Of a stretch of DNA of 64,000 nt, positions 1 through 64,000 are shown piece by piece (the stretch's first letter is position 1; every line of letters starts with the position of its first letter). The notes beneath the pieces are model-generated. The model saw nothing but the letters and a program-made list of their open reading frames with translations, was not told the DNA's origin and did no database searches. The translations under genes were made by a program, and so were the position numbers. Where the stretch lies: contig OY760937.1 of NCBI GenBank assembly GCA_963664225.1, forward strand, positions 64,001 to 128,000. Direction: 5' to 3'. The DNA is from Verrucomicrobiia bacterium (GTDB lineage: Bacteria > Verrucomicrobiota > Verrucomicrobiia > Limisphaerales > UBA1319).

Positions 1-1
1 C

Positions 2-142
2 GCGAAGATCATCGATCCGGCTGGAAATCGGGTTCACTCGGAGGACAATCTTCCTTATGATCCGAGCACTCTGCCTGTGCAGAGGCCGATGCCGCTGGCG
101 TCGGATGCCGCCAAAGCGGCCAGCCCGGAAGTGAAGAAGTAG
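2..142 (+). CDS. C-terminal fragment of a probable type II secretion/type IV pilus secretin (GspD/PilQ-like); gene begins upstream of the window
   Basis: Open frame from the window edge: AKIIDPAGNRVHSEDNLPYDP...KK* (TAG 140-142). IIDPAGNRVH resembles the C-terminus of verrucomicrobial secretins as I recall it; only 46 codons are visible. Confidence 0.45.
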   Translation, partial: AKIIDPAGNRVHSEDNLPYDPSTLPVQRPMPLASDAAKAASPEVKK

Positions 143-284
143 CAACGGGCCGGGAGACCGGCTTTGGACCACGCGGCCTCTGAATAAGTGGTTGCGTGGT
201 TTTGTGAGTGGTTGGGCTGCATATTGCAAGAAAGTCATGGTGGAATGGATGAGTGCGGACCAATCCATGACGGGCCGGACCCGG

Positions 285-1178
285 ATGGCTGGACGGCTGG
301 TTTTGGTGGACGGACACGCCTATGCCTACCGGGCATTCCACGCAATACGCAGTCTGAGTTCGCCGCAAGGCGAGCCAACAAACGCGATCTTTGGCTTTAT
401 CAAGATGGTCGAGCGGCTTCAAGAACTCTGGAAGCCGACCCATCTGGCCGTGGTCTGGGACGGCGGTCTGGCGGCGGAGCGGGTGGCGGAACTGCCCGGT
501 TACAAGGCTCAAAGGCCTCCGATGCCAGAGAGTCTGGGGCGGCAAATCGAGGCGATCATGGAATGGTTGAAGGCCTCGGGACTGCGGTCGCTCTGCAGCA
601 CGGGTGTGGAAGCCGACGACTGGATTGCAACCCTGGCGCGACAGTTGGCGCCGGAAATCGGCCAGGTGCTGGTCGCCAGCTCGGATAAGGATTTCATGCA
701 GTTGGTCGGCGAACGGATCGGGTTGGTGAATCCGTCGGAATCGGCGGCCAGGATTTGGACTGCGGACGAAGTGACAGCCAAGACCGGCGTGAAGCCGGGG
801 CAGGTGGTTGATTGGCTGAGTCTGGTTGGGGATGCAGTGGATAATATCGCGGGTGTTCCGGGCATCGGACCCAAACGGGCGGCGGAGTTGCTGGGGAAGT
901 TTGGCAGTGTCGATGGGATTTTTGAGGGTTTGGAACGCGTGGAAACCGCGCGAGTGCGTGAAATTCTTCGGAGTTCGCAGGCTGTGGTTCGGCGAAATCA
1001 GCGCCTGATCGGGTTGAGGGACGCCGGAGAACAGGTCGCAGGACCGGATCTGCAAGTGGGCGCCAGGGATTGCGGAGCCCTTGGCCGGTTATATGAGCGC
1101 TGGGGTTTTCGCAGTTTGTTGGAAGGCTTAAAGAGGCCCGAGTGGCTCCAGGGTGATTTATTTGGGAAGACCGCATGA
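285..1178 (+). CDS. Stand-alone 5'-3' exonuclease / flap endonuclease (PolA N-terminal domain homologue)
   Basis: LVLVDGHAYAYRAF, PTNAIFGF, YKAQR, EADD, SSDKD and GDAVDNIAGVPGIGPK (H3TH) motifs; no polymerase domain. Start placed at ATG 285 within ORF 192-1178. Confidence 0.9.
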   Translation: MAGRLVLVDGHAYAYRAFHAIRSLSSPQGEPTNAIFGFIKMVERLQELWKPTHLAVVWDGGLAAERVAELPGYKAQRPPMPESLGRQIEAIMEWLKASGLRSLCSTGVEADDWIATLARQLAPEIGQVLVASSDKDFMQLVGERIGLVNPSESAARIWTADEVTAKTGVKPGQVVDWLSLVGDAVDNIAGVPGIGPKRAAELLGKFGSVDGIFEGLERVETARVREILRSSQAVVRRNQRLIGLRDAGEQVAGPDLQVGARDCGALGRLYERWGFRSLLEGLKRPEWLQGDLFGKTA

Positions 1179-1301
1179 ATAATCGGCGGAAAAGACGGGA
1201 GCGTTGAGCGGTGGAAATCCGTCCAACCAAAGTGGCTCGCTGTCAGTGGTGTTTGAGAATTGGACAAGAAAATGCTGCTATCATGGCAGCCCAATAACTA
1301 T

Positions 1302-3275
1302 ATGTCGTTGATTTTGCGTTTTTGGAATAAGTTCGCGATCGGTTTTGCGATGCTGGCCGCGCCATGGGCCATGCAGGCCCAGACGGCGGTCACTCCGGAG
1401 AGCTTTGAGTTTCCAGTCACCGCGCCGATGCGTGGGGATCAAGTACATCCGCAGGTTGCCTTGCGTTCGGGTGGCGGCTTGATGGTCTGGCAGGATAACG
1501 CCACGGATGGCGACGGCATGGGTATCAGCGCCCAGGTATTGGATGCGAATTTCTATCCTTCGATGAGCGCATTCCGGATTAATGTGGAAGGTGCTGGAGA
1601 TCAGGAGAATCCGCAGATTGCATTACTCAAGAATGGCGGGGCCGTGGTGGTCTGGCAAGGGGGCGAGGTTGGGTCGCAGCATATTTTTGCCCGTTTTCTA
1701 ACCGCCGCGAATACGTTCGCCACCGGCGATATAGCCGTAAGTTCCTATGCGGATGGCCCCCAGGTGGATCCGCAGGTGGTGGTCCTGGCCGACGGGAGCG
1801 TTCTGGTCAGCTACAGCAGCTATGGACAGGACGGGAACATGAGCGGCGTTTTTGCCCAACGGCTCTCCGCTGCGGGTGTGAAACTGGGTTCTGAGTTCCA
1901 GGTCAATCAGTTTACCAATTTCAACCAACGGACCCCGGCCGCCACGGTTCTTGCCAACGGAAGCTACGTTTTTGCATGGATCTCAGAACAACAACGTTCG
2001 ACTTATGGCGTCGGAAACGACGGATCGAATTTGAAGTGGTTGATGGAGGGGCAGCAGGTGGGCGGCAGTGTCGATCTTTACGCGCGGTTGTTCGATTCCA
2101 ACAATGTGGCTTTGGGGAACGAAATTATGGTGAACACGACCAACAAGGTTTGCGCGAATCCCGCTCTGACGGCAACCGGAAACGGTGGGTTCGTGGTGGC
2201 CTGGAGTCAGGACAACGGACGGTCGATGCTCAATGGAGTCGTTCAGACGAACGGCTGGGATGTGGTGGCCCGCGTTTATGACGGGCAGGGCAAGGCCGTT
2301 ACGCAGGATCTGAGTGTTAACACGGTTAAATATGGCGAACAATACGCGCCCAGGATTCAGGCGCGTGGCAATGATTGCCTGGTGGTCTGGACGAGTTTGG
2401 GCCAGGACGGTTCCTGGGAGGGGGTTTACGGACGCGGTTTGAGCGCGAGCGGGACGTTTACGACCGGCGAGTTTCTGGTGAATACCACCACCATAAGCCA
2501 GCAGATTCATCCAGCGGTGGCGACGGACGGCGGAAGCCGGTTCCTGGTGGTGTGGAGCAGCTTTATTGGTGGGTCATCGAGCTTCGATCTGTTCGGCCAG
2601 CGTTATTACGCCGGGGATGGGGTGCAACCCTTGGCCAAGCCCAGCGCGCCGATGGTTTCGGCGTTAAGCCAGGGTCGGCTGAGTGTGGCCTGGCCCGCAG
2701 TGGGAGGGGCCGTGGTGAGCCGCTATGTGGTGTTCATGGACGACAGTTCCACGGGAGCCACGGTTACGAATAATTTCTACCAGGCCACAGGTCTGGCCGC
2801 GAGCACGTCGCATAGTTTTCGTGTGCAGTATGTCCTGGCGGATGAGCAGGTCTCGCCGTTGTCTGACGCGGGGACGGGGGTGACCTGGGGCGAGGATTTG
2901 AACGGCTTCGGCGGCATTCCGGATGGCTTGCCGGACGACTGGGAGGCGAAATTGTGGGGGCCGAAGTCAAGCAGTTGGCCGGGCGCCAATGTGGATAGCG
3001 ATCAGGACGGCATGACCAATTATGAGGAATTTCTGGCGGGAACCGATCCAAAGGATGCGTCGAGCGTGCTCAAGTCGAAACTGACGTCTGATCCTCTGGG
3101 CTGGCGGTTGAGTTGGAACACCCAACAGGGCTTTATTTACCAAATCCAGAGTTCAGTGGATCTGCTGGAGTGGAGCAATGCGGGATCGCCCCGGTATGCG
3201 GCGGGGACCAACGATTCCACGCTTGTGAATATGAACAATGGGACGGCTTATTTCCGAATCGTCCGAGTGCGTTAA
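1302..3275 (+). CDS. Secreted protein with beta-propeller-like repeats, FN3 domain, TSP3-like Ca-binding motif and conserved C-terminal domain
   Basis: Signal peptide ending AMQA; repeated EFxVN..Q..PxVA..GxFxVVWxSxGQDG units; FN3-like LSVAWP...Y...GLAASTSHSFRV; DSDQDGMTNYEEFLAGTDP; ends YQIQSSVDLLEW...YFRIVR. Confidence 0.8.
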   Translation: MSLILRFWNKFAIGFAMLAAPWAMQAQTAVTPESFEFPVTAPMRGDQVHPQVALRSGGGLMVWQDNATDGDGMGISAQVLDANFYPSMSAFRINVEGAGDQENPQIALLKNGGAVVVWQGGEVGSQHIFARFLTAANTFATGDIAVSSYADGPQVDPQVVVLADGSVLVSYSSYGQDGNMSGVFAQRLSAAGVKLGSEFQVNQFTNFNQRTPAATVLANGSYVFAWISEQQRSTYGVGNDGSNLKWLMEGQQVGGSVDLYARLFDSNNVALGNEIMVNTTNKVCANPALTATGNGGFVVAWSQDNGRSMLNGVVQTNGWDVVARVYDGQGKAVTQDLSVNTVKYGEQYAPRIQARGNDCLVVWTSLGQDGSWEGVYGRGLSASGTFTTGEFLVNTTTISQQIHPAVATDGGSRFLVVWSSFIGGSSSFDLFGQRYYAGDGVQPLAKPSAPMVSALSQGRLSVAWPAVGGAVVSRYVVFMDDSSTGATVTNNFYQATGLAASTSHSFRVQYVLADEQVSPLSDAGTGVTWGEDLNGFGGIPDGLPDDWEAKLWGPKSSSWPGANVDSDQDGMTNYEEFLAGTDPKDASSVLKSKLTSDPLGWRLSWNTQQGFIYQIQSSVDLLEWSNAGSPRYAAGTNDSTLVNMNNGTAYFRIVRVR

Positions 3276-3281
3276 TTGTAT

Positions 3282-5291
3282 ATGTTGCGAATACTGCGAT
3301 TGAGTTTGTTGCTGGCGCTGGTCTCACTGGCCGCGCCCAGGGCGTTCGCGTTTGCGTTTATTGGGCCTTTTGCCACCAATCAGAATGAACGGATTGGTTA
3401 TAACGTGCATGGATTTGACATCGGCGGTGTCATGCTGCGGGATGAAGGTTACCGGTGGAATGTGCCCATCATCACCTATGCTTTTGACGCATCGTTTATT
3501 CAATATTTTGGATCCAACGGAGTGCGCGCGGTGACGCTGGCGATGGAATCCTTCAACAAATACACGACAAATCTTGATAAGATGACCGATGCGGATTTGA
3601 AGAAGGTGTCCTTGGATACGACCCGCATCAATTATCAGGCGCAGGCATTGGGAGTTGACGATCTCAAGACGCACGTCATGGGTTATCTGACGGAGGAATT
3701 GGGGCTGGCCTCGCCGGATCGATATGTGTGGTGCTTGAGAAACCGTCAGACATTTTCAAATCCCGACTATACGAACTATGTTGTGATTCAGCGGAATTTT
3801 GATCCCATCACATTGAATCCATCGAGCTACGTCAATGGGACACTCTATACTTACACCATTTATGACCGGCTGTTGATTAATCCAGATGTGGCAGACGCCT
3901 TGGAAGTTCCAGTGGATCCGTTGCGGCGGGAAACCGCTGTTGCCTCCGCCATTGACAATATTGTAACGGTTGGCTCCCAACAGCCAGGACGTTTCTTCAC
4001 CGGATTGACCCGTGACGACGTGGGTGGCCTGCGTTTCCTAATTGGGCCAAGCACCTTGCGTCAAGAGACGTTGCCCAATTCGGGCACGATAACCGCCGAC
4101 CTGGCGGTGACCAATTTGCAGGCCTTGCAGTTGATTACGACGTCCAACATTGTGGATCTGGTGAGCAACACCTGGCATACGACCAATACGCCGGCGCAGG
4201 TGCTTGCGATTTATCCCAACTTGAATTTGACCAGCACCAATACCTATCTGACCAACATGCCAGTGACGAATGTGGTCTTTTACTACACTAACTTCCCTTG
4301 GACGCCGATTGATCAGCCCCCGGTGCTGACTTCGAATGTGTGGTTGACGTACATCCCGACGATTGCGTTCGATTATGGTTTCGATAATGTGGTCACCAAT
4401 CACTATTCCCCATTCTCATTGGTCGCCCTTCGATCAACAGTAGTGGGTTTTGCCCCCTGGACGCCTGTCGGGACCATTTCCACCAATGTAAGTTCGCGAT
4501 ACTATATGACCAACGTGGGATCGGGCGATTTCTATATCATTCCACCAACCAATCAGGGTTTCGTTTTGGTCACCAACATGCTGACGATGGTGAGCACCAA
4601 TACCAACACATTGAGCCTGATCACGAATTTCGTGACCAATGCGTTCAACACCAACGTGGTATCGACAAACACGGCGGGAGCGAGCAACACATTTTTGGTC
4701 AGCACCCAGTTGGATTTGGTCACCTTCTTCACAAACTCGACTTTTGCAATGTATCCCATTGAATGGCGCAACGACACGAACACGGCGGGGTTGCGGCCTG
4801 GTGTGGGTCACATTGAGTTCAAGCGGGTCGATTTCGATTCGGTCATCGGCCAGGTCTTTACGCCGATCACGAACTTCTTTACGGACACGGTCATTACCAA
4901 CGGAATTAAAATCAAGCGGACTGTGCGGCTGCGGGCCACCGCGCCGGATATTTTGTTTGTGGCGGAGGATCTGGGTTTGACGACGGGCGGATATCCCGTG
5001 ATTTCCGCGCGCACCGACACCGGAGCCTGGCAGAATAACACCGCATTGAACCGCGCCGGGTCCGGAGCCGGGCCCGGGAACATATTTGGTCCGGTCACAC
5101 TACGGTTTTCCAATATTGGAGCATGGCAACTTAATGAGACGCCGTCGTTCCTGACTGAGGCGTCGAGTTTTCGAGGATTTGCCTGGGGATCATTTGACGG
5201 ATCGACGAACGCTCCAGTGGTCTATCCGGACGACGGCAAGCAGACATTGGATTATCTGGAACGGATCATTCTCCAGTCGGGTGGGAAATAG
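3282..5291 (+). CDS. Secreted Thr/Asn-rich protein with a degenerate matrixin-like (metzincin-fold) N-terminal domain
   Basis: Signal peptide ending AFA; RWNVPIITYAF and LTRDDVGGLRFL resemble M10 flanking motifs, but no HExxH is present; TN-rich central region. Confidence 0.7.
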   Translation: MLRILRLSLLLALVSLAAPRAFAFAFIGPFATNQNERIGYNVHGFDIGGVMLRDEGYRWNVPIITYAFDASFIQYFGSNGVRAVTLAMESFNKYTTNLDKMTDADLKKVSLDTTRINYQAQALGVDDLKTHVMGYLTEELGLASPDRYVWCLRNRQTFSNPDYTNYVVIQRNFDPITLNPSSYVNGTLYTYTIYDRLLINPDVADALEVPVDPLRRETAVASAIDNIVTVGSQQPGRFFTGLTRDDVGGLRFLIGPSTLRQETLPNSGTITADLAVTNLQALQLITTSNIVDLVSNTWHTTNTPAQVLAIYPNLNLTSTNTYLTNMPVTNVVFYYTNFPWTPIDQPPVLTSNVWLTYIPTIAFDYGFDNVVTNHYSPFSLVALRSTVVGFAPWTPVGTISTNVSSRYYMTNVGSGDFYIIPPTNQGFVLVTNMLTMVSTNTNTLSLITNFVTNAFNTNVVSTNTAGASNTFLVSTQLDLVTFFTNSTFAMYPIEWRNDTNTAGLRPGVGHIEFKRVDFDSVIGQVFTPITNFFTDTVITNGIKIKRTVRLRATAPDILFVAEDLGLTTGGYPVISARTDTGAWQNNTALNRAGSGAGPGNIFGPVTLRFSNIGAWQLNETPSFLTEASSFRGFAWGSFDGSTNAPVVYPDDGKQTLDYLERIILQSGGK

Positions 5292-5330
5292 GGCCAGTAA
5301 AGCAGCGTGGCGAAAAAGATTTATTTGGAT

Positions 5331-8300
5331 ATGAAGCGATTTTTATTGGCGGTGATGTTGGGCGCGCTGTGTGGTGCGACAGCGGTGCGGGCGACGGACC
5401 CAATTTACGCGAACTACGGGTTGGTGACCACGCCGCCGCAAATCGATGCGACGATCTTTTTGAACGCCGGTCAGCTCGATTTCAGCACGGCCAGCAGTGG
5501 CATTGGGTTGGGCGCGAGTGTGCCCTTTGACACGCAGTACACCCTGTATTACACCAACCGAGGTTTGATGAATTCGCCCTTCGGATGGCGCTTCGATTAT
5601 GTCACGGAGGAAGAAAGAATGCCTGCGGAGACGTTTGTCAATGAACAGACGATCATCGCGCAGGATGCGACCACTATAAGCATTGGCAGCCGGTCGTCGG
5701 GCACGTATGGATTGTCGGGATCGTCCTACATGTCCATTTCCGCCACGAACATCTTCAGCTCGGGTCTGATGGCTGCCGGATCAGGAGGACTGGTAAAGAT
5801 CGAAGGCCAGAATGTCGATATGAGCAACTCGGGCACGAGCGCGAGTGACGCTTCATTAAGCGGCATGGGCTATCTCTACTCCACCGTGTTCAGCCGCGGA
5901 TTGGAAGGGGATACCAATTACTTGAATCCTTCCCAGGTGATGGATTTGTTTTGGGGCATCGGGGTGAATCAGGTGGTTGGGGGAGATGGCCAGGTTCTGC
6001 AGGTCGCAGGGGGAGTATTCGGGCCCACATCGGCTTCGTCACCGGTTTTTCAAGCGTTTGATACCAGCGGCTACACCAACTCATTGTCATTGCCGGCGAC
6101 CTCATTCTTTTTATCCACAAACAACACCGGGACGAACGCCTTGGGGACCAACTACCAAAGCACTAATTATTTGGGGATGAACCTCTACTATCTCCAATCC
6201 CCTCAGATGGCTTTCTTCTACACCAATCAAACGGCGGGTGGCGGCGGCTGGGTTGAGGGTGTTTACGTGACTAGCAACGTTTTTGACACCAACATCAATA
6301 TTCAGGTCAGGTTCCTTCCGCTATCCACCGGCACCAATGGTGGGAGCCAGGCTCTGATCGAGTTCACATCCCTTGAGGACGATGTGATTTCCGGGACCCG
6401 ATATACGAACTATTTGTATCTGCTGGATCGATCGATGCTGCAAACAAACAGCACGTTAAAGGAGAATTATGTGAGCACGGCGTTCAGGCCGTCCGCTTTC
6501 CAGATCACGCGTGCAACTCCTTTCAATTGGTATGTGGCGGTGCCCTCCAATACGGCCTATTCGCCGCTGTTATTCGACAATCCAAGCTACGTAACTTCGG
6601 TGGTGACCAACTCCTACTCGGCGTACTCCATTCAACTCGGTGAGAACGCAGTGGTTCAGAATAATGCGAATCAGGGGTCGTTGAATTTTAGTTACTATGG
6701 CTACTATAGCAATCCATCGCTGACGGATCCCACGAATTACTCCGGGCGTGTGGAATTGTTGGGACTGGATGCCGAGGCCGATCCATTGAGCGATCAATTG
6801 AATCTGCGCAACGCCCGCATTCGCAGCGATGGTTTGCTGACCATCAAGACCAAGAATCTGGTATCCACAGAGGGAACTTTGATCGACGCACCGTTGATCA
6901 CCGTCGATTTGGGCAGCCCCAATCAAACGCTCGTTGTGAGTAATTTGTTCGCGACGAGTGTGAATCGCATGAAGGGGACCCTGTCGGTGTATAGCGCTCA
7001 GTGGACAAATCAGATTTCCTCCATTTCCGTGAGCAATGCGCCGGGAGGAACGGGAACGACCGTGACCACAAATATGGTCGATGTGAAGTTTCACGTCATG
7101 ATCGTCGATCACACCTTGACGTCCAAGCAGGCGGTCGTGGCCAATGACGTGTCATTGCGCGCCAACAACATGATTGTGGCGGATGACCTTAATATACAGC
7201 GGAACCTGTATGTGGACGGCAACAGCCTGACACTGGATGGAACATTTGCGGTTCAGAACGGGATCGGCGCCACAAACATGCCGACTTTGATGAATTTCAC
7301 CAACAACGGGACCATGATGGTGCCGCTGCATTTTGTTGTCGGCGCGGATCGCGGCACTCCTTTCAATAGCGTTGTCAATCACGGAACCCTGACTGCGGGC
7401 GGTTATCAGGCGCGTGCCGGAACATGGATCGCGGAATCCACAAACACGATCTCCTACGGAGGATTGTACACCTCAACCAATGTCACGGCGACCAACCTGA
7501 GCTATGTCTCCGCCTACAGCGGGGCGGTGAAAGTGGAGGCCGGTTCCGCAATCATTAATAATGCGGCGGTGGTCGCGCAAACAGATGTGTCCATAGGCGC
7601 GAACGATTTCTATGCCGCGAATTCCGTGATCTCGGCGGGCAGCAAGGTCACAGCGGGGGCGGGCGCGGAAGTGGTGTTGGCGGGTGTGCTATCGATCAAC
7701 GCGACCAACAGTGTTTATGACGGCGGTCTGGCCGCCTCGAACTACTGGCGTGTGATCGGGAGCGCGCAGATGCTGACCAGGCCCGCGTATGGGGATTTGC
7801 TGGGCACGACCATTGAGACCATCGCGCCGAAACTTTCCGTGGTCAAACATGTGTGGGCGGGCGAGAACCGGGGAGCTTCAACGGCGGGCTTCACGAATAA
7901 CGGCGCCTTGGGCACGATGATACTGGATGCCAGCATTGGAAGTCATATCCGGTTCCTGGGAAATGGAACGAACAAGGCGCTCTATGTGGACTATCTCGAG
8001 TTCCGCAATTACGCGACGAATTTCGCCAGCGTGCTGGATGTCGATCCGAGCATCACGGTCTATTTTGCCAATGCGAACCTGCCGGTGAAAAAGCTCGACG
8101 GCAAATTCAACGGGCATCTCCGATGGGTCAATCAGTTTGCGGGCCCGTTTAGCGGCACGGATTGGGTTTCGCCCATCACCGGGACCACCTACCGCGTGAA
8201 CACCGCGTTGCTCAACAGCACGGAGATCGATAGCGACGCGGACGGCGTGGTGAACGCCCTGGACTCGACGCCGTTTTATCTGGGTGAAAACATGGCTCTG

Positions 8301-8537
8301 AGCCTGGCCGCCGGAAGCAGCGGTTCCAAGGGTTTGACGATCACCTGGAATGCCCTTGCCAATGCGACCAATTACATCGATTTTGCCACCAATTACACGG
8401 CTGCGAACCTCAATGCTCTGGATTGGCAGGTTTTCACGAATTTCGTTCAGGGACCGTTGACGGAAACCGTCACGGTGAAACTGCCCGTGGAATCCGGGGA
8501 TCTGCGGCTCTATCGGGTGCGGGTCGTGGCTCCTTGA
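5331..8537 (+). CDS. Large secreted beta-rich protein with TSP3-like motif and C-terminal domain
   Basis: Signal peptide MKRFLLAVMLGALCGATAVRA; G/N/T/S-rich; DSDADGVVNALD; ends W...LRLYRVRV. Confidence 0.75.
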   Translation: MKRFLLAVMLGALCGATAVRATDPIYANYGLVTTPPQIDATIFLNAGQLDFSTASSGIGLGASVPFDTQYTLYYTNRGLMNSPFGWRFDYVTEEERMPAETFVNEQTIIAQDATTISIGSRSSGTYGLSGSSYMSISATNIFSSGLMAAGSGGLVKIEGQNVDMSNSGTSASDASLSGMGYLYSTVFSRGLEGDTNYLNPSQVMDLFWGIGVNQVVGGDGQVLQVAGGVFGPTSASSPVFQAFDTSGYTNSLSLPATSFFLSTNNTGTNALGTNYQSTNYLGMNLYYLQSPQMAFFYTNQTAGGGGWVEGVYVTSNVFDTNINIQVRFLPLSTGTNGGSQALIEFTSLEDDVISGTRYTNYLYLLDRSMLQTNSTLKENYVSTAFRPSAFQITRATPFNWYVAVPSNTAYSPLLFDNPSYVTSVVTNSYSAYSIQLGENAVVQNNANQGSLNFSYYGYYSNPSLTDPTNYSGRVELLGLDAEADPLSDQLNLRNARIRSDGLLTIKTKNLVSTEGTLIDAPLITVDLGSPNQTLVVSNLFATSVNRMKGTLSVYSAQWTNQISSISVSNAPGGTGTTVTTNMVDVKFHVMIVDHTLTSKQAVVANDVSLRANNMIVADDLNIQRNLYVDGNSLTLDGTFAVQNGIGATNMPTLMNFTNNGTMMVPLHFVVGADRGTPFNSVVNHGTLTAGGYQARAGTWIAESTNTISYGGLYTSTNVTATNLSYVSAYSGAVKVEAGSAIINNAAVVAQTDVSIGANDFYAANSVISAGSKVTAGAGAEVVLAGVLSINATNSVYDGGLAASNYWRVIGSAQMLTRPAYGDLLGTTIETIAPKLSVVKHVWAGENRGASTAGFTNNGALGTMILDASIGSHIRFLGNGTNKALYVDYLEFRNYATNFASVLDVDPSITVYFANANLPVKKLDGKFNGHLRWVNQFAGPFSGTDWVSPITGTTYRVNTALLNSTEIDSDADGVVNALDSTPFYLGENMALSLAAGSSGSKGLTITWNALANATNYIDFATNYTAANLNALDWQVFTNFVQGPLTETVTVKLPVESGDLRLYRVRVVAP

Positions 8538-8592
8538 TGGCTTGGTTGGAAGTAATGGGGTGGTTTGTTTGAATACAGACGTTGGAGATTTT

Positions 8593-11500
8593 ATGCGCAA
8601 AGTTTTGTCAAATCTGGTGCGGAAATGGTGGAATAAGAACGCGATGGCAGGCATCGCTCTGGGCATGGCATTGGTGTGCGGTCAAAACGCCCTTGCACAA
8701 ACCAATACCAACACCACCAACAACGCCAGCATGGCGGGCACTTTGCAATTTGCCGCAGCGGAATATTTTACAAGCGAGAGCTCAACGGCCACGGCCGGGG
8801 GACTCAATTATCCGGGCGCCTGGATTACGGTGGCCCGGACCGGTGCTTTTACAGGCCGCATTTTGGTGGACTGGATGACGACCACCAACGGGGCTACTGC
8901 AAAGGCCGGCACGGATTACACGGCTTCCACTGGAACCCTCGTGTTCGACAACGGACAAAGCTCCGCATTTTTTGTTGTTCCGATCACAGATAATACGGGC
9001 ACCTCCAACAAGGTGTCGTTATCCTCACTTGTGCCGGATCTGAGTTTCAGTGTCATGCTGACCAATGCGCGGCCTGCAGCGGTGGAAGATAGTTCACTTG
9101 TGCCTGCGATCGGGAGCCAGTCCACCGCCAAGGTGAGCATCCAGGATGACGATTACAGTTTCAATATTCAGCGCAGCGATTATCACGTGAGCGAGTCGGA
9201 CGGAACGGTGACTGTCACAGTGACGTTGCCGCCGGGAATGGAGGCGGGCACTGTCGATTACCAAACGGCGAGCTCGGGATTCAATCCGCAGCCCGGATCG
9301 GCGGTTGCGATTGCGGGTGTGGATTATGAAAGCACCAGCGGGACATTGGATTTTGCGGCCGGGGATACCCAGAAGACGATCACGTTAACCATATTGCAGA
9401 ATGACCAGGCACAATTTAATCGTGATTTTGTAATCAGGCTTACCAATCCGTCGATTCAAATCTCGTCTCCCGTTACGAATATCACCGTGGTGACCAATGA
9501 AGATGGCACTAAATCGACGAATTCTGAAGTTGCAGATGTGCAAACAAACCTCCCGATGGGTCGGATTTCCCAGGCCATCGTCACGATTTACAATGATGAT
9601 CCCCCCGCTGGCGCGGTGGATCCCAGCTTTCTGGCCAGCTCCTCAAAAAACACGGAACCCCCCTACAATCCCTTGCCGGGCGCGAACAGCACCGTCAATG
9701 CAATGGCGATTCAGAATGGCAAGGTCATCGTGGGTGGTGATTTCACCACATTCAACGCCCTATCCAAGGGCAGAATTGCCCGACTGGATGGCGTGACTGG
9801 TGAACTGGATCCCACATTCGATGCGGGCACCGGGATGGATGGATCTGTGGGCGCGCTGGCCGTAAGACCGGATGGAAGAATCGCGGTGGGCGGGGCGTTC
9901 ACATCCATCAGCGGTATTTCCCGTTATTCACTGGCCCGATTGCTTCCTGATGGGGGAATCGATGCGGCCTTTAATCCGGGCACATCGATTAACGGCGCGG
10001 TCAGGGATCTGGCTTTCACGCCCAATGGCACCAGACTTTTGATCGCCGGGGATTTTACGCTGGTTCAAGGACGCAATCGCAATGGCGTGGCCAGGCTTCT
10101 TGACGATGGTTCCGTCGATAACACATTCGATCCGGGATTGGGGGCCAATGGCCCGGTATATGCGGTGTTGCAGCAGCCTGACGGGAAAATCCTCATCGGC
10201 GGCGATTTCACATCGGTGGGAGGGCAGAACTTCGATTCCATTGCCCGTTTGAATGCCGATGGCTCGCTGGATACAAGTTTTGTAGGGACCACTGTGGACG
10301 GCGCCGTTTACTCGCTGGATCAGCGCAGGCAGGCGACCGCGGCCTTCTCGGGAACCTTCAACGAGAACATTACAGGAGATGTCACCAACACCGTTTCCCT
10401 TGGAGTGGGGCAGGGGACCATCAGCCTGAACTACGCGTTTGGCGCGATGACCAATGACACGGTGCTGAGCAATACGTTGTCCATCTATTACCAGGGCAAT
10501 TTGGTGACGCAACGCATTCTGAACGCAACGACGACGAACGATGTCATCGGGTCCCTGAATGTTTCCTTCGGCCCGGGCGCTTCCGGCAGTTTCGATGTCG
10601 TTGTCAGCGCGCAGAGCGTTCCGTGGTTTTACACAGGAACTGCGGTGAGCACCAGCGGGGACGTTGGGCGCATCGTGATCGGCGGGTCTTTCACATCCGT
10701 CAACCTGGCCAGTCGCAGCGGTCTCGCCCAATTAAATTCCGATGGAACATTGGACACGACTTTCGATCCAGGAACGGCGGCGGAGGATGGACCGGTCTAT
10801 TCGGTTCAGATTGGCTCGGATGGCAAGGTGTATGCGGCTGGCGCGTTCACGACATTCAACGGCACACAACGCTCCGGCATAGCCCGCACGCTTTCAAACG
10901 GTTTCCTGGATACGTCGTTCATGGATACCGCCTTCAACCAGTATGCGGGATTGGCCAGCGTCACATCCGTGGATCCGCGTCCGTTCATTAATGCGATCCA
11001 ATTAAACAATAATGGGGATGTGTTGATCGGCGGCTTCTTCTCCTGGGTGGGCGGCAATTATTCGCAGGATTACTACAACGACACCTCCCTGTATGGAGTG
11101 ACGGCGCCCGGTTATGATTTTCATCCTGATCGCAGCACGAAGGTGGCTCGCAATAATTTCGCAAGGCTCAAAGGCGGTTCCACTCCGGGGCCTGGAAATC
11201 TGCAGTTCGATCGCGAAAATTATTTTGTGGATGAAAACGGCGGTTCCGTGAGCATCACCGCGCAGCGGTTAAACGGGACGATGGGGAGTGTCTCGCTGTT
11301 TTTAACCACCAGGGATGGAACCGCTCTTGCGGGTGAGGATTACAAAGCGGTTACCAACCAGACCATGAATTGGGCCGATCAGAGCGTGAGGAATGGGTTG
11401 CTGCAAATTTCCATTTTCAACGATCACAAGGCGGAAGGGGATCAATCCTTCAAATTGGTCGCCAGCGTGCCGCGCTTGAGCTACATGAACTTGGGAGGGG

Positions 11501-14500
11501 TGCCTGTGCCCATCGGAGTGGCCCTGGGTCGCAAGGTGGCCACGGTTAACATAGCCGATGCGGATGTTCCCGATGTGTTTTTCAACTTCAGCACCGCGAG
11601 TTATTTTGCCGATGAAAATGGCGGTGTTGCGCAAATTGCTGTGAATCGCTCGGGATCCTCGGCCGGGCGCGTCTGGGTGAAATACGCCACATCGACGAAT
11701 GCAGCCGGCGGGATTCTCGCTCAGACCGGGCTTAACTACACACCGGTCAGCGGAACGCTGACCTTCGAGTCGGGCCAGACAAACAAGAGCTTTTTGGTGC
11801 CCATTTTGGACAATACCCTGGTTGAGCCGGACAAGGTTTTTGGCCTGGCCATTTCCAACCCGGGCGGGCCGGGAGCGAAATTGGGGACGGTGACCAATTC
11901 GGTGGTGACGATCGTGGATAACGATTACGCCCCGGGTCGTTTGAGTTTCACCGCAACGAATTATTCGAGTCTGGAGAATAGCGGTGCCGCCACGATATCA
12001 GTGCGTCGGCGCGGCGGAAATTTGGGCGTGGTGTCCGCGGACTACTACCTCGCGGATAATACCGCTTTTGCCAATGTGAACTATATGCCGGTGAGCGGCC
12101 ACCTTGAATGGCAAAGCGGCGAATCCGGCGAGAAAAGCTTCGACGTGCCATTGGTCAACAATTCCATTGTCGAAAGTAACAAGACAGTTCGTCTGGTGCT
12201 TACGAATTTCGTGACCGCGCTTCCGGGCACATTTACAAATTCATTGCTCACCATTGTCGATGACGATGCGTTCGGCAAACTGCAGTTGTCGCAGACCACC
12301 GCGCAGGTGTTGGAAAATGAAGGCTCCCTGGTCCTGTACGTGAATCGCATCGGCGGCATTGCCGGCGAGGTGAGCGTGCAGGTGACCACCTCCCCAATCA
12401 CCGCCAGGCCGAATGTGGATTTCGTTCCTTCAACCAATATCGTGACATTGTCATCCGGACAGTTGAGCACGAATGTCACCATCCAGATTTTGGACGATGG
12501 CGCGGCTGGAAACAACCGCACCTTTGCAGTGAAATTGTCGAATCCGGTGAATGCGAGTTTGGGCTCTGTGACCAATACGACCGTCATGATCATCGATCGG
12601 GAATCCTACAATCTGCCTCCCGGCCAGACAGATCCGACCTATGTCAGCGCATCGGGAGCCAATGCCACCATTTACACATTGGGGATGCTGACGAATGGCA
12701 ACTTGCTTGTCGCAGGAGATTTTACGAAATTTAACGGCGCCACGCGCAGCCGCATGGCCCGGTTGCTGCCCAGCGGCGCTCTGGATTCCAATTTCGATGT
12801 TGGAGCCGGCCCCTCGCAATCGGTTCGCACCCTCCTGGTTCAGGATTCGGGGAAGATTTTGATCGGCGGACTTTTCACCAACGTGAGCGGATTCAACCGG
12901 AATTACATTGCCCGATTGAATGCGGATGGTTCGCTGGATATGCAGTTTAATCCGGGCGGCGGCGCGGATAATCCGGTCTATGCGATCCTGACGCAAAACG
13001 ACGGCAAAATTATTTTGGGCGGCGACTTTGCAACTTACAACGGAGTCAATCGCAACCACATTGTCCGTGTGGGCACGGATGGTGTGATTGACACCTCGTT
13101 CGATCCAGGAGCGGGCATTAACGGCACGGTTAACGCGCTGGCCCTGCAGAATGACGGGAAGATCGTGGTCGCAGGCCGGTTTACCAGCGTCGATAATCTC
13201 CAGCAGGTCTCCGTGGCCCGGTTGAATCCGGATGGTTCCGTGGATGGGAGTTTTTCGGTCGGGCTCGGGCCGGATGCGACAGTGCGCGCGCTGGCCATTC
13301 AGAACGACGGACGCATTCTTGTCGGCGGGTTGTTCACTTCGTTCGATGGATTGGCCTCAGGGCGGTTGCAGCGGCTCAATTCGGATGGCTCCGTGGATCA
13401 AACCTTTGTTGCCGGCCTTGGAGCGGACAACGCCATTTACACGATTCTGATCCAGCCTGACGGCAAGATTGTGGTCGGAGGGGACTTTACGATGTTTAAC
13501 GGAGTGGCCCGGAACCGGATCGCCCGGTTGCGCACGGATGGATCGGTGGATCCGACCATCAATTTCGGCAGCGGAGCCAACGGATTTGTCTCCGCGCTGG
13601 CCCTGCAGAGCGATCGGAAGATTCTCCTGGCGGGCGGGTTCACACAGTATAATGACGAGCCTCACGCCTATCTGGCGAGGATCAACGGTGGCGGTTCGGT
13701 GGATGCCGGACAAATGCAATTCAATCTGTCGCACTATTCCGTCCTTGAAACGGGAACGAACGCGGTGATTCGCGTGCTCCGGTCCGGCGGTTCGACAGGA
13801 GAAGTCACGGTCGATTTCGCGACCATCGACGATACGGCCCAAAGCGGCGTGAATTATCTGGGCTTTACCAACACCCTGACCTTTGCCGAAGGGGAGACTT
13901 ACAAAACGGTCACGGTGCCGGTGCTGCATGACAATGTCGCCACGGACGAAAAAAGCCTGAAACTGGCCCTCACCAATCTGACCGGCGGCGCGGTGCTCGG
14001 GCCTCAACCCTCGGCAACATTGTCGATCATCAATGTCGATATGGGGGTAGGCTTTACATCCCAGTCTTACAGTGTGAATGAAGGCGTTGGAAGCGGCCAG
14101 GCGACCATTACGGTGGCGCGGGCGGGGGGAACCAACGGGACGACCTCCGTGGATTTCTACACCCAGGACGGCTCGGCCATCAGCGGGATTCATTACAGGG
14201 CCACTTCTGGAACGATTTATTTCCTGCCCGGGGAATCAGTGAAAACCTTCCCTGTTGGAATTATCGATGAGAAGATCGTGGAGGGCAGCCACACGGTTCT
14301 GCTCTATTTAAGCAATGCCTCGGGCACGACGGCATTAACCACATCCAGCGCGGTGCTGACGATTGTGGATAACGATTTTTCACCGGGAACGCTGCGGTTT
14401 TCAGCCAGCAGCTATACGGTCGGCGAGAAGGGCACCAATGCGGTGATCAGTGTGAGCCGGGTTAACGGCTTCACCGGGATTGTCGCGGTGGATTTCGCGA

Positions 14501-16224
14501 CCAGCAACGGCACGGCAACGGCGGGTGTCAAATATGTGAGGACCGCCACGCGGCTGGCCTTTGCGGATGGCGAAACGTCCAAGACGGTTTTGATTCCAAT
14601 CATCGATGAGAGCGCCGTGGAGGGTGACCAATCGGTCATTCTGACCCTCTCGAATGTCTCCGGCGGAGCGACACTGGGCTCGCCCAGCGTTGTGACGCTT
14701 TCCATTGTCGATGACGATTTCGGACCGGGAAGTCTCGATAATAGTTTTGCAATCGGCGCGGGCGCCAATGCGGCGGTCACGTCTGTGGCGCTGCAACCCG
14801 ATGGGCGCATCGTTCTCGGCGGTTTGTTTACGGCATTTAACAACGCAAGCCGGACGTATCTGGCGCGTTTGAATCTGAACGGTTCGCTCGATGCGGGGCT
14901 GAATCCAACCATCGACGGCGCGGTGAGTTCAGTGGCATCGCTGGATGATGGACGCATTGTGTTTGGCGGAGAGTTTCGCAATGTCAACGGCGCAAGCCGC
15001 AGTTGGGTGGGCCGTCTGGCCACCAACGGGCTGTCGGATCCGGGCTTCTTTGCCTCGGCGGGCATGGATGCCTCGGTCAATATGGTGCTGCCAATGGCTG
15101 GAATGCGCACGGTGGTTGGTGGTAACTTCACCACGCCGGCGGGTCGCGCAATTCGCATCAACGACAATGGCACATTGGATGTGACCTTCAATCCGGATGG
15201 CGGAAGCGATGGTTCCGTGTATGCCGCGGCGCTCCTGCCCGATGGCAGCGTGGTGCTGGGTGGAAGCTTTTCCAGCATGGGCGGTTTGGCGCGCAACGGA
15301 TTTGCCCGTGTGAATGCGTCTGGGTTGATCGAGCCGGGCTATGGCAAAGGCAGCGGCGCGGATGGCCCCGTGTATGCCGTGGCGGCCCAGGCGGATGGCC
15401 GGGTGATTTTAGGCGGAAGTTTCTCATCGATCAACGGTGTGCCTTGTCAGGGCATTGCCCGGTTGCAGAAGAACGGGTCTGTGGATCTGGATTTTGCGGC
15501 GAGGGCATCGGTGAATGGGGCGGTCTATGCCCTGGCGGTCCAGACGGATGGCAAAATCTTTGTGGGCGGTGAATTCACCACAGCCAGTGGCGGGAATCGG
15601 ACACGCTTTGCCCGGCTCAACCGGGATGGTTCCCTGGACACCGCGTTTTTGCCGGGAACCGGCGCGAACGGCCCGGTCTATTCGATCGCCATCCAATTGG
15701 ATGGCAAGGTGGTCATTGCGGGTGATTTTACATCGGTAAGCGGGGCGTCCCGAAATCGCATTGCGCGGTTGCTGGGAGATACGGAGTTTAAGGGTCTGAT
15801 GGGGCAGGCGAGCCTGGTCAATGGACAAAGCTTGCAGCTTTATCTGGCCACGCAACCCGGCGGAGTCTATGCGCTTCAAGCGTCCCAGGATCTGACGAAC
15901 TGGACGAGCCTGAGCACGAATGTCGCCACGGGATCGCCGACGGTCTTTACGGATGCCAGTGTTGCCGGCATAAGCCCGCGGTTCTACCGGGCGCAATGGC
16001 TGGTGCCGTATTTGCTGTCTGTGGATCTGCAAACGAACGGGAGTCTGGTCACCTTCAGCGTTCAGGCAGGTGTGGCCTATGTGATTCAGGCCTCCAATAA
16101 TCAGATCGATTGGGGCACGTTGACCACGAACACTTCCCCAACGACGAAATTGCAGTATTTCGATCGTGGAGCGATTGGCCAGTCGCAACGATATTATCGC
16201 GCGCAGCGGGCCCAGAAGCCGTGA
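8593..16224 (+). CDS. Giant secreted/surface protein with Calx-beta domains and Delta-60 beta-propeller repeats; two tandem C-terminal domains
   Basis: GGAG RBS before ATG 8593; signal peptide; many (Q/L)PDGKI(L/V)IGGxF...IARLNxDGSLDxxF repeats; Calx-beta V.Y.T.DGTA.AG.DY....GTL.F..GET repeats. Confidence 0.9.
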   Translation: MRKVLSNLVRKWWNKNAMAGIALGMALVCGQNALAQTNTNTTNNASMAGTLQFAAAEYFTSESSTATAGGLNYPGAWITVARTGAFTGRILVDWMTTTNGATAKAGTDYTASTGTLVFDNGQSSAFFVVPITDNTGTSNKVSLSSLVPDLSFSVMLTNARPAAVEDSSLVPAIGSQSTAKVSIQDDDYSFNIQRSDYHVSESDGTVTVTVTLPPGMEAGTVDYQTASSGFNPQPGSAVAIAGVDYESTSGTLDFAAGDTQKTITLTILQNDQAQFNRDFVIRLTNPSIQISSPVTNITVVTNEDGTKSTNSEVADVQTNLPMGRISQAIVTIYNDDPPAGAVDPSFLASSSKNTEPPYNPLPGANSTVNAMAIQNGKVIVGGDFTTFNALSKGRIARLDGVTGELDPTFDAGTGMDGSVGALAVRPDGRIAVGGAFTSISGISRYSLARLLPDGGIDAAFNPGTSINGAVRDLAFTPNGTRLLIAGDFTLVQGRNRNGVARLLDDGSVDNTFDPGLGANGPVYAVLQQPDGKILIGGDFTSVGGQNFDSIARLNADGSLDTSFVGTTVDGAVYSLDQRRQATAAFSGTFNENITGDVTNTVSLGVGQGTISLNYAFGAMTNDTVLSNTLSIYYQGNLVTQRILNATTTNDVIGSLNVSFGPGASGSFDVVVSAQSVPWFYTGTAVSTSGDVGRIVIGGSFTSVNLASRSGLAQLNSDGTLDTTFDPGTAAEDGPVYSVQIGSDGKVYAAGAFTTFNGTQRSGIARTLSNGFLDTSFMDTAFNQYAGLASVTSVDPRPFINAIQLNNNGDVLIGGFFSWVGGNYSQDYYNDTSLYGVTAPGYDFHPDRSTKVARNNFARLKGGSTPGPGNLQFDRENYFVDENGGSVSITAQRLNGTMGSVSLFLTTRDGTALAGEDYKAVTNQTMNWADQSVRNGLLQISIFNDHKAEGDQSFKLVASVPRLSYMNLGGVPVPIGVALGRKVATVNIADADVPDVFFNFSTASYFADENGGVAQIAVNRSGSSAGRVWVKYATSTNAAGGILAQTGLNYTPVSGTLTFESGQTNKSFLVPILDNTLVEPDKVFGLAISNPGGPGAKLGTVTNSVVTIVDNDYAPGRLSFTATNYSSLENSGAATISVRRRGGNLGVVSADYYLADNTAFANVNYMPVSGHLEWQSGESGEKSFDVPLVNNSIVESNKTVRLVLTNFVTALPGTFTNSLLTIVDDDAFGKLQLSQTTAQVLENEGSLVLYVNRIGGIAGEVSVQVTTSPITARPNVDFVPSTNIVTLSSGQLSTNVTIQILDDGAAGNNRTFAVKLSNPVNASLGSVTNTTVMIIDRESYNLPPGQTDPTYVSASGANATIYTLGMLTNGNLLVAGDFTKFNGATRSRMARLLPSGALDSNFDVGAGPSQSVRTLLVQDSGKILIGGLFTNVSGFNRNYIARLNADGSLDMQFNPGGGADNPVYAILTQNDGKIILGGDFATYNGVNRNHIVRVGTDGVIDTSFDPGAGINGTVNALALQNDGKIVVAGRFTSVDNLQQVSVARLNPDGSVDGSFSVGLGPDATVRALAIQNDGRILVGGLFTSFDGLASGRLQRLNSDGSVDQTFVAGLGADNAIYTILIQPDGKIVVGGDFTMFNGVARNRIARLRTDGSVDPTINFGSGANGFVSALALQSDRKILLAGGFTQYNDEPHAYLARINGGGSVDAGQMQFNLSHYSVLETGTNAVIRVLRSGGSTGEVTVDFATIDDTAQSGVNYLGFTNTLTFAEGETYKTVTVPVLHDNVATDEKSLKLALTNLTGGAVLGPQPSATLSIINVDMGVGFTSQSYSVNEGVGSGQATITVARAGGTNGTTSVDFYTQDGSAISGIHYRATSGTIYFLPGESVKTFPVGIIDEKIVEGSHTVLLYLSNASGTTALTTSSAVLTIVDNDFSPGTLRFSASSYTVGEKGTNAVISVSRVNGFTGIVAVDFATSNGTATAGVKYVRTATRLAFADGETSKTVLIPIIDESAVEGDQSVILTLSNVSGGATLGSPSVVTLSIVDDDFGPGSLDNSFAIGAGANAAVTSVALQPDGRIVLGGLFTAFNNASRTYLARLNLNGSLDAGLNPTIDGAVSSVASLDDGRIVFGGEFRNVNGASRSWVGRLATNGLSDPGFFASAGMDASVNMVLPMAGMRTVVGGNFTTPAGRAIRINDNGTLDVTFNPDGGSDGSVYAAALLPDGSVVLGGSFSSMGGLARNGFARVNASGLIEPGYGKGSGADGPVYAVAAQADGRVILGGSFSSINGVPCQGIARLQKNGSVDLDFAARASVNGAVYALAVQTDGKIFVGGEFTTASGGNRTRFARLNRDGSLDTAFLPGTGANGPVYSIAIQLDGKVVIAGDFTSVSGASRNRIARLLGDTEFKGLMGQASLVNGQSLQLYLATQPGGVYALQASQDLTNWTSLSTNVATGSPTVFTDASVAGISPRFYRAQWLVPYLLSVDLQTNGSLVTFSVQAGVAYVIQASNNQIDWGTLTTNTSPTTKLQYFDRGAIGQSQRYYRAQRAQKP

Positions 16225-16268
16225 GCCGGGCAATGATTTGGATGGACACCCTAAAGAGATTGATTTGT

Positions 16269-19200
16269 ATGCGAACTTCGGAAATGAAAGCATTGGTTAA
16301 ATACGGTCGTCCGCAGCTATGGAGCGCGGCCTGTGCGGCGGTTCTTTTGTTGCTCACCGTCGCCGGTTTGCACGCGCAGACCACGAACGTGCCACCCGCC
16401 GTCGTGCAGTTTGCTTCTGCGACATACACTGTGGAGGAGAACACTCCGGGCTATGCCGTGGTCACGGTAAGGCGCACCGGCGATCTCTTCGGCGACATTA
16501 ACTCGGTCGATTATACCGCCACGGACGGGACTGCGGTCGGCGGGATCGACTTTCTGCCTGTCAGCGGGACGCTCGAATTTTTCCCCGGGCAAAATTATCA
16601 GAGCTTCTTTATCTGGATCTTTGACGATTTCATCCAGAACGGCAATCGCACGATCAATTTAACCCTCAGCAACCCGGTTGGCACCAACCTGGTCATGGGC
16701 GCCCAATCCGCGGCCGTGCTGACGATCATCGACGACGAATCCGCAAACAATTATTCCAGCTCGGGCGTGGTCGAAGTGGCCCCTGGCAACTCACTGAATA
16801 TTGGGAGTAACAGAGGAGATTATGAAATCACCCAGGAGGAATGGCGTTGGAGGGATAGTGATGACGGCCCGAGAGGCGCCCAGGTTACGATTGTCCGTCG
16901 CGGTGGAACCAAGGGCAAGGTGCTGGTGGACTTTTATACGACGACCAATATTGTGCCGAGCTATGTTTCCTCGATTTATTCATACTATTACGACTTTTTC
17001 TACGGGTATGCCGGCGGTTATGCGCTTCCGGGTGTCCATTTCATCCCAACCAATGGCACCGTCGCGCTGGAGGACTTCCAGACCAGCACGAACATTTTGA
17101 TCAAAATTCCGCCAATCAGCTATGGACATAATTTTACAACCAACACATTTGGTGTAACCAACGTTGATTTTACCTTCACGATTCCCCCCTCCAGTTTTGG
17201 TGTGGGGTTGACGAATCTGAGGGCAGCGCCGGAAGAGGATCCCAGCCTTATCCAACCCGTCCTTGGTGTCAGTGTGCGTAACGTGAATGTCATTGACAAT
17301 ACGGATGGATTCTCGTTCATCCGAATGCACCACGTTGTTGATGAAGGCGTGGGCATTGCCAATGTCTATGTTTACCGGTCTGCTGATCTCCGTGAAAGCG
17401 TGACGGTGCGCGCCTGGGTCAACGATAGGTCAAGTGGCAGTTCTGAAGGGGACCACCAATGGAATTCCTTCCCGTTGGAGGCGGAGTCGGATTATGCCTC
17501 TGCTTTTCTGGATTACCTTCCGCCGGGCAGCGGCGCTTGGTGGCGTGCCATTACACCCGCCGATCAGTCTCCTGGTTCAGGAGATTGTGTGTTCACCTGG
17601 CCTGCGCTTGATATCGGAGATAACCAAGGATGCAAAGTAATACGCATCCCCATCATTCAAGACAACTTGGTCGAGTTTGCTGAAGACATGAAGATTGAGC
17701 TCTATCAGAGGGAAGGGGATGTGGGCTTTATCAATCAATGGTGCGCGTACTCCACATTAACAATCAAGTTCGACGATCAGGTTGCCGGGGCCGCGGACCG
17801 GGATTTCAACCGTGAAAACGATGCGTTGACCAGCCCGCCGTATAATTTGGTTCCGGGCGCGAATAAACCGGTGCAGGCCATTGTGGTCCAGCCGGACGGT
17901 AAGATTGTCATTGGCGGTGATTTTACCGCGTTCAATACGACGCCTCGCAATTCGATTGCCCGTGTGAACCAGGATGGTCAGCTCGACACCTCGTTCAACC
18001 CCGGTCTTGGAGCGGACAACTATGTCAGCGCCGTGGCCTTGCAGCCGGATGGGCGGATACTGATTGGCGGCGGATTTACTTCCGTGAACGCCTCCTTGCG
18101 GTATGGCATTGCCCGTTTGCTGCCCAATGGTGCGGTGGATCCCACCTTCAATCCCGGGATTGGAGCGGATGGTCCCGTGCGCGCCGTTTCCTTGCAGTCC
18201 GACGGCAAGATTCTGATCGGTGGCGAGTTTATTTACTATAACGGAACCAATCGCAATTATCTCGCGCGCCTGAACTCGGATGGTTCGCTCGATACGACCT
18301 TCGATCCGGGTGACGGTCCCAATGGTCCCGTGTATTCGATGGCATTGACGGCAGGAGCCATGAATATCAACCGACAGGCGTCCGGTGGACAGGCCGAAGA
18401 CCGGTTTCCTGTCGATAGCGGCAGCATGCAGGGATCGATCACCGTAACTTATGATTTTCTGACCATACCGGATACCCTCCGTATTTATAATGGAAACGAT
18501 CTGCTTCTGGACACGGGTTTGATTAACGGGGTCGGCACGGTCACGGTTCCCTACTCCGGTTCGAGCAGCTACCTGACGGTTGTGATCAACGAAGGAAATA
18601 ATTCCTCCGAGGGTACGCAATGGCGTTACTCCCTGGCCATTAATCCCGTGGTGGATGAGCGTCCTGTCATCGGAGGTAATTTTACATCCTTCAATGGAAT
18701 CGAGATGAACTATGTGACCCGGCTGAATCCCGATGGGTCCGTGGATCAGAGCTTCACTCCTGGAACTGGACCGGACGACGTGGTGTATGCCGTGGCCAAG
18801 CAGGGTAACAAGGTGGTCATCGGCGGCGCCTTTACATCCGTTGACATTCGCAATCGGCGCGGTGTGGCGCGTTTGAATGAGGATGGCACGCTGGATACCA
18901 CCTACGACACGGGTTCCGGCACCGATAACACGGTTTATTCGATCACGGTGCAGGCCAACGGCCAGGCCGTGCTGGGCGGTGTCTTCAATGCGTTCAACGG
19001 CACTCGGCGCATCGGTTTGCTGCGGTTGAATCTGGACGGCACCCTGGACACCTCCTTCATGGACACGGCGTATAATCAGTTCGCCGGTGTGATTGCTCCG
19101 TTAAGCAGGGAGAATCCTTTAACGCAGCCGAACTTCATTTCGGCCGTGGCCCCGTACCGCCAGACCAGCGCGTCGGTCTTTGTGGTGACCAACATCACGA

Positions 19201-22200
19201 CGGCAGGCGAGACCAACTTCAGCTATGTCACAAACTACACTTACGCGGACTATGTTTATGTGGGTGGTCTCTTCAAGCGCATGGGCGGTGGTTACGATCG
19301 TAACAACGAACTCTCGCGGTATAACTTCGCCCGTGTGATCGGCGGCGCAACACCCGGACCGGGCAATATCCAATTCGCCGCGCCCAATTATACCATCGAT
19401 GAAAACGGCGGACGGATTTATATCACCATGGTTCGCACCAACGGAAGTTTGGGGGCTATTGCCGCCAATGTCGCCACTCTCGATCCGCCTGCGGGACCCG
19501 GTGTGGCCGTGGGTGGCCGGGATTACTACAGCACGAACAGGAATGTGGCCTGGACCTCGACCTACGGACAAGGTTGCGGAGACGACCGCCAGGTCAGTTC
19601 AGCGCGCATGGGACCCAGCAACCGTACTGTGGATACGAACCAGGCCTTGTGCGATTTCGATCCCCATGCCGATGGTTTTGCGCCAGCCCGGTTTTCCAAT
19701 CCTGACAGCGATGATTTCTTTGTGACGATGATTGACAATTCAACCATCGATGGAGACCGGGTGCTCAATCTCAAGATCACCCAGCCAACATCCACGCTGA
19801 CCCTGGGCGGCATCCCGATTCCCTTGGGATTTGCCCTCGGAAAAGTGGACGCCACTTTGAACATTGTGGATAACGATATGATCCCGGGAACGCTCGGGTT
19901 CAGCACCAAATTTTATTCCATCATAGAAAATGGGAAAAGGGCGGCGATCGGTGTTACACGCGTGGGAGGATCGGGTGGAGACGTTTCCATTGCTTATACC
20001 ACGAGCGATGGAACGGCGAAGGCGCGCAAGGATTACACCGCGACGCAAGGACGGCTCTATTTCGCCTCCGGCCAAACCACAAACACGATCTATGTGCCGA
20101 TCATCGACAATGCGATCGCTGAACTGGACAAAACGATCAACCTGACACTGTCCGATCCATCGGGCTTCCCGGCGAACTGGCCCGTCAGCGCGCGCCTCGA
20201 TCCGAACAGGGCCACTTCCGTCCTCAGCATCATCGATGATGATTTCGCGCCCGGACGCATGAGTTTTCTGCAACCCGACTTCACGGTCGGAGTGAACGAC
20301 GGGACGGCCACAATCACCGTCAAGCGCAGTGGAGGCGCTCTGGGAGATCTGCGGGTGTCTTTTGCCACAAGCGATGGCACGGCCGTCAACGGCGTGAACT
20401 ACCTCGGAACCAATGGAACACTGTTCTGGGTGGACGGGGATATTAGTCCGAAGACCTTCACAGTGCCCATCCTGAACAATTTCGAGGTTGGCACGAATCG
20501 GACGATCAACATCGCCCTTTCAAATTCGTATGTGAACAATCAGTTCAACACGAACGCGCTGGGGTTGACGAGCGCCACGCTGACCATTCAGAACAATAAC
20601 TCGTATGGCGTGCTGGGCTTCAGCCGGCCCGCCTACGTGGTGGATGAAAAGAGCGCGCAAGCGATTGTCACGGTTCTACGCTCCGCCGGTTTGTCCGGCA
20701 TCATCAGTGTCGATTATACGACGGCGAATGTGAATGCGACGGCGGGTGTGAATTACCGGACGGCACGCGGGACATTGACCTTTGGCGTCGGCGAAGCCAG
20801 CAAGACGTTTGTTGTGCCGATATTGGACGATGGCGTGCTGACGGGCGACAAGGTGCTGCGTTTGAGTTTGTCGAACGCCGTGGTCGTTGCCCTTGGAACC
20901 AATTCTCCCTCGCTGATGGGATATCAATCCACGGCGCAGGTGACCATTGTGGATCGGGAGCTGTCCAACACGCCTGCGGGATCGCTGGACCGGTCGTTTG
21001 TTTCGGCTGAAGGCGCCGACGGCTTCATCTATGGTCTGGCACTTCAGGCGGACGGTAATTTACTCCTGGGTGGCGATTTCACCAAGATCAACAGCGTTAA
21101 CAAGAATCGGGTGGCGCGGCTGACCACGGCTGGAGCCCTGGATTTCAGTTTCGACGTTGGCTCCGGGCCCAATGGCTCCGTGCGCAGTATTCAGGTTCAA
21201 AACGACAACCGGATTCTGGTGGGCGGATTGTTCACCACCTTCAATAACATCAACCGAAATTACATTACGCGGTTGAACGTGGACGGTGCCAACGATCCGA
21301 CATTCAATCCCGGAGCGGGCGCTGATAATCCGATCTATGCAACCGCTTTGCAGGACGATTCCCGCATTCTTGTGGGTGGCGATTTCGCCACATTCAACGG
21401 TGTAAGCCGCCGTCATATCGCGCGCTTGAACACGAACGGTGTGGTCGATGTGACCTTCGATCCGGGCATCGGCACAGATGGCAGCATCTATGCCCTGGCT
21501 GTTCAGCCGGACGGGAAAATACTCATTGCAGGTGACTTTAACACCTATAACAACCAGGCCATCAAACGGATTGCGCGGTTGAACTCCAACGGCGCGCTGG
21601 ATGCGAGCTTTAATCCCGGCGTTGGAGCCAACGCGGCCATTCGCGCCCTCTGCCTTCAGAGCGATGGAAAGATGCTCATCGGCGGGTTGTTCACCAACGT
21701 GAGCGGGATCGCCCTGTCCGCTGTGGCGCGCTTGAATAGCGACGGCACGGTGGATTCAGCCTTCCACCCCGGAGCGGGCGCCGACAATGCCGTCTATACC
21801 ATCGCGCTTCAGGACGATGGCAAGATTGTGTTGGGCGGAGATTTCCTGCACTTCGGCGGCATCAATCGCAGTCGCCTGACGCGTTTGAATCCCGATGGCA
21901 CACCCGATCCGACCATCAATATTGGAACCGGCGCAAATGCGTTTGTGTCCTCCCTTCTGGTGCAGCCAGACCGGAAGATTGTGTTTGTCGGCGGGTTCAC
22001 CAGTTTCGACGGCAATCCCAAGAAATACATCGCGCGCATCGAAGGCGGGGCGATGGCCGATAGCGGGAGTCTTGAGTTCAGCAGTTCGATTTACCGGGTC
22101 ATGGAAAACGAGACCAACGCCGTGGTCACCGTGCGCCGCACCGGTGGAACACTGGGCCAGGTTTGGGTCAATTATGAGACGTTATTGGCTGGCTCGGCCA

Positions 22201-25193
22201 AAGCCAACGCGGACTATGTGCCTGCCAAAGGCACGCTCACCTTCCAGGAAGGCGAGACATTCCAGACGTTCCTTGTGCCTTTGATCGACAACAATCAGGT
22301 GACCGGGGATCTGACCGTTAACCTGGTGCTTTCGAACTTCGTGGGCGCTCAAGTGGGTAATCAGCCCACGGCGACCATCGTCATTCAGAACAACGACAGC
22401 GAAATTGGATTCAGCCTGCCCGGTTACAGCGTGAATAAGAACGTGTCGGGACGCAACGCGGTGATCACCGTGCTGCGGAATGGAGCGACCAATACCCTCG
22501 CGCAGGTCAGTTTCCTGACTGCGGGCATCACGGCGGTGACCAATGTCAACTACCTGCCTGTGGCCGGAGTGCTGACGTTCAACCCCGGAGAGACCTTGAA
22601 GACCTTTGCCGTGCCGATCCTCACGAACAACCTGGTCGAGGGCGACAAATTGGTGCGCCTCATCCTGTCCAATCCAACGGGCAACGCCGTGCTGGGGCAG
22701 GCCTCATCGGTGCTGACCATTGTCGATGACAATTATGCGCCCGGTGTCTTGAACTTCTCCGCCGGTAATTACTATGTGGACGAAAACGGTGTGGCTGCTT
22801 TGATCACGGTCACGCGCACCAACGGCAGTTCGGGCATCGTCCAGGTCAGCTTCGCCACACGGGATGGCTCCGCCGTCAGCGGAATCGATTACGTGGGAAC
22901 GAACGGCATCGTGGCTTTTGCCGATGGCGAGTCAACGAAGTCATTCCTGGTTCCGGTCCTCAACGATTTGATCATGGAGGACGACAAGACCCTGGATGTC
23001 ATATTGTCTAATCCGATTGGGGGCGCCAAACTGGGCAACCTCACCAACTCGATTCTCACTGTGGTGAATAACAACTACATCTACGGGAACATTGTTCTCA
23101 GCTCGGCGAGTTTCATCGTGGTTGAGGCAAAAACGAATGTGGTCGTCACGGTTTCGCGGAAAAACGGAACGGCGGGCATCGTGAAGGTCGATTATTTGAC
23201 GACCGACGGGACGGCGATTAACGGCATCAACTATACGACCACCAGGGGTTCTCTGATTTTTGCCGATGGCGAAACGACCAAGACCGTGGTGATCCCGATT
23301 CTCAAGGATAATCAGGTGAGTCTGGCGAACAAGACCTTCACGTTTGCCGTGCAGAATCCGGTTGGCGGCGCGACCCTGGGGTATCCCCGGTCGAGCCAGA
23401 TCAGCATCGTGGATTCAGACCTCATGATTGGGTTCGAGACGGACAAGTTGACGGTGCGCGAGGATGCGGGCAAGGCCACGCTGAATGTGAGCCGATCCTT
23501 TGGCGGACCCGCGACCCTGACTGTGGATTACGCGACGGCGGACGGCACGGGACATGACGGCACGAACTACGCCGCAGTGTCCGGTCGCTTAATCTTCAGC
23601 ATTGGCGAATACTCCAAGACGGTGACCGTGCCGATCATCAACAACGACCTGATTGAGGGCAACAAGACGGTAAAAGTGGTGCTGTCCAATCCATCGGACC
23701 GCGCGGTCCTGGGCACCAACACAGCCACCATCACCGTCCTGGACGATGACGGCAGCCTGATTGTTCCTTCTGGATTTGCGCTGGTGGGCGAAGAGGCGCC
23801 TGCGAACGGAGTGATCGATCCCAACGAGAGGGTGACCATCGAGTTCGGATTGCGCAATGTGGGCCGCCGCGATACGACCAACTTGTGGGTGACATTGCTG
23901 GCCACCAACGGTGTGACCCTGCCGAGCACCAATCAGAATTACGGCGTGCTTGTCGCCGGCGGACCTTTGCTGGCGGTGCCGTTCACCTTCACGGCCGTAG
24001 GACAAACGGGCGCGACCATTGTCGCCACGTTCGATCTGCGAGATGGCGACATGCCTCTGGGACAAACCACGTTCGCATTTTCACTGGGCAGTTCCGCGGC
24101 TTCGTTTGCGAATACCGGATCGGTGGTCATTCTCGATCATGCCGCAGCGGTTCCGTATCCGGCCAAAATCACCGTATCTGGAATGCCTGGACGCGTGAGC
24201 AAGGTGGTGGCCACACTCGATGGCTTTGGACACGGCTATCCCGGGGATGTGAACGTGCTCCTGGTGAGTCCGACGGGCGAATCCGCCATACTCATGGCCG
24301 GGGCGGGGGATGGAATCACGGTCACGAATCTGGTTCTGACCTTCGACGATGCCGCCGCCACCCTGATGCCCAGCACCAATCGGCTGACGAGCGGGACCTA
24401 CAGACCCTCGAATTTCAAACAGGGCGTTCGTTTCTCCAGCCCGGCGCCGACAGCGCCCTACGGCAGCGAATTGTCCGCCTTCAAGGGAATCAATCCCAAC
24501 GGCACATGGTCCTTGTATGTGCTCGACGACACCCCGTTGGATTCGGGCGCCATTACACGTGGCTGGCGGTTGAACCTGACCACTGTCAAAGACTTGAACA
24601 ATACGGCTGATCTGGCGATTGGTATGGAAGGTGTTCCCTCCCAGACCCAGGTCGGCGCCAATATTCACTATACACTGTTTGCGACGAACTTGGGGCCGTT
24701 AACGGCAACAGGTGCCACCATCACCAACGATCTGCCCGCTGGATTAAGCTTCGTCTCGGCGAATCCAAGCAAGGGAAGCGTCGCCTTGGTTAACCGGCAA
24801 TTGGTGCTCAGCTTCCTGGTGCTGACGAATGGTGAGTTTGCGAAGGCGGATATAACGGTCGCTGTCACCAACGCGGGAACCATGAACTTCAAGGCGCGGA
24901 TTGGTGGATCTGAGACGGATCTGCGTCCCAGCAACGATCAGACGAGTGTGACGATCGTTGCCATAAATCCCGAACCTCCCAAAGTGGGATCGGCATCGAT
25001 GTTGCCCGATGGACAATTCCAGCTCACGCTTACCGGCGTGGCGGGTCAGGGCTTCCTCATCGAAAAATCGATCGACCTGAAGTCGTGGAATCCAGTGTTA
25101 ACCAACACATTCCAAGGCAGCCTGTATCAATTCATTGATCCCAGCGCGACGAATACGCCCTATCAGTTCTACCGGGCACGTTCCAATCCGTAG
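16269..25193 (+). CDS. Giant Calx-beta/Delta-60 repeat protein with proprotein-convertase P-domain, DUF11-like domain and C-terminal domain
   Basis: Same repeat types as the upstream gene; P-domain (HGYPGDVNVLLVSP...NPNGTWSLYVLD); ADLAI...YTLFATNLGP.TATG..ITNDLPAGLSFVS (DUF11-like). Start may be 16269 or 16284. Confidence 0.9.
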   Translation: MRTSEMKALVKYGRPQLWSAACAAVLLLLTVAGLHAQTTNVPPAVVQFASATYTVEENTPGYAVVTVRRTGDLFGDINSVDYTATDGTAVGGIDFLPVSGTLEFFPGQNYQSFFIWIFDDFIQNGNRTINLTLSNPVGTNLVMGAQSAAVLTIIDDESANNYSSSGVVEVAPGNSLNIGSNRGDYEITQEEWRWRDSDDGPRGAQVTIVRRGGTKGKVLVDFYTTTNIVPSYVSSIYSYYYDFFYGYAGGYALPGVHFIPTNGTVALEDFQTSTNILIKIPPISYGHNFTTNTFGVTNVDFTFTIPPSSFGVGLTNLRAAPEEDPSLIQPVLGVSVRNVNVIDNTDGFSFIRMHHVVDEGVGIANVYVYRSADLRESVTVRAWVNDRSSGSSEGDHQWNSFPLEAESDYASAFLDYLPPGSGAWWRAITPADQSPGSGDCVFTWPALDIGDNQGCKVIRIPIIQDNLVEFAEDMKIELYQREGDVGFINQWCAYSTLTIKFDDQVAGAADRDFNRENDALTSPPYNLVPGANKPVQAIVVQPDGKIVIGGDFTAFNTTPRNSIARVNQDGQLDTSFNPGLGADNYVSAVALQPDGRILIGGGFTSVNASLRYGIARLLPNGAVDPTFNPGIGADGPVRAVSLQSDGKILIGGEFIYYNGTNRNYLARLNSDGSLDTTFDPGDGPNGPVYSMALTAGAMNINRQASGGQAEDRFPVDSGSMQGSITVTYDFLTIPDTLRIYNGNDLLLDTGLINGVGTVTVPYSGSSSYLTVVINEGNNSSEGTQWRYSLAINPVVDERPVIGGNFTSFNGIEMNYVTRLNPDGSVDQSFTPGTGPDDVVYAVAKQGNKVVIGGAFTSVDIRNRRGVARLNEDGTLDTTYDTGSGTDNTVYSITVQANGQAVLGGVFNAFNGTRRIGLLRLNLDGTLDTSFMDTAYNQFAGVIAPLSRENPLTQPNFISAVAPYRQTSASVFVVTNITTAGETNFSYVTNYTYADYVYVGGLFKRMGGGYDRNNELSRYNFARVIGGATPGPGNIQFAAPNYTIDENGGRIYITMVRTNGSLGAIAANVATLDPPAGPGVAVGGRDYYSTNRNVAWTSTYGQGCGDDRQVSSARMGPSNRTVDTNQALCDFDPHADGFAPARFSNPDSDDFFVTMIDNSTIDGDRVLNLKITQPTSTLTLGGIPIPLGFALGKVDATLNIVDNDMIPGTLGFSTKFYSIIENGKRAAIGVTRVGGSGGDVSIAYTTSDGTAKARKDYTATQGRLYFASGQTTNTIYVPIIDNAIAELDKTINLTLSDPSGFPANWPVSARLDPNRATSVLSIIDDDFAPGRMSFLQPDFTVGVNDGTATITVKRSGGALGDLRVSFATSDGTAVNGVNYLGTNGTLFWVDGDISPKTFTVPILNNFEVGTNRTINIALSNSYVNNQFNTNALGLTSATLTIQNNNSYGVLGFSRPAYVVDEKSAQAIVTVLRSAGLSGIISVDYTTANVNATAGVNYRTARGTLTFGVGEASKTFVVPILDDGVLTGDKVLRLSLSNAVVVALGTNSPSLMGYQSTAQVTIVDRELSNTPAGSLDRSFVSAEGADGFIYGLALQADGNLLLGGDFTKINSVNKNRVARLTTAGALDFSFDVGSGPNGSVRSIQVQNDNRILVGGLFTTFNNINRNYITRLNVDGANDPTFNPGAGADNPIYATALQDDSRILVGGDFATFNGVSRRHIARLNTNGVVDVTFDPGIGTDGSIYALAVQPDGKILIAGDFNTYNNQAIKRIARLNSNGALDASFNPGVGANAAIRALCLQSDGKMLIGGLFTNVSGIALSAVARLNSDGTVDSAFHPGAGADNAVYTIALQDDGKIVLGGDFLHFGGINRSRLTRLNPDGTPDPTINIGTGANAFVSSLLVQPDRKIVFVGGFTSFDGNPKKYIARIEGGAMADSGSLEFSSSIYRVMENETNAVVTVRRTGGTLGQVWVNYETLLAGSAKANADYVPAKGTLTFQEGETFQTFLVPLIDNNQVTGDLTVNLVLSNFVGAQVGNQPTATIVIQNNDSEIGFSLPGYSVNKNVSGRNAVITVLRNGATNTLAQVSFLTAGITAVTNVNYLPVAGVLTFNPGETLKTFAVPILTNNLVEGDKLVRLILSNPTGNAVLGQASSVLTIVDDNYAPGVLNFSAGNYYVDENGVAALITVTRTNGSSGIVQVSFATRDGSAVSGIDYVGTNGIVAFADGESTKSFLVPVLNDLIMEDDKTLDVILSNPIGGAKLGNLTNSILTVVNNNYIYGNIVLSSASFIVVEAKTNVVVTVSRKNGTAGIVKVDYLTTDGTAINGINYTTTRGSLIFADGETTKTVVIPILKDNQVSLANKTFTFAVQNPVGGATLGYPRSSQISIVDSDLMIGFETDKLTVREDAGKATLNVSRSFGGPATLTVDYATADGTGHDGTNYAAVSGRLIFSIGEYSKTVTVPIINNDLIEGNKTVKVVLSNPSDRAVLGTNTATITVLDDDGSLIVPSGFALVGEEAPANGVIDPNERVTIEFGLRNVGRRDTTNLWVTLLATNGVTLPSTNQNYGVLVAGGPLLAVPFTFTAVGQTGATIVATFDLRDGDMPLGQTTFAFSLGSSAASFANTGSVVILDHAAAVPYPAKITVSGMPGRVSKVVATLDGFGHGYPGDVNVLLVSPTGESAILMAGAGDGITVTNLVLTFDDAAATLMPSTNRLTSGTYRPSNFKQGVRFSSPAPTAPYGSELSAFKGINPNGTWSLYVLDDTPLDSGAITRGWRLNLTTVKDLNNTADLAIGMEGVPSQTQVGANIHYTLFATNLGPLTATGATITNDLPAGLSFVSANPSKGSVALVNRQLVLSFLVLTNGEFAKADITVAVTNAGTMNFKARIGGSETDLRPSNDQTSVTIVAINPEPPKVGSASMLPDGQFQLTLTGVAGQGFLIEKSIDLKSWNPVLTNTFQGSLYQFIDPSATNTPYQFYRARSNP

Positions 25194-25210
25194 GCATCAA
25201 GTGGGATGTC

Positions 25211-25246
25211 AAAAAGGCGCTCTCGACGTGGGAGCGCCTTTTTTTT
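25211..25246 (+). terminator. Rho-independent terminator (probably bidirectional)
   Basis: aaaaaggcgctctc-gacgt-gggagcgcctttttttt directly after the stop codon of the second giant gene. Confidence 0.85.
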
Positions 25247-25335
25247 GGCGTCCAGGGATGAGGCTCCATTGAAAAAACGGTGGAATGGAACTTGCTTCCA
25301 GTTCAAGGCATTGGGTAATGAATCGTAATATTATC

Positions 25336-28059
25336 ATGAAGACAGGTTTGGTCCATTGTTGCTCAGTAGGGTGGCATTCATTTCCTTGCGTTTCTTCCAA
25401 TTACGCCAGCCGCCTCGGCCGGAACATGCTGGCTTTGATGTTGGCGCTTTCATTTCTGGCCATTGATTCTGCGAGGGCGGCGGAAACGGTGTATGAATTT
25501 CGGATGCCAGGGATGAATCGTTTTGCGGCGGCGCCCGGTTCTTCGTTGACGCCCCTTTCTTCCGAGCCGCAACGCTGGGTCAGGGCTTTCGGGCGGAACG
25601 GGCGCGATGAAACCGTGGAATTTGGGGATCGCGTGGTCCTGCAACTGGCTCCGAACGTCAATTTCGCCCGTGTACTGAATGGGAGTCCACTGCGGTTGAC
25701 ACGGTCGTTCACGCCCGGTCTGAATGTTTTGCAGGCAGCCGATGCGCCTGCCGCCATGCGGGAAGCTCACCGGTTGAGCGCCCTGGCGGGTGTCGAAGTG
25801 TGTTATCCGATTGTAAGGAAGACTTTGGCCAAGAGTTATAAATATGTTAAAAAGCCAAACGATCCCTATTTCCAGCATCAATGGAATTTCGAGAACCGCG
25901 ATGGCACGGGGGCTTCGGCGGGAGCGGACACAAACATGCGCGGCGCCTGGGCGGTGGGGCGCGGCGCGGGCGTGTTGCTGGCCGTGGTCGATGACGGCAT
26001 TGAACTGACGCATCCTGATCTGGCGGACCGTGTGGCGGGAGCGCCCCATTATAATTTTTACGAAACCTCCACCAATGGATTGCCCGAGTCCGACCTTAAC
26101 GGGCACGGGACCGCCGTGGCGGGACTGGCCGGCGCCACAGGGAACAACGGACGGGGGATCAGCGGCGCGGCCCCGGAGGTTCAATTGGCCAGTTGGGTTA
26201 TATTCGGGCCTAATGACGAATCTCCCGCCGACGACGTAATGGCGGCGATGTTCGAATACAAGATGGATATGGTCTCGGTGCAAAACCATAGCTGGGCGCA
26301 TGCGGGCACGGCCTTGACCGACTCGACACCTTTGGAAAAGGCCGCTATTTCCAATGCGGTCCATAACGGCCGGGGAGGGCGCGGGGTGTTTCTTGCACGC
26401 GCCGCCGGCAATGGCCGGACGGATTCGAGCGGACAGGATATTTTGCAGGATGCCAACGACGATGGATACAACACCACGCCGCTGGTCTCCGTGGTTGCCG
26501 CAGTAAGATCGGATGGCCAGATTGCCAGCTATAGCAACCAGGGCGCGAACATCCTGGTGGCGGCTCCGAGTGACGACGGCGACCCTTCGTTTCCAACGAT
26601 TTTTTCGACCGACCGGCTCGGGGACAAGGGTTATAACAGGATTAGCTTTACCAACGACCTGGCGGACTATTGTTTCGACAGCAACGGTTTCGGCGGAACC
26701 TCTGCGGCCACGCCGCAAATTGCGGGGCTCGCGGCCCTTCTTTTCTCCATTAATCCGGAACTAACCTACCGGGACGTGCAGCAGATCCTGGCGTTGTCCG
26801 CGCGGCATTTCGACGCCGGCGATCCGGAAGTGCAAACCAATGGGGCGGGCTTTGCCATCAGTCACAACGACGGTTTTGGAGTTCCTGATGGCGGCGCGGC
26901 GGCGCGGTTGGCGCGAATTTGGAAATTGCGGCCGGCGCAAACCAACGTGACACTGACCTCAAGCAATGCTTACGCCATTGCAACCGGTGGCCTGCGGTTG
27001 CTCATCACCGGGGAGGACATTCCTGACAATATTACCAACGTGGCGTCGGAGGGGGCGAATGCGAGCTACCCGGACGCTCCCACGGGCGTGTTTCCGCTGG
27101 TGGACGTGGGGCGGGCCACAATCCAGCTTACAAACGATTTGCGCGGCAAGGCGGCATTGATACAGCGGGGCGATGTGAACTTTTCCGTAAAAATCGACTT
27201 TGCCGCACAAGCCGGCGCGGCTTTGGCCGTCGTTTACGACAACCGGGACGGCACCAATTTGCATCACATGGGCGGAACGGACCGGGCTGCGATTCCCTCG
27301 GTATTCATTGACCAGAATGATGGTGAGGCGATTTTAGCCCAGGTCAACCAGGGCAAAACGGTCAATGCCCAGTTCCAACTGGTCAAAACAGAGTATCAAT
27401 TCGAAGTGACCAACGCGTTGACTTTGGAGCATGTGGCGGTGCGGTGCGGTTTCGATTATCCCTTCCGTCCGGACCTGCGGGTCACCCTTGTTTCGCCCCA
27501 CGGCACAAAGAGCATTTTGCAGCATTACGACTCGGATGCCTCCGCCGCACCCACGGACTGGACCTACATTTCGACACAACATTTTTTTGAAGGCAGCATT
27601 GGAACATGGACCTTGAGTGTGAGCGGGGCCTCCGACCAGACCACTGGCAGTGTTAACTTTGCAAGCCTGACCCTTTACGGCGTCGGCATTGAAGATTCGG
27701 ATGCAGACGGCCTGGATGACGTTTGGGAGATGGCCCACTTCCGCACCCTGGCGTATGGACCTGCGGATGACCCGGATAAGGACGGATATTCGAATGCGCG
27801 GGAATATTTGATGGGAACCAGTCCCAGGGTCAAGGATGAGCCGTTGGCCATCGAAATGTCATTTTGGAACGATTCCACTTTGCGTTTAAGCTGGCCCGGT
27901 GTGGCCAGTCAACCTTACGAGATATGGTCCGGAGACTCGTCAATGGAGATGTCGTTCCAAACCAATGTGACTGGCCGTTTTCCAGAAACGGAATGGTTTA
28001 ATGCATTCACCAACACTGGAAGCCGGTTCTTTGAGATTCGCACCTTAAAGACGCCTTGA
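25336..28059 (+). CDS. Secreted subtilisin/kexin-like S8 serine protease with PA domain, P-domain, TSP3-like motif and C-terminal domain
   Basis: Catalytic motifs VVDDG, HGTAVAG, AAGNG, GTSAATP; PA domain (GKAALIQRG..FSVK..AAQAGA); P-domain (LEHV...DLRVTLVSP...GTWTLSV). Start uncertain (25285/25336/25426). Confidence 0.92.
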   Translation: MKTGLVHCCSVGWHSFPCVSSNYASRLGRNMLALMLALSFLAIDSARAAETVYEFRMPGMNRFAAAPGSSLTPLSSEPQRWVRAFGRNGRDETVEFGDRVVLQLAPNVNFARVLNGSPLRLTRSFTPGLNVLQAADAPAAMREAHRLSALAGVEVCYPIVRKTLAKSYKYVKKPNDPYFQHQWNFENRDGTGASAGADTNMRGAWAVGRGAGVLLAVVDDGIELTHPDLADRVAGAPHYNFYETSTNGLPESDLNGHGTAVAGLAGATGNNGRGISGAAPEVQLASWVIFGPNDESPADDVMAAMFEYKMDMVSVQNHSWAHAGTALTDSTPLEKAAISNAVHNGRGGRGVFLARAAGNGRTDSSGQDILQDANDDGYNTTPLVSVVAAVRSDGQIASYSNQGANILVAAPSDDGDPSFPTIFSTDRLGDKGYNRISFTNDLADYCFDSNGFGGTSAATPQIAGLAALLFSINPELTYRDVQQILALSARHFDAGDPEVQTNGAGFAISHNDGFGVPDGGAAARLARIWKLRPAQTNVTLTSSNAYAIATGGLRLLITGEDIPDNITNVASEGANASYPDAPTGVFPLVDVGRATIQLTNDLRGKAALIQRGDVNFSVKIDFAAQAGAALAVVYDNRDGTNLHHMGGTDRAAIPSVFIDQNDGEAILAQVNQGKTVNAQFQLVKTEYQFEVTNALTLEHVAVRCGFDYPFRPDLRVTLVSPHGTKSILQHYDSDASAAPTDWTYISTQHFFEGSIGTWTLSVSGASDQTTGSVNFASLTLYGVGIEDSDADGLDDVWEMAHFRTLAYGPADDPDKDGYSNAREYLMGTSPRVKDEPLAIEMSFWNDSTLRLSWPGVASQPYEIWSGDSSMEMSFQTNVTGRFPETEWFNAFTNTGSRFFEIRTLKTP

Positions 28060-28148
28060 TGGAAGTGTTGGAGACCCGCAGCCGGCATTCGGTTCTGCGG
28101 AAGCCGAAATGCTTGAGGGGAATTTACGCGGCCACTGACCGTCTGAAA

Positions 28149-28180
28149 GCAAAAAGCCACCATTTTAATGGTGGCTTTGC
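28149..28180. terminator. Bidirectional terminator between convergent genes
   Basis: gcaaaaagccaccat-ttta-atggtggctttgc hairpin. Confidence 0.75.
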
Positions 28181-28220
28181 CAATTATGTAATTAATACCT
28201 GGTGCGCCAACTGAACGACA

Positions 28221-29012
28221 TCACCTGATCAAAATCGCATCCTGCAAACGCTTCAAATCACGGTCATTCGCGCGTTTTGGCGGATAAAAGTCCAGTTGCT
28301 TGATCGTTGGCGTGGTGGGTTCCAACCATTTCCAAATTTCCGCGTGGCCATCCGCAAAGGACAGACTGCCACTTTTGTTATGTCTCGCGGAGGGCGCATT
28401 CTGAAAATCGCTGGGATTGGTTCCCACCGGAATGGCGAAATAACCGTCATCGATGGTGTAATCGTTCTCATCAATGAAGACCATGCACCGGACCGGATCC
28501 GGTTTCTTGATGTCGGTCAACTTGCGAAAATCGGGATAAGTCGGGCCTTGGACCCAATCCACATCGCTGTTCATTCGTCCATTCATGGAGAAGCTGCGAA
28601 CTTTGGAAATAGTTGTGGGAGCGTTGTTGATGACGGCTGCTTTATCTGCGGGACAACGATAGGTATCGAGCGCGGCATTGTATTTATAAAGCAGGCCAGA
28701 TCGGATATCGCTCTGGTTGGTAACGCCAGGGAATGCGGCCACATTGTTTCTGATCCACGCGTAGGTGTCGCTGATATGGTTGGGCACCAGCACCTCGTTG
28801 TAGTCTCCCGAATAAAGAACCCATCCCATGGTCAGTTGCTTCAAGTTGCTGATGCATCGGATGCCGAGGGTTTTGGACTTTGCCTTGCTAAGGGCGGGCA
28901 ACAACATGCCCGCCAGAATGGCAATAATGGCGATAACCACGAGCAGTTCGATGAGCGTAAACCCGGAGCGCCGGGAGGGCTGTAAATTCTGAAATGATTT
29001 TGACAGGGTCAT
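28221..29012 (-). CDS. Prepilin-type N-terminal cleavage/methylation protein (pseudopilin-like, H-X9-DG)
   Basis: [44 protein letters not shown]. Confidence 0.92.
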
Positions 29013-29511
29013 AATTACACACATTTGGTTTACAGGATTCGCCCTATATCTAACTTAAATCCCGTTGGCCGTCCTTCACAATGACGCCTCATATTAGGAT
29101 TTTATGGCCAGTGCTCACCGCAAGTTTCTTTGACCGCTCTCAAGCTAAACCACGATGTATTTTCACGCAATGGGGCTTTTCAATGTCGATTCATTCGGGG
29201 AGGAACGATAATCTTCCAAAGGAGTGAAAAGCTGCAACAGGTTGGGGTGGAGATTCTACAATGGAAGCGTGGCGGCGGATTGCCGTTGTGCGTGCCTTGT
29301 GTTGCGATCTCATAAGCCACCGCTTCGAGACGGGGGACATGTCGGGCTGAATCGTTAAACCGCGTGCAATGGCTCTTTGCCTCCTGTCGCAGGGTCGGGG
29401 AAATTTGTGTGCGTGACAAATTTCCGGGATTCAAAAACACCGCGCTCCACTGGTGGCAAAATGGGAAACACAGCGTTTGATCCGGGCATTGGCTCTGATA
29501 CATTGAGAACA

Positions 29512-29982
29512 ATGCATCCGACCCTCTGGCTTCGCGCGAAGACCGAGCGGCTTTTTCGAATCAAGGACACGCCGCACGCCCTGGCGCTCGGTGTGGCCGT
29601 GGGGATCTTCTTTGGATTCGTTCCGCTGGTGGGACTTAAGACTTTGCTCGCGCTCGGTGTCACGCGGTTGTTGCGCGGCAACTTGCTGGCGGCGGCGATA
29701 GCGGTAACGCTGCATGACGTGATGCTTCCGCTCGCACCGCTTTTGCTGCGCTGGGAATACGATCTCGGCTTTTGGATCTTGAGCCATCCGCACGCGTTCC
29801 CGCCACGCCTTCATTTGATCCATCAAAGTCCGTCCGCCTGGCTCCACTGGTCCACCTTTTTAACCGTGGGCCGACCGTTGCTGGTCGGCTCCATGGTGTT
29901 CGCCGTGCCTTTTGCGCTCGCAACGTATTATCTGACGCTCTGGTGGGTCAACCGCAGGCGTCGGAGGGATGTTGCGGTTTAA
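29512..29982 (+). CDS. DUF2062 family membrane protein
   Basis: DTPHALALGVAVGIFFGFVP motif and hydrophobic helices. Confidence 0.85.
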   Translation: MHPTLWLRAKTERLFRIKDTPHALALGVAVGIFFGFVPLVGLKTLLALGVTRLLRGNLLAAAIAVTLHDVMLPLAPLLLRWEYDLGFWILSHPHAFPPRLHLIHQSPSAWLHWSTFLTVGRPLLVGSMVFAVPFALATYYLTLWWVNRRRRRDVAV

Positions 29983-30145
29983 CCCGAAATCCGAAATACG
30001 AATGGTCAAGATGATGCAATGCTTTGAGGCAGCCATGATTTGCAATCGGCGAGGGTGTATTAAATCAATACTCCACAGCCGGTTTCAAACCATGGATGGC
30101 CAAATGATTGCGTCAGATGGGCCGTTCCTATTTCGGATTTCGGGT
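29982..30145. mobile_element. 164-bp MITE-like element with 17-bp perfect terminal inverted repeats and probable TTA target duplication
   Basis: acccgaaatccgaaata (29982-29998) is the reverse complement of tatttcggatttcgggt (30129-30145); TTA at 29979-29981 and, once the intron is removed, at 32121-32123. Confidence 0.7.
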
Positions 30146-32120
30146 GTGCGCCAGTGAAATTGGTAGCCTCGTGGGTGAAAGTCCCGCCGGTCGAATTAGA
30201 CGGTTCACGACCGAAATGCAGCGTCCGGGACGAGGCCGTGAGGCCGAACCACAAGCGGGACGCTGAAAGAACTGTCGGGTCGTAACGAAAGTAAACCTCA
30301 TCAAATGAGCTCCGAAACCGAAATAACCGGTAAGCCGAGCCGCTACCCGAACGGCGAAGGCAGAAACGCGGCGTCATCAAATCGTCAAATGGGCGCTGTT
30401 GATTCCGGCGGAGTCAGCGAGGGCGACACGACAGGAAGGGAAACCAAGGTAAGCTGGGAGATCTCTGGAGGCGGGGCGATAAAGCCTCAACCGCCGGTGC
30501 AAGGAGGAACACCCTCCGAGGCCGCACGGGCAGCCAGAGAAGTCGGAGTCTTCCATAGTAGCGAAGAAGCTGGGGCGACCAAAACCCCGGCGGAGCCAAG
30601 GGAAGGCACTTGGATCGAAGCGAATCAAAACAGCGAGGGACAGGGAGATGGCCTTGAGGGAGTGGAAACACTTTTTCAACGGATAACAACCCCGATAAAA
30701 GTTCAAAAGCTGCAGCGAGCGCTATATTGCAAAGCCAAGGCTGAGCCGAAGTATCGGTTTTACAGCCTCTACGGAGAACTGCTGCGGAAGGACGTGCTGG
30801 AAACGGCAATGGCCTCCGTGGCGCACAACAATGGCGCGGCTGGGATCGACGGGCAGACATGCGACGTCTATCTTGCCAGCGACGAAGCCTGGGACCAATG
30901 GCGGAACCAACTGCTGGAGGAGTTACGCACGAAGAAGTATCGGCCAAGCCCGGTGAAGCGTGTGTATATACCAAAAGGAGACGGGAAGCTGCGACCCCTG
31001 GGCATCCCGACAGTGAAAGACCGGGTGGTGCAGACAGCGGTGGTGATTGTATTGCTGCCGATTCTGGAAGCCGATAGTCATCCGAACAGTTACGCCTATC
31101 ATCCCAAACGCAATGCCCACCAAGCAATGGAGGCGATCAAGAAGGCTACGCTGACAGGACGCGTCGAAGTTATAGACGCGGACTTAAGCGGGTATTTTGA
31201 CAGCATTCCCCACAGGCGTTTGTTGCGCATAGTGGCCAAGCGGGTCAGCGATGGAACAATTCTCAAGCTGATCGCAGGATGGCTGCGCGCGCCCGTGAAT
31301 GAACCGCAAAGCGACACAGGGAAAGGCGGGACAAAGGGGGGGCAAGGTCAGAATCGACGGGGGACTCCGCAAGGCGGGGTTGTATCGCCGATTTTAGCCA
31401 ATGCATACCTCAACCAGTTGGATTGGGAAGTCAACGAACGCTGCGAACTCAAACCCGTGATGGTGAGATACGCGGATGATTTCGTGATACTCGGACAGCC
31501 GGGGCAGGGACGGGAACTGATGGAACGACTGGAACGATGGCTGAAGCAACGCGAGTTAGTGCTCAACGAGAAGAAGACCCGCTTGGTGGACCTCCGCCAG
31601 GATGGCATCAAATTCTTGGGATTCGCGCTAACAATGCGACAGGGGAAGGGGAAATGGAAATATCCGCATGTGGAACCCCATCCCAAGAGCCAGAAGAAGT
31701 TTCGAGACGGGATTCGGGAGAAACTCAACCGAAGCACGCTATGGCGTGATATCGGAGAGGTGATTCCCGAGCTCAACAAGAAACTCAAAGGTTGGAAGGG
31801 TTACTTTCACTACGGGAACAGCACCAAGGTGATGGGCCAGATGAACGAATACGTCAGCAGCAAGTTACAACGATGGTTGTGGCGCAAACACGGATGTAGT
31901 CGGGCGCAATGGTCCACATACCCCAAGGAGGATCTCTATGAGCGTTATGGTTTATACCAAATGCCGGAATATGCGGCATGGAAACGATGACGTCGAAGCG
32001 ATGCAACGTATGATCCCCGGAGAGCCGGATGCGGGAAAACCGCCTGTCCGGTTCGATGAGGGGCGAAATGCGACGGTCATTGGCCACGGCCATTCAATCC
32101 GTCCATTTCGCCTACTCTAC
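30146..32120 (+). mobile_element. Group II intron (AGC-triad domain V, IIB-like; class E/F-like RT without En domain)
   Basis: 5' GTGCG at 30146; domain V gagccggatgcgggaaaaccgcctgtccggttc (~32022-32054); domain VI ending cctactctAC at 32120; EBS1/EBS2 complementary to the upstream exon. Confidence 0.92.
30662..31990 (+). CDS. ltrA: Group II intron reverse transcriptase/maturase
   Basis: RPLGIPTVKDR, DADLSGYFD, TPQGGVVSPILAN, YADD and maturase X domain (LNKKLKGWKGYF). The ORF opens at 30305, but that part overlaps intron domain I, so the real start is probably ~30662. Confidence 0.95.
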   Translation: METLFQRITTPIKVQKLQRALYCKAKAEPKYRFYSLYGELLRKDVLETAMASVAHNNGAAGIDGQTCDVYLASDEAWDQWRNQLLEELRTKKYRPSPVKRVYIPKGDGKLRPLGIPTVKDRVVQTAVVIVLLPILEADSHPNSYAYHPKRNAHQAMEAIKKATLTGRVEVIDADLSGYFDSIPHRRLLRIVAKRVSDGTILKLIAGWLRAPVNEPQSDTGKGGTKGGQGQNRRGTPQGGVVSPILANAYLNQLDWEVNERCELKPVMVRYADDFVILGQPGQGRELMERLERWLKQRELVLNEKKTRLVDLRQDGIKFLGFALTMRQGKGKWKYPHVEPHPKSQKKFRDGIREKLNRSTLWRDIGEVIPELNKKLKGWKGYFHYGNSTKVMGQMNEYVSSKLQRWLWRKHGCSRAQWSTYPKEDLYERYGLYQMPEYAAWKR

Positions 32121-32129
32121 TTAAACAGA

Positions 32130-34862
32130 TCAATCCGGCTGAAGCGTTTTTATTTCGCCCATGCCCAGATCCTTCAAGCTGGGTTCAATTTTTGAGCGGT
32201 CACCGACAATGATCCAGACCATCTGATCAGGATGCACCACTTGGCCGACGGCGCGGCTCAGATCGTCGGTCTTCAGGTCGAGAACCGTTTGCGGATATTT
32301 TATGAAGTAGTCTTCCGGCAGTCCAAAATGGACGATTTCGCCAATCGAACTTGCGACCGAGGAGCTGGTTTCCCATCGACCCGCGAGCGTGAGCGTTTCG
32401 TCCTTCTGCGCCTTGGCGAGTTCTTCCGCAGACGGCAGTCGCGAGCCCACGATCTCTTTTAACTCCCGGCTTATTTCCAGGACGGCTTCCTTTGTCTTGT
32501 CCGATTGAACGGGAGCGACCACAAGGAAGGGCCGTTGACCGATCGCATCCACAATCGAGGAACGCACGCCATAGGACCAATGCTTGTCCTCGCGCAGGTT
32601 CATGTTCAGGCGCGAGGTGAAGCTCCCGCCGAGGATGTGATTCAAGGATTCGATGGCGGTTTCGTCCGGATTGGCGCGCGAAGGAGCGAGGTCGGCTGCG
32701 ATAATGACGGATTGAGCGGCGCCGGGTCGGTCCATGATGTAAACAGCGGATTGGGCCGGGGGCGTCACAGCGGCAAGGTTCTTAATCGGGACATCGCCGG
32801 GTTTCCACGAGGCGAAGATCTTTTCCAGTTTGGGTGTGATTTCCGCCAGGGTGGTGTCACCCACGACAATCAGAGTGGCGTGGTTGGGTTTGAACCATGT
32901 GTCGTAGAACTTCCGGGTGTCGGCCGCGGTGAGTTTGGAAACGGACGCGGCATCGCCCGAGCCTGTGAACGGCGTGCTGTAGGCATGACCCGCGCCGTAA
33001 AGGAGCCGCGGCACCACGCGCATGGCCATGCTCCTGGGGTCGTTTTGCTCGCGCTGAATGCCATCGAGCTGTTGCTGTCTGACGCGCGCGAAATCGGCTT
33101 CGTGAAAGGCGGGATGCAACACGAGGTCGGCAAACAACTCCAGCGACGGATCCAGATTCGCCTTGAGCGCGTAGAGGGAAACGGACGAGGTATCGAGATC
33201 GGAGGACATGCCGAGCCTTGCGCCGAGCCGTTCCGCTTCGTCGCTGATTTGAAGGGCGGTCCGCTGTTCGGTGCCCTCGTCGAGGAGGTTCATGGCGAGT
33301 TTCGCCGTGCCGGGAACGGCGAACTGATCGGCGGCGTAACCGGCATCCACCTGGAGCGTGGCGTTCACCAGCGGCACCGCGTGGCGTTCCGCCAGCACCA
33401 CTTTCAAACCGTTGGAGAGTGTTGCAGTCTGCAATTTTGGAAACTCAACGGTCGGCTTGATGGTGGGCACGGGCAACTTTGACCGGTCCACAGTGGAAGT
33501 CGTGGCGCTGAACTGTGGGAACGGATGGACTTCGAGCACATAAGCGCCATCGGAAAGCCACGCCTTTGCGGTATTCTGCAAATCCTGCGCGGTCGCCTCG
33601 TTCACCCGACGGAGCGTGGTGCGATATGCGGCTGGGTCGCCCAAATAAACCTGGTTTTCCGCGAGCACGTCCGATTTCCCGCCAAAGCCGCCAATGCGTT
33701 CGACTCCCCGCACGAACCCGGCGAGCGATTGGGTCTTCACGCGCTGCAATTCATCGGCGCTCGGTCCCTCCGCAAGGAACTTTGCCAATTCCTCGTCCAC
33801 TGCTTTTTCCACCTTCTCCAGTGGCACTCCCGGCCGCGCGGTGGCAACGATATAAAAGCGGCCGCCGATTTCACTTAAATCCGCGAAGGCATTCACGCTG
33901 CTGGCAATTTGCTCGTCAAACACAAGCCTCCGGTAAAGACGGGACGATTTGCCGCCCGCGAGCACGTCCGCGCCAAGCGAGAGAAAATCACCTTCCGCGG
34001 TTCCGAATTGGGGGATGTTCCAAACTTTGTAGAGACGCGCCTGGGGCACGCGGTCCTGCGCGATTTGCCGGTGCGTGCCCGTGCGCTTCGCAATCCAGGC
34101 CTGCTGGCGCGTGACCGGCGGCCCGGACGGGATGTCGCCAAAATATTTCTCCACCTTCGCCAGCGCGTCCTGCGGATTCACATCACCCGCGACAACCAGC
34201 GTGGCGTTGGCCGCGCCATAATAGGATTTGAACCAGGTGCGCACGTCGTCCAGACTCGCGGCGCTCAAATCCTCCATCGAGCCAATGACCGTCCACGAAT
34301 ACGGGTGGCCGGGAGGATACGTGCCCTTGGTGATGAGTTCATGGGTCAGGCCGTAGGGCTGGTTTTCGCCCTGGCGCTTTTCGTTCTGCACCACACCGCG
34401 CTGCTCGTCGAGCCGTCCCTGGTCGATCACGCCCAGCAGGTGACCCATCCGGTCGGACTCCAGCCAGAGCAGATAATCGAGGGCATCCTTTGGGGCGTCC
34501 TCGAAATAGTTCGTCCGGTCTTCACTGGTGGTGCCGTTCATATCCGTGGCGCCGACTTTCTCCGTGGCCTTGAAGAAGTCGTCATTGAAGTGCTCGCTGC
34601 CGTTGAACATGAGATGCTCGAACAAATGCGCGAAGCCGGTCTTGCCGGTCCGCTCGTTCTTGGACCCAACATGATACCAGACATTGACGGCGACAATGGG
34701 CGCCTTGTGATCCTCATGCACAATGAGCGTCAGTCCATTGGTGAGGACGAACTTTTGGAATGGAATGTCAATGGCCGGAATGGCGGAACCGGCAGCCGGG
34801 GCGGCCAGGGCGGCGGCACACAGGCCGAACGTCAACACGGTGGACAAAAGGATCGATTTCAT
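32130..34862 (-). CDS. Secreted M16 family zinc metallopeptidase (insulinase/PqqL-like, two-domain)
   Basis: Signal peptide; GFAHLFEHLMF (HxxEH); second LSNGL repeat; SRLNMNLRE. Confidence 0.93.
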   Translation of the reverse strand: MKSILLSTVLTFGLCAAALAAPAAGSAIPAIDIPFQKFVLTNGLTLIVHEDHKAPIVAVNVWYHVGSKNERTGKTGFAHLFEHLMFNGSEHFNDDFFKATEKVGATDMNGTTSEDRTNYFEDAPKDALDYLLWLESDRMGHLLGVIDQGRLDEQRGVVQNEKRQGENQPYGLTHELITKGTYPPGHPYSWTVIGSMEDLSAASLDDVRTWFKSYYGAANATLVVAGDVNPQDALAKVEKYFGDIPSGPPVTRQQAWIAKRTGTHRQIAQDRVPQARLYKVWNIPQFGTAEGDFLSLGADVLAGGKSSRLYRRLVFDEQIASSVNAFADLSEIGGRFYIVATARPGVPLEKVEKAVDEELAKFLAEGPSADELQRVKTQSLAGFVRGVERIGGFGGKSDVLAENQVYLGDPAAYRTTLRRVNEATAQDLQNTAKAWLSDGAYVLEVHPFPQFSATTSTVDRSKLPVPTIKPTVEFPKLQTATLSNGLKVVLAERHAVPLVNATLQVDAGYAADQFAVPGTAKLAMNLLDEGTEQRTALQISDEAERLGARLGMSSDLDTSSVSLYALKANLDPSLELFADLVLHPAFHEADFARVRQQQLDGIQREQNDPRSMAMRVVPRLLYGAGHAYSTPFTGSGDAASVSKLTAADTRKFYDTWFKPNHATLIVVGDTTLAEITPKLEKIFASWKPGDVPIKNLAAVTPPAQSAVYIMDRPGAAQSVIIAADLAPSRANPDETAIESLNHILGGSFTSRLNMNLREDKHWSYGVRSSIVDAIGQRPFLVVAPVQSDKTKEAVLEISRELKEIVGSRLPSAEELAKAQKDETLTLAGRWETSSSVASSIGEIVHFGLPEDYFIKYPQTVLDLKTDDLSRAVGQVVHPDQMVWIIVGDRSKIEPSLKDLGMGEIKTLQPD

Positions 34863-34937
34863 AATGCATCACGAGTTGGATGTTTCGGCAACCTTAGACG
34901 GAACCGGCCGTGATGACAACATGTCGCTGGTGTCTTC

Positions 34938-35055
34938 GGAGCGCCGGTCTCCAGACCGGCTTAAGGTATTGTTGAATCGAACGGTATCAAGTGCGCCACG
35001 AACCCCGCACGCGGGTTCTGCCTCTGCCGCAAAGCCGATTTAAAATCAGCGCACC
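34938..35055. repeat. Inverted pair of REP-like palindromes
   Basis: ggagcgccggtctccagaccggc (34938-34960) and a degenerate inverted partner gccgatttaaaatcagcgcacc (35034-35055). Confidence 0.55.
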
Positions 35056-35368
35056 GCCACAACTGTTTTCCACACTTCTTAATTTTGTCATGCACCCCGC
35101 TGGAGCACGCCATGTCCAAATGCCCATTCTCTTTCACCCGAATTCCAAAAACTGAAAAGTCATTCCGCCCAGTGCGGAACGCTTGATGCTGCCGTTTTGC
35201 CATGAGAATGGAATGTCCTTCCTTACAAACTTGTAATGCTCAGGAAAGTGGCGGGCAAACCTTATCGCGCATATTGTAGCCAATAAGAGACCGGTGGGGT
35301 CGGGGACGACACGACGGCCAGCAACGAAAATATGATAACGCAAAACCAAACGCCCATCGGCTTCTCAC

Positions 35369-37552
35369 ATGAAAATTAACAGCAGAATCGCTTCGCTCTT
35401 TGGCCTGTCCGCGCTGGCGCTGGTCCTCTCCGCCGCAGGCCTTGCCACACACCAGCCGGAGCCCAGTTCGGAAGAGGCGAGCATCACCCGACTCACTTCG
35501 CGCATGCTGGAAAGCTCCCAGTTTTCCCATCACCGCCTGGACGACGACCTGGCCGCCAGGTTTCTCGATCGCTATGTGGACACGCTCGATGGCGGCCGCC
35601 TCATGTTCCTGCAAACTGACATCGACGAATTCGCGGCGTTCCGCCCGGATCTTGCGGCACTGACCCGCAACGTTGGCGACACCCAGCCCGCGCACGCCAT
35701 TTTCGCCCGCTATCTTGAGCGCCTCGGCCAGCGCGTGAGCTACATGACGAATCTGCTCCAGACCGGGACTTTCGATTTCACCGGTCACGACCAATACACG
35801 CTCGACCGCGAGCACGCTCCCCGCCCGCATGATCTGGCCGAAGCGCAACAACTTTGGAAACAAAACCTGCGCTTCGAATTTCTGCAGGAAAAGCTGGCCG
35901 ACAAAAAACCGGAGGAAATCGTCCGCACTCTCTCCCGCCGCTACACGCGCCTGCAGGAAACGATGGGGAAATTCAATCAGGACGCCGTTCTGGAATTATA
36001 TCTCACCGCGCTGGCGCATGTCTATGATCCGCACTCGGATTATCTCGGTCACGAACAGATGGAGAGCCTCTCCATCTCAATGAACCTGTCCCTGATCGGC
36101 ATCGGGGCGACTCTTCAGACGGAGGACGGTTATTGCAAAATCCGCGACATGGTGCCTGGAGGCCCGGCGGCGCGCAGCGGCCTTCTCAAGCCGGGGGATC
36201 GTATTGTGGCCGTGGCGCAGGATGGCAAGGAACCGGTGGATGTGGTGGACCTTCCGCTGCCGCAGGCGGTCGAGATGATTCGCGGCGCAAAGGGCACGAA
36301 GGTGAATCTGACGATTATTCCGTCGGGCGCGGAGGATTCGAACCGGAAAACGGTTTTGCTGGTGCGCGATGAAATCAAACTCGAAGACCAGAAAGCCAAG
36401 GCGCGCATTGTGGATCTGCCGCAAGCCCATGGCGCGACTCGCCGTCTGGGCGTCATCGATCTGCCGTCGTTTTACGCGAGCATGGACGGCCCAAAAGACG
36501 GCCGGCACGAATCCGCCACCGGGGATGTGGCGCTGCTGTTGCGCAAGCTCAAAGCCGAACATGTCGAGGGCGTCATTCTCGACTTGCGGCACAATGGCGG
36601 CGGTTCGCTCAATGAGGCCATCAGCCTCACCGGACTATTTATTCGTGAAGGTCCGGTGGTGCAAACCCGCGACCAATCGGGACATGTGGATGTGGACTCG
36701 GACGAAGATTCCTCGGTGGCTTACGACGGTCCGCTCGTGGTGCTCACCAGCCGATTCAGCGCCTCGGCTTCGGAGATTCTGGCGGGAGCGCTGCAGGATT
36801 ACGGTCGGGCGCTGACCGTCGGCGATTCATCGACCTTTGGAAAGGGCACCGTGCAAAACGTCATGTACCTTGCCCCGATTTTCGAACGCTACAGTCTTCC
36901 CCATCCCACGGACCCGGGCGCGCTCAAAGTCACCATTCGCAAATTCTACCGTCCCGACGGCGCGTCCACGCAACTGCGCGGTGTCGCGGCCGACCTCGTG
37001 CTTCCCTCGCTGACCGACGAACACGAAATTTCCGAGTCGGCCATGAAAGACCCGCTGCCGTGGGATTCCGTGCCAGCCGCGCCGCATGAGTTCCTTAATC
37101 GCGTCAAGCCGTATGTGGAAAGCCTGCGCACAAACTCTGCGGAACGCCTGCGCACCGGGGAGGATTTCGTGTGGTTGCGCGAGGACGTGGCGCAAATGCA
37201 GAAGAATCTCAATGCGAAAACAGTATCGCTCAACGAGGCCGACCGCCGGAGCGATAAAGAGAAGGACCGGCTGCGCGAAGAGACTCACAAGCGCGAACGA
37301 CTGGCCCGCCACGAAACGCAGCCTCCCACTTACGAGATCACCGTGCAAAACGCCACCGCTCCCGGTTTGACCAGGATCCAAACCGCCACCAATGCCGCGC
37401 CTGCGAATGCCGTTGCATCAGGCACCAACTCCACGGCTGGCACCGATGGATCTTCTCCCGCCAATGACATCGAGTTGCGGGAAACCGAGAACATTCTGGT
37501 CGATTACATCGGCTTGCTGGCACACCCGGCCACGATAGTCACCCAGCGCTGA
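35369..37552 (+). CDS. prc: Tail-specific (carboxy-terminal processing) protease, S41A, with PDZ domain
   Basis: DPHSDY, GIGA, GGPA..SG.L..GD, LDLRHNGGG, SASASEI, TFGKGTVQ. Confidence 0.92.
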   Translation: MKINSRIASLFGLSALALVLSAAGLATHQPEPSSEEASITRLTSRMLESSQFSHHRLDDDLAARFLDRYVDTLDGGRLMFLQTDIDEFAAFRPDLAALTRNVGDTQPAHAIFARYLERLGQRVSYMTNLLQTGTFDFTGHDQYTLDREHAPRPHDLAEAQQLWKQNLRFEFLQEKLADKKPEEIVRTLSRRYTRLQETMGKFNQDAVLELYLTALAHVYDPHSDYLGHEQMESLSISMNLSLIGIGATLQTEDGYCKIRDMVPGGPAARSGLLKPGDRIVAVAQDGKEPVDVVDLPLPQAVEMIRGAKGTKVNLTIIPSGAEDSNRKTVLLVRDEIKLEDQKAKARIVDLPQAHGATRRLGVIDLPSFYASMDGPKDGRHESATGDVALLLRKLKAEHVEGVILDLRHNGGGSLNEAISLTGLFIREGPVVQTRDQSGHVDVDSDEDSSVAYDGPLVVLTSRFSASASEILAGALQDYGRALTVGDSSTFGKGTVQNVMYLAPIFERYSLPHPTDPGALKVTIRKFYRPDGASTQLRGVAADLVLPSLTDEHEISESAMKDPLPWDSVPAAPHEFLNRVKPYVESLRTNSAERLRTGEDFVWLREDVAQMQKNLNAKTVSLNEADRRSDKEKDRLREETHKRERLARHETQPPTYEITVQNATAPGLTRIQTATNAAPANAVASGTNSTAGTDGSSPANDIELRETENILVDYIGLLAHPATIVTQR

Positions 37553-37737
37553 ACCGGGAGCTTTTACGAAAACGCGACATCACGAAAACGAAGATGGTTG
37601 GGTGGATCCACCTCCGGGCGTCTGTTGTCACAAATGCGTCCGTCGTAACGCGTTTTAGCGCCACCCCCCGGCACCATCGCATCTGCGCGCGCGTCCAGCG
37701 TAGGCAGGGTTCAGGCTGGCCGCCATGTCCGGGCGGA

Positions 37738-39957
37738 TCATTTCACGGTTCGAACTAGCACGCGGAGCCGTTTTGCCTGATAGACTCCGGCGTTTTCGGC
37801 AAACGTCCAATCCGGATTCCCTTTCGGCTGATTGCCAATGCCGATATCGGCTTTGGCGCCCATGCGCCAGTGATTCACGGCGAACAAGGTCTGGTTGGCG
37901 GCATGGTTATGCACCTGCATCGAGCCATAGCCATCCGCGGAGTCGTTGGCTTCGTCGCCCGTATCGTAGCTGGTGTCCGAAGCGCCCGGGACCTTGCTGG
38001 TGTTGGCCATTCCATAGTTGCCGGGCCAGAATTCGATGTTGCCACCATCCAGCCCGGTGCCGGTGACGAGGCTCTTGACGTTGGAATAGACGTTTAATTT
38101 GGCCACATCCTGCTGGAAGCGGGCGCCCGATTTGAAGGTCGGGATTCCAATTTTTGAAAGGTCTTTGGTGAACGCGTCCATGGATACATAGACATAATCG
38201 GTCGCGTAATCGGAACCCTGCAATTCGAGGAAGTACGCGATCCGGTCAAAGTCGGCCTTGATTTTTCCACTATTATCGACGGCATACGAAAAATCCTCGC
38301 CCACCTTGGCCAGGTCGATGTCATAGACCACCTGGTAATCCTTTGCTTCAGGCACTTTCATGCCGAGGAGATCGCGGTCTGGAACGGTGCCGGCCCGGAA
38401 TGCCCCTGCGGGCAGGCCTTCCGAGTTCATGAGGTTGGGTTCGGCCAGCATGCTCCAGGCAAACCGCATCGCCACCGGATGTTCCACGCCCGGCGCTGTC
38501 AGCACCAAAGCATCGTTCTCGATTTTCACATCCGCATGAACGAACCCGCCATCGTCGCGGTCGATCACCTCAAACCAGCTCAAGGGTTTTGAGTCGCGGG
38601 AAGCAAGTCCTCCCGCCGCATCCGAGAAAGTGATGCGCAGTTTGTTGCCCTCGATCTCCAGCGCCTTGAATTTCGGCCCGGAATAAACAACATTCTTCTG
38701 TCCATAGGTCTTCGCCAGTGCCCACAGGGCGAGGCGCCGGCCCACTTCCTGTTTATTGGCGGGATGAATGTCGCGCAAGTTGCCGATATCATTGATCACC
38801 ACCATGCCAACATTGGGGATGACGGTTTCGGCCGCGGCCTGGGCCTCCCAAAATCGCCCAATCCGTTCGGCGTCGCCTCCATAGTTGTAAGGGGCAATCT
38901 GCACAAATATGAACGGGAAATCGCCCAGGTTCCAGAGGCTGCGCCAGCCATTGACGAGGGCCTTCATGCGCTCGGTGTAAAGCATCCCTTCGTCACTGTT
39001 GGATTCGCCCTGGTACCAGATGGCGCCCCTGAAGGCAAACGGGCGCAGCGGATGGATCATCCCATTGTAAAGGGCCGTGGCTTGCTGCACGTCTCGCGGC
39101 GGCAGAAGTTCGGCGGGATACTGGGGCATGACAGGCACCGATTTGCGTTCAGTCATGGCTGATCGAGCCGCAGCCACCCAATTTTCGGTTTCCTGGATCA
39201 CCTGGCCCAGGCGTTCCTGATGCTCTGTGGTGCGCGGATCTCCCAGTTTAACCAGCATGAAGTCTCGCTGCAGGGCCGGCACGGAAGCAAAGCCTTCGGG
39301 CGGAGTCCAAGGTTCGATCCGGGTGCCGCCCCAGGAAGCGTCGATCAACCCAACCGCCACGCCCAATTTCTTGTGCAACTCGCGCCCGAAATAATACGCA
39401 GCCGCGGAAAAACCACCCCAGCCGCCTTCGGCCACCGTTTTCGGGGAACAGACCTTCCAGGTGCCCTCGATGTCGCTCTGTGGTTCCGGGGTCCAGCGCT
39501 TGGCCACCAGCATAATTCGGATGTTGGGGTAATCTGCTGCCGCCACCTCTTCCTTCGCGTCCTTGCAGGAGGCGATGCCCATTTCCATATTGGATTGTCC
39601 AGAGCAAAGCCACACTTCACCCACCATCACATTCTCAAACTCCACCGTGCTGGAGCCGGTGACCTTCACGACATACGGGCCGCCTGCCGTTATCGCGGGC
39701 AGTGTCGCCTTCCATTCCCCACGCGCGTTCGCCTGCGCCTCGGCTTTGTTGGTTCCCAGTTGCAAGTGGACCGTTTCGTTGGGCTCGGCCCAACCCCAGA
39801 AGATCAGAGGGGCCCCTTGTTGGAGAACCATGTGGCTGCCGAAAATTTTGGGTAAGCGCACCTCGGCCAACGCACTGTTTGCCAGGAACAGGAGGACGGC
39901 CGCGCAGCCAAGGCCAGTGGAAATGGGTCGCAGAATGGATCCAAATGATAATTTCAT
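37738..39957 (-). CDS. Sialate O-acetylesterase (SGNH) with extra ~200-aa C-terminal domain
   Basis: GEVWLCSGQSNM, WGGT, WYQGESN, DIHPANK motifs; start placed at MKLSFG. Confidence 0.88.
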   Translation of the reverse strand: MKLSFGSILRPISTGLGCAAVLLFLANSALAEVRLPKIFGSHMVLQQGAPLIFWGWAEPNETVHLQLGTNKAEAQANARGEWKATLPAITAGGPYVVKVTGSSTVEFENVMVGEVWLCSGQSNMEMGIASCKDAKEEVAAADYPNIRIMLVAKRWTPEPQSDIEGTWKVCSPKTVAEGGWGGFSAAAYYFGRELHKKLGVAVGLIDASWGGTRIEPWTPPEGFASVPALQRDFMLVKLGDPRTTEHQERLGQVIQETENWVAAARSAMTERKSVPVMPQYPAELLPPRDVQQATALYNGMIHPLRPFAFRGAIWYQGESNSDEGMLYTERMKALVNGWRSLWNLGDFPFIFVQIAPYNYGGDAERIGRFWEAQAAAETVIPNVGMVVINDIGNLRDIHPANKQEVGRRLALWALAKTYGQKNVVYSGPKFKALEIEGNKLRITFSDAAGGLASRDSKPLSWFEVIDRDDGGFVHADVKIENDALVLTAPGVEHPVAMRFAWSMLAEPNLMNSEGLPAGAFRAGTVPDRDLLGMKVPEAKDYQVVYDIDLAKVGEDFSYAVDNSGKIKADFDRIAYFLELQGSDYATDYVYVSMDAFTKDLSKIGIPTFKSGARFQQDVAKLNVYSNVKSLVTGTGLDGGNIEFWPGNYGMANTSKVPGASDTSYDTGDEANDSADGYGSMQVHNHAANQTLFAVNHWRMGAKADIGIGNQPKGNPDWTFAENAGVYQAKRLRVLVRTVK

Positions 39958-40196
39958 AAATGCTAGGCCTCGAGAGTTGTGCCCCACGTCCCGGAAGTCA
40001 AGAGTTTGCATGCTCGATCCCACTTTGATGGATCTGAACCCTGAGTCCTGCGCCATGGGCTGGGAATGATGGTTCCATGGGGATGACCATAAAAACACAG
40101 GCGTTTCTCCCCTTCAATCTTAACAAGTTGGGGAATAAAGTCGGAAATAGCCTGAAACTTCAAGCTTTCGGAGCCCTTGCAAGTCGTTGTAGGAGA

Positions 40197-40273
40197 TGGT
40201 GCATCCGTCTGGAGTTGAACCAGAAACCTTCTGATCCGTAGTCAGATGCTCTATCCAATTGAGCTACGGATGC
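40197..40273 (-). tRNA. tRNA-Arg(ACG)
   Basis: Reverse complement GCATCCGTAGCTCAATTGGATAGAGCATCTGACT-ACG-GATCAGAAGGTTTCTGGTTCAACTCCAGACGGATGCACCA; cloverleaf with encoded CCA. Confidence 0.97.
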
Positions 40274-40463
40274 AACCGTCGAGGCGCAAATATGTCGCAC
40301 TTTTCCACCGTCGAGGCAAGCGAATTCAGAATTAAAAATGCATCTTTATCACCCGCGCGGCGGTTTGGAAGAGGTTGTCGATATGGACCGCACAGGTGCA
40401 TTTTATCGCATTTTTTTAACTCCCGGTTGACGTCTTCGCCGATCTGTCAGAGGCTGGGCGCGT

Positions 40464-41354
40464 ATGAGAACATTGCGTTTGCTTTGGTTGGTCTTCGTCT
40501 GCTCCCTCTCGTTGTATGGCCAGGGCAGTCCTGATTTCACGCGAACAGAGGATGTCATCTACGGCCGGAAATATGGAACGGCGCTTACGCTGGACGTTTT
40601 CCAACCGGCAAAGCCCAATGGGTTTGCAATCATTTTCATGGTCAGCGGCGGATGGTATTCCGACCATGATGCCATCGTTGGCGCTTATCGTCCGATGTAC
40701 CTCACGTATCTCGATCGGGGATACACTGTTTTTGCGGTGGTGCATGGTTCCCAGCCAAAGTTCACGATTAGTGAGATTGTCCCCGACATTCATCGGGCGA
40801 TCCGTTTTGTCCGGCACAACGCCGCGAAGTACGGCATAAACCCCAATAAGTTCGGCATCAGCGGGGCCAGCGCGGGTGGGCATCTATCGCTGACGATGGG
40901 AACGCAGGGCGGTCCGGGCGATCCCAATGCCAAAGACCCGGTCGATCGCGAAAGCAGTGCGGTTCAGGCGGTCGCCTGCTTCTTCCCGCCAACGGATTTT
41001 CTTAATTACGGCAAACCGGGTGAAGATGCGGTGGGAGTGGGGATACTGAAGGATTTCAAGGGCGCCTATGGCCCGCGCTCGGACAGCGCTGAAGGTCGGC
41101 AAAAGCTCGGGAAAGAGGTTTCCCCCATTTATTTTGTGAGTTCAAATCTTCCGCCCACTCTCATCATCCATGGGGATGCGGACAAATTGGTGCCCATCCA
41201 GCAGTCGGAATTATTCGTCAAACGCGCCGAGGAGTTCGGAGCCAGAGCAAGGCTCATCGTCAAACCTGGCAAGGAACACGGCTGGCCCAATATTGAAGCG
41301 GATGTTCCGCTTCTGGCCGACTGGTTCGATGAATATTTACGGGGGATCAAGTAG
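40464..41354 (+). CDS. Secreted alpha/beta hydrolase (esterase/lipase, BD-FAE-like)
   Basis: SGGW, GASAGGHL nucleophile elbow, IIHGDADKLVP, terminal HGW. Confidence 0.9.
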   Translation: MRTLRLLWLVFVCSLSLYGQGSPDFTRTEDVIYGRKYGTALTLDVFQPAKPNGFAIIFMVSGGWYSDHDAIVGAYRPMYLTYLDRGYTVFAVVHGSQPKFTISEIVPDIHRAIRFVRHNAAKYGINPNKFGISGASAGGHLSLTMGTQGGPGDPNAKDPVDRESSAVQAVACFFPPTDFLNYGKPGEDAVGVGILKDFKGAYGPRSDSAEGRQKLGKEVSPIYFVSSNLPPTLIIHGDADKLVPIQQSELFVKRAEEFGARARLIVKPGKEHGWPNIEADVPLLADWFDEYLRGIK

Positions 41355-41567
41355 TCGGCCGGTCGAGCACGGCGAAGGTCTTGTGGTGCATCATCCTCGA
41401 AAGAGTGAAAACGCCAATATCCACCGATACCTCAAAGGCCGCATTGGTGGCATGGGATTCAACCGTGCCATTGGCCCGGAATTCCTCGGTTCAACAGTCT
41501 GGCAGAATTCGAATGGGCGCTTCTTCAAGTCTTTGAAGCAAGCAGCCTCTGAACGAACGACAAGGCC

Positions 41568-41957
41568 TTACTGCAAAGGCGTCCAAACCGAACCGTTTTC
41601 GCTGTAGAGCACGCCATCGTTGTCCTTCAACTGGCCATTCTTGCGGGTGTAGAAGCCGCCTCGATTATCGGTCCAGTGCAGTCCTTCCTTGTAAATCCGT
41701 ATCGTGGGAGCGATCTCGGCGGAAGCCATCTTTGCGCCGCTCTTTGTCCTGGGTTTTTGCAGGAGCATGATTTTGGCGTTATCGATACGATCGTAATTGG
41801 TCGTGGCCACTGGAGCATCGTAGGCGTAGGTGCCAGACGTATGGTAGGTGCGCGTTGCCGTGGAAAAGCGGTCGCCGCCCTTCAATTCGTCAAACCATTG
41901 TAAATTTGCGCAACCTGATAAAAGGACCAAACCTAAAAATATCGAACAATTCTTCAT
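41568..41957 (-). CDS. Hypothetical lipoprotein
   Basis: MKNCSIFLGLVLLSGC lipobox. Confidence 0.6.
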   Translation of the reverse strand: MKNCSIFLGLVLLSGCANLQWFDELKGGDRFSTATRTYHTSGTYAYDAPVATTNYDRIDNAKIMLLQKPRTKSGAKMASAEIAPTIRIYKEGLHWTDNRGGFYTRKNGQLKDNDGVLYSENGSVWTPLQ

Positions 41958-42234
41958 AAAACCCGATTCTCACGCGACAACAAATCCCATAATTGGATTT
42001 TGATGGCGACAAAGCATTGGAACCAACCGCAGAGGCGCGCACAAGAAAATTGTCAGATTTTTTTTATGTAAGTTGCCTCAATTCATATGAAGTCAATGGG
42101 GCGTTCTGTAAATTATTCTGCCTCAATAACTCGCAATCCGAGCTTTTCCGCGAATTCAAGACGCATGGATAATTTTGCCGGAATCCCGGCAAACAATGTT
42201 ACTTTTGCGTGCTGGCGTAAACTTATTCAATGAG

Positions 42235-43404
42235 ATGATGACCGATGACATGACGTTGGTGCGGAAATACGCCGAAAGCGGCTCAGAGGAGGCCTTTGCC
42301 ACCCTGGTCTCACGGCACATCAATCTTGTTTTTTCCACCGCCCTGCGCCAGGTCCATGATGTCCATCTGGCAGAGGAGGTCGCCCAGGCGGTATTTATCA
42401 TTCTGGCGAGAAAGGCCGGATCGCTCGACTCGAAAACGATTCTGCCCGGATGGCTTTGTCGCACGGCACGAAACGCTGCGGCCAACGCCCTGACCATTCA
42501 ACATCGCCGGCAACGCCGCGAACAGGAAGCTTATATGCAATCCCAACTGAACGACATGGAGTCCAACGCCTGGATGCAAATCGAACCCCTGTTGGACCAG
42601 GCCATGGCGCAGCTTGGAGAAAAGGATCACGACGCGGTTGTGCTGCGCTTTTTCAAAGGCCGTAGCTTCAAGGATGTCAGCGCGGCCATGGGCACGAGCG
42701 AAGCCGGAGCCAAGATGCGAGTGAATCGAGCCCTGGAGAAACTCCGCAAATTCTTCGCCCGGCATGGCCTTACATTTTCATCAGCCATGATCGCCGCAGC
42801 CGTATCGGCCAATTCCGTTCAAGCGGCGCCGATCGGGCTGGCAGCCTCCGTCACGGTCGCCGCCATCAAGGGAACAGCCGTGACAACCTCAACACTCACC
42901 CTCATCGAAACAACACTTAAAATTATGGCATGGACAAAACTTAAAACCGCATTGGTCTTCGGGGCCATTGCAATCATGGCCGCAGGCACCGCCACAGTGG
43001 CCATACGCACGGTCAGTCAACCATCGAACGACATTAATGCGTCGGCCAGATCTTCGACGTTTAAATTCGCCGGTTACGCCACGCCCGAGGCATCCGTTCA
43101 ATCGATGCTTTGGGCGGCGAGCCAGGGAGATTTTAAAAAGTTTATGTTTGCCTGCACTGCGGAACAACAGGAACGGTTTAAAACCAAGATGGCTGGAAAA
43201 TCCCAGGACCAAATCAGCGGTGAAGCCATGGCATGGGCCAACGCCCTTGTTGGCTACAAAATCACCCAAAGCGAAGTCATCTCCACTGACGAGGTCCACC
43301 TGCATATCAGTGCCGCGCCATCGTCAGACGGCCTCCATGGCGGAAAAGTGGTCGTCGTCATGAAGAAAATTGGAAACGAATGGAAACAAGCCGGCGATTT
43401 GTAA
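42235..43404 (+). CDS. ECF sigma-70 factor with C-terminal transmembrane and extracytoplasmic extension
   Basis: Region 2 (AEEVAQAVF...LPGWL) and region 4 (VVLRFF.G.S..DV...[10 protein letters not shown]), then Ala-rich linker, hydrophobic helix and ~115-aa domain. Confidence 0.9.
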
Positions 43405-43438
43405 AGGCCCGGATACTCGAGTCTGGAGTCTAAAGATT

Positions 43439-44092
43439 ATGAATCCGAAGCGCGCATTCACTTTGATCGAATTGCTGGTGGTCATTGCCATCATTGGCAT
43501 TCTCGCTGCGCTTCTGCTGCCAGCTTTGAGCCAGGCCAGGGAGAAAGGGAGAAGAACCTCCTGCATTGGCAATCTCAGACAGGTCAATCTGGCCATACAT
43601 CTCTACGCCGATGATAACGCGGGATCATTGCCGGTTTTGCCAAACCCCAATCCATTTCCAAATGGCATCGGCGCATACTACAAACAGCTTGTTAAAAGCT
43701 ACCTGGGTCTAAAAGGTCCGGCATCGCCGAACGAGACCGTTTTCACCTGCCCATCGGATCGAATCATGAAAACGCAAGTGGGACATGCGTTTACGAGCTT
43801 CACATTTAACGGCTACGAAGTGGGACCAGGCGCCATGCCACGCATCACGGGCAAAAAGTTGGATGCCATCAAGAATCCTGCGCGGGCGGTGCTGGTCGGC
43901 GAGTGGCCTGCGTTCTTTGGAGGTTCGTGGCATCCGGTTGTCAAACAAGTGTATCCGGACGCAAAAAATGTCCTGAGCTTTGTCGATGGACATGCGAGTT
44001 TTACCAAAATCTATTGGGACGGCGTTGCGGATTCAAATCCGGGCGGTTACGAACCCCCTGCGGGCTACGATTACAGTTGGGATGGAGAATGA
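43439..44092 (+). CDS. Prepilin-type N-terminal cleavage/methylation protein (pseudopilin-like)
   Basis: [32 protein letters not shown]...NVLSFVDGH. Confidence 0.9.
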
Positions 44093-44290
44093 GATGGCCT
44101 GTCGCATCGCTATTGATGGCTTCAGAATTCCGAAAATGCGGTATTGTCAACGGACGGGGTTGAAGTCAGGATTGGAGCACAATGACCCCTGTCTGTGCTG
44201 CAAAGTTTGCAGGATTCCTTGTCGAAACCGACAAGGATGTCCGCAGAACAGTCGTCTTCTGAAACGGAATCAATCCTTTCCAAACCCAAA

Positions 44291-45667
44291 ATGAATGACT
44301 CAAAGTTTTCCGCGATCAACCGCCGCCGGTTTTTGCAAAACGCCGGTGCCGGTGTGGCCCTGTTGAACATCCTGCCCGGCAGCCTTGTAAAAGGGGCTGA
44401 CAAATTGACTCCAAATGAAAAGGTCAATGTGGCGGCCATTGGCATCGGGAGCCAGGGCGGCTCGGACTTGGACGCCGTGGCGAACGAGGGACATAACATT
44501 GTGGCCCTGTGCGATGTGGATGATAACTATGCCGCCAAGAAGTTTGCGCAGTATCCCAAGGCGACGAAATTCAAGGATTTCCGCGTCATGCTCGACAAGA
44601 TGGGCAAGGAGATCGACGCCGTGGTGATCGGCACACCGGATCATACACATGCCGTCATATCCATGGAGGCCATGAAGCGCGGGAAACACGTTTATTGCGA
44701 AAAACCGCTCACCCATACGGTTCACGAGGCCCGCGAGATCATGGCGGCTGCGAAAAAATACAAAGTCGTGACCCAGTTGGGCAATCAGGGGCATTCGAGC
44801 GGGGACATTCGCAAGCTCTGCGAATGGGTCTGGGCCGGGGCCATTGGCAACGTGCATACCGTTCATGCGGGATGCGACGCCTTCAAAGATGTCTATTCCC
44901 AGATCCGCAACCTTGAAAAGGCAAAACAAAGTTACGAGGTGCCCAAAGGTCTGGATTATGACCTGTGGATCGGGCCGGTACCGTTCCGTCCCTACACTCC
45001 ACTTTGGGTGCCGTGGAACTGGCGCGGTTGGATGCCGTTTGGCACAGGAAGCATTGGCGATTGGTTCTGTCACGTGATCGATCCCTCGTTCTGGGCGCTC
45101 GATCTGGATGCCCCCACCTCCGTGCATGCGGAAGTGACCGGTTACGATGCCGTCAAACAAGGTCTGACGTATCCTCCCGGCTCAAAAGTCACCATGGAAT
45201 TTCCCGCCAGCAACGGGCGCGGTCCCATCAAGCTGGTCTGGCATGACGGCGACACCAAGATTCCCAAACCGTCCGATTTCCCCGCCGAGGAAAATGCGCC
45301 GGGCATCGGTGGTATCCTGTTCGGGGATAAGGGAATGATTGTTCATGGATCGCACGGCGCGGGCGGCTGCCGATTGCTCCCCGACAAAGTGATGGACCAA
45401 TACACCGGGAAAAACGCACCCGCGCAGAAGATTCCGCGCGTGAAAAACCATCAGTGGGACTGGCTGGATGCCATTCGCAACGGACGCCAGGCAGGATCCA
45501 ATTTCGGCTATGGCGGCCGTTTGACTCAGGTGGCGTTGCTGGGCGCCATCGCCATTCATTTCCCGGGCGAAACGCTCAAGTGGGATAATCAGGCCGAACG
45601 TTTCACCAACAACGAGGCGGCGAACGCCTTGATCAATCCGGCCTATCGCCCGGGTTGGAGCCTGTAA
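44291..45667 (+). CDS. Tat-exported Gfo/Idh/MocA family oxidoreductase
   Basis: NRRRFLQ twin-arginine signal; IGIGSQG, TPDHTH, CEKP. Confidence 0.92.
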   Translation: MNDSKFSAINRRRFLQNAGAGVALLNILPGSLVKGADKLTPNEKVNVAAIGIGSQGGSDLDAVANEGHNIVALCDVDDNYAAKKFAQYPKATKFKDFRVMLDKMGKEIDAVVIGTPDHTHAVISMEAMKRGKHVYCEKPLTHTVHEAREIMAAAKKYKVVTQLGNQGHSSGDIRKLCEWVWAGAIGNVHTVHAGCDAFKDVYSQIRNLEKAKQSYEVPKGLDYDLWIGPVPFRPYTPLWVPWNWRGWMPFGTGSIGDWFCHVIDPSFWALDLDAPTSVHAEVTGYDAVKQGLTYPPGSKVTMEFPASNGRGPIKLVWHDGDTKIPKPSDFPAEENAPGIGGILFGDKGMIVHGSHGAGGCRLLPDKVMDQYTGKNAPAQKIPRVKNHQWDWLDAIRNGRQAGSNFGYGGRLTQVALLGAIAIHFPGETLKWDNQAERFTNNEAANALINPAYRPGWSL

Positions 45668-45771
45668 CATGCTCTGGCCAGGCATTGGGCGCTGGCGAAT
45701 TTAATGGAAGCAACAGGTGCGGCGGAAACTGCCGCACCTGACGGTTTAATTGTGTGATGGCGTGGTGGATT

Positions 45772-46536
45772 TCACTGCGCCGGGCGCACGGCCCCGAAGA
45801 CTTTTTGGAGCAGATCGCTGGTGCGGGCCACGGGGTTTTCGCGGATGCGCTTTTCTTCGTCCCCGATTTTTACAAACAGCCCGTCCATGGTTTTGCGCGT
45901 GACGTAACCATCGATGTCAGGGGTGTTCTGGCCCAAGACGGACATTGCCGAGAAACCACCAAAACTGGCTTTCTGGGCCATGGCTTTATAGGCCCCGGTG
46001 ACGCCGGTCTGGGCGGTTGCCTTCTGGACGATGGGCAGGAATCGCTGGTAAAGATTCGTCTCACTGGTGCGTTTGAAATAGGCCGTGGCGGCGTTGTTGG
46101 TGCCGGTGAGGATGGTTTTGGCGTCGGCGAGTGTCATTTGTTTGACGGAGTCACCGAGGACCGTCGCGGCCTCGGGCACGGCCTGCTCGGCCGCCCGGTT
46201 CATCGTGGTCACGAAATCATCGACCAGTTTGTCCTGCCCCAAAGCGCGTAGAGTCTTCTCCACTTTTTGCAGCGGCTCCGGCGTGGGTATCATCACGGCG
46301 GCGTCCTTGAGGAAGCCGTCCTGTTTGCCAAGCGTTGCCACAGCGCGTTCGACGCCTTTGCCCAGGGCCTCCTTGAGGCCGCCTGCGATTTCATCGCTGG
46401 AGAGCGCGGTGGTCAGCGCGGAGGTGTCCGTGGTCGCGGTTTTTCCCAGCCCGAGCCAGTCGAACATGCCCGCCGACGGAGCGATGGAACTCAGAACGAG
46501 CGCAAGTGACAACAGGAGAAGGGGAATGCTCTTCAT
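45772..46536 (-). CDS. DUF4197 domain protein
   Basis: GLKEALGKG, MNRAAEQA, YVT.K..DGLF..I..EEK.IR.NP.AR..DLL.KVFG. Confidence 0.9.
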   Translation of the reverse strand: MKSIPLLLLSLALVLSSIAPSAGMFDWLGLGKTATTDTSALTTALSSDEIAGGLKEALGKGVERAVATLGKQDGFLKDAAVMIPTPEPLQKVEKTLRALGQDKLVDDFVTTMNRAAEQAVPEAATVLGDSVKQMTLADAKTILTGTNNAATAYFKRTSETNLYQRFLPIVQKATAQTGVTGAYKAMAQKASFGGFSAMSVLGQNTPDIDGYVTRKTMDGLFVKIGDEEKRIRENPVARTSDLLQKVFGAVRPAQ

Positions 46537-46712
46537 ATCATGAATAATAACCTTGGAAACAACCTCGCGCCGGACGCGCAAAAATGCAAGATGGAGTTGG
46601 ACTTGAGACCCTCTTGTTCAGGGTGCATGACAAAATTCAGGAAGCTGGTAAAAGCCTAAACCGTACGAACCCAGCCAGAACTCCAGCCGGCGGTGTGGGG
46701 CATATAATCCGG

Positions 46713-47260
46713 CGCGGCGGCATCCTCCAAACCGTGCAATAAACCCGCGACTCGCAATACTCCTCCCTCGCCTGGGGGGGTGGGGATGAGAATTCCCCGA
46801 ACCGAAAAGATCGCGCATTGAACCCCTGTACCAGGTATTTATGCAAGTAACTTGTAATGAAATACATCCCACTTTGGGTTCATGGGCAGGGCGTGCATCA
46901 ATGCCTTTTTCCATTTCGCATGGTTCGCATATTTCGTGGTCAAAATCCTTTTCAATTCCATTGTCCATCATCTATTTTCGCTGAACCAATCCCGCGCGGC
47001 GGCAATCACCCAAACCGTGCAATAAACCCAGGACCCGCAACACTTCTCCTTCTCCTGGGGGAGAAGGTCGGGATGAGGGCGTGCGTCAATGCCTTTATTA
47101 TTCCATTATCCATTGTCCACTATCAATTGTCCCTTATCCATTCTTCCCTCACCCATCCCCATCCATTTCCAAAACCTCCCTGTCCTCAACCCGGAACGGG
47201 TTGCATCACTCAGCCCCGGGTCGCGAGGCACGAGCCACCCGGGGTCCCCGTCCCCCAACA
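46713..47260. repeat. Mosaic of REP-like and MITE-like repeat modules (left part of the element)
   Basis: cgcggcggca..ccaaaccgtgcaa leader at 46713 and 46995; ccttctcctgggggagaagg palindrome; cccctgtacc..ggttcatggg module; short tccatt/ttcgcat repeats. Confidence 0.75.
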
Positions 47261-47297
47261 TTCGCCTACGCTGTAAGCGTTGAATCAAATTCAAACA

Positions 47298-47471
47298 ATG
47301 CCCTCCAATCCCCAGGCCCTTGACGTGCTCCTGCGCCGGGCCCGCAACCTCTGCCTCTCCGCCCTCATCGAAGCCGTGCGCGACCAGACCCGCATCGTCG
47401 ATCCCAAACAAGTCAACCGAGTGCTCATTCAACCCCATTGGAGGAAAGACTGTGACAGCCCCATCGCCTAA
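47298..47471 (+). CDS. Small hypothetical protein
   Basis: 57-aa ORF overlapping the start of the next ORF; no recognisable motif. Confidence 0.35.
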   Translation: MPSNPQALDVLLRRARNLCLSALIEAVRDQTRIVDPKQVNRVLIQPHWRKDCDSPIA

Positions 47472-47763
47472 ATCCAACTTCTTGCCACATCCTCGAACGA
47501 CCAATCGGTGGACCCGCGAACAAATCCGCGCCGCCCGGATGGCCCCGCTGCCACCGCTCCTGACAAAGTACGGTCTGCAAACAACCCCGCTGCCCGCTGG
47601 CAATTTGGCACTGTCCGCCTTCAAGGGCCTGATCGTCAAAGACTCCTACTGGCGCTGGCCTGAACAAAACAAAGCAGGCAATGCCATCGACTTCCTTGTC
47701 CAAGTCCTTGGCCTCTCCTTCAACGAGGCCATGCACCAGATCATTGGAACACCGCAATCTTGA
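47452..47763 (+). CDS. Small protein resembling the N-terminal (CHC2-type) domain of primases, without the Cys ligands
   Basis: GGAGGA RBS at 47440, GTG at 47452; GNAIDFLVQVLGLSFNEAM matches the GxxIDF....xxSFxEA helix pattern. Confidence 0.55.
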   Translation: MTAPSPKSNFLPHPRTTNRWTREQIRAARMAPLPPLLTKYGLQTTPLPAGNLALSAFKGLIVKDSYWRWPEQNKAGNAIDFLVQVLGLSFNEAMHQIIGTPQS

Positions 47764-47937
47764 GATACAGCCATAAAACGCCGCTGGTGTCGCAGTGATG
47801 CGACGCCAGTGCGGCAAATTACGATCCCACCTCGGCATGATTACGACAGGAATTTGGCCCGGCCATAAGCGTCACATGCGTACGACCCGAGCGGGGCAAT
47901 CCGGCTGAAAAAGACGATGGCAGTTCGGCAATATCAC

Positions 47938-48372
47938 TTAAAACGCTGCGAGCTTAATTTGGCCAAAAGTACGACGCCAATTAATTTCGTAACAGCTGGG
48001 ATAAACTGACCATTTTTGACGACTCATCCGCCCCCAGGCAATGGCCTGTTGACGATAAAAATAGGTGGTTCGTTGTCTCCCGGGATCGTCTGTGGCCGCT
48101 GGAATGACACTGCAAAAAAGCTCAAATTGACGGGTGATTTTCTCGCGTGTCATTGGCTCCACCGATGGTGCATCTGCGGTAACGGCTAAAAGGTTTTTGC
48201 TGAATGCGGCCACTCGTTCAAGGGCTTCCTCGCGGGTGTTGGCGTGAACAAAACCAATCAATGGATTCATTTCCTCTGGCAGGAAAAGGAACCATTTTTT
48301 GTTTCCGTTACAGATCGATTGTGCGTTCCGGCTCTGGAGCTCTGATTCGTTGTTTTCTTGGGAAGTTTTCAT
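47938..48372 (-). CDS. Hypothetical protein
   Basis: 144-aa ORF with ATG start; no recognisable motif. Confidence 0.5.
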   Translation of the reverse strand: MKTSQENNESELQSRNAQSICNGNKKWFLFLPEEMNPLIGFVHANTREEALERVAAFSKNLLAVTADAPSVEPMTREKITRQFELFCSVIPAATDDPGRQRTTYFYRQQAIAWGRMSRQKWSVYPSCYEINWRRTFGQIKLAAF

Positions 48373-49176
48373 GGTCTTTTTTTAAGATCTGATGTGCGCT
48401 CTCGGTCTATCGCCCTTCACACCCAAGGCCCGCGAATCAGGGCGGATCGTGGGAGTAGTCTTCAGAGGGCACCGCCATGTCTTACCCCCTGTCGAAGTCG
48501 GTCTAAGAGGGCGATGATTGAAAGCGTCAGAAGTGAAATAAAATCTGAAAACGAGGGAACTCCATTTCCTCTATGAATGGAGCAAAGCGACCTGACCGGG
48601 AGGGGATGGGGCTGGCTCGCTCGTGAATTTCTGGAAGCCTTTAGCGGAGTGAAGCGGTTGGACGGGCTGTCAGTTCAAGGGAGCCCTATGAAAATTAACA
48701 GTCAGGCCAACCAGCGAAACGGAGCGGTGGCGAAAGAAAGCTCATCGAGGGAGCACCATGGGGGAGCGCAAGTCTTCCGATGTTTCAAGGCGTAGCTCTT
48801 TCAAGGGGAATCGAAAGCTCGGATGTCTTGCGGGGGGGGAGGACTCGTTCTGCTGAAATTTTCTATGGGATGGCTGTGGATAGCATTCATTTCAATGGTT
48901 GGTCCGATTCGAATCGTTGATTTGCTCAGTCCGTTTTGCAAGAGTCGCGTTTCGCAACTGTTCCTGTTGTTGCAGGAATTTCGTCCAGTCGGCAGCGGGA
49001 ACATTTGTAATATTGCCGCCAATAAGTAGCACGGCACGACCGCCAAAGAAATTGCGTTTTCCATTATAGTACAAACCCGCATGAGTTTCCATCGCATTCA
49101 TTTATAGTACTCAACCTCCTTGTATAATAACCTTAAAGTATGATTTTCACATTTTAGAAACACGCGCTCAGAACAA

Positions 49177-49599
49177 TTAGTTCGTATCGTACACATAATA
49201 CACTCCATTTGTCAATTGACGCCGAAATCCGTAGTTGTTTATTTTAGCATCTGTGGAGCCAATCATTATACCTTCTCGCTCAATCCCAAGTTTAAAACCG
49301 ACAAAGATAAACTTAAAACCTGTTTGGGTATCTATCTGGATTTGGACAACTATCGGGTGGAGTCTGGAAAGTTGTTGAGGATAGACTGCAGGGGAGAATA
49401 TAAACCCATTCTCATTCGTTGAATTCAATTGATCTTTTGCCCATGTGACAATTGATACAAGTTCACTTTTATTTAAGACATTAACATTAAATGTTTCCCA
49501 TCTGACCTCCGGGTTTGTATTGTTTGAACTACAGCCAGCTACCAGCAGACCTGCTAAGAAAAAACACATATTTGATTTATACCAATTACTAAGAGACAT
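49177..49599 (-). CDS. Lipoprotein, putative immunity protein for the upstream Rhs toxin
   Basis: LVAGC lipobox; AT-rich; starts 6 bp after the Rhs stop codon. Confidence 0.65.
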   Translation of the reverse strand: MSLSNWYKSNMCFFLAGLLVAGCSSNNTNPEVRWETFNVNVLNKSELVSIVTWAKDQLNSTNENGFIFSPAVYPQQLSRLHPIVVQIQIDTQTGFKFIFVGFKLGIEREGIMIGSTDAKINNYGFRRQLTNGVYYVYDTN

Positions 49600-49605
49600 A
49601 AAACA

Positions 49606-51219
49606 TTACTCAAATGGGAGTTTTTTGTTAGGATACCATCGCCAAACGAACGTTTTCAAACCACACGGACTACTCCGATTGGAATCGCATTGCGTTTGTT
49701 CAACAGGTGGTCCCACAGCCGACATTGATCCATAGCTTCCACCAAATCCGACAGTGGTAAACAACTTAGCGCCTTGATTATACTGTTCCGGATCACCATG
49801 GCTAGTTTTCCAGTAATCTACCGCAGCGATAGCCATCTGCTCGCTCCATATTTGACCAGTCACAGCTTGCCCCCAAGTTGGCGACATTGAATTGCCAACT
49901 GCATCAAGAACTCCTTGAAATCGCTGATGACATAAATTATTGACCTTTCCCCACATTAAATAATGAACATCTCCAGCAAAGAAACATCGCCCGCCATACT
50001 TTACAGTACGATCACACTTTGGCGCATCTCCGCGAATAGCGGCAGCCGGGAATGACCAGCCACCATATCCGAGATTGGCAAGTTGCATCATCATCCACGA
50101 TCCACTAGCTGTTGATAAAGGCATGTAAAGACTCCTACATGCGTTTGCAGCCTTTCCAACATCCCAACTCTTGAAAGTCGCTTCAATTTCATTGAGAGTT
50201 GATTGAACTGCTGTTGTCACGTCAGGCCCACACCTGCAAGTAGTTAAACCCAATGAATCAAATCTATCCACTGAGCGATTCCAAACGAACCCATACAAAT
50301 TGAGCCCTCCTTTCTCCGCAATCGGGTCTCTGGATAGCCACCTTCCAGTGCTGGCATTATAATACCGATACCCGTAATACACCAAATCTGTCTCATCGTC
50401 CTGGTATTTTGTCGAGAACCGGAAGGGGTTGAGCTTGGCCATGGGTCCTGTGGAGCGGAGGAGTTCACCGAAGGGGCCGTATTCATACCGGGCGCAGACC
50501 AAGCCATCAGCGGCATTGACCAGCGCGGTGAGGTTGCCGTTGCCATCGTAGGTCGCAAAACAATTCGTTGTTGCTGTGCCATAATAGGTGACCGCAAGCA
50601 ACCCACCCACACCACCAGCTCCTTGTGCGGTGCCACTCAAGTCCAGTCCCCACAGATAGGAACGGACCAGTTGATTGGCGCTGTTAAACTCGGCAACCAG
50701 GTTCCATCCATCGTAAAGGTATTTGGTATCTGTGATGATGGAGTTATCAGATTTCTTCACGGTCTTGCGAATGCGTCTTCCCCGCCAGTCATACTCGAAA
50801 ACCAAATGCTGCGCATCAGGTCCGGCAACCAGGCAATCCATCCCGATCAGCCGATTCTCCGCATCCCAAGTGTAACTCCACACCATGTCATTGATCATGT
50901 TTCCATCAGAATCAGGTGTGAAAGTCTGTGTCGCCGCCGGAACCAGCACATGGCCCGGAGCGCTCGTAGGCTGCTGGACAGTGCGACCGCCTTTTGTTGC
51001 CGTGACGAGCACTGGGGTCCAGACAGAGGCACTGCTATTTCCCGCAGTTCCAACCGCCTGGAAGTACTCATTTTTTCGATAAACGGTCTGGGCGCCGCCA
51101 TTGATTGTGACACCAACCGTTGCTGCCTTATTAGCATTACCCATCACATCAATCGAGGTCGAAACCTGTCTGCTGGTGTATTGGTTAACGGTATTGGCGG
51201 TATAGCTGGCCGTTCTCAT
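49606..51219 (-). CDS. 5'-truncated (orphan) Rhs repeat-associated core protein with variable C-terminal toxin domain
   Basis: YTWDAENRL, YEYGPFGE, NPFRFSTKY.D.ET.LVYYGYRYY...GRWLSRDPI.E.GG.NLYGFV...DSLGL, then ~210-aa Cys-containing tip. Most YD repeats are missing. Confidence 0.85.
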   Translation of the reverse strand: MRTASYTANTVNQYTSRQVSTSIDVMGNANKAATVGVTINGGAQTVYRKNEYFQAVGTAGNSSASVWTPVLVTATKGGRTVQQPTSAPGHVLVPAATQTFTPDSDGNMINDMVWSYTWDAENRLIGMDCLVAGPDAQHLVFEYDWRGRRIRKTVKKSDNSIITDTKYLYDGWNLVAEFNSANQLVRSYLWGLDLSGTAQGAGGVGGLLAVTYYGTATTNCFATYDGNGNLTALVNAADGLVCARYEYGPFGELLRSTGPMAKLNPFRFSTKYQDDETDLVYYGYRYYNASTGRWLSRDPIAEKGGLNLYGFVWNRSVDRFDSLGLTTCRCGPDVTTAVQSTLNEIEATFKSWDVGKAANACRSLYMPLSTASGSWMMMQLANLGYGGWSFPAAAIRGDAPKCDRTVKYGGRCFFAGDVHYLMWGKVNNLCHQRFQGVLDAVGNSMSPTWGQAVTGQIWSEQMAIAAVDYWKTSHGDPEQYNQGAKLFTTVGFGGSYGSMSAVGPPVEQTQCDSNRSSPCGLKTFVWRWYPNKKLPFE

Positions 51220-51334
51220 GGCAATCACATCGTTGACAACAAACGCAGCCTGCTCTCCAAAAACCGCCTTGGCAACAGGAACTTTGCCGCCCTCTGGTTT
51301 GCCTTCCGCGTACTCGCGTCCATTCCTTCGTCCG

Positions 51335-52802
51335 TCAACCCCACGCGGCGGCACATTCCAAGTCATCCAATCGTCCAGAAAACGCGAAACAGTCCTCCCT
51401 CTCCGCTCTGGGGACCACGATGCGCGAAGCGCACGTCCCTTATTGGGCCACCAACTCGTGGCGGGCTTGGGAAGCCATTGGGCGGGGTGAGGTGGCTGGT
51501 CCCATCATTCCCGTCCAAATACACCAGCAACCCCCACTCCTCATTCTCCTGGGGGCCGGGATGAGAATTTCCCTAAACCAGGTATTTGTGCAAGTTACTT
51601 GTAATGAATTACATCCCACTTTTTGGTTCATGGGAAGGGCGTGCGTAAATGCCTTTTTCCATTTCGTATGGTTCGCATATTTCGTGGTCAAACTCGGTCC
51701 CTTTTCCCTATCCGTGCAATCCGTCATATCCGTGGTTAAAAATCTGCCCCCGCCAACCCCACGCGGCGGCACCTTCCAAACCGTGCAAAAAAACCAGGAC
51801 TCGCAATACTCCTCCCTCTCCGCTTTGGGGACCACGATGCGCGAAGCGCACGTCCCTTATTGGGCCACCAACTCGTGGCGGGCTTGGGAAGCCATTGGGA
51901 CGGGGTGAGGTGGCTTTTCGTATCCCATCATTCGCATCCAGGGTGTTCGTTTTTTCGATGCCTCAATTGTCCATTTTCTCCCTCATCCGTGCCATCCGTG
52001 CCATCAGTGCCATCAGTGGTTAAAAATCCTGCTCATCCTGCTTATCCATGTTGATATTTCTTCACCCACTTCTTTCCATGTAACTTGTAATGAAAGACAT
52101 CCCACTTTGGGTTCATGGGGAGGGATGAGAATTCCCCGAACCGAAAAGATCGCGCATTGAACCCCTGAACCAGGTATTTATGCATGTTGCTTGTAATGGA
52201 AGACATCGCACTTTTGGGTTCATGGGTAGGGCGTGCGTCAATACGTTTTCCATTTCGCATATTTCGTGGTTAATTTCCTTTTTTCTTTTCTTGTCAATCA
52301 TCCATTCTCCACTCGCCAACCCCACGCGGCGGCACCTCCAAACCACCCACTTGGTCATATGTCAATTGTCCCCTCGCCAACACGGTGCGGCCGTATCCTC
52401 CAAACCGTGCAAAAAAACCAGGACTCGCAATACTCCTCCCTCTCCGCTTTGGGGAGAGGGACGGGGTGAGGTGGCTTTTCGTATCCCATCATTCGCATCC
52501 AGGGTGTTCGTTTTTTCGATGCCTCAATTGTCCATTTCCTCCCTCATCCGTGCCATCCGTGCCATCAGTGGTTAAAAATCCTGCTCATCCTGCTTATCCA
52601 TGTTGATATTTCTTCACCCACTTCTTTCCATGTAACTTGTAATGAAAGACATCCCACTTTGGGTTCATGGGGAGGGCGGTCGTCCTTTCGTATCTGACTT
52701 TTGCCGGACCCTCAATCGGCGCCCGGCCATTCCCGAAACTCTTGCATTATTTGTTTCTTATATACTCACAAGCCCTTTTTAAGGACTTTTTTGCTCGCCG
52801 AA
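51335..52802. repeat. Tandemly duplicated nested repeat array (right part of the element)
   Basis: Leader motif at 51344, 51762, 52325 and degenerate at ~52386; identical 65-bp inserts at 51415-51479 and 51832-51896; ~220-bp near-identical duplication 51897-52124 vs 52458-52676. Confidence 0.85.
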
Positions 52803-52829
52803 GAATTATGTCCTGCACCCTCTTCTTCA

Positions 52830-53149
52830 GGGTGCAGGACATAATTCAGGAAGCTGGTAAAAGCCTAAACCATACGAACCCATCCAGGACTCCAGTCTGC
52901 GGTGTGGGGCATGGTATCCGACGCGGCGGCATCCTCCAAACCGTGCAATAAACCCAGGGCTCGCAATACTCCTCCTTCTCCTGGGGGAGAAGGCCGGGTT
53001 GAGGGCGGTCGTCCTTTCGTATCTGACTTTTGCCAGACCCTCAATCGGCGCCCGGCCATTCCCGAAACTCTTGCTATATTTGTTTCTTATGTACTCACAA
53101 GCCCTTTTTAAGGACTTTTTTGCTCGCCGAAGAATTATGTCCTGCACCC
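52830..53149. mobile_element. 320-bp MITE, minimal version of the adjacent 6.2-kb element
   Basis: Perfect 18-bp TIRs gggtgcaggacataattc / gaattatgtcctgcaccc; identical 9-bp flanks tcttcttca (52821-52829, 53150-53158); both ~150-bp halves match the ends of the large element. Confidence 0.85.
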
Positions 53150-53330
53150 TCTTCTTCATTCGCCCGATTTGCGGACTTGATTTGCCTTGGGTCATGGTTT
53201 ACAGAATTGGGTCGTAAAGCTGTAATTGGGTCTTGAGTGTGGGGATCATATTGTGCAACTTTTGCCAACCTTGGCGCCAATGGAGTTGGCTCCGGGAGGG
53301 CAAGTCCGGTGTGGGTTTGCGTATTAATAA

Positions 53331-54218
53331 ATGAGAGCTTTGATTATCGCCGCGTTGTTTTGGGTCCAGTTCCCGGTCGCCCAAGCCGCTGAGGCGTCCG
53401 CCGAGGCGGAAGGCCATGGCATTCCTTTGCACGCGGTTGAAATCTTCAAAATTGGGCCGTTTCCCATCACCAATTCCATTCTGGTCACCTGGTTTGTGGC
53501 TCTGGGCATCATCCTGTTCGCCCGCCTGGCCACCCGTCAAATGCGCGACGTTCCCTCGGGCGCGCAGAACTTGTTGGAATGGCTGGTGGAGGGGCTCTAT
53601 GATTTTCTTACGGGCATCATTGGATCGACCCTGGCCAAAAAGACCTTCTGGTTTTTCGCCACGGTTTTCATTTTCATCCTGAGCGCGAACTGGTTCGGAT
53701 TGATCCCCGGAGCCGGCACGATTGGCTGGGGGCATGCGGGCGAGAAAGGGTTCGTCGTCACCGAACCGTTCTTTCGCGGGGTCAACGCCGATCTGAACAT
53801 GACATTTGCGATGGCGATGATTTTCTTTGTTCTTTGGACGGTTTGGGCGCTGCAAATCAACGGCATCAAGGGATTCTTTATGCATATTTTCGGGGCTCCC
53901 AAAGGAGACATGCAGGGCATCATGAAGTTTGTGATGGCGGCAGTGTTTTTGATGGTCGGTTTGCTGGAGGTCGTTTCGATTATGTTTCGACCCGTTTCTT
54001 TGAGCTTTCGTCTATTTGGAAACGTCTATGCGGGTGAGAACATGCTCGAGGCGATGTCCAACATCGTCCCCCAACTCAACTGGCTCATCCCGGTGCCGTT
54101 TTATTTTCTGGAAGTATTGGTGGGCCTGATTCAGGCCATGGTGTTCATGTTATTAACGGCGGTGTTTACGCAGCTCATTTGCCAGCACGAGGAGGACCCC
54201 GGGGCCGCGCACCATTAA
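53331..54218 (+). CDS. atpB: F0F1 ATP synthase subunit a
   Basis: RPVSLSFRLFGNVYAGE, LIQAMVFMLLT. Confidence 0.96.
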   Translation: MRALIIAALFWVQFPVAQAAEASAEAEGHGIPLHAVEIFKIGPFPITNSILVTWFVALGIILFARLATRQMRDVPSGAQNLLEWLVEGLYDFLTGIIGSTLAKKTFWFFATVFIFILSANWFGLIPGAGTIGWGHAGEKGFVVTEPFFRGVNADLNMTFAMAMIFFVLWTVWALQINGIKGFFMHIFGAPKGDMQGIMKFVMAAVFLMVGLLEVVSIMFRPVSLSFRLFGNVYAGENMLEAMSNIVPQLNWLIPVPFYFLEVLVGLIQAMVFMLLTAVFTQLICQHEEDPGAAHH

Positions 54219-54285
54219 AGAAACAATTTCGGCGGCTGGATCGTGGCAAACGCGAGGGCCGCTGACCAAAGCACAAAGGAAACGT

Positions 54286-54501
54286 ATGATGATCCCCCTG
54301 TTAGCGGAAATGAATGGCAATATCCACATCGCTGGCGCCTGTTTGGGCGCGGCACTGGGTGTGGGCTTGATTGGCGCAAAAGCCTCGGAAGCGGTCGGAC
54401 GCAATCCAGGCGCATCCACGAAGGTCCTTGTTCAGGCCATTCTGAGCACGGCCTTCGCCGAAGGTATCGTGTTTTTCGCGATTTTCCTGGCGGGTAAGTA
54501 A
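54286..54501 (+). CDS. atpE: F0F1 ATP synthase subunit c
   Basis: GxGxxG helix, GRNP loop, AFAEG proton-binding Glu. Confidence 0.95.
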   Translation: MMIPLLAEMNGNIHIAGACLGAALGVGLIGAKASEAVGRNPGASTKVLVQAILSTAFAEGIVFFAIFLAGK

Positions 54502-54555
54502 TTCGCGGATGCGGTGATTTGAAGTCACCGCGTCCGTTTACTTTGTTTCGGTGTT

Positions 54556-55107
54556 ATGAATTCGTATATTTTATTGGGCAATATTGCCGGGGACTTGAGC
54601 CAGTCGGGGCGTGAAGTCGTCACCACGTTCGGTTTGAGCTGGCCGGCGTTCATCGCGCAGGTGATCAGTTTCACCATTGTGGCCCTGGCTCTGCGCCAAT
54701 GGGCTTACAAGCCCATCCTGCAGGTGCTTGAATTCCGCCGCCAGACCATTGCCGACGGTATTTCCAACGCGGAAAAGATCAAAGCCGAACTGGCAAAGGC
54801 CGAGACGGCCCGCAAGGAAATCATCGTCCAGGCCAACGCCCAGGCCAATGAATTGATCGCCGAAGCGCGTGCCGCTGCAAGCCGCGTCAACGAGGTCGAG
54901 ATTCAAAAAGCGGTGGCCGCCGCCGAACAGATCATTGCCAAGGCGCGCGAGGCGGCTCTGGCCGACCATGCCAGGATGCTTGCCGATCTCAAACGCGAAG
55001 TGGGCCGGCTGGTGGTCGAAACGACTGTCCGGGTCTCCGGCAAGGTGCTGACGATGGAGGATCAACAGCGGTTGATCCGGGAAACCAATGACCAACTGGC
55101 CGCCTGA
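54556..55107 (+). CDS. atpF: F0F1 ATP synthase subunit b
   Basis: AQVISF..V..L...AYKPI..L..R, coiled coil; operon position. Confidence 0.95.
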   Translation: MNSYILLGNIAGDLSQSGREVVTTFGLSWPAFIAQVISFTIVALALRQWAYKPILQVLEFRRQTIADGISNAEKIKAELAKAETARKEIIVQANAQANELIAEARAAASRVNEVEIQKAVAAAEQIIAKAREAALADHARMLADLKREVGRLVVETTVRVSGKVLTMEDQQRLIRETNDQLAA

Positions 55108-55139
55108 AGCGCTGCCGTGACGAAACAACGGATTCTCCC

Positions 55140-55535
55140 ATGAAAGCCTCCAAACTGGCCCGCCGCGAAGCAAAAACGCTCCTGAAACTGTGCAGGGTCG
55201 ATGGCCTGATCGATGCCTCCCGCGTTCAACTCGTGGTCAACCGGTTGATCGCTACAAAACCCAGGCAATATGTGGCGATTCTGACCGATTTCTATCGCCT
55301 TTTTCGGCTGGAAACCGAGATGAAAGCCGTTCAGGTTCAAACCGTTATCCCCTTGTCGGACACTTTGAAGTCCGACTTGCAGGCGAATCTGGATCGGCGT
55401 TATGGCAAAGGCCTCGAATATCAGTTTTCACAAAATCCCGCTTTGCTGGGCGGCATGCGTGTCCAGGTGGGCAGCGATGTTTTCGACGGCAGCATCCGCG
55501 CGCGATTGAATGCGCTGGAAGAAAAATTTAACTGA
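55140..55535 (+). CDS. atpH: F0F1 ATP synthase subunit delta (short form)
   Basis: [25 protein letters not shown]. Confidence 0.93.
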
Positions 55536-55537
55536 AC

Positions 55538-57079
55538 ATGAGCACGTTATTACAAGATATTGAAGCCCAGATTGCCGGTGTAAAAACCAATGTAAACCGG
55601 CAAAACGTGGGTGTGGTCCGGGAAATCGGCGATGGTGTGGCCAAGATTGAGGGCCTCAACGATGTCATGGCCAACGAAATGATCGACTTCGGTCATGGCG
55701 TGATGGGTCTGGCATTGAACCTGGAGGAAACCGAGGTGGGCGCCATTATTCTGGGCGATTACACCCACATCAAGGAGGGCCAGGAAGTCCGCACCACCGG
55801 CAAACTGCTGCAGATTCCCGTGGGCAAAGGCTTGCTCGGTCGCGTGGTGGACGTCCTCGGCAATCCGTTGGACGGCAAGGGTCCCATCGTCAGCGACACG
55901 GCGTATCCGGTGGAAAAAATCGCTCCCGGCATCATCAAGCGCCGCTCGGTCACTCAGCCGGTGCAAACGGGCATCCTGCCCATCGACGCCATGATTCCGA
56001 TCGGTCGCGGCCAGCGAGAACTGATCATTGGCGATCGTTCCACCGGCAAAACGACGATTTGCATCGATACGATCATCAATCAGGCGCGGATGAACAAGGC
56101 GGCGGAGGCGTCCAAGGAAAAGGATTTTCGCCCTCTATATTCCATCTACGTCGCTGTGGGGCAGAAACAGTCGAACATTGCCCGTGTGATCAGCGTGCTC
56201 GAAGAAAACGGAGCCATGCCCTACACGATCATCGTTGTGGCCAGCGCCTCGGATTCCGCCACCAACCAGTATCTGGCGCCGTTCTCGGGATGCGCCATCG
56301 GCGAGTGGTTCATGGATAACGGCATGGACGCGCTGATTATTTTTGATGATTTGTCCAAGCACGCCGCGGCTTACCGTCAGGTCTCCCTCATTTTGAAGCG
56401 TCCCTCCGGTCGTGAAGCCTATCCGGGCGATGTATTTTATCTCCATAGCCGGTTGCTGGAGCGTTCCGCGCGGTTGAACGAAAAGAGCGGCAACGGCTCG
56501 CTGACGGCGTTGCCGATCATCGAAACCCAGCTAGGCGACGTTTCGGCTTACATTCCCACGAACGTGATTTCCATCACGGACGGCCAGATTTTCCTTGAAA
56601 CCGATTTGTTCTATCAGGGCATTCGTCCTGCAATTTCCGTCGGCATTTCAGTCTCCCGCGTCGGTTCCGCCGCGCAGATCAAGGCTATGAAGCAGGTGGC
56701 TGGACGCGTCAAGCTCGAGCTGGCCCAGTTCCGTGAATTGGCCGCTTTCGCTCAATTCGGATCGGACCTGGATGCGGGTACGGCGGCGAAGATCGAGCGT
56801 GGCAAACGCATTGTGGAAATCTTCAAACAGGCCCAGTACAACCCCATTCCGGTCGAGATCCAGGTGGCGGTGATCTGGTGCTCGCAAAACGGTTATTTCG
56901 ACGATGTGCCGGTGGAAAAGGTCAAGGATTTCCAGGCGAAATTGACGGATTACCTGACGGGCCGCAAACCGGAGCTTCTGGCGAAGATTGCAAAGGAAAA
57001 AGCGCTCAACGACGCGCTTTCCGCCGACCTAAAGGCGGCCATTGTGGAATTCAAACAGGGATACAATCCCAAGGCTTAA
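55538..57079 (+). CDS. atpA: F0F1 ATP synthase subunit alpha
   Basis: [36 protein letters not shown]. Confidence 0.98.
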
Positions 57080-57191
57080 AGGTCTGTTTACCCTTTGGCC
57101 TGTCAACCATCTGGCCTGTTGGCCAATGCGGTGTTTTTCAGAAGGCAGGAGGTTCTCGCGGGCTTCCTGCCTCTTCATGTACGCAGGCTGC

Positions 57192-57749
57192 TCAAGCGTG
57201 TTGAGCACGGGCTGTGAGCGTGCCTGCAATGGCGCCGCACAGATGGCCCTCCCAGGAGATGGGGCCGTTCTGGGGCAGCACGCCATAGAACATGCCACCG
57301 AATAATATCAGCACGGCTCCCGCCACAAAGGCAGCCCGCCAGCTTTTCATCCACAGGGCCGCGACGATCAGGTAGGCGGCCAGACCGAAGATTACGGAAC
57401 TGGCTCCAATGTGAATCGTGTGTCCGCGTCCCACCAGCCATGTGCCAAAGCCGCTGGCCACCCAAATGATGGCCAATGTGCGCCAGGGTTTATAATGCCG
57501 GTCCGCAAGCAGGAGGATGAGAAAAATGAACAGCGGCAGGGCATTGGCCAGGAGATGATTCCAGTTGGCATGGAGGAGGGGACTGAACACGATTCCCACC
57601 AGACCCGGACGGGTTCGCGGCACAATGCCAAAGGGTCCGGCGGAGATGGCCAGGGCCATGCGCAGCAAATGCGCCGCGAAAAGGACGCACACAGAGATGG
57701 CACTGATTTCCACAGCGTCCATGACACCCCGCTGGCTTGGTTTACCCAT
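57192..57749 (-). CDS. Rhomboid family intramembrane serine protease
   Basis: PLLHANWNHLLAN, HIGASS, ISWEGHLCG; start uncertain. Confidence 0.88.
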   Translation of the reverse strand: MGKPSQRGVMDAVEISAISVCVLFAAHLLRMALAISAGPFGIVPRTRPGLVGIVFSPLLHANWNHLLANALPLFIFLILLLADRHYKPWRTLAIIWVASGFGTWLVGRGHTIHIGASSVIFGLAAYLIVAALWMKSWRAAFVAGAVLILFGGMFYGVLPQNGPISWEGHLCGAIAGTLTARAQHA

Positions 57750-57942
57750 TGGCGCGATGATGCCGGTCGCGCGCGTTGGGGTAAAAGAAAAAATGGACTG
57801 TGCGATGACCTGTTGGACCGGGGATGTGGTGTTGAAAAGGTGGGCCGACAAGGTATAATCCACATTGCCTTGCGCGGATGAGACATGGTGTGATGCCGGG
57901 GAAGGAATTGTTATTTGGTTCTAACGGAAAATCAGGGTCCTT

Positions 57943-58809
57943 ATGAAATTATCGCAATTATATCGCCAGCCCGGGTTCGTGCTGTCCTTCGAGGTGTTTC
58001 CACCCAAGCCGGAGACTCCTCTCGAGACGGTCTTCGAGACCATCAGGCAACTTAGGGAGTTGAAGCCGAGCTTCATCAGCGTGACCTATGGGGCGGGCGG
58101 CTCCCAAAAGGGCCGGACGGTGGAGATTGCCTCACGGATCAGGAACGAGTTTGGATTGGAAGCAATGGCGCACCTGACCTGCGTGGGCCACACGAGGGCG
58201 GATATCGACCGGATTCTGGCCGATCTCGCTGAATACGGTGTGGATAATGTGCTGGCCCTGCGCGGCGATCCGCCGCATAACCAGCCGGATTTCGATTTCA
58301 GCAAGGGGGAGTTCAAGTACGCCACGGAGTTGGTGCGGCACATCCGCCAGAGGCCGGATTTTTGTGTGGTGGCAGCCGCCTACCCAGAGGGGCACCGCGC
58401 CTCGTCGCGGATTTCCGAGGATTGGCGACATTTGAAGGAAAAGGTCGATGCCGGCGCCGAGGTGTTGATCACGCAATTATTTTACGACAACCGGGTGTTT
58501 TTCCATTTCCTGGAAACGGTGCGTTCGATGGGGATTAATTGTCCGATCGTGCCGGGCATCATGCCCATTTTTAATGCCAAACAGATCAAGCGCATTCTGA
58601 CGATGTGCGGCGCGGCCATGCCGCCCGAGGTGCTGCTCATGCTCGACAAATATGAGAATTCGCCCGAGGACATGCTCAAGGCGGGGGTGGAGTTCGCGGT
58701 GCGCCAGATTCAGGAATTAATGGCCAATGGGGCCGATGGAATCCATTTGGAGCCAATGAACAAGCCCGATGTGGCACGGGAAATTTTGCGGGGAATTGGG
58801 AAAATATAA
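57943..58809 (+). CDS. metF: Methylenetetrahydrofolate reductase
   Basis: SFEVFPPK, SVTYGAGG, AHLTC, LALRGD, YPEGH, ITQLF. Confidence 0.96.
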   Translation: MKLSQLYRQPGFVLSFEVFPPKPETPLETVFETIRQLRELKPSFISVTYGAGGSQKGRTVEIASRIRNEFGLEAMAHLTCVGHTRADIDRILADLAEYGVDNVLALRGDPPHNQPDFDFSKGEFKYATELVRHIRQRPDFCVVAAAYPEGHRASSRISEDWRHLKEKVDAGAEVLITQLFYDNRVFFHFLETVRSMGINCPIVPGIMPIFNAKQIKRILTMCGAAMPPEVLLMLDKYENSPEDMLKAGVEFAVRQIQELMANGADGIHLEPMNKPDVAREILRGIGKI

Positions 58810-58990
58810 TTTGCAAAACCGTGATTTTATGCTTGCTCATCTTCCATAAACGATTAAACTGGACGCCGTTGGATTCATGTCACTACATGGCTTGGAAGTC
58901 TGCCAGTTGAACATGGTTTGATGGCGGCCTGTAACCCGGAGGTCGGGAACAAGGCGTGCAGGGACGCTCCATTGAAAAGTAGATATTATC

Positions 58991-59311
58991 ATGAGCACAC
59001 GGTTATTCGTAGGAAATCTCTCCTTCAAAACTACCCAGGATCAACTCCAGGCAATCTTCGCCGCCCATGGCGTCGTCAATAATGTGGACATGATCATGGA
59101 TAAATTCAGCGGACGCCCCCGTGGGTTCGCTTTTGTCACCATGGAGGAAGCAGTAGCTGCTGAACAGGCCATCGAAGCCTTGCATGGGAAAAGTGTGGAT
59201 GGCCGCGATCTGACCGTCAATATTGCCCGTCCTCGCGAAGATCGCCCAGATCGTGATAATCGCGATAATCGAAGCGACCGAGCTCCCCGGTCCTATGATA
59301 ACCGGGCTTGA
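58991..59311 (+). CDS. RRM (RNP-1/RNP-2) RNA-binding protein
   Basis: LFVGNL and RGFAFV motifs. Confidence 0.93.
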   Translation: MSTRLFVGNLSFKTTQDQLQAIFAAHGVVNNVDMIMDKFSGRPRGFAFVTMEEAVAAEQAIEALHGKSVDGRDLTVNIARPREDRPDRDNRDNRSDRAPRSYDNRA

Positions 59312-59335
59312 GTCAAAATAAAACTTGCATTACGC

Positions 59336-59364
59336 AGGGACGCCTCACAAAGGCGTCCCTTTTT
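59336..59364 (+). terminator. Rho-independent terminator
   Basis: agggacgcct-caca-aaggcgtccct followed by a T-run, between convergent genes. Confidence 0.8.
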
Positions 59365-59390
59365 GCGTACGCGTTCCAATTCGGGCGCAG

Positions 59391-59951
59391 TTAAACGGTC
59401 ATCAGCTCTTTTTCCTTGGCTGCGAGCTGCTGATCGATTTTTCCGATGTAATCATCGGTCAATTTCTGGATTTCCTTTTCCGTGGTCTTCTGCTCGTCCT
59501 CGGTGATCGAGGAGGCCTTGGCCTCTTTTTTCAGATTCTCAATGGCATCGCGACGAATATGACGAATGGAGACCCTGCCGTCTTCGGAGAGTTTATGGAC
59601 AAGCTTGGTCAATTCCTGGCGGCGTTCCTGGCTGAGATCGGGGAGAACCAGCCGTATGATCTTCTTGTCGATGGCCGGATTGATGCCCAGGTTGCTCTTT
59701 TGAATGGCCTTTTCGATGGGATGAAGCATGGAGGCATCCCAGGGCGTGACAACGATGACGCGGGACTCGGGGGTGGTGATGCCGGCCAGCTCGCGCAAAC
59801 GCATCTGGCCTCCATAGGCTTCAACGGGAAGGTTTTCCACAAGCGCGGGTGAGGCCTTGCCCGTGCGGACTCCGCTGAACTCGTGGATTACGACATCCAG
59901 CGACTTGATCATGCGCTCCTCGGTCCCCAGTAAAATATCGTCAATTGTCAT
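59391..59951 (-). CDS. frr: Ribosome recycling factor
   Basis: VRTGKASP, IEKAI..SNLGINP, IRHIRRDA. Confidence 0.97.
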   Translation of the reverse strand: MTIDDILLGTEERMIKSLDVVIHEFSGVRTGKASPALVENLPVEAYGGQMRLRELAGITTPESRVIVVTPWDASMLHPIEKAIQKSNLGINPAIDKKIIRLVLPDLSQERRQELTKLVHKLSEDGRVSIRHIRRDAIENLKKEAKASSITEDEQKTTEKEIQKLTDDYIGKIDQQLAAKEKELMTV

Positions 59952-60020
59952 AGCTGGTTTAGTTTAGCAAAAAACAGGTGCAATGTAAAGAAGCATTCGA
60001 GTGTTTCTGGCCGGCCCGCA

Positions 60021-60863
<843 letters not shown>

Positions 60864-60902
60864 CTATCAGCGAAACACCGGTTCGTCAATGGGACCGAAG
60901 AC

Positions 60903-60932
60903 AAAAAAAGCGGCAGTCACAGGACTGCCGCT
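60903..60932 (-). terminator. Rho-independent terminator after tsf
   Basis: Minus strand agcggcagtc-ctgt-gactgccgc followed by a T-run. Confidence 0.8.
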
Positions 60933-60978
60933 TGAAAGGCTGCCGGAACGCAAAAGATTGCGTCCGCAAGAAACGGGA

Positions 60979-61821
60979 TCAACCGTTGAATTCTTCGCCC
61001 ACCTGGAAGCGCACGAAACGGCGCACCGCAAGCTCGTCGCCCAATGTTTTGCTGACGGCCGCAAGGTGCTCCTTGACCGTGATCTCTCCGTTTTGTTTGA
61101 CGAATCCCTGTTCGAGCAGACAGACGGTTTGATAGAACTTATCCAATTTGCCGGAGACAATTTTCTCAACGACACCCGCCGGTTTGTTTTTGACCTGCTC
61201 GGCGGCGATTTCTTTTTCCTTGGCAATCGTGGCGGGATCGACATTTTCGCGGCTCACGGAAATCGGGCTGGCCGCCGCGATCTGCAGGGTGACGTCCTTG
61301 ACGACTTGCTTGAAGGCTTCAGTCTGGATGGAGGCCTCTTTTCCAGCGGCCACTTCGACCAGAACTCCGACTTTGGCGCCGGTATGAATGTAAGCGGCAA
61401 CGGCTCCGTTCCCGGTTACTTCAAAACGCTGCATGCGGGCGATTTTGATGTTCTCGCCGATTTTGGCGACCTGCGCCATGCGGACGGCCTCGAGATCCGC
61501 CTTTGGATTTGCGGCGAGCGCCTTGGCGGCCTCATCGCAGAAGGCGCGGAAGGTGTCGTTTTTGGCGACAAAATCCGTTTCGCAATTCACTTCGACCAGA
61601 ATGCCCACTTTGGCTCCCGGTTGGATGTGCTGGGCAATCACCCCGTCCTTGGCGGATCGGGAGGCCTTTTTGGCTGCGGTGGCCATGCCTTTTTTGCGGA
61701 GGAAATCGACAGCGGTGTCGAGATCACCCTTGCATTCGGTCAAGGCCTTTTTGCAATCCATCATTCCGACATTGGTGATTTCGCGTAATTTCGCGACCAT
61801 TGCGGCTGTAATTTCTGCCAT
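60979..61821 (-). CDS. tsf: Translation elongation factor Ts
   Basis: GMMDCKKAL, EVNCETDFVAKN. Confidence 0.98.
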   Translation of the reverse strand: MAEITAAMVAKLREITNVGMMDCKKALTECKGDLDTAVDFLRKKGMATAAKKASRSAKDGVIAQHIQPGAKVGILVEVNCETDFVAKNDTFRAFCDEAAKALAANPKADLEAVRMAQVAKIGENIKIARMQRFEVTGNGAVAAYIHTGAKVGVLVEVAAGKEASIQTEAFKQVVKDVTLQIAAASPISVSRENVDPATIAKEKEIAAEQVKNKPAGVVEKIVSGKLDKFYQTVCLLEQGFVKQNGEITVKEHLAAVSKTLGDELAVRRFVRFQVGEEFNG

Positions 61822-61862
61822 AATTCGTTCCTTAATGAATGTTGATCGTTGGTGTAAATGGA

Positions 61863-62690
61863 TTACACAGCGGCCGAGGCCGAGGGGGCCTGGGGCGGAG
61901 GCGTTGCGAGGGCGGCCAGGGCTTCAATGCCGGGGGCGGCCGCAACGGGAACCTCGGGCGCGACGGGAGCAGGCTCCACGTTTTTGCGGCGGGTGTTCTT
62001 GGCGTCGAATTCGGCTTTGGCCAGGGTGATCGTTTGAACGACCGTGGCCAGAATAAGACGGACGGAACGGATCGCGTCGTCATTTCCGGCGATGGGATAA
62101 TCGGCCAGATCGGGATCGCAGTTGGTATCGACGATGGCGGCGATGGGGATGCTCAGGCGGCGGCCTTCAGCCACGGCGTTGTGCTCGCGCTTGAGGTCAA
62201 TGATGAACATCATGGCGGGCATCTGATCCATGTCGCGGATACCGTCCAGGTTCTTGTGCAGGCGGGCGGCTTCTCGGCGGATGGCGGATTGCTCCTGTTT
62301 GACGTAGGCGTTGATGTTGCCGGTCGATTCCAGGCGCTCAATTTCCTTGAGGCGGTTGATGGATTTCCGAATGGTCTTTAAATTGGTCATGGTGCCGCCC
62401 AGCCACCGTTCGGTCACATAGTATTGACCACACGCAATGGCGGCTTCTTTGACGGCTTCCTGGGCCTGCTTCTTGGTGCCGACGAACAGGACTTTGCCAC
62501 CTTTGGCGACCGCTTTGGAAAGCTGGTTGCAGGCGGTTTCCAGTTGGGTCAATGATTTGCCCAAGTCGATGATGTGGATGCCGTTGCGAGCTTCGAAGAT
62601 GAATTGCTTCATCTTGGGATTCCAACGTTTGGTTTGATGACCAAAATGCACTCCCGCGTCGAGCAATTCCTTAATACCTACACTAATCAT
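61863..62690 (-). CDS. rpsB: 30S ribosomal protein S2
   Basis: AGVHFGHQTKRWNPKM, RWLGGTMTN, GNDDAIRS. Confidence 0.98.
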   Translation of the reverse strand: MISVGIKELLDAGVHFGHQTKRWNPKMKQFIFEARNGIHIIDLGKSLTQLETACNQLSKAVAKGGKVLFVGTKKQAQEAVKEAAIACGQYYVTERWLGGTMTNLKTIRKSINRLKEIERLESTGNINAYVKQEQSAIRREAARLHKNLDGIRDMDQMPAMMFIIDLKREHNAVAEGRRLSIPIAAIVDTNCDPDLADYPIAGNDDAIRSVRLILATVVQTITLAKAEFDAKNTRRKNVEPAPVAPEVPVAAAPGIEALAALATPPPQAPSASAAV

Positions 62691-63022
62691 TATCTTTTAT
62701 TCCATTGGTTAAGAACCCGCAATATTACGAGTCATCCCGCGGAATTCGGGATTAATTCAGATGTTGTTATGGCCGCCAACCTTCACACGAAGACTGAACT
62801 TTTTAGGCCGTTTTCCCTTTCCGAATGGAACCACCGATATAGCTCCACTAGAAAGGAGGAGCCACATTAGGACTTAACGGGGCCTGATGCAAACTTATTT
62901 TTCCGGCAGGTTTAACCCGTTTTTTTGGGAGTTGCCGGGCCAATCCAAGTCCCTGATTCGAGCGTTGTCGTTCGGTGGGACAAATTGTCGCGGGTGGCAT
63001 GCGATGAATCGATGGTTTCCTG

Positions 63023-64000
63023 TTAATTGCCGGCCAACTTGCGAATGACTTCCTGCTGCATCTCCGGGGAGAAATGGTTGTAGTCCGGCATTTCGACGTA
63101 GGAGAGTTTATCGTCGGCATCCAGGAATCCGTATCCCTTGTGGGCTTCGTCGAGGCATTGCAGGATGTCCGCCCGGGTTGCCTGGTAATCGACCTGGGGC
63201 AGGACGATGAGGACGGGCCGGGGAGCGATGAGGCCCAGGACTTCGTGGTAATCGTAGGGGATGTGGTCTTCGTGGCCGACAAAAGCGCCGAGGCGGGGAA
63301 TCCAGGGAAGCCATTGGGCCCAACGGCCGACGCCGCCGGTGCCTTTGTCCGGGGTGTCCAGACGCATGGGTGTAAAACCGGCCACGGAAACGACGCCTGC
63401 AATCCGGTCGTCGAGGGCGGCTGCATGAAGGGCGGCCATGCCTCCGGTGGCGTAGCCCAGTGCCCAGATTCGGCGGCCATCCACGAAGGGCACATGTTTG
63501 AGCAAGGTTACCGCCGCCTGAGTGTCGGCAACGGTCCGGCCCAGAATGGACCAGTGGGGGTGGCGCACGTAAAACCGCTGCATTTCCTCGATCCGGCCGC
63601 CGCAGCCTATTTGGTCGAAGGCGAATACCACGAACCCGGCTTTCGCGAAGGTGATGGGAACGGATTCTCCCCGGCGATAGGTGGGGGAGTAACCGCCTGC
63701 ATTGTGGAAGGGATGCAGCCAGATGATTGCGGGCAGGGGAGCGGTGTTGGTAATGCCTGCGGGGTAATAAAGGTCGCCATTGAGGTTGTTGCCAAAATTG
63801 ATCGATTCTTTGACCACGTCGTTTCCCGGGGTTGGCCGGTTCAGGAGCATGGCTGCGGCGCGGGTTTCGGCACCGTAAGCGCCACCGGGGTTTTCGGCCA
63901 TGGCCGGAGCATCGCCCAGGGTCCACAGGATGCGCTGGCGAATGTCGGCGCATTTGGCCTTCCATTGATCCTTGCTGATGATGGGTTTGCCGCTGGCCGT
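63023..64000 (-). CDS. Alpha/beta hydrolase-fold protein (dienelactone hydrolase/acetyl xylan esterase-like), 5' end outside the window
   Basis: Frame open from 64000; PAIIWLHP, GFVVFAFDQIG, VDGRRIWALGYATGG, LIAPRP. Confidence 0.85.
   Translation of the reverse strand, partial: TASGKPIISKDQWKAKCADIRQRILWTLGDAPAMAENPGGAYGAETRAAAMLLNRPTPGNDVVKESINFGNNLNGDLYYPAGITNTAPLPAIIWLHPFHNAGGYSPTYRRGESVPITFAKAGFVVFAFDQIGCGGRIEEMQRFYVRHPHWSILGRTVADTQAAVTLLKHVPFVDGRRIWALGYATGGMAALHAAALDDRIAGVVSVAGFTPMRLDTPDKGTGGVGRWAQWLPWIPRLGAFVGHEDHIPYDYHEVLGLIAPRPVLIVLPQVDYQATRADILQCLDEAHKGYGFLDADDKLSYVEMPDYNHFSPEMQQEVIRKLAGN

Follow-up and report, generated by a model that had tools for sequence, protein, structure and literature searches.

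A group II intron that appears to home to the terminal inverted repeat tips shared by a MITE and an IS1380-family insertion sequence

What directs a group II intron to the exact boundary between a transposon and that transposon's target-site duplication? The question is raised by a 64,000-nucleotide stretch of a Verrucomicrobiia genome (contig OY760937.1, positions 64,001 to 128,000; hereafter the window). A first-pass annotation, made from the sequence alone, had placed a group II intron at the point where the right-hand terminal inverted repeat (TIR) of a 164-bp MITE meets its TTA duplication, and had proposed that its exon-binding sites (EBS1 and EBS2) are programmed for the TIR. The placement is correct to the nucleotide (Table 1). 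Our analysis points to what is very probably an active intron that homes to the outermost TIR tip common to this MITE and an IS1380-family insertion sequence (IS).

Table 1. Features of the intron-bearing MITE, in window coordinates
Feature	Position	Strand	Basis or remark
Left TTA, 3-bp target-site duplication	29979..29981	.	Read from sequence
MITE, 164 bp	29982..30145	.	Read from sequence
Left TIR, 17 nt, acccgaaatccgaaata	29982..29998	-	
Right TIR, 17 nt, tatttcggatttcgggt	30129-30145		
IBS2 tatttcgg, exon -17 to -10	30129..30136	+	8/8 complement to 30318-30325
IBS1 ttcgggt, exon -7 to -1, final 7 bases of right TIR	30139..30145	+	
Group II intron, complete, 1975 nt, GUGCG...CUAC	30146..32120	+	GTGCGCC start, CTAC end
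Domain I core, RF02005 group-II-D1D4-6	30178..30423	+	Rfam 54.9 bits, cut-off 49, full model 1-225
EBS2 ccgaaaua, in 12-nt internal loop 30315-30326	30318..30325	+	Rfam structure, RNAalifold
EBS1 acccgaa, terminal loop of gccg/cggc hairpin	30345..30351	+	Rfam alignment, RNAalifold
Intron-encoded protein (IEP), RT + maturase (X)	30665..31990	+	Putative GTG start; frame open back to 30305
Domains V and VI, RF00029	32020..32120	+	Rfam 49.3 bits, cut-off 40
Right TTA duplication, 3' exon +1 to +3; +4 is A	32121..32123	.	

With RF02005 and RF00029 both above the Rfam gathering score and with 5' GUGYG and 3' AY ends, the element is recognizable as a group II intron; its domain V reads GAGCCGG...CCGGUUC. 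The reading frame in domain IV, which encodes a reverse transcriptase (RT) and a maturase (X), places it among the mobile, ORF-containing group II introns. Its translation includes YADD and matches TIGR04416 (356 bits, cut-off 300), Pfam RVT_1 (1.8e-34) and GIIM (1e-13). Pfam found RVT_1 and GIIM only, with no endonuclease D/En (HNH) domain after X, and the protein ends 25 residues past the GIIM match, as in endonuclease-less IEPs (classes C, D, E, F and some CL). A IIB-type ribozyme is indicated by the layout of domain I, where one arm carries EBS1 on its terminal loop and EBS2 on an internal loop and each site can pair with the 5' exon. The nearest solved RTs nevertheless appear to be IIC-type: 7uim (8e-53) and GsI-IIC (8.6e-48), which we take to be IIC, precede 6me0 (the TeI4h RT; 6.5e-46), which we take to be IIB, and the PDB search gives no separation of IIB from IIC for this protein. 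The 90 plasmid-borne tblastn matches listed included no Sinorhizobium record; the best had at most 41.7% identity, and the names were only generic ('ltrA'). No intron class is given for RF02005 in the Rfam 15 paper.

Genome-wide, we found 19 full-length intron copies, all 100% identical. Every copy follows the same 13-nt 5' exon end, TCGGA[T/G]TTCGGGT, and precedes TAA or TTA, so the unrelated 5' exons that would have contradicted the first-pass reading are absent. The TIR is also multicopy, as that reading needed: the 17-nt repeat occurs exactly 39 times and its 13-nt core 51 times. These 51 core matches comprise 19 occupied sites, 29 empty sites followed by TWA and 3 others, which gives 48 ends of the homing type, 19 filled and 29 empty. 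The shorter string TTCGGGT is found at 602 sites, and the intron is present only at the 19 with TCGGA[T/G] upstream. Among the occupied sites are 13 MITE ends (left and right both used), 4 IS ends (3 right, 1 left) and 2 lone TIR-like sites with no partner TIR within 3 kb, although a partner could have been lost later; the proposed use of multicopy MITE and IS ends is supported. In no case is an element filled at both ends. The left TIR of the window's own MITE, read on the minus strand, is an empty copy of the homing site followed by TAA (genome site C1:93982), as had been predicted.

No two of the 19 copies share a 3' flank, and their duplications agree with those on the opposite side of the elements; around the element together with its intron, the 3-bp duplication matches in 15 of 16 complete intron-bearing elements. 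The shared exon end, the restriction to 19 of 602 sites, the comparison with shuffled EBS2 loops described below and the matching duplications put the association between EBS/IBS complementarity and insertion site beyond chance.

The host elements form a family. About 20 full MITE copies are 94-100% identical to one another and roughly 75% self-complementary along their length. The IS, 1534 bp long and present in 5 copies, encodes a transposase that matches NCBIfam NF033539 (227 bits, cut-off 180) and Pfam DDE_Tnp_1_4. MITE and IS have their termini and their TWA duplication in common, with 12 of 13 positions matching between the MITE TIR (acccgaaatccga) and the IS TIR (acccgaactccga); of 19 complete elements in the genome, 18 lie between matching TWA duplications. 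Being short, non-coding and multicopy, with the TIRs and duplication of an autonomous IS, the 164-bp element qualifies as a MITE of the IS1380 family.

How the intron recognizes these ends was examined by comparing related introns. The Rfam alignment and an RNAalifold consensus built from 9 of them agree in placing EBS1 in a terminal loop and EBS2 in a 12-nt internal loop upstream of the EBS1 hairpin, and so confirm the positions proposed in the first pass; the EBS2 loop (columns 28-39) lies between two helices with compensatory changes. Eight relatives, 66-78% identical to the intron, have unrelated exons. In all 8, the EBS1 loop covaries with IBS1 to give 7 of 7 Watson-Crick pairs, and this comparative sequence evidence proves the predicted EBS1 assignment. 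These relatives do not keep the TIR-derived 5' exon; the exon of each is matched by its own EBS1.

The EBS2 assignment is plausible. It pairs 8 of 8 with the MITE TIR and leaves a 2-nt linker at -9/-8, and an 8-nt perfect complement between the loop and exon positions -25 to -8 was reached by only 154 of 100,000 shuffled loops. At the IS ends and the two lone sites, 4-7 contiguous bases pair. The first-pass EBS2 therefore lies in the correct loop and fits the MITE in full, and the accompanying estimate that 15 of the 17 TIR bases are recognized holds for the MITE but not for these other occupied sites. The requirement common to all occupied sites is therefore TCGG..TTCGGGT plus a T at +1. In the relatives, 3-6 bp are found in the same register (alignment read by hand), and no EBS2-loop helix of at least 5 bp was among the best helices listed; because the pairing there is weak, the importance of EBS2 is something we infer. 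Across the 19 copies IBS1 is invariant. The 3' exon likewise shows no variation at +1 (T), +3 (A) or +4 (A), and the first of these is the base with which EBS3 pairs in IIB-type introns. An alternative EBS2, UCCGAAA at 30311-30317 (7 of 7 with -15 to -9), was rejected because it lies mostly within a helix showing compensatory changes: in 30310-30314 a pair is C-G in six sequences, U-A in two and G-C in one (RNAalifold).

The features depart from those of group IIC introns in the 7-bp covarying EBS1, the EBS2 loop and the use of both IS ends 1.5 kb apart and lone sites, and the first two uphold the earlier judgement that this is not IIC targeting.

We then compared the filled ends with the direction of replication. 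Detrended GC skew places the terminus at ~1.24 Mb and the origin at ~3.68 Mb, arms that are approximate because the cumulative curve is odd (it stays open and has a plateau from 1.8 to 3.6 Mb); long-ORF strand bias yields the same arms. By general rule, the G-rich strand was taken as the leading strand in this organism. Ends on the favoured strand numbered 17 occupied and 10 empty, against 2 occupied and 19 empty on the other (Fisher p = 2.5e-4). The two exceptions are C1:2986269 and C1:3648844, the latter 32 kb from the inferred origin. Of the 19 filled sites, 17 are thus on the strand inferred to be the lagging-strand template, the pattern that introns lacking an endonuclease would be expected to leave. 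The first-pass statement that each element offers two homing sites stands insofar as there are two, on opposite strands; they are not equivalent, the presumed lagging-template end being the one used in 17 of 19.

On the basis of these observations, we propose that the spliced intron RNA, together with its RT/maturase, would pair through EBS1 (ACCCGAA) with the last 7 TIR bases and through EBS2 (CCGAAAUA) with 4-8 bases further in, across the 2-nt linker, and would reverse-splice exactly at the boundary between TIR and duplication. The start of the 3' exon (T-W-A-A) would be supplied by the transposon's own TTWAA insertion preference, so that each new transposition should make two potential homing sites on opposite strands. 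The second strand would not be cut by the IEP, and only the end on the lagging-strand template would be filled. The anatomy, the copy census, the EBS1 covariation, the duplications and the strand asymmetry are shown by the data; what we infer in this scheme is retrohoming itself, fork priming, and the parts played by EBS2 and by positions +1 to +4.

Could the position be set by DNA structure instead? The 164-nt MITE folds into a single long hairpin in which exon -1 is the final base to be paired, and IIC introns insert after terminator and attC stem-loops (passages of PMC4424553). A MITE hairpin in single-stranded DNA might then be needed for insertion or priming, with the position coming from recognition of the stem, or from a lagging-strand 3' end stalled at it and used as primer, rather than from base pairing alone. 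A sister intron in another genome (G061; 77% nucleotide identity) fits such a scheme: at 10 of 10 distinct sites examined it lies exactly where the arm of an unrelated ~75-nt palindrome ends. This palindrome is a nonamer-array with ~271 pattern hits. We nonetheless regard structure-assisted targeting as distinctly unlikely. Four of the 5 IS copies carry the intron despite TIRs 1.5 kb apart, and the two lone sites are occupied with no nearby partner, although one could have been lost later. Moreover, IBS1 and IBS2 both lie within the 3' arm, where they would be out of reach of the intron RNA once the hairpin had formed, and 5 of the 7 relatives with at least 140 nt of upstream sequence have no hairpin ending at the junction.

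A second alternative, that the intron travels as cargo of a MITE-intron or IS-intron unit moved by the IS1380-family transposase, is very improbable. Elements of the IS1380 family, ISEcp1 for example, can mobilise neighbouring DNA, and a composite transposon would also give a TWA duplication enclosing element and intron. Against this, the intron is joined to either MITE end, either IS end and lone sites; it is identical throughout while the attached MITEs differ; its 3' end (…cctactctac) is unlike a TIR; and neither the replication-strand asymmetry nor 15 nt of EBS/IBS complementarity is expected from transposition. That the junctions reflect chance or collapsed or mis-joined repeats, as a single-contig genome with an unusual skew curve and 19 identical copies might suggest, is scarcely credible given the distinct 3' flanks with their matching far-side duplications, an intron contig depth of 157 in run X3 against ~10.5 for unique flanks, and the evidence of metagenome run X6, where an intron with 7 differences adjoins the same TIR.

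Homing by base pairing to the TIR tip remains the favoured explanation. Any match to the intron was found in 14 of 60 relatives of the host, and matches longer than 500 nt in only 3, from fragmentary assemblies (G048, 74%; G034, 71%; G005, 68% identity); a same-genus genome (G001, 93% complete) had no intron match among those scored. For three related loci (L016, L013 and L017), the 17-nt exon ends occur 1, 2 and 9 times in their genomes (control 0, 0 and 1), and specialization on repeats was supported in 2 of the 5 genomes tested. A broader idea, which we hold to be speculative and rather unlikely, is that introns of this lineage may time and again retune EBS1 to the outermost arm of a palindromic repeat that is common in the host, here the TIRs of the IS and its MITE and in G061 the nonamer-array palindrome, being selected at the repeat's foot. 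Insertion there would leave the transposon functional, and its spread would keep making fresh sites with a TTWAA-derived 3' exon; lagging-strand synthesis stalled at the hairpin foot would give a 3' end at +1 to prime reverse transcription; and a base-pairing intron would have converged on the IIC niche 'after the stem-loop'.

Comparisons with known systems refer to the passages cited of each source. The idea of homing to IS ends is already published: RmInt2, the nearest precedent, targets the two inverted repeats of ISRm17 (PMC4615759). RmInt1 and RmInt2 are endonuclease-less and show lagging-strand bias (PMC4615759, PMC5894124). The present intron resembles RmInt2 in its IEP without endonuclease, in using IS inverted repeats as two opposite-strand sites, in its bias towards the lagging-strand template, and in an EBS1/EBS2 arrangement with a 2-nt linker at -8/-9 (PMC4615759) that tolerates short IBS2 pairing (4 bp); the likeness to the RmInt1/RmInt2 lineage (bacterial class D) is one of targeting features. 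Whereas RmInt2 copies are described as 'within' the inverted repeats, insertion here is at the exact outer TIR edge, between TIR and duplication. The TIR stays whole, the 3' exon consists of flanking DNA whose sole constraint is the TTWAA preference of the transposon, and the main host is a non-autonomous MITE of an IS1380-family IS, with 19 identical intron copies. RmInt1 has its site within ISRm2011-2, and its insertion is reported to block spread of that IS (PMC5894124); here, in contrast, the transposon is left intact.

IS-homing introns are also described from Enterobacteriales (E.c.I1, E.c.I3, E.c.I4 and E.c.I9), and near-identical multicopy examples include 15 E.c.I4 copies in one strain and 26 of c-Ha.de.I1 (PMC5894124, PMC3522654). 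Like these E.c.I introns and RmInt1, ours resides within other mobile DNA in multiple near-identical copies at partly occupied sites; the cited passages name the target ISs of the E. coli introns without positions. Group IIC introns use only EBS1 and EBS3, recognize a stem-loop and insert after a terminator or attC (PMC4424553, PMC3522654). The present intron shares with them an endonuclease-less IEP and insertion directly 3' of a DNA inverted repeat, and differs in the EBS features given above, in having IBS1 and IBS2 in the repeat arm and in using sites without a nearby partner arm. Our literature search, with subscription journals outside its scope, found no introns at MITE or IS1380 tips beyond the RmInt2/ISRm17 case. 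Two points are new: this intron inserts precisely at the outer TIR edge, and in another genome a sister intron occupies the arm ends of a palindromic repeat of unrelated sequence.

The locus leaves the known picture of group II intron biology unchanged. Its value lies in an unusually complete natural data set on the colonization of a genome by an endonuclease-less intron, with 48 near-identical sites of which 19 are filled. The clear either/or choice of end in each element can serve as an in-genome record of lagging-strand bias, which has so far come mainly from plasmid assays (RmInt1, RmInt2). The homing site draws on two sources, the transposon's tip and its preferred insertion sequence, and for this reason the intron would not disable its host element. 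The perfectly covarying EBS1 loops of the eight relatives illustrate how readily such introns are retargeted in nature, a point of interest for the design of targetrons.

The complete identity of the 19 copies could partly reflect assembly polishing. Over the locus, the contigs of runs X3-X6 break at repeats, with no joint across 30146-32120. Depth in X4 and X5 was very uneven, reaching ~18,700 over domains V and VI, and loose ends at 32018-32020 and 32060-32063 show that domain V is common to other introns.

The window carries a 164-bp MITE whose right terminal inverted repeat (TIR) is parted from its TTA duplication by a group II intron. We reread the window sequence and confirmed this observation, with every coordinate of the first-pass annotation correct. 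Pfam matches in the intron ORF comprise RVT_1 and GIIM and no others; the frame stops 25 residues past the maturase domain and the protein is therefore without an endonuclease domain. The MITE inserted on the stop codon of an upstream 201-aa ORF (29377-29982); the duplication and the initial base of the MITE together restore the TAA stop. As the intron is co-oriented with this ORF, read-through transcription could express it. The gene after the intron (32130-34862, minus strand) is convergent. A further minus-strand ORF (28221-29024) has a prepilin-type N-terminal signal, which we regard as characteristic of the large H-X9-DG-type families found in Planctomycetota/Verrucomicrobiota.

Features of the intron-bearing MITE, in window coordinates
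Feature	Position	Strand	Basis
Left TTA	29979-29981		Sequence reading
164-bp element (MITE)	29982-30145		Perfect 17-nt terminal inverted repeats acccgaaatccgaaata and tatttcggatttcgggt
Intron	30146-32120	+	Begins GTGCGCC..., ends ...CCTACTCTAC
RF02005, domain I-IV core model	30178-30423	+	Rfam 54.9 bits, cut-off 49
Long open frame, RT/maturase	30305-31990	+	TIGR04416 equivalog (group II), 356 bits, cut-off 300
RF00029, domain V/VI model	32020-32120	+	Rfam 49.3 bits, cut-off 40
Right TTA	32121-32123		Sequence reading

The genome, a single contig of 5.78 Mb, holds 19 full-length intron copies that are 100% identical. All 19 follow a 5' exon ending in ...TCGGA[T/G]TTCGGGT, in which position -8 (T or G) is the sole variable one, and precede a 3' exon starting with TAAA or TTAA. 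We counted 39 exact copies of the 17-nt TIR and 51 occurrences of the 13-nt core; these cores are followed by the intron in 19 cases, by TAA/TTA (empty sites) in 29 and by something else in 3. TTCGGGT heptamers number 602 genome-wide, with an intron only at the 19 having TCGGA[T/G] upstream. The TIR is thus multicopy and the 5' exon end shared by every copy, so that neither of the two checks posed in the first-pass annotation refutes the proposal that the intron parasitises a multicopy MITE/IS end, and the proposal is supported. An assembly artefact is unlikely: the flanks differ among all 19 copies and their duplications match, the intron contig in independent run X3 has a depth of 157 versus ~10.5 for the flanks, and metagenome run X6 has a variant with 7 differences on the same TIR.

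About 20 full copies of the 164-bp element were found (94-100% identity), ~75% self-complementary across the entire length. Its termini are near-identical to those of a 1534-bp element (ACCCGAACTCCGA...), present in 5 identical copies and encoding a 474-residue transposase that matches NF033539 (IS1380-family equivalog; 227 bits, cut-off 180) and Pfam DDE_Tnp_1_4. A 3-bp TWA duplication in the context T|TWA|A borders each of the two elements, and its two copies match in 18/19 true left-right pairs (a 20th 'pair', a MITE half adjoining an IS, was left out). The common termini and duplications identify the 164-bp element as a MITE of the 1534-bp IS. Triple nesting occurs twice (contig positions 828002-831676 and 2984654-2988329), the MITE being split centrally by the IS, with an intron at one IS tip; the IS is oppositely oriented in the two, which marks the TTAA-like MITE centre as a hot spot for IS insertion in its own right. 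Contigs of public runs X3, X4 and X5 join window 30010 to 30104, omitting 93 MITE bases, which may reflect either a MITE variant of reduced length or the route taken by the contig graph across the palindrome.

Thirteen of the 19 introns adjoin a MITE end (split 7 and 6 between the two ends), three an IS right end and one an IS left end; the other two are at lone sites. One lone site (2065437), a unique sequence, immediately follows the stop codon of a gene and lacks a partner TIR within 3 kb; the other (3974268) consists of the TIR's last 16 nt fused to a different repeat. Sixteen complete elements have exactly one intron, three have none and none has two. Element and intron together lie inside the duplication in 15 of the 16, which places the intron between TIR and duplication. 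Two homing sites per element had been proposed: both MITE ends are used genome-wide, but no element is filled twice. The intron abuts the MITE hairpin precisely at its 3' foot, as it would if hairpin recognition decided insertion; however, 4/5 IS copies are filled despite TIRs 1.5 kb apart, both lone sites are occupied and a stem would bury the IBS bases, making this explanation very improbable. Carriage of the intron by a composite transposon is contradicted by identical introns joined to mixed ends and mixed MITE variants, by an intron 3' end that is not TIR-like and by strand asymmetry.

Related introns from other genomes (L013-L017, full length, 76-78% nucleotide identity; L019, L021 and L003, 66-71%) have 5' exons unlike the TIR and unlike each other. 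In a domain I alignment of the introns whose exon is available (n = 8), the seven loop bases at the EBS1 position are the perfect Watson-Crick complement of the last seven exon bases in 8/8, as claimed for EBS1: ACCCGAA/TTCGGGT, ACCTGAA/TTCAGGT, CCACGGA/TCCGTGG, TCCTGAA/TTCAGGA, GCATCCA/TGGATGC, CCGCAGA/TCTGCGG, ATCCCAA/TTGGGAT and GCCGTAA/TTACGGC. This loop/exon covariation proves the EBS1 assignment. Folding of domain I (RNAalifold, 9 sequences; Rfam alignment) placed the candidate EBS2 (CCGAAAUA, 30318-30325) inside a hypervariable 12-nt internal loop, with compensatory changes in the helices on both sides. On the MITE it forms 8/8 pairs with exon positions -17 to -10, a score reached by 154 of 100000 shuffled loops, but pairing is shorter elsewhere: contiguous pairs in this register number 4 and 5 at the right and left IS ends, and 4 and 7 at the lone sites (exons read by eye). 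In relatives we found only 3-6 pairs in this register by hand, and an automatic search gave no helix of ≥5 bp in the EBS2 loop among the best helices listed. An alternative EBS2, UCCGAAA (30311-30317; 7-nt match), was rejected, lying mostly within a conserved helix.

Intron orientation changes along the genome: plus strand at 0.05-0.95 Mb and 2.99-5.61 Mb, minus strand at 1.66-2.19 Mb. Cumulative GC skew is unusual, not closing (+116,000 over 5.78 Mb) and flat at 1.8-3.6 Mb, a pattern suggestive of replication arms of unequal length or of recent rearrangement, possibly mediated by the 19 identical 2-kb introns and the IS copies. Detrended skew, by which the arms were set independently, placed the terminus at ~1.24 Mb and the origin at ~3.68 Mb; long-ORF strand bias is consistent with these arms. 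Taking as favoured the G-rich target strand, whereby the intron enters the lagging-strand template of the skew-derived arms, 17 sites are occupied and 10 empty on the favoured strand versus 2 and 19 on the unfavoured (Fisher p = 2.5e-4); one of the two unfavoured occupied sites is only 32 kb off the inferred origin. Local skew alone gave 15/4 (favoured/unfavoured) for occupied versus 10/19 for empty sites (p = 0.003), and where it exceeds 0.03 in size, the G-rich strand holds the intron at 13/13 occupied sites (hand count). This bias would account for no element being filled at both ends. PMC4424553 and PMC5894124 describe the same bias for endonuclease-less introns, with priming from the replication fork. 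Intron homing to TIR ends, refined by IBS2 pairing and strand choice, is supported.

The L015 intron, 77% identical to that of the window, lies in genome G061, where at least 16 contigs include its start or stop within it. All 10 distinct sites examined have ...ATCCGTGnnATCCGTGG before the intron, the arm end of a ~75-nt palindromic repeat made of 9-base units; the 17-nt end pattern has 271 matches at ≤2 mismatches (reversed control, 0). The palindrome consists of CACGGATNA nonamers within three families of longer repeated flanks. The 3' exons fall into three repeated families, every one beginning with T. Through EBS1, this relative has thus come to target the arm ends of another abundant palindrome. 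In three other relatives, whose genomes are fragmentary, the exon end is present in one or a few copies, making such targeting a tendency rather than a rule.

RmInt2, from S. meliloti GR4, is the direct precedent, every copy of it lying within ISRm17 inverted repeats (PMC4615759); both introns home to the inverted repeats of an IS. The same paper gives RmInt2 a 2-nt linker, parallel to the -9/-8 linker seen here. Other IS-homing introns show partial site occupation and 15-26 copies (PMC3522654). In the literature searched, we found no description of insertion at the exact outer TIR edge, of a MITE as main intron host or of an IS1380-family target of such an intron. The locus is chiefly useful as a clean natural data set.

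Contig positions 1676575, 2331182, 5161454 and 5605822, outside the window, each hold a copy of a second group II intron family (~95% mutual identity; RF02005, 70.4 bits). The sequence common to these copies seems to begin at TGGAAAGCGCC, not at GUGYG; the upstream flanks show no MITE link and have a loose T(T)TGAG motif in common.

Follow-up and report, generated by a model that had tools for sequence, protein, structure and literature searches.

The window analysed here is a 64,000-nt stretch of the genome of a Verrucomicrobiia bacterium (GCA_963664225.1 OY760937.1:64001-128000), and positions are those of the window unless the genome is named. The region under study lies between a DUF4197 gene on the minus strand (45772..46581; PF13852, 248.5 bits) and atpB, which encodes ATP synthase subunit a, on the plus strand (53331..54218; PF00119, 150.9 bits). 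Sequence inspection and self-comparison placed a tandem at 46612-53158 in the order TSD–TIR–6200 bp–TIR–TSD–TIR–320 bp–TIR–TSD. This layout had been proposed in an earlier note on this DNA and proved exact to the single base, with all features at their proposed positions. The target duplication (TSD) reads tcttgttca in the left copy (46612..46620) and tcttcttca in the middle (52821..52829) and right (53150..53158) copies, and the left copy matches the other two at 8/9 positions. The 18-bp TIRs occupy 46621-46638 (GGGTGCATGACAAAATTC), 52803-52820, 52830-52847 and 53132-53149, the last three being identical (GGGTGCAGGACATAATTC or its complement). The junction at 52803-52847 is a perfect 19-bp inverted repeat with a 7-nt centre, and its DNA fold of -21.5 kcal/mol was equalled by 0 of 200 shuffles.

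The small unit (52830..53149, plus strand; 320 bp) has perfect 18-bp TIRs and a 9/9 duplication, and consists of a left and a right end with a single REP-like hairpin module between them; self-comparison and folding bore out its earlier description as two ends joined by one REP-like palindrome. The large unit (46621..52820, plus strand; 6200 bp) carries the same ends, with 90% likeness between the left ends (171 nt) and 97% between the right ends (158 nt) of the two units. Its L half (46621-46789) and R half (52674-52820) are both complete halves of the 320-bp family. As had been claimed, the window lacks a transposase or integrase, insofar as the ISKra4 (NF033572), rve (PF00665) and Phage_integrase (PF00589) models gave no match within genome positions 64001-128000. 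Searches of Rfam with 44000-56000, 48350-48900 and 47100-47340 gave no credible match.

Between its two halves, the large unit holds 5.9 kb in which single-copy sequence (47310-51200) is bordered on both sides by modules that are multi-copy in the genome. The left repeat block (46790..47310) consists of X, a second REP-like A module and M1, each with 5 to 53 genome copies; M1 (47186..47300, plus strand; 68 matches) is a three-hairpin repeat at the point where a transposon remnant is cut off. Of this rve/AAA_22 transposon, whose kind has a Tn7/Tn5053/Mu-like layout of DDE (rve) transposase plus AAA+ helper, all that remains is a 49-codon 3' stub of a gene for an AAA_22 (TniB-like) transposition ATPase (47322..47468, plus strand), a small third ORF (47488..47763, plus strand) and the right end (47790..47994, plus strand). 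The ATPase remnant corresponds, at 79.6% amino acid identity, to residues 218-266 of the 266-residue enzyme encoded by an intact rve/AAA_22 transposon in a relative (G013, contig L030). The third ORF is 67% identical over 88 aa to the product of L030:2989-3270, and its only Pfam match was a sub-threshold one to a CHC2 zinc finger (E 0.093). The right end carries several ATGACGCCAGTTCGGCAAA-like repeated motifs, identified by eye, and ends in ...GTAACA; beyond 47997/48000 the sequence no longer resembles L029 and L030 at the nucleotide level. BLAST found no inverted repeats of this transposon in L030, and the rve transposase of the intact copy had no match in the Verrucomicrobiia genome.

Further along are a 144-aa ORF (47938..48372, minus strand) and a 98-aa ORF (48801..49097, minus strand), neither with a family match, and the M2 module (48716..48854), which has 6 copies here and lies beside Rhs pieces in other genera too. 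An orphan Rhs fragment of 586 aa (49606..51366, minus strand) comprises the last ~340 residues of the shell, the core motif and a ~210-aa C-terminal domain, the putative toxin. It scored 32.9 bits with PF05593 and 77.5 bits with TIGR03696 (residues 296-374), so that YD/RHS repeats and the core domain are present, and it aligns to residues 1513-1888 of a 2031-aa genomic Rhs; ~1500 N-terminal residues, and with them a full-length shell of well over 1000 residues, are absent. The genome has two full-length rhs genes (383804-389878 and 1484248-1490340). Downstream of the fragment, a 140-aa ORF (49177..49599, minus strand) with a lipoprotein-type N-terminus and 36-40% GC is a putative immunity gene, as judged from its position and low GC. 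Pfam, NCBIfam and PHROGs returned nothing for the 144-, 98- and 140-aa ORFs or for the C-terminal 214 aa of Rhs. The right repeat block (51207..52673) is composed of N, A, X and Y, one stretch of it being duplicated internally at 99% identity. Portions of the repeat blocks recur at other loci with 97-99% identity.

Repeats this dense could mislead an assembler, and among the listed short-read contig pieces none spans the tandem junction or reads through the internal repeats. An assembly artefact, in the tandem or in the large unit, is nevertheless highly improbable. The genome is a single 5.78-Mb contig, and among the four short-read runs compared, two reproduced the outer joins between flank and element and all unique pieces with 0 differences (45800-46658 and 53057-53800 at the flanks), the "joints" being cross-matches between repeat copies. 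Nor would a collapse or chimera leave three 9-mers and a mosaic of identities as orderly as these. Runs X16 and X17 gave little or no cover over 49271-50071, which proves nothing.

The ends of the two units are not a chance resemblance, as BLAST returned 33 L-type and 29 R-type matches across the genome, or roughly 30 of each. These matches include 20 copies in which L and R are paired, 13 of them 317-329 bp long, and the small copy is 86-92% identical to 12 other full-length copies. The 9-mers flanking the 20 paired copies match at 9/9 positions in 9 copies, at 8/9 in 4, at 7/9 in 2 and at 5/9 or fewer in 5, and the duplicated 9-mers differ in sequence from copy to copy. A 504-bp copy has no ORF of at least 110 residues except chance frames. 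The 320-bp unit is thus a MITE: it has TIRs, target duplications of fixed length and variable sequence, many small copies without a transposase of their own, and ends shared with an autonomous IS, described below. The prediction of TIR elements with 9-bp duplications and no transposase is borne out, and both the other TIR-bounded copies and the cognate IS for which a BLASTN search of the ends had been suggested were found in this genome. Two more abutted TIR pairs are present elsewhere in the genome, with spacers of 9 and 8 nt; one of these is head-to-head, with one end of different subterminal sequence. Outside this genome, a 34-nt left-end pattern had 0 matches in metagenome_contigs and genome_contigs, and in 40 relatives the MITE was not found, the central hairpin (query 143-183) being the only part matched.

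The variable 9-mers also bear on a second proposal of the earlier note, an att array whose junctions serve a site-specific recombinase and share the 13-bp core accctctt(g/c)ttca. This 13-mer does occur at all three junctions, the middle one of which is a perfect palindrome. The other 18 paired copies, however, carry differing 9-mers, most of them duplicated on both sides, and a tyrosine recombinase (PF00589) is missing from the window; the palindrome amounts to a pair of facing TIRs. Because the 9-mers differ between copies, the "core" can be broken down into the final 4 bases of the TIR and the duplication of this one site, joined at the left flank by a coincidence of 4 bases. We regard an att array as barely credible. 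The same four bases, accc, before the left 9-mer were considered as a target preference and rejected as coincidence, the flank columns outside the duplication being almost free of information.

A single ISKra4-family match was found genome-wide (NF033572, 244.9 bits). It lies in an IS of 1755 bp (genome 5219103-5220857), 5.1 Mb from the tandem, whose ends are the 18-bp TIR of the MITE with 1 and 0 mismatches and whose right end shares a 23-nt match with the MITE R ends; the TIRs end in ...GCACCC. The transposase of this partner IS scored 248.4 bits against NF033572 (cut-off 205) and 80 bits against the ISLre2 model (cut-off 200). The earlier guess of a Mutator-like enzyme (ISKra4, ISLre2 or IS256) was right, for no IS other than this ISKra4-family one has these termini. 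The flanks of this copy show no matching duplication. The transposase is encoded in two ORFs with a -1 frame change at an A-run; this change is probably programmed rather than a defect, because the two-ORF -1 layout is common to all 4 of the homologues examined in relatives (67-68% amino acid identity). Elements of the IS3, IS110 and IS701 families that lie between TIR matches were rejected as sources of the partner enzyme, being nested or neighbouring ISs.

Counting outward from 160 TIR ends in this genome, TTG began at position +28 in 35, whereas the counts at the remaining 59 offsets ranged from 0 to 11. In this subset of 35 ends, A stood at +52 in 22 and T at +56 in 24, a signal that is that of a predicted -10 box after a 17-nt spacer. 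The 35 flanks were all distinct, with one near-duplicate pair. In other genomes, 12 of 71 ends had TTG at +28, against 0-6 at the other offsets. In this the elements behave as the ISKra4 group does, inserting at a set interval upstream from sigma-70 promoters, at a spacing unlike the published 13-17 bp. The right flank of the small copy has TTGATT in the +28 slot, 149 nt before atpB, as part of a putative atp promoter (53177..53205, plus strand; TTGATT, 17 nt, TACAGA) whose TTG lies 28-30 nt outside the MITE end. This promoter is weak, with 4/6 and 3/6 matches to the E. coli consensus, and was not picked up by a strict consensus promoter scan. Of the 20 paired 320-bp-family copies, only 9 carry an exact TTG at this position in one or other flank. 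The enrichment of the TTG offset and the TTGATT slot upstream of atpB together uphold the idea of promoter targeting put forward in the earlier note.

What the data show is a MITE family with its duplications, an IS with matching ends, the promoter offset and, in the large unit, fragmentary content. From these we arrive at a reading that we consider probable: two promoter-guided MITE insertions at one 9-bp target, with later invasion of the distal copy. The single ISKra4-family (Mutator-like DDE) transposase would move the MITEs in trans, binding their 18-bp ends, making a 9-bp staggered cut and choosing a target at a set distance from a sigma-70-type promoter, with 27 nt between the element end and the TTG of the -35 box. 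Following a first insertion, the promoter-side duplicate of the 9-mer would retain its spacing to the promoter. A second insertion guided by the same promoter would then cut the same 9 bases, because the duplicated 9-mer had kept that spacing, and yield TSD-E1-TSD-E2-TSD; promoter guidance would thus account for the use of one 9-mer twice. On this reading the promoter-proximal, intact 320-bp copy would be the younger and the distal copy the older. The latter would have been split mid-way, within its central REP-like module, by 5.9 kb consisting of arrays of repeat modules, the dead 3' end of the rve/AAA_22 transposon and a piece of an Rhs locus. This insert as a whole has no ends or duplication of its own, and it probably entered by recombination between dispersed repeats.

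The two copies could alternatively have been made in place from one element, by unequal exchange or as an (IS)2-type dimer, with the left copy diverging and being invaded afterwards. In an (IS)2-type dimer, the abutted ends keep flanking bases as the spacer, and here the spacer is indeed the flanking 9-mer. The R halves of the two units are mutually nearest at 97.3%, the next best being 92.5%, and a rare TIR variant, T at position 13, is confined to three of the four TIRs of the tandem (the right TIR of the large copy and both TIRs of the small copy; three exact matches). In-situ duplication predicts the R halves and the variant directly, and for this reason a step of local gene conversion, which would have homogenised the right halves of both copies afterwards, was added to the two-insertion reading. 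The L halves, however, resemble each other no more than random family members do, ranking only 10th and 9th of 19, and the L TIRs differ at two positions; the left 9-mer is one base off, whereas the middle and right 9-mers are identical. From the L-half ranks and the 9-mer mismatch we infer that the two copies are of independent origin. Promoter guidance alone already predicts re-use of the 9-mer, and the head-to-head abutted pair with a different subterminal end is not given by a dimer of one element. We therefore consider an origin in place unlikely and retain two successive insertions, whose order, like the entry route of the 5.9 kb and the gene conversion, is reconstructed from these patterns. 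An allele with an empty site or with one copy was sought in 40 relatives and in metagenome_contigs and was not found. The relatives supply no empty site because DUF4197 and atpB, which are ~65-76% identical there, are not neighbours; the empty-site pattern (left flank, any 9 bases, right flank) had 0 matches in metagenome_contigs, a collection that may omit the records of this genome.

The large unit had been described as one of a family of gene-capture cassettes, and it could be a true loaded cassette, the counterpart of a MIC or Pack-MULE, that was filled elsewhere and transposed here whole, in trans. Both of its TIRs are within family variation (1 mismatch each to the consensus), its flanking 9-mers match at 8/9 positions, and its payload includes a plausible, though putative, toxin/immunity pair. 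Passenger genes do lie between IS-type ends here, 5.9 kb of DNA separating the MITE halves. Ends and passenger moving as one unit were not seen: the unique core of the payload occurs once in the genome, no second unit was found, and searches of 40 relatives and two public collections returned neither the MITE nor the loaded unit. The payload is made up of repeats and truncated remnants, such as the Rhs gene lacking ~1500 residues and the 49-codon ATPase stub, and the 97-99% identity of parts of the repeat blocks to other loci fits recent local exchange. The family offers no parallel either, as the other six enlarged copies hold a nested IS (four copies, with IS transposase genes that are multi-copy in three and single-copy in one) or only repeat modules (two copies); 3 of the 6 keep a 9/9 duplication. 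In a 6.5-kb enlarged copy, the single-copy IS transposase gene lies beside single-copy ORFs, and the 6.2-kb unit is the only one of the 20 paired copies with ORFs that are neither repeat nor transposase and have no multi-copy IS adjacent. The notion of a gene-capture family does not stand against these contents, and transposition of the unit as a loaded whole is, in our estimate, improbable; invasion of a resident MITE is the reading we prefer.

The tandem is, in sum, a tidy but unexceptional example of a transposon family already known to seek promoters. It offers a natural example of target re-use, in which the duplicated 9-mer holds the spacing and copies stack with the youngest nearest the promoter, and it extends promoter homing of the ISKra4 type to transposase-less MITEs and to another phylum. 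A TTG 28 nt outside the end is a simple signature that could serve to locate promoters in genomes that have received little study. The large unit also illustrates that genes between transposon ends need not be cargo. A bolder and improbable reading is that such stacks serve as "landing pads", on which a promoter-homing Mutator-like system of Verrucomicrobiota-type genomes piles non-autonomous copies at one promoter, the 6.2-kb unit, its ends intact, then being a bacterial Pack-MULE. If this were true, the unit could carry the Rhs toxin/immunity module to new promoters whenever the single frameshift-controlled transposase is expressed.

Several known systems share features with the locus. BIMEs and REP arrays are composed of hairpin modules and short motifs, form variable intergenic arrays and are prone to local amplification. 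The repeat blocks of the large unit may resemble them in layout; the sequence families differ. The Rhs fragment has the make-up of an orphan Rhs tip/immunity module: a core domain, a divergent low-GC C-terminus, a small downstream ORF and a missing N-terminus. Such modules normally lie directly downstream of a full-length rhs gene; unlike them, the fragment has no full-length rhs gene nearby. Like MITEs, MICs and Pack-MULEs, the window elements have IS-type inverted ends and no transposase, and would be mobilised in trans. MICs (mentioned in PMC5444012) and Pack-MULEs (mentioned in the discussion of PMC3942029) carry passenger DNA between their ends, whereas the passenger core here is single-copy and made of remnants. 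TnGBS and ISLre2 (p-MULT 3) share with the present system a promoter-guided Mutator-like DDE enzyme and 9-bp duplications. Their transposase belongs to a different clade, as the ISLre2 score given above reflects, and TnGBS is large and conjugative and inserts in one orientation at 15-17 bp from the -35 box, in all of which the window elements differ.

The locus also has much in common with the ISKra4 family (p-MULT 4). The partner transposase passes its NCBIfam model, and the elements have 18-bp IRs that start with GGG and end in C, 9-bp duplications, and insertion in either orientation at a fixed distance upstream of sigma-70-type promoters, with near-perfect IRs. Sections of Guerillot et al. 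2014 (PMC3942029) describe IRs of 18-39 bp ending in C and duplications of 8-9 bp for this family, and insertion upstream of sigmaA promoters, in both orientations with near-perfect IRs, for the ISKra4 group. Unlike the family members described there, the window elements are transposase-less derivatives, and the word MITE is absent from the main text of that paper. The same sections report promoter targeting in the ISKra4 group only and ascribe the two-ORF -1 frameshift to the ISMich2 group; the partner IS resembles the latter in its frameshift and the former in its targeting. The spacing here, 27 nt to the -35 box, exceeds the promoter distance of 13-17 bp reported in PMC3942029 by about one helical turn, if the counting conventions are alike. 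A more modest form of the bolder reading above is that the enzyme lineage joins ISMich2-type frameshifting to promoter guidance, the spacer exceeding those described by one helical turn.

Sequence inspection and a repeat search of the window bore out all the features, with their positions, that an earlier note had described at 46612-53158. The window corresponds to genome 64001-128000, the genome being one contig of 5.78 Mb. Two units of 6200 bp and 320 bp lie in tandem between four 18-bp TIRs (46621-46638, 52803-52820, 52830-52847 and 53132-53149), flanked and separated by 9-bp target duplications (9-mers): tcttgttca on the left (46612-46620), and tcttcttca in the middle (52821-52829) and on the right (53150-53158). 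At the middle junction, 19-bp arms on either side of 7 nt make a perfect inverted repeat. The two units were 90% identical in their left ends and 97% identical in their right ends.

In a genome-wide BLAST search, the unit ends produced 33 L-type (left) and 29 R-type (right) matches, from which 20 L/R pairs were formed, with 12 ends of at least 60 nt left unpaired. Thirteen of the 20 pairs measured 317-329 bp and the remainder 504, 819, 1716, 1873, 2400, 6200 and 6543 bp. The flanking nine bases agreed at 9/9 in nine pairs, 8/9 in four, 7/9 in two and 5/9 or fewer in five, and they varied in sequence between copies. Such matching but copy-specific 9-mers indicate transposition with a 9-bp staggered cut, and the 320-bp unit is a MITE. 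A recombinase att array, the alternative offered earlier, was ruled out by the variation of the 9-mers beside the same TIR; its "13-bp core" resolved into the last 4 TIR bases, the duplication of this site and a chance match of 4 bases in the left flank. A second family, of elements about 190-200 bp long, has the same TIR at its ends (15 of 52 adjacent +/- TIR pairs measured 150-260 bp). Searches of 40 relatives for the 320-bp MITE matched its central hairpin alone, and an exact 34-nt pattern gave no match in two public collections. Repeats are often missing from MAGs, and we therefore describe the MITE as not found elsewhere rather than absent.

A candidate partner enzyme lies 5.1 Mb from the tandem, outside the window. 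An element of 1755 bp at genome 5219103-5220857 carries the same TIR (1 and 0 mismatches), and its right end is the same as the MITE right ends across 23 nt. It codes for an ISKra4-family transposase (NF033572, 248 bits against a cut-off of 205), the only such match in the genome, so that the family guessed in the earlier note proved right. The gene (genome 5219186-5220831; 1187-2832 of the extracted locus L011) is split between two frames: an N-terminal ORF (DUF6788) stops at nine consecutive A, and the -1 frame holds the catalytic ORF. Because all four homologues examined in relatives of other genera (67-68% amino acid identity) break likewise at a lysine/A-run, the sequence layout suggests that the break is probably programmed frameshifting and no defect.

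Alignment of the outward flanks of all 160 TIR matches (at most 3 mismatches) supported the idea that these elements target promoters. In the columns 28-30 nt beyond the end, read on the other strand, T, T and G were found in 81/160, 72/160 and 74/160 flanks. TTG started at +28 in 35 of the 160 ends, whereas each of 59 other offsets had 0-11. Among these 35, A was present at +52 in 22 and T at +56 in 24, which marks a -10 box behind a 17-nt spacer, pointing away from the element. The 35 flanks were all distinct, with one near-duplicate pair. An independent repeat with exact matches to the consensus TIR at 71 loci in public genome records placed TTG at +28 in 12/71 (other offsets, 0-6). By title, the MAG records with the exact 18-nt TIR were mostly Verrucomicrobiota, with single matches titled Planctomycetaceae, Chloroflexota, Bacteroidetes and others. 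Numerous contigs of one MAG break off at a distance of about 100-120 nt from the TIR, which is what an unassembled repeat would produce. In the tandem, the right flank of the small copy consists of the 9-mer, 18 nt, TTGATT (53177-53182), 17 nt and TACAGA, followed by atpB at 53331. However, this putative atp promoter is weak compared with the E. coli consensus, a strict promoter scan made no call there, and an exact TTG occupies the slot in only 9/20 paired copies of the 320-bp family.

This spacing suggests how two copies could come to share one site. After a first insertion, the promoter-side copy of the 9-mer would stay at an unchanged distance from the promoter; therefore, a later insertion directed by that promoter would cut the identical nine bases, between the first copy and the promoter. 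The outcome would be TSD-E1-TSD-E2-TSD, with the younger copy proximal to the promoter. An older distal and a younger proximal copy fits several details: the two 9-mers of the small copy are identical and the far-left one is off by one base, the decayed copy is the distal one, and the two L halves resemble each other no more closely than they resemble other members of the family (mutual rank 10 and 9 of 19). In contrast, the R halves are mutual nearest relatives (97.3%; next best, 92.5%), and a TIR variant is confined to the large copy's right TIR and the small copy's two TIRs. We attribute both observations to gene conversion, acting between direct repeats spaced 329 bp apart and also between the two arms of the palindrome at the junction. 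In-situ duplication or a transposase-made dimer explains them more directly and so remains a live rival of successive insertion. The failure to find an empty or a singly occupied allele also counts against successive insertion. In its favour, TIRs abut at two further places in the genome, with spacers of 9 nt (447410-447454) and 8 nt (4479631-4479674); the latter is head-to-head, and its partner end runs into single-copy DNA. The stacking mechanism merits a specialist's glance.

Compared with the 320-bp copy, the large unit keeps both halves in full (L, 46621-46789; R, 52674-52820), separated by 5884 bp that entered at the central REP-like module. The copy-number profile showed repeats at 46790-47310 and 51200-52673 and single-copy DNA at 47310-51200. 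The repeat modules, with 5 to about 60 copies each in the genome, also enlarge other MITE copies, such as those of 504 bp and 819 bp. A 230-bp stretch is doubled inside the large unit (99% identity), and the right 703 bp share 97% identity with genome 1659665-1660367.

Several of these modules have features of their own. M1 (47186-47300 and 67 further genome places; 68 BLAST matches) spans about 110 nt with three hairpins, a DNA fold z of -3.7 and, across 21 copies, pairing kept through two-sided changes at 5/20 predicted pairs; it had no Rfam match. It also occurs in tandem arrays, for example at genome 619352-622588, where six 615-bp units follow one another. The loop of the REP-like hairpin at about 51415-51485 and 51830-51900 contains an insert of about 67 nt, which the hairpin at 52437-52482 lacks; with 5 copies in the genome and 84-86% matches in relatives from two other families of the order, this insert may be a very small mobile element targeting the hairpin. 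The REP-like A module is repeated seven times in tandem at genome 157580-158442 (period about 135-150 nt). At genome 4347500-4359500, small lipoprotein-like ORFs on the minus strand, which may be orphan immunity genes, are surrounded by recurring M1, M2 and N modules; a toxin gene was not seen in this array.

The single-copy part of the insert consists of remnants. An AAA_22 ATPase gene is represented by its last 49 codons (47322-47468), and these, together with a small ORF (47488-47751), derive from a transposon with three genes (rve transposase, AAA_22 ATPase, small ORF), which the relative G013 carries intact (contig C67, positions 966-3530 of locus L030). Similarity to two relatives ends at 47997/48000, directly beyond a series of recurrent end motifs that finishes in GTAACA at 47994; by this sequence comparison, this is the true right end. 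No match to the rve transposase of the intact copy was found in this genome. In another relative (G005, contig C203; locus L029, 1914-5718), the distance from the right end to a small ORF and an opposite-strand Rhs C-terminal fragment is about 0.6-1 kb, as in the window, and the transposon may prefer sites downstream of Rhs loci.

The Rhs ORF of the insert (586 aa) contains an RHS-associated core domain (TIGR03696, 77.5 bits). On alignment it corresponded to residues 1513-1888 of a longer Rhs (2031 aa) coded elsewhere in the genome, and it is therefore an orphan tip without about 1500 residues; its first codons sit within a repeat module. GC content is low in the DNA for its last 214 residues and for the 140-aa lipoprotein-like ORF that follows; neither had a family match, and their layout suggests a putative toxin and immunity pair. 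Two full-length Rhs genes (genome 383804-389878 and 1484248-1490340; 2025 and 2031 codons) are nearly identical over the first 200 N-terminal residues and differ in their C-terminal tips, and another orphan tip lies at genome 2538697-2539740. A stretch containing a 72-codon ORF (48577-48795) and M2 (48716-48854), for which no protein or RNA family was found, is 75-87% identical at the nucleotide level in three other genomes, two of them in other genera, and adjoins Rhs pieces in one of the three.

Six other enlarged copies were compared, of which 4/6 contained IS transposase genes and 2/6 repeat modules alone. One transposase gene was IS110-like and present in about 10 copies, a second had about 6 copies, and a third, in the 1.7-kb copy, was rve-type and single-copy; the 6.5-kb copy, without a matching duplication, held a multi-copy rve-type IS alongside single-copy ORFs. 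A perfect duplication was kept in 3/6. The simplest reading is that the old copy was invaded after landing, and the 5.9-kb insert, for which no ends or duplication of its own were found as a whole, probably entered by recombination between dispersed repeat modules. Less probably, the 6.2-kb unit moved as one piece; its ends look usable, but nothing was seen to show that it ever did so. The earlier note correctly named the kind of element, the family of the enzyme and the targeting of promoters, whereas single-copy remnants here, and IS genes or repeat modules in the other enlarged copies, speak against its gene-capture family, which fell along with the att array.

The elements are ISKra4-family MITEs guided by promoters, a kind that is already known. 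Guerillot et al. (2014, PMC3942029) give a conserved -1 frameshift of this kind for the ISMich2 group, and describe ISKra4-group elements that insert upstream of sigmaA promoters, on either side if the IRs are near-perfect. Their distance is 13-17 bp, whereas here 27 nt separate the end from the -35 box; if the conventions agree, this longer distance counts against successive promoter-guided insertion. The combination of frameshift and spacing merits a specialist's glance.
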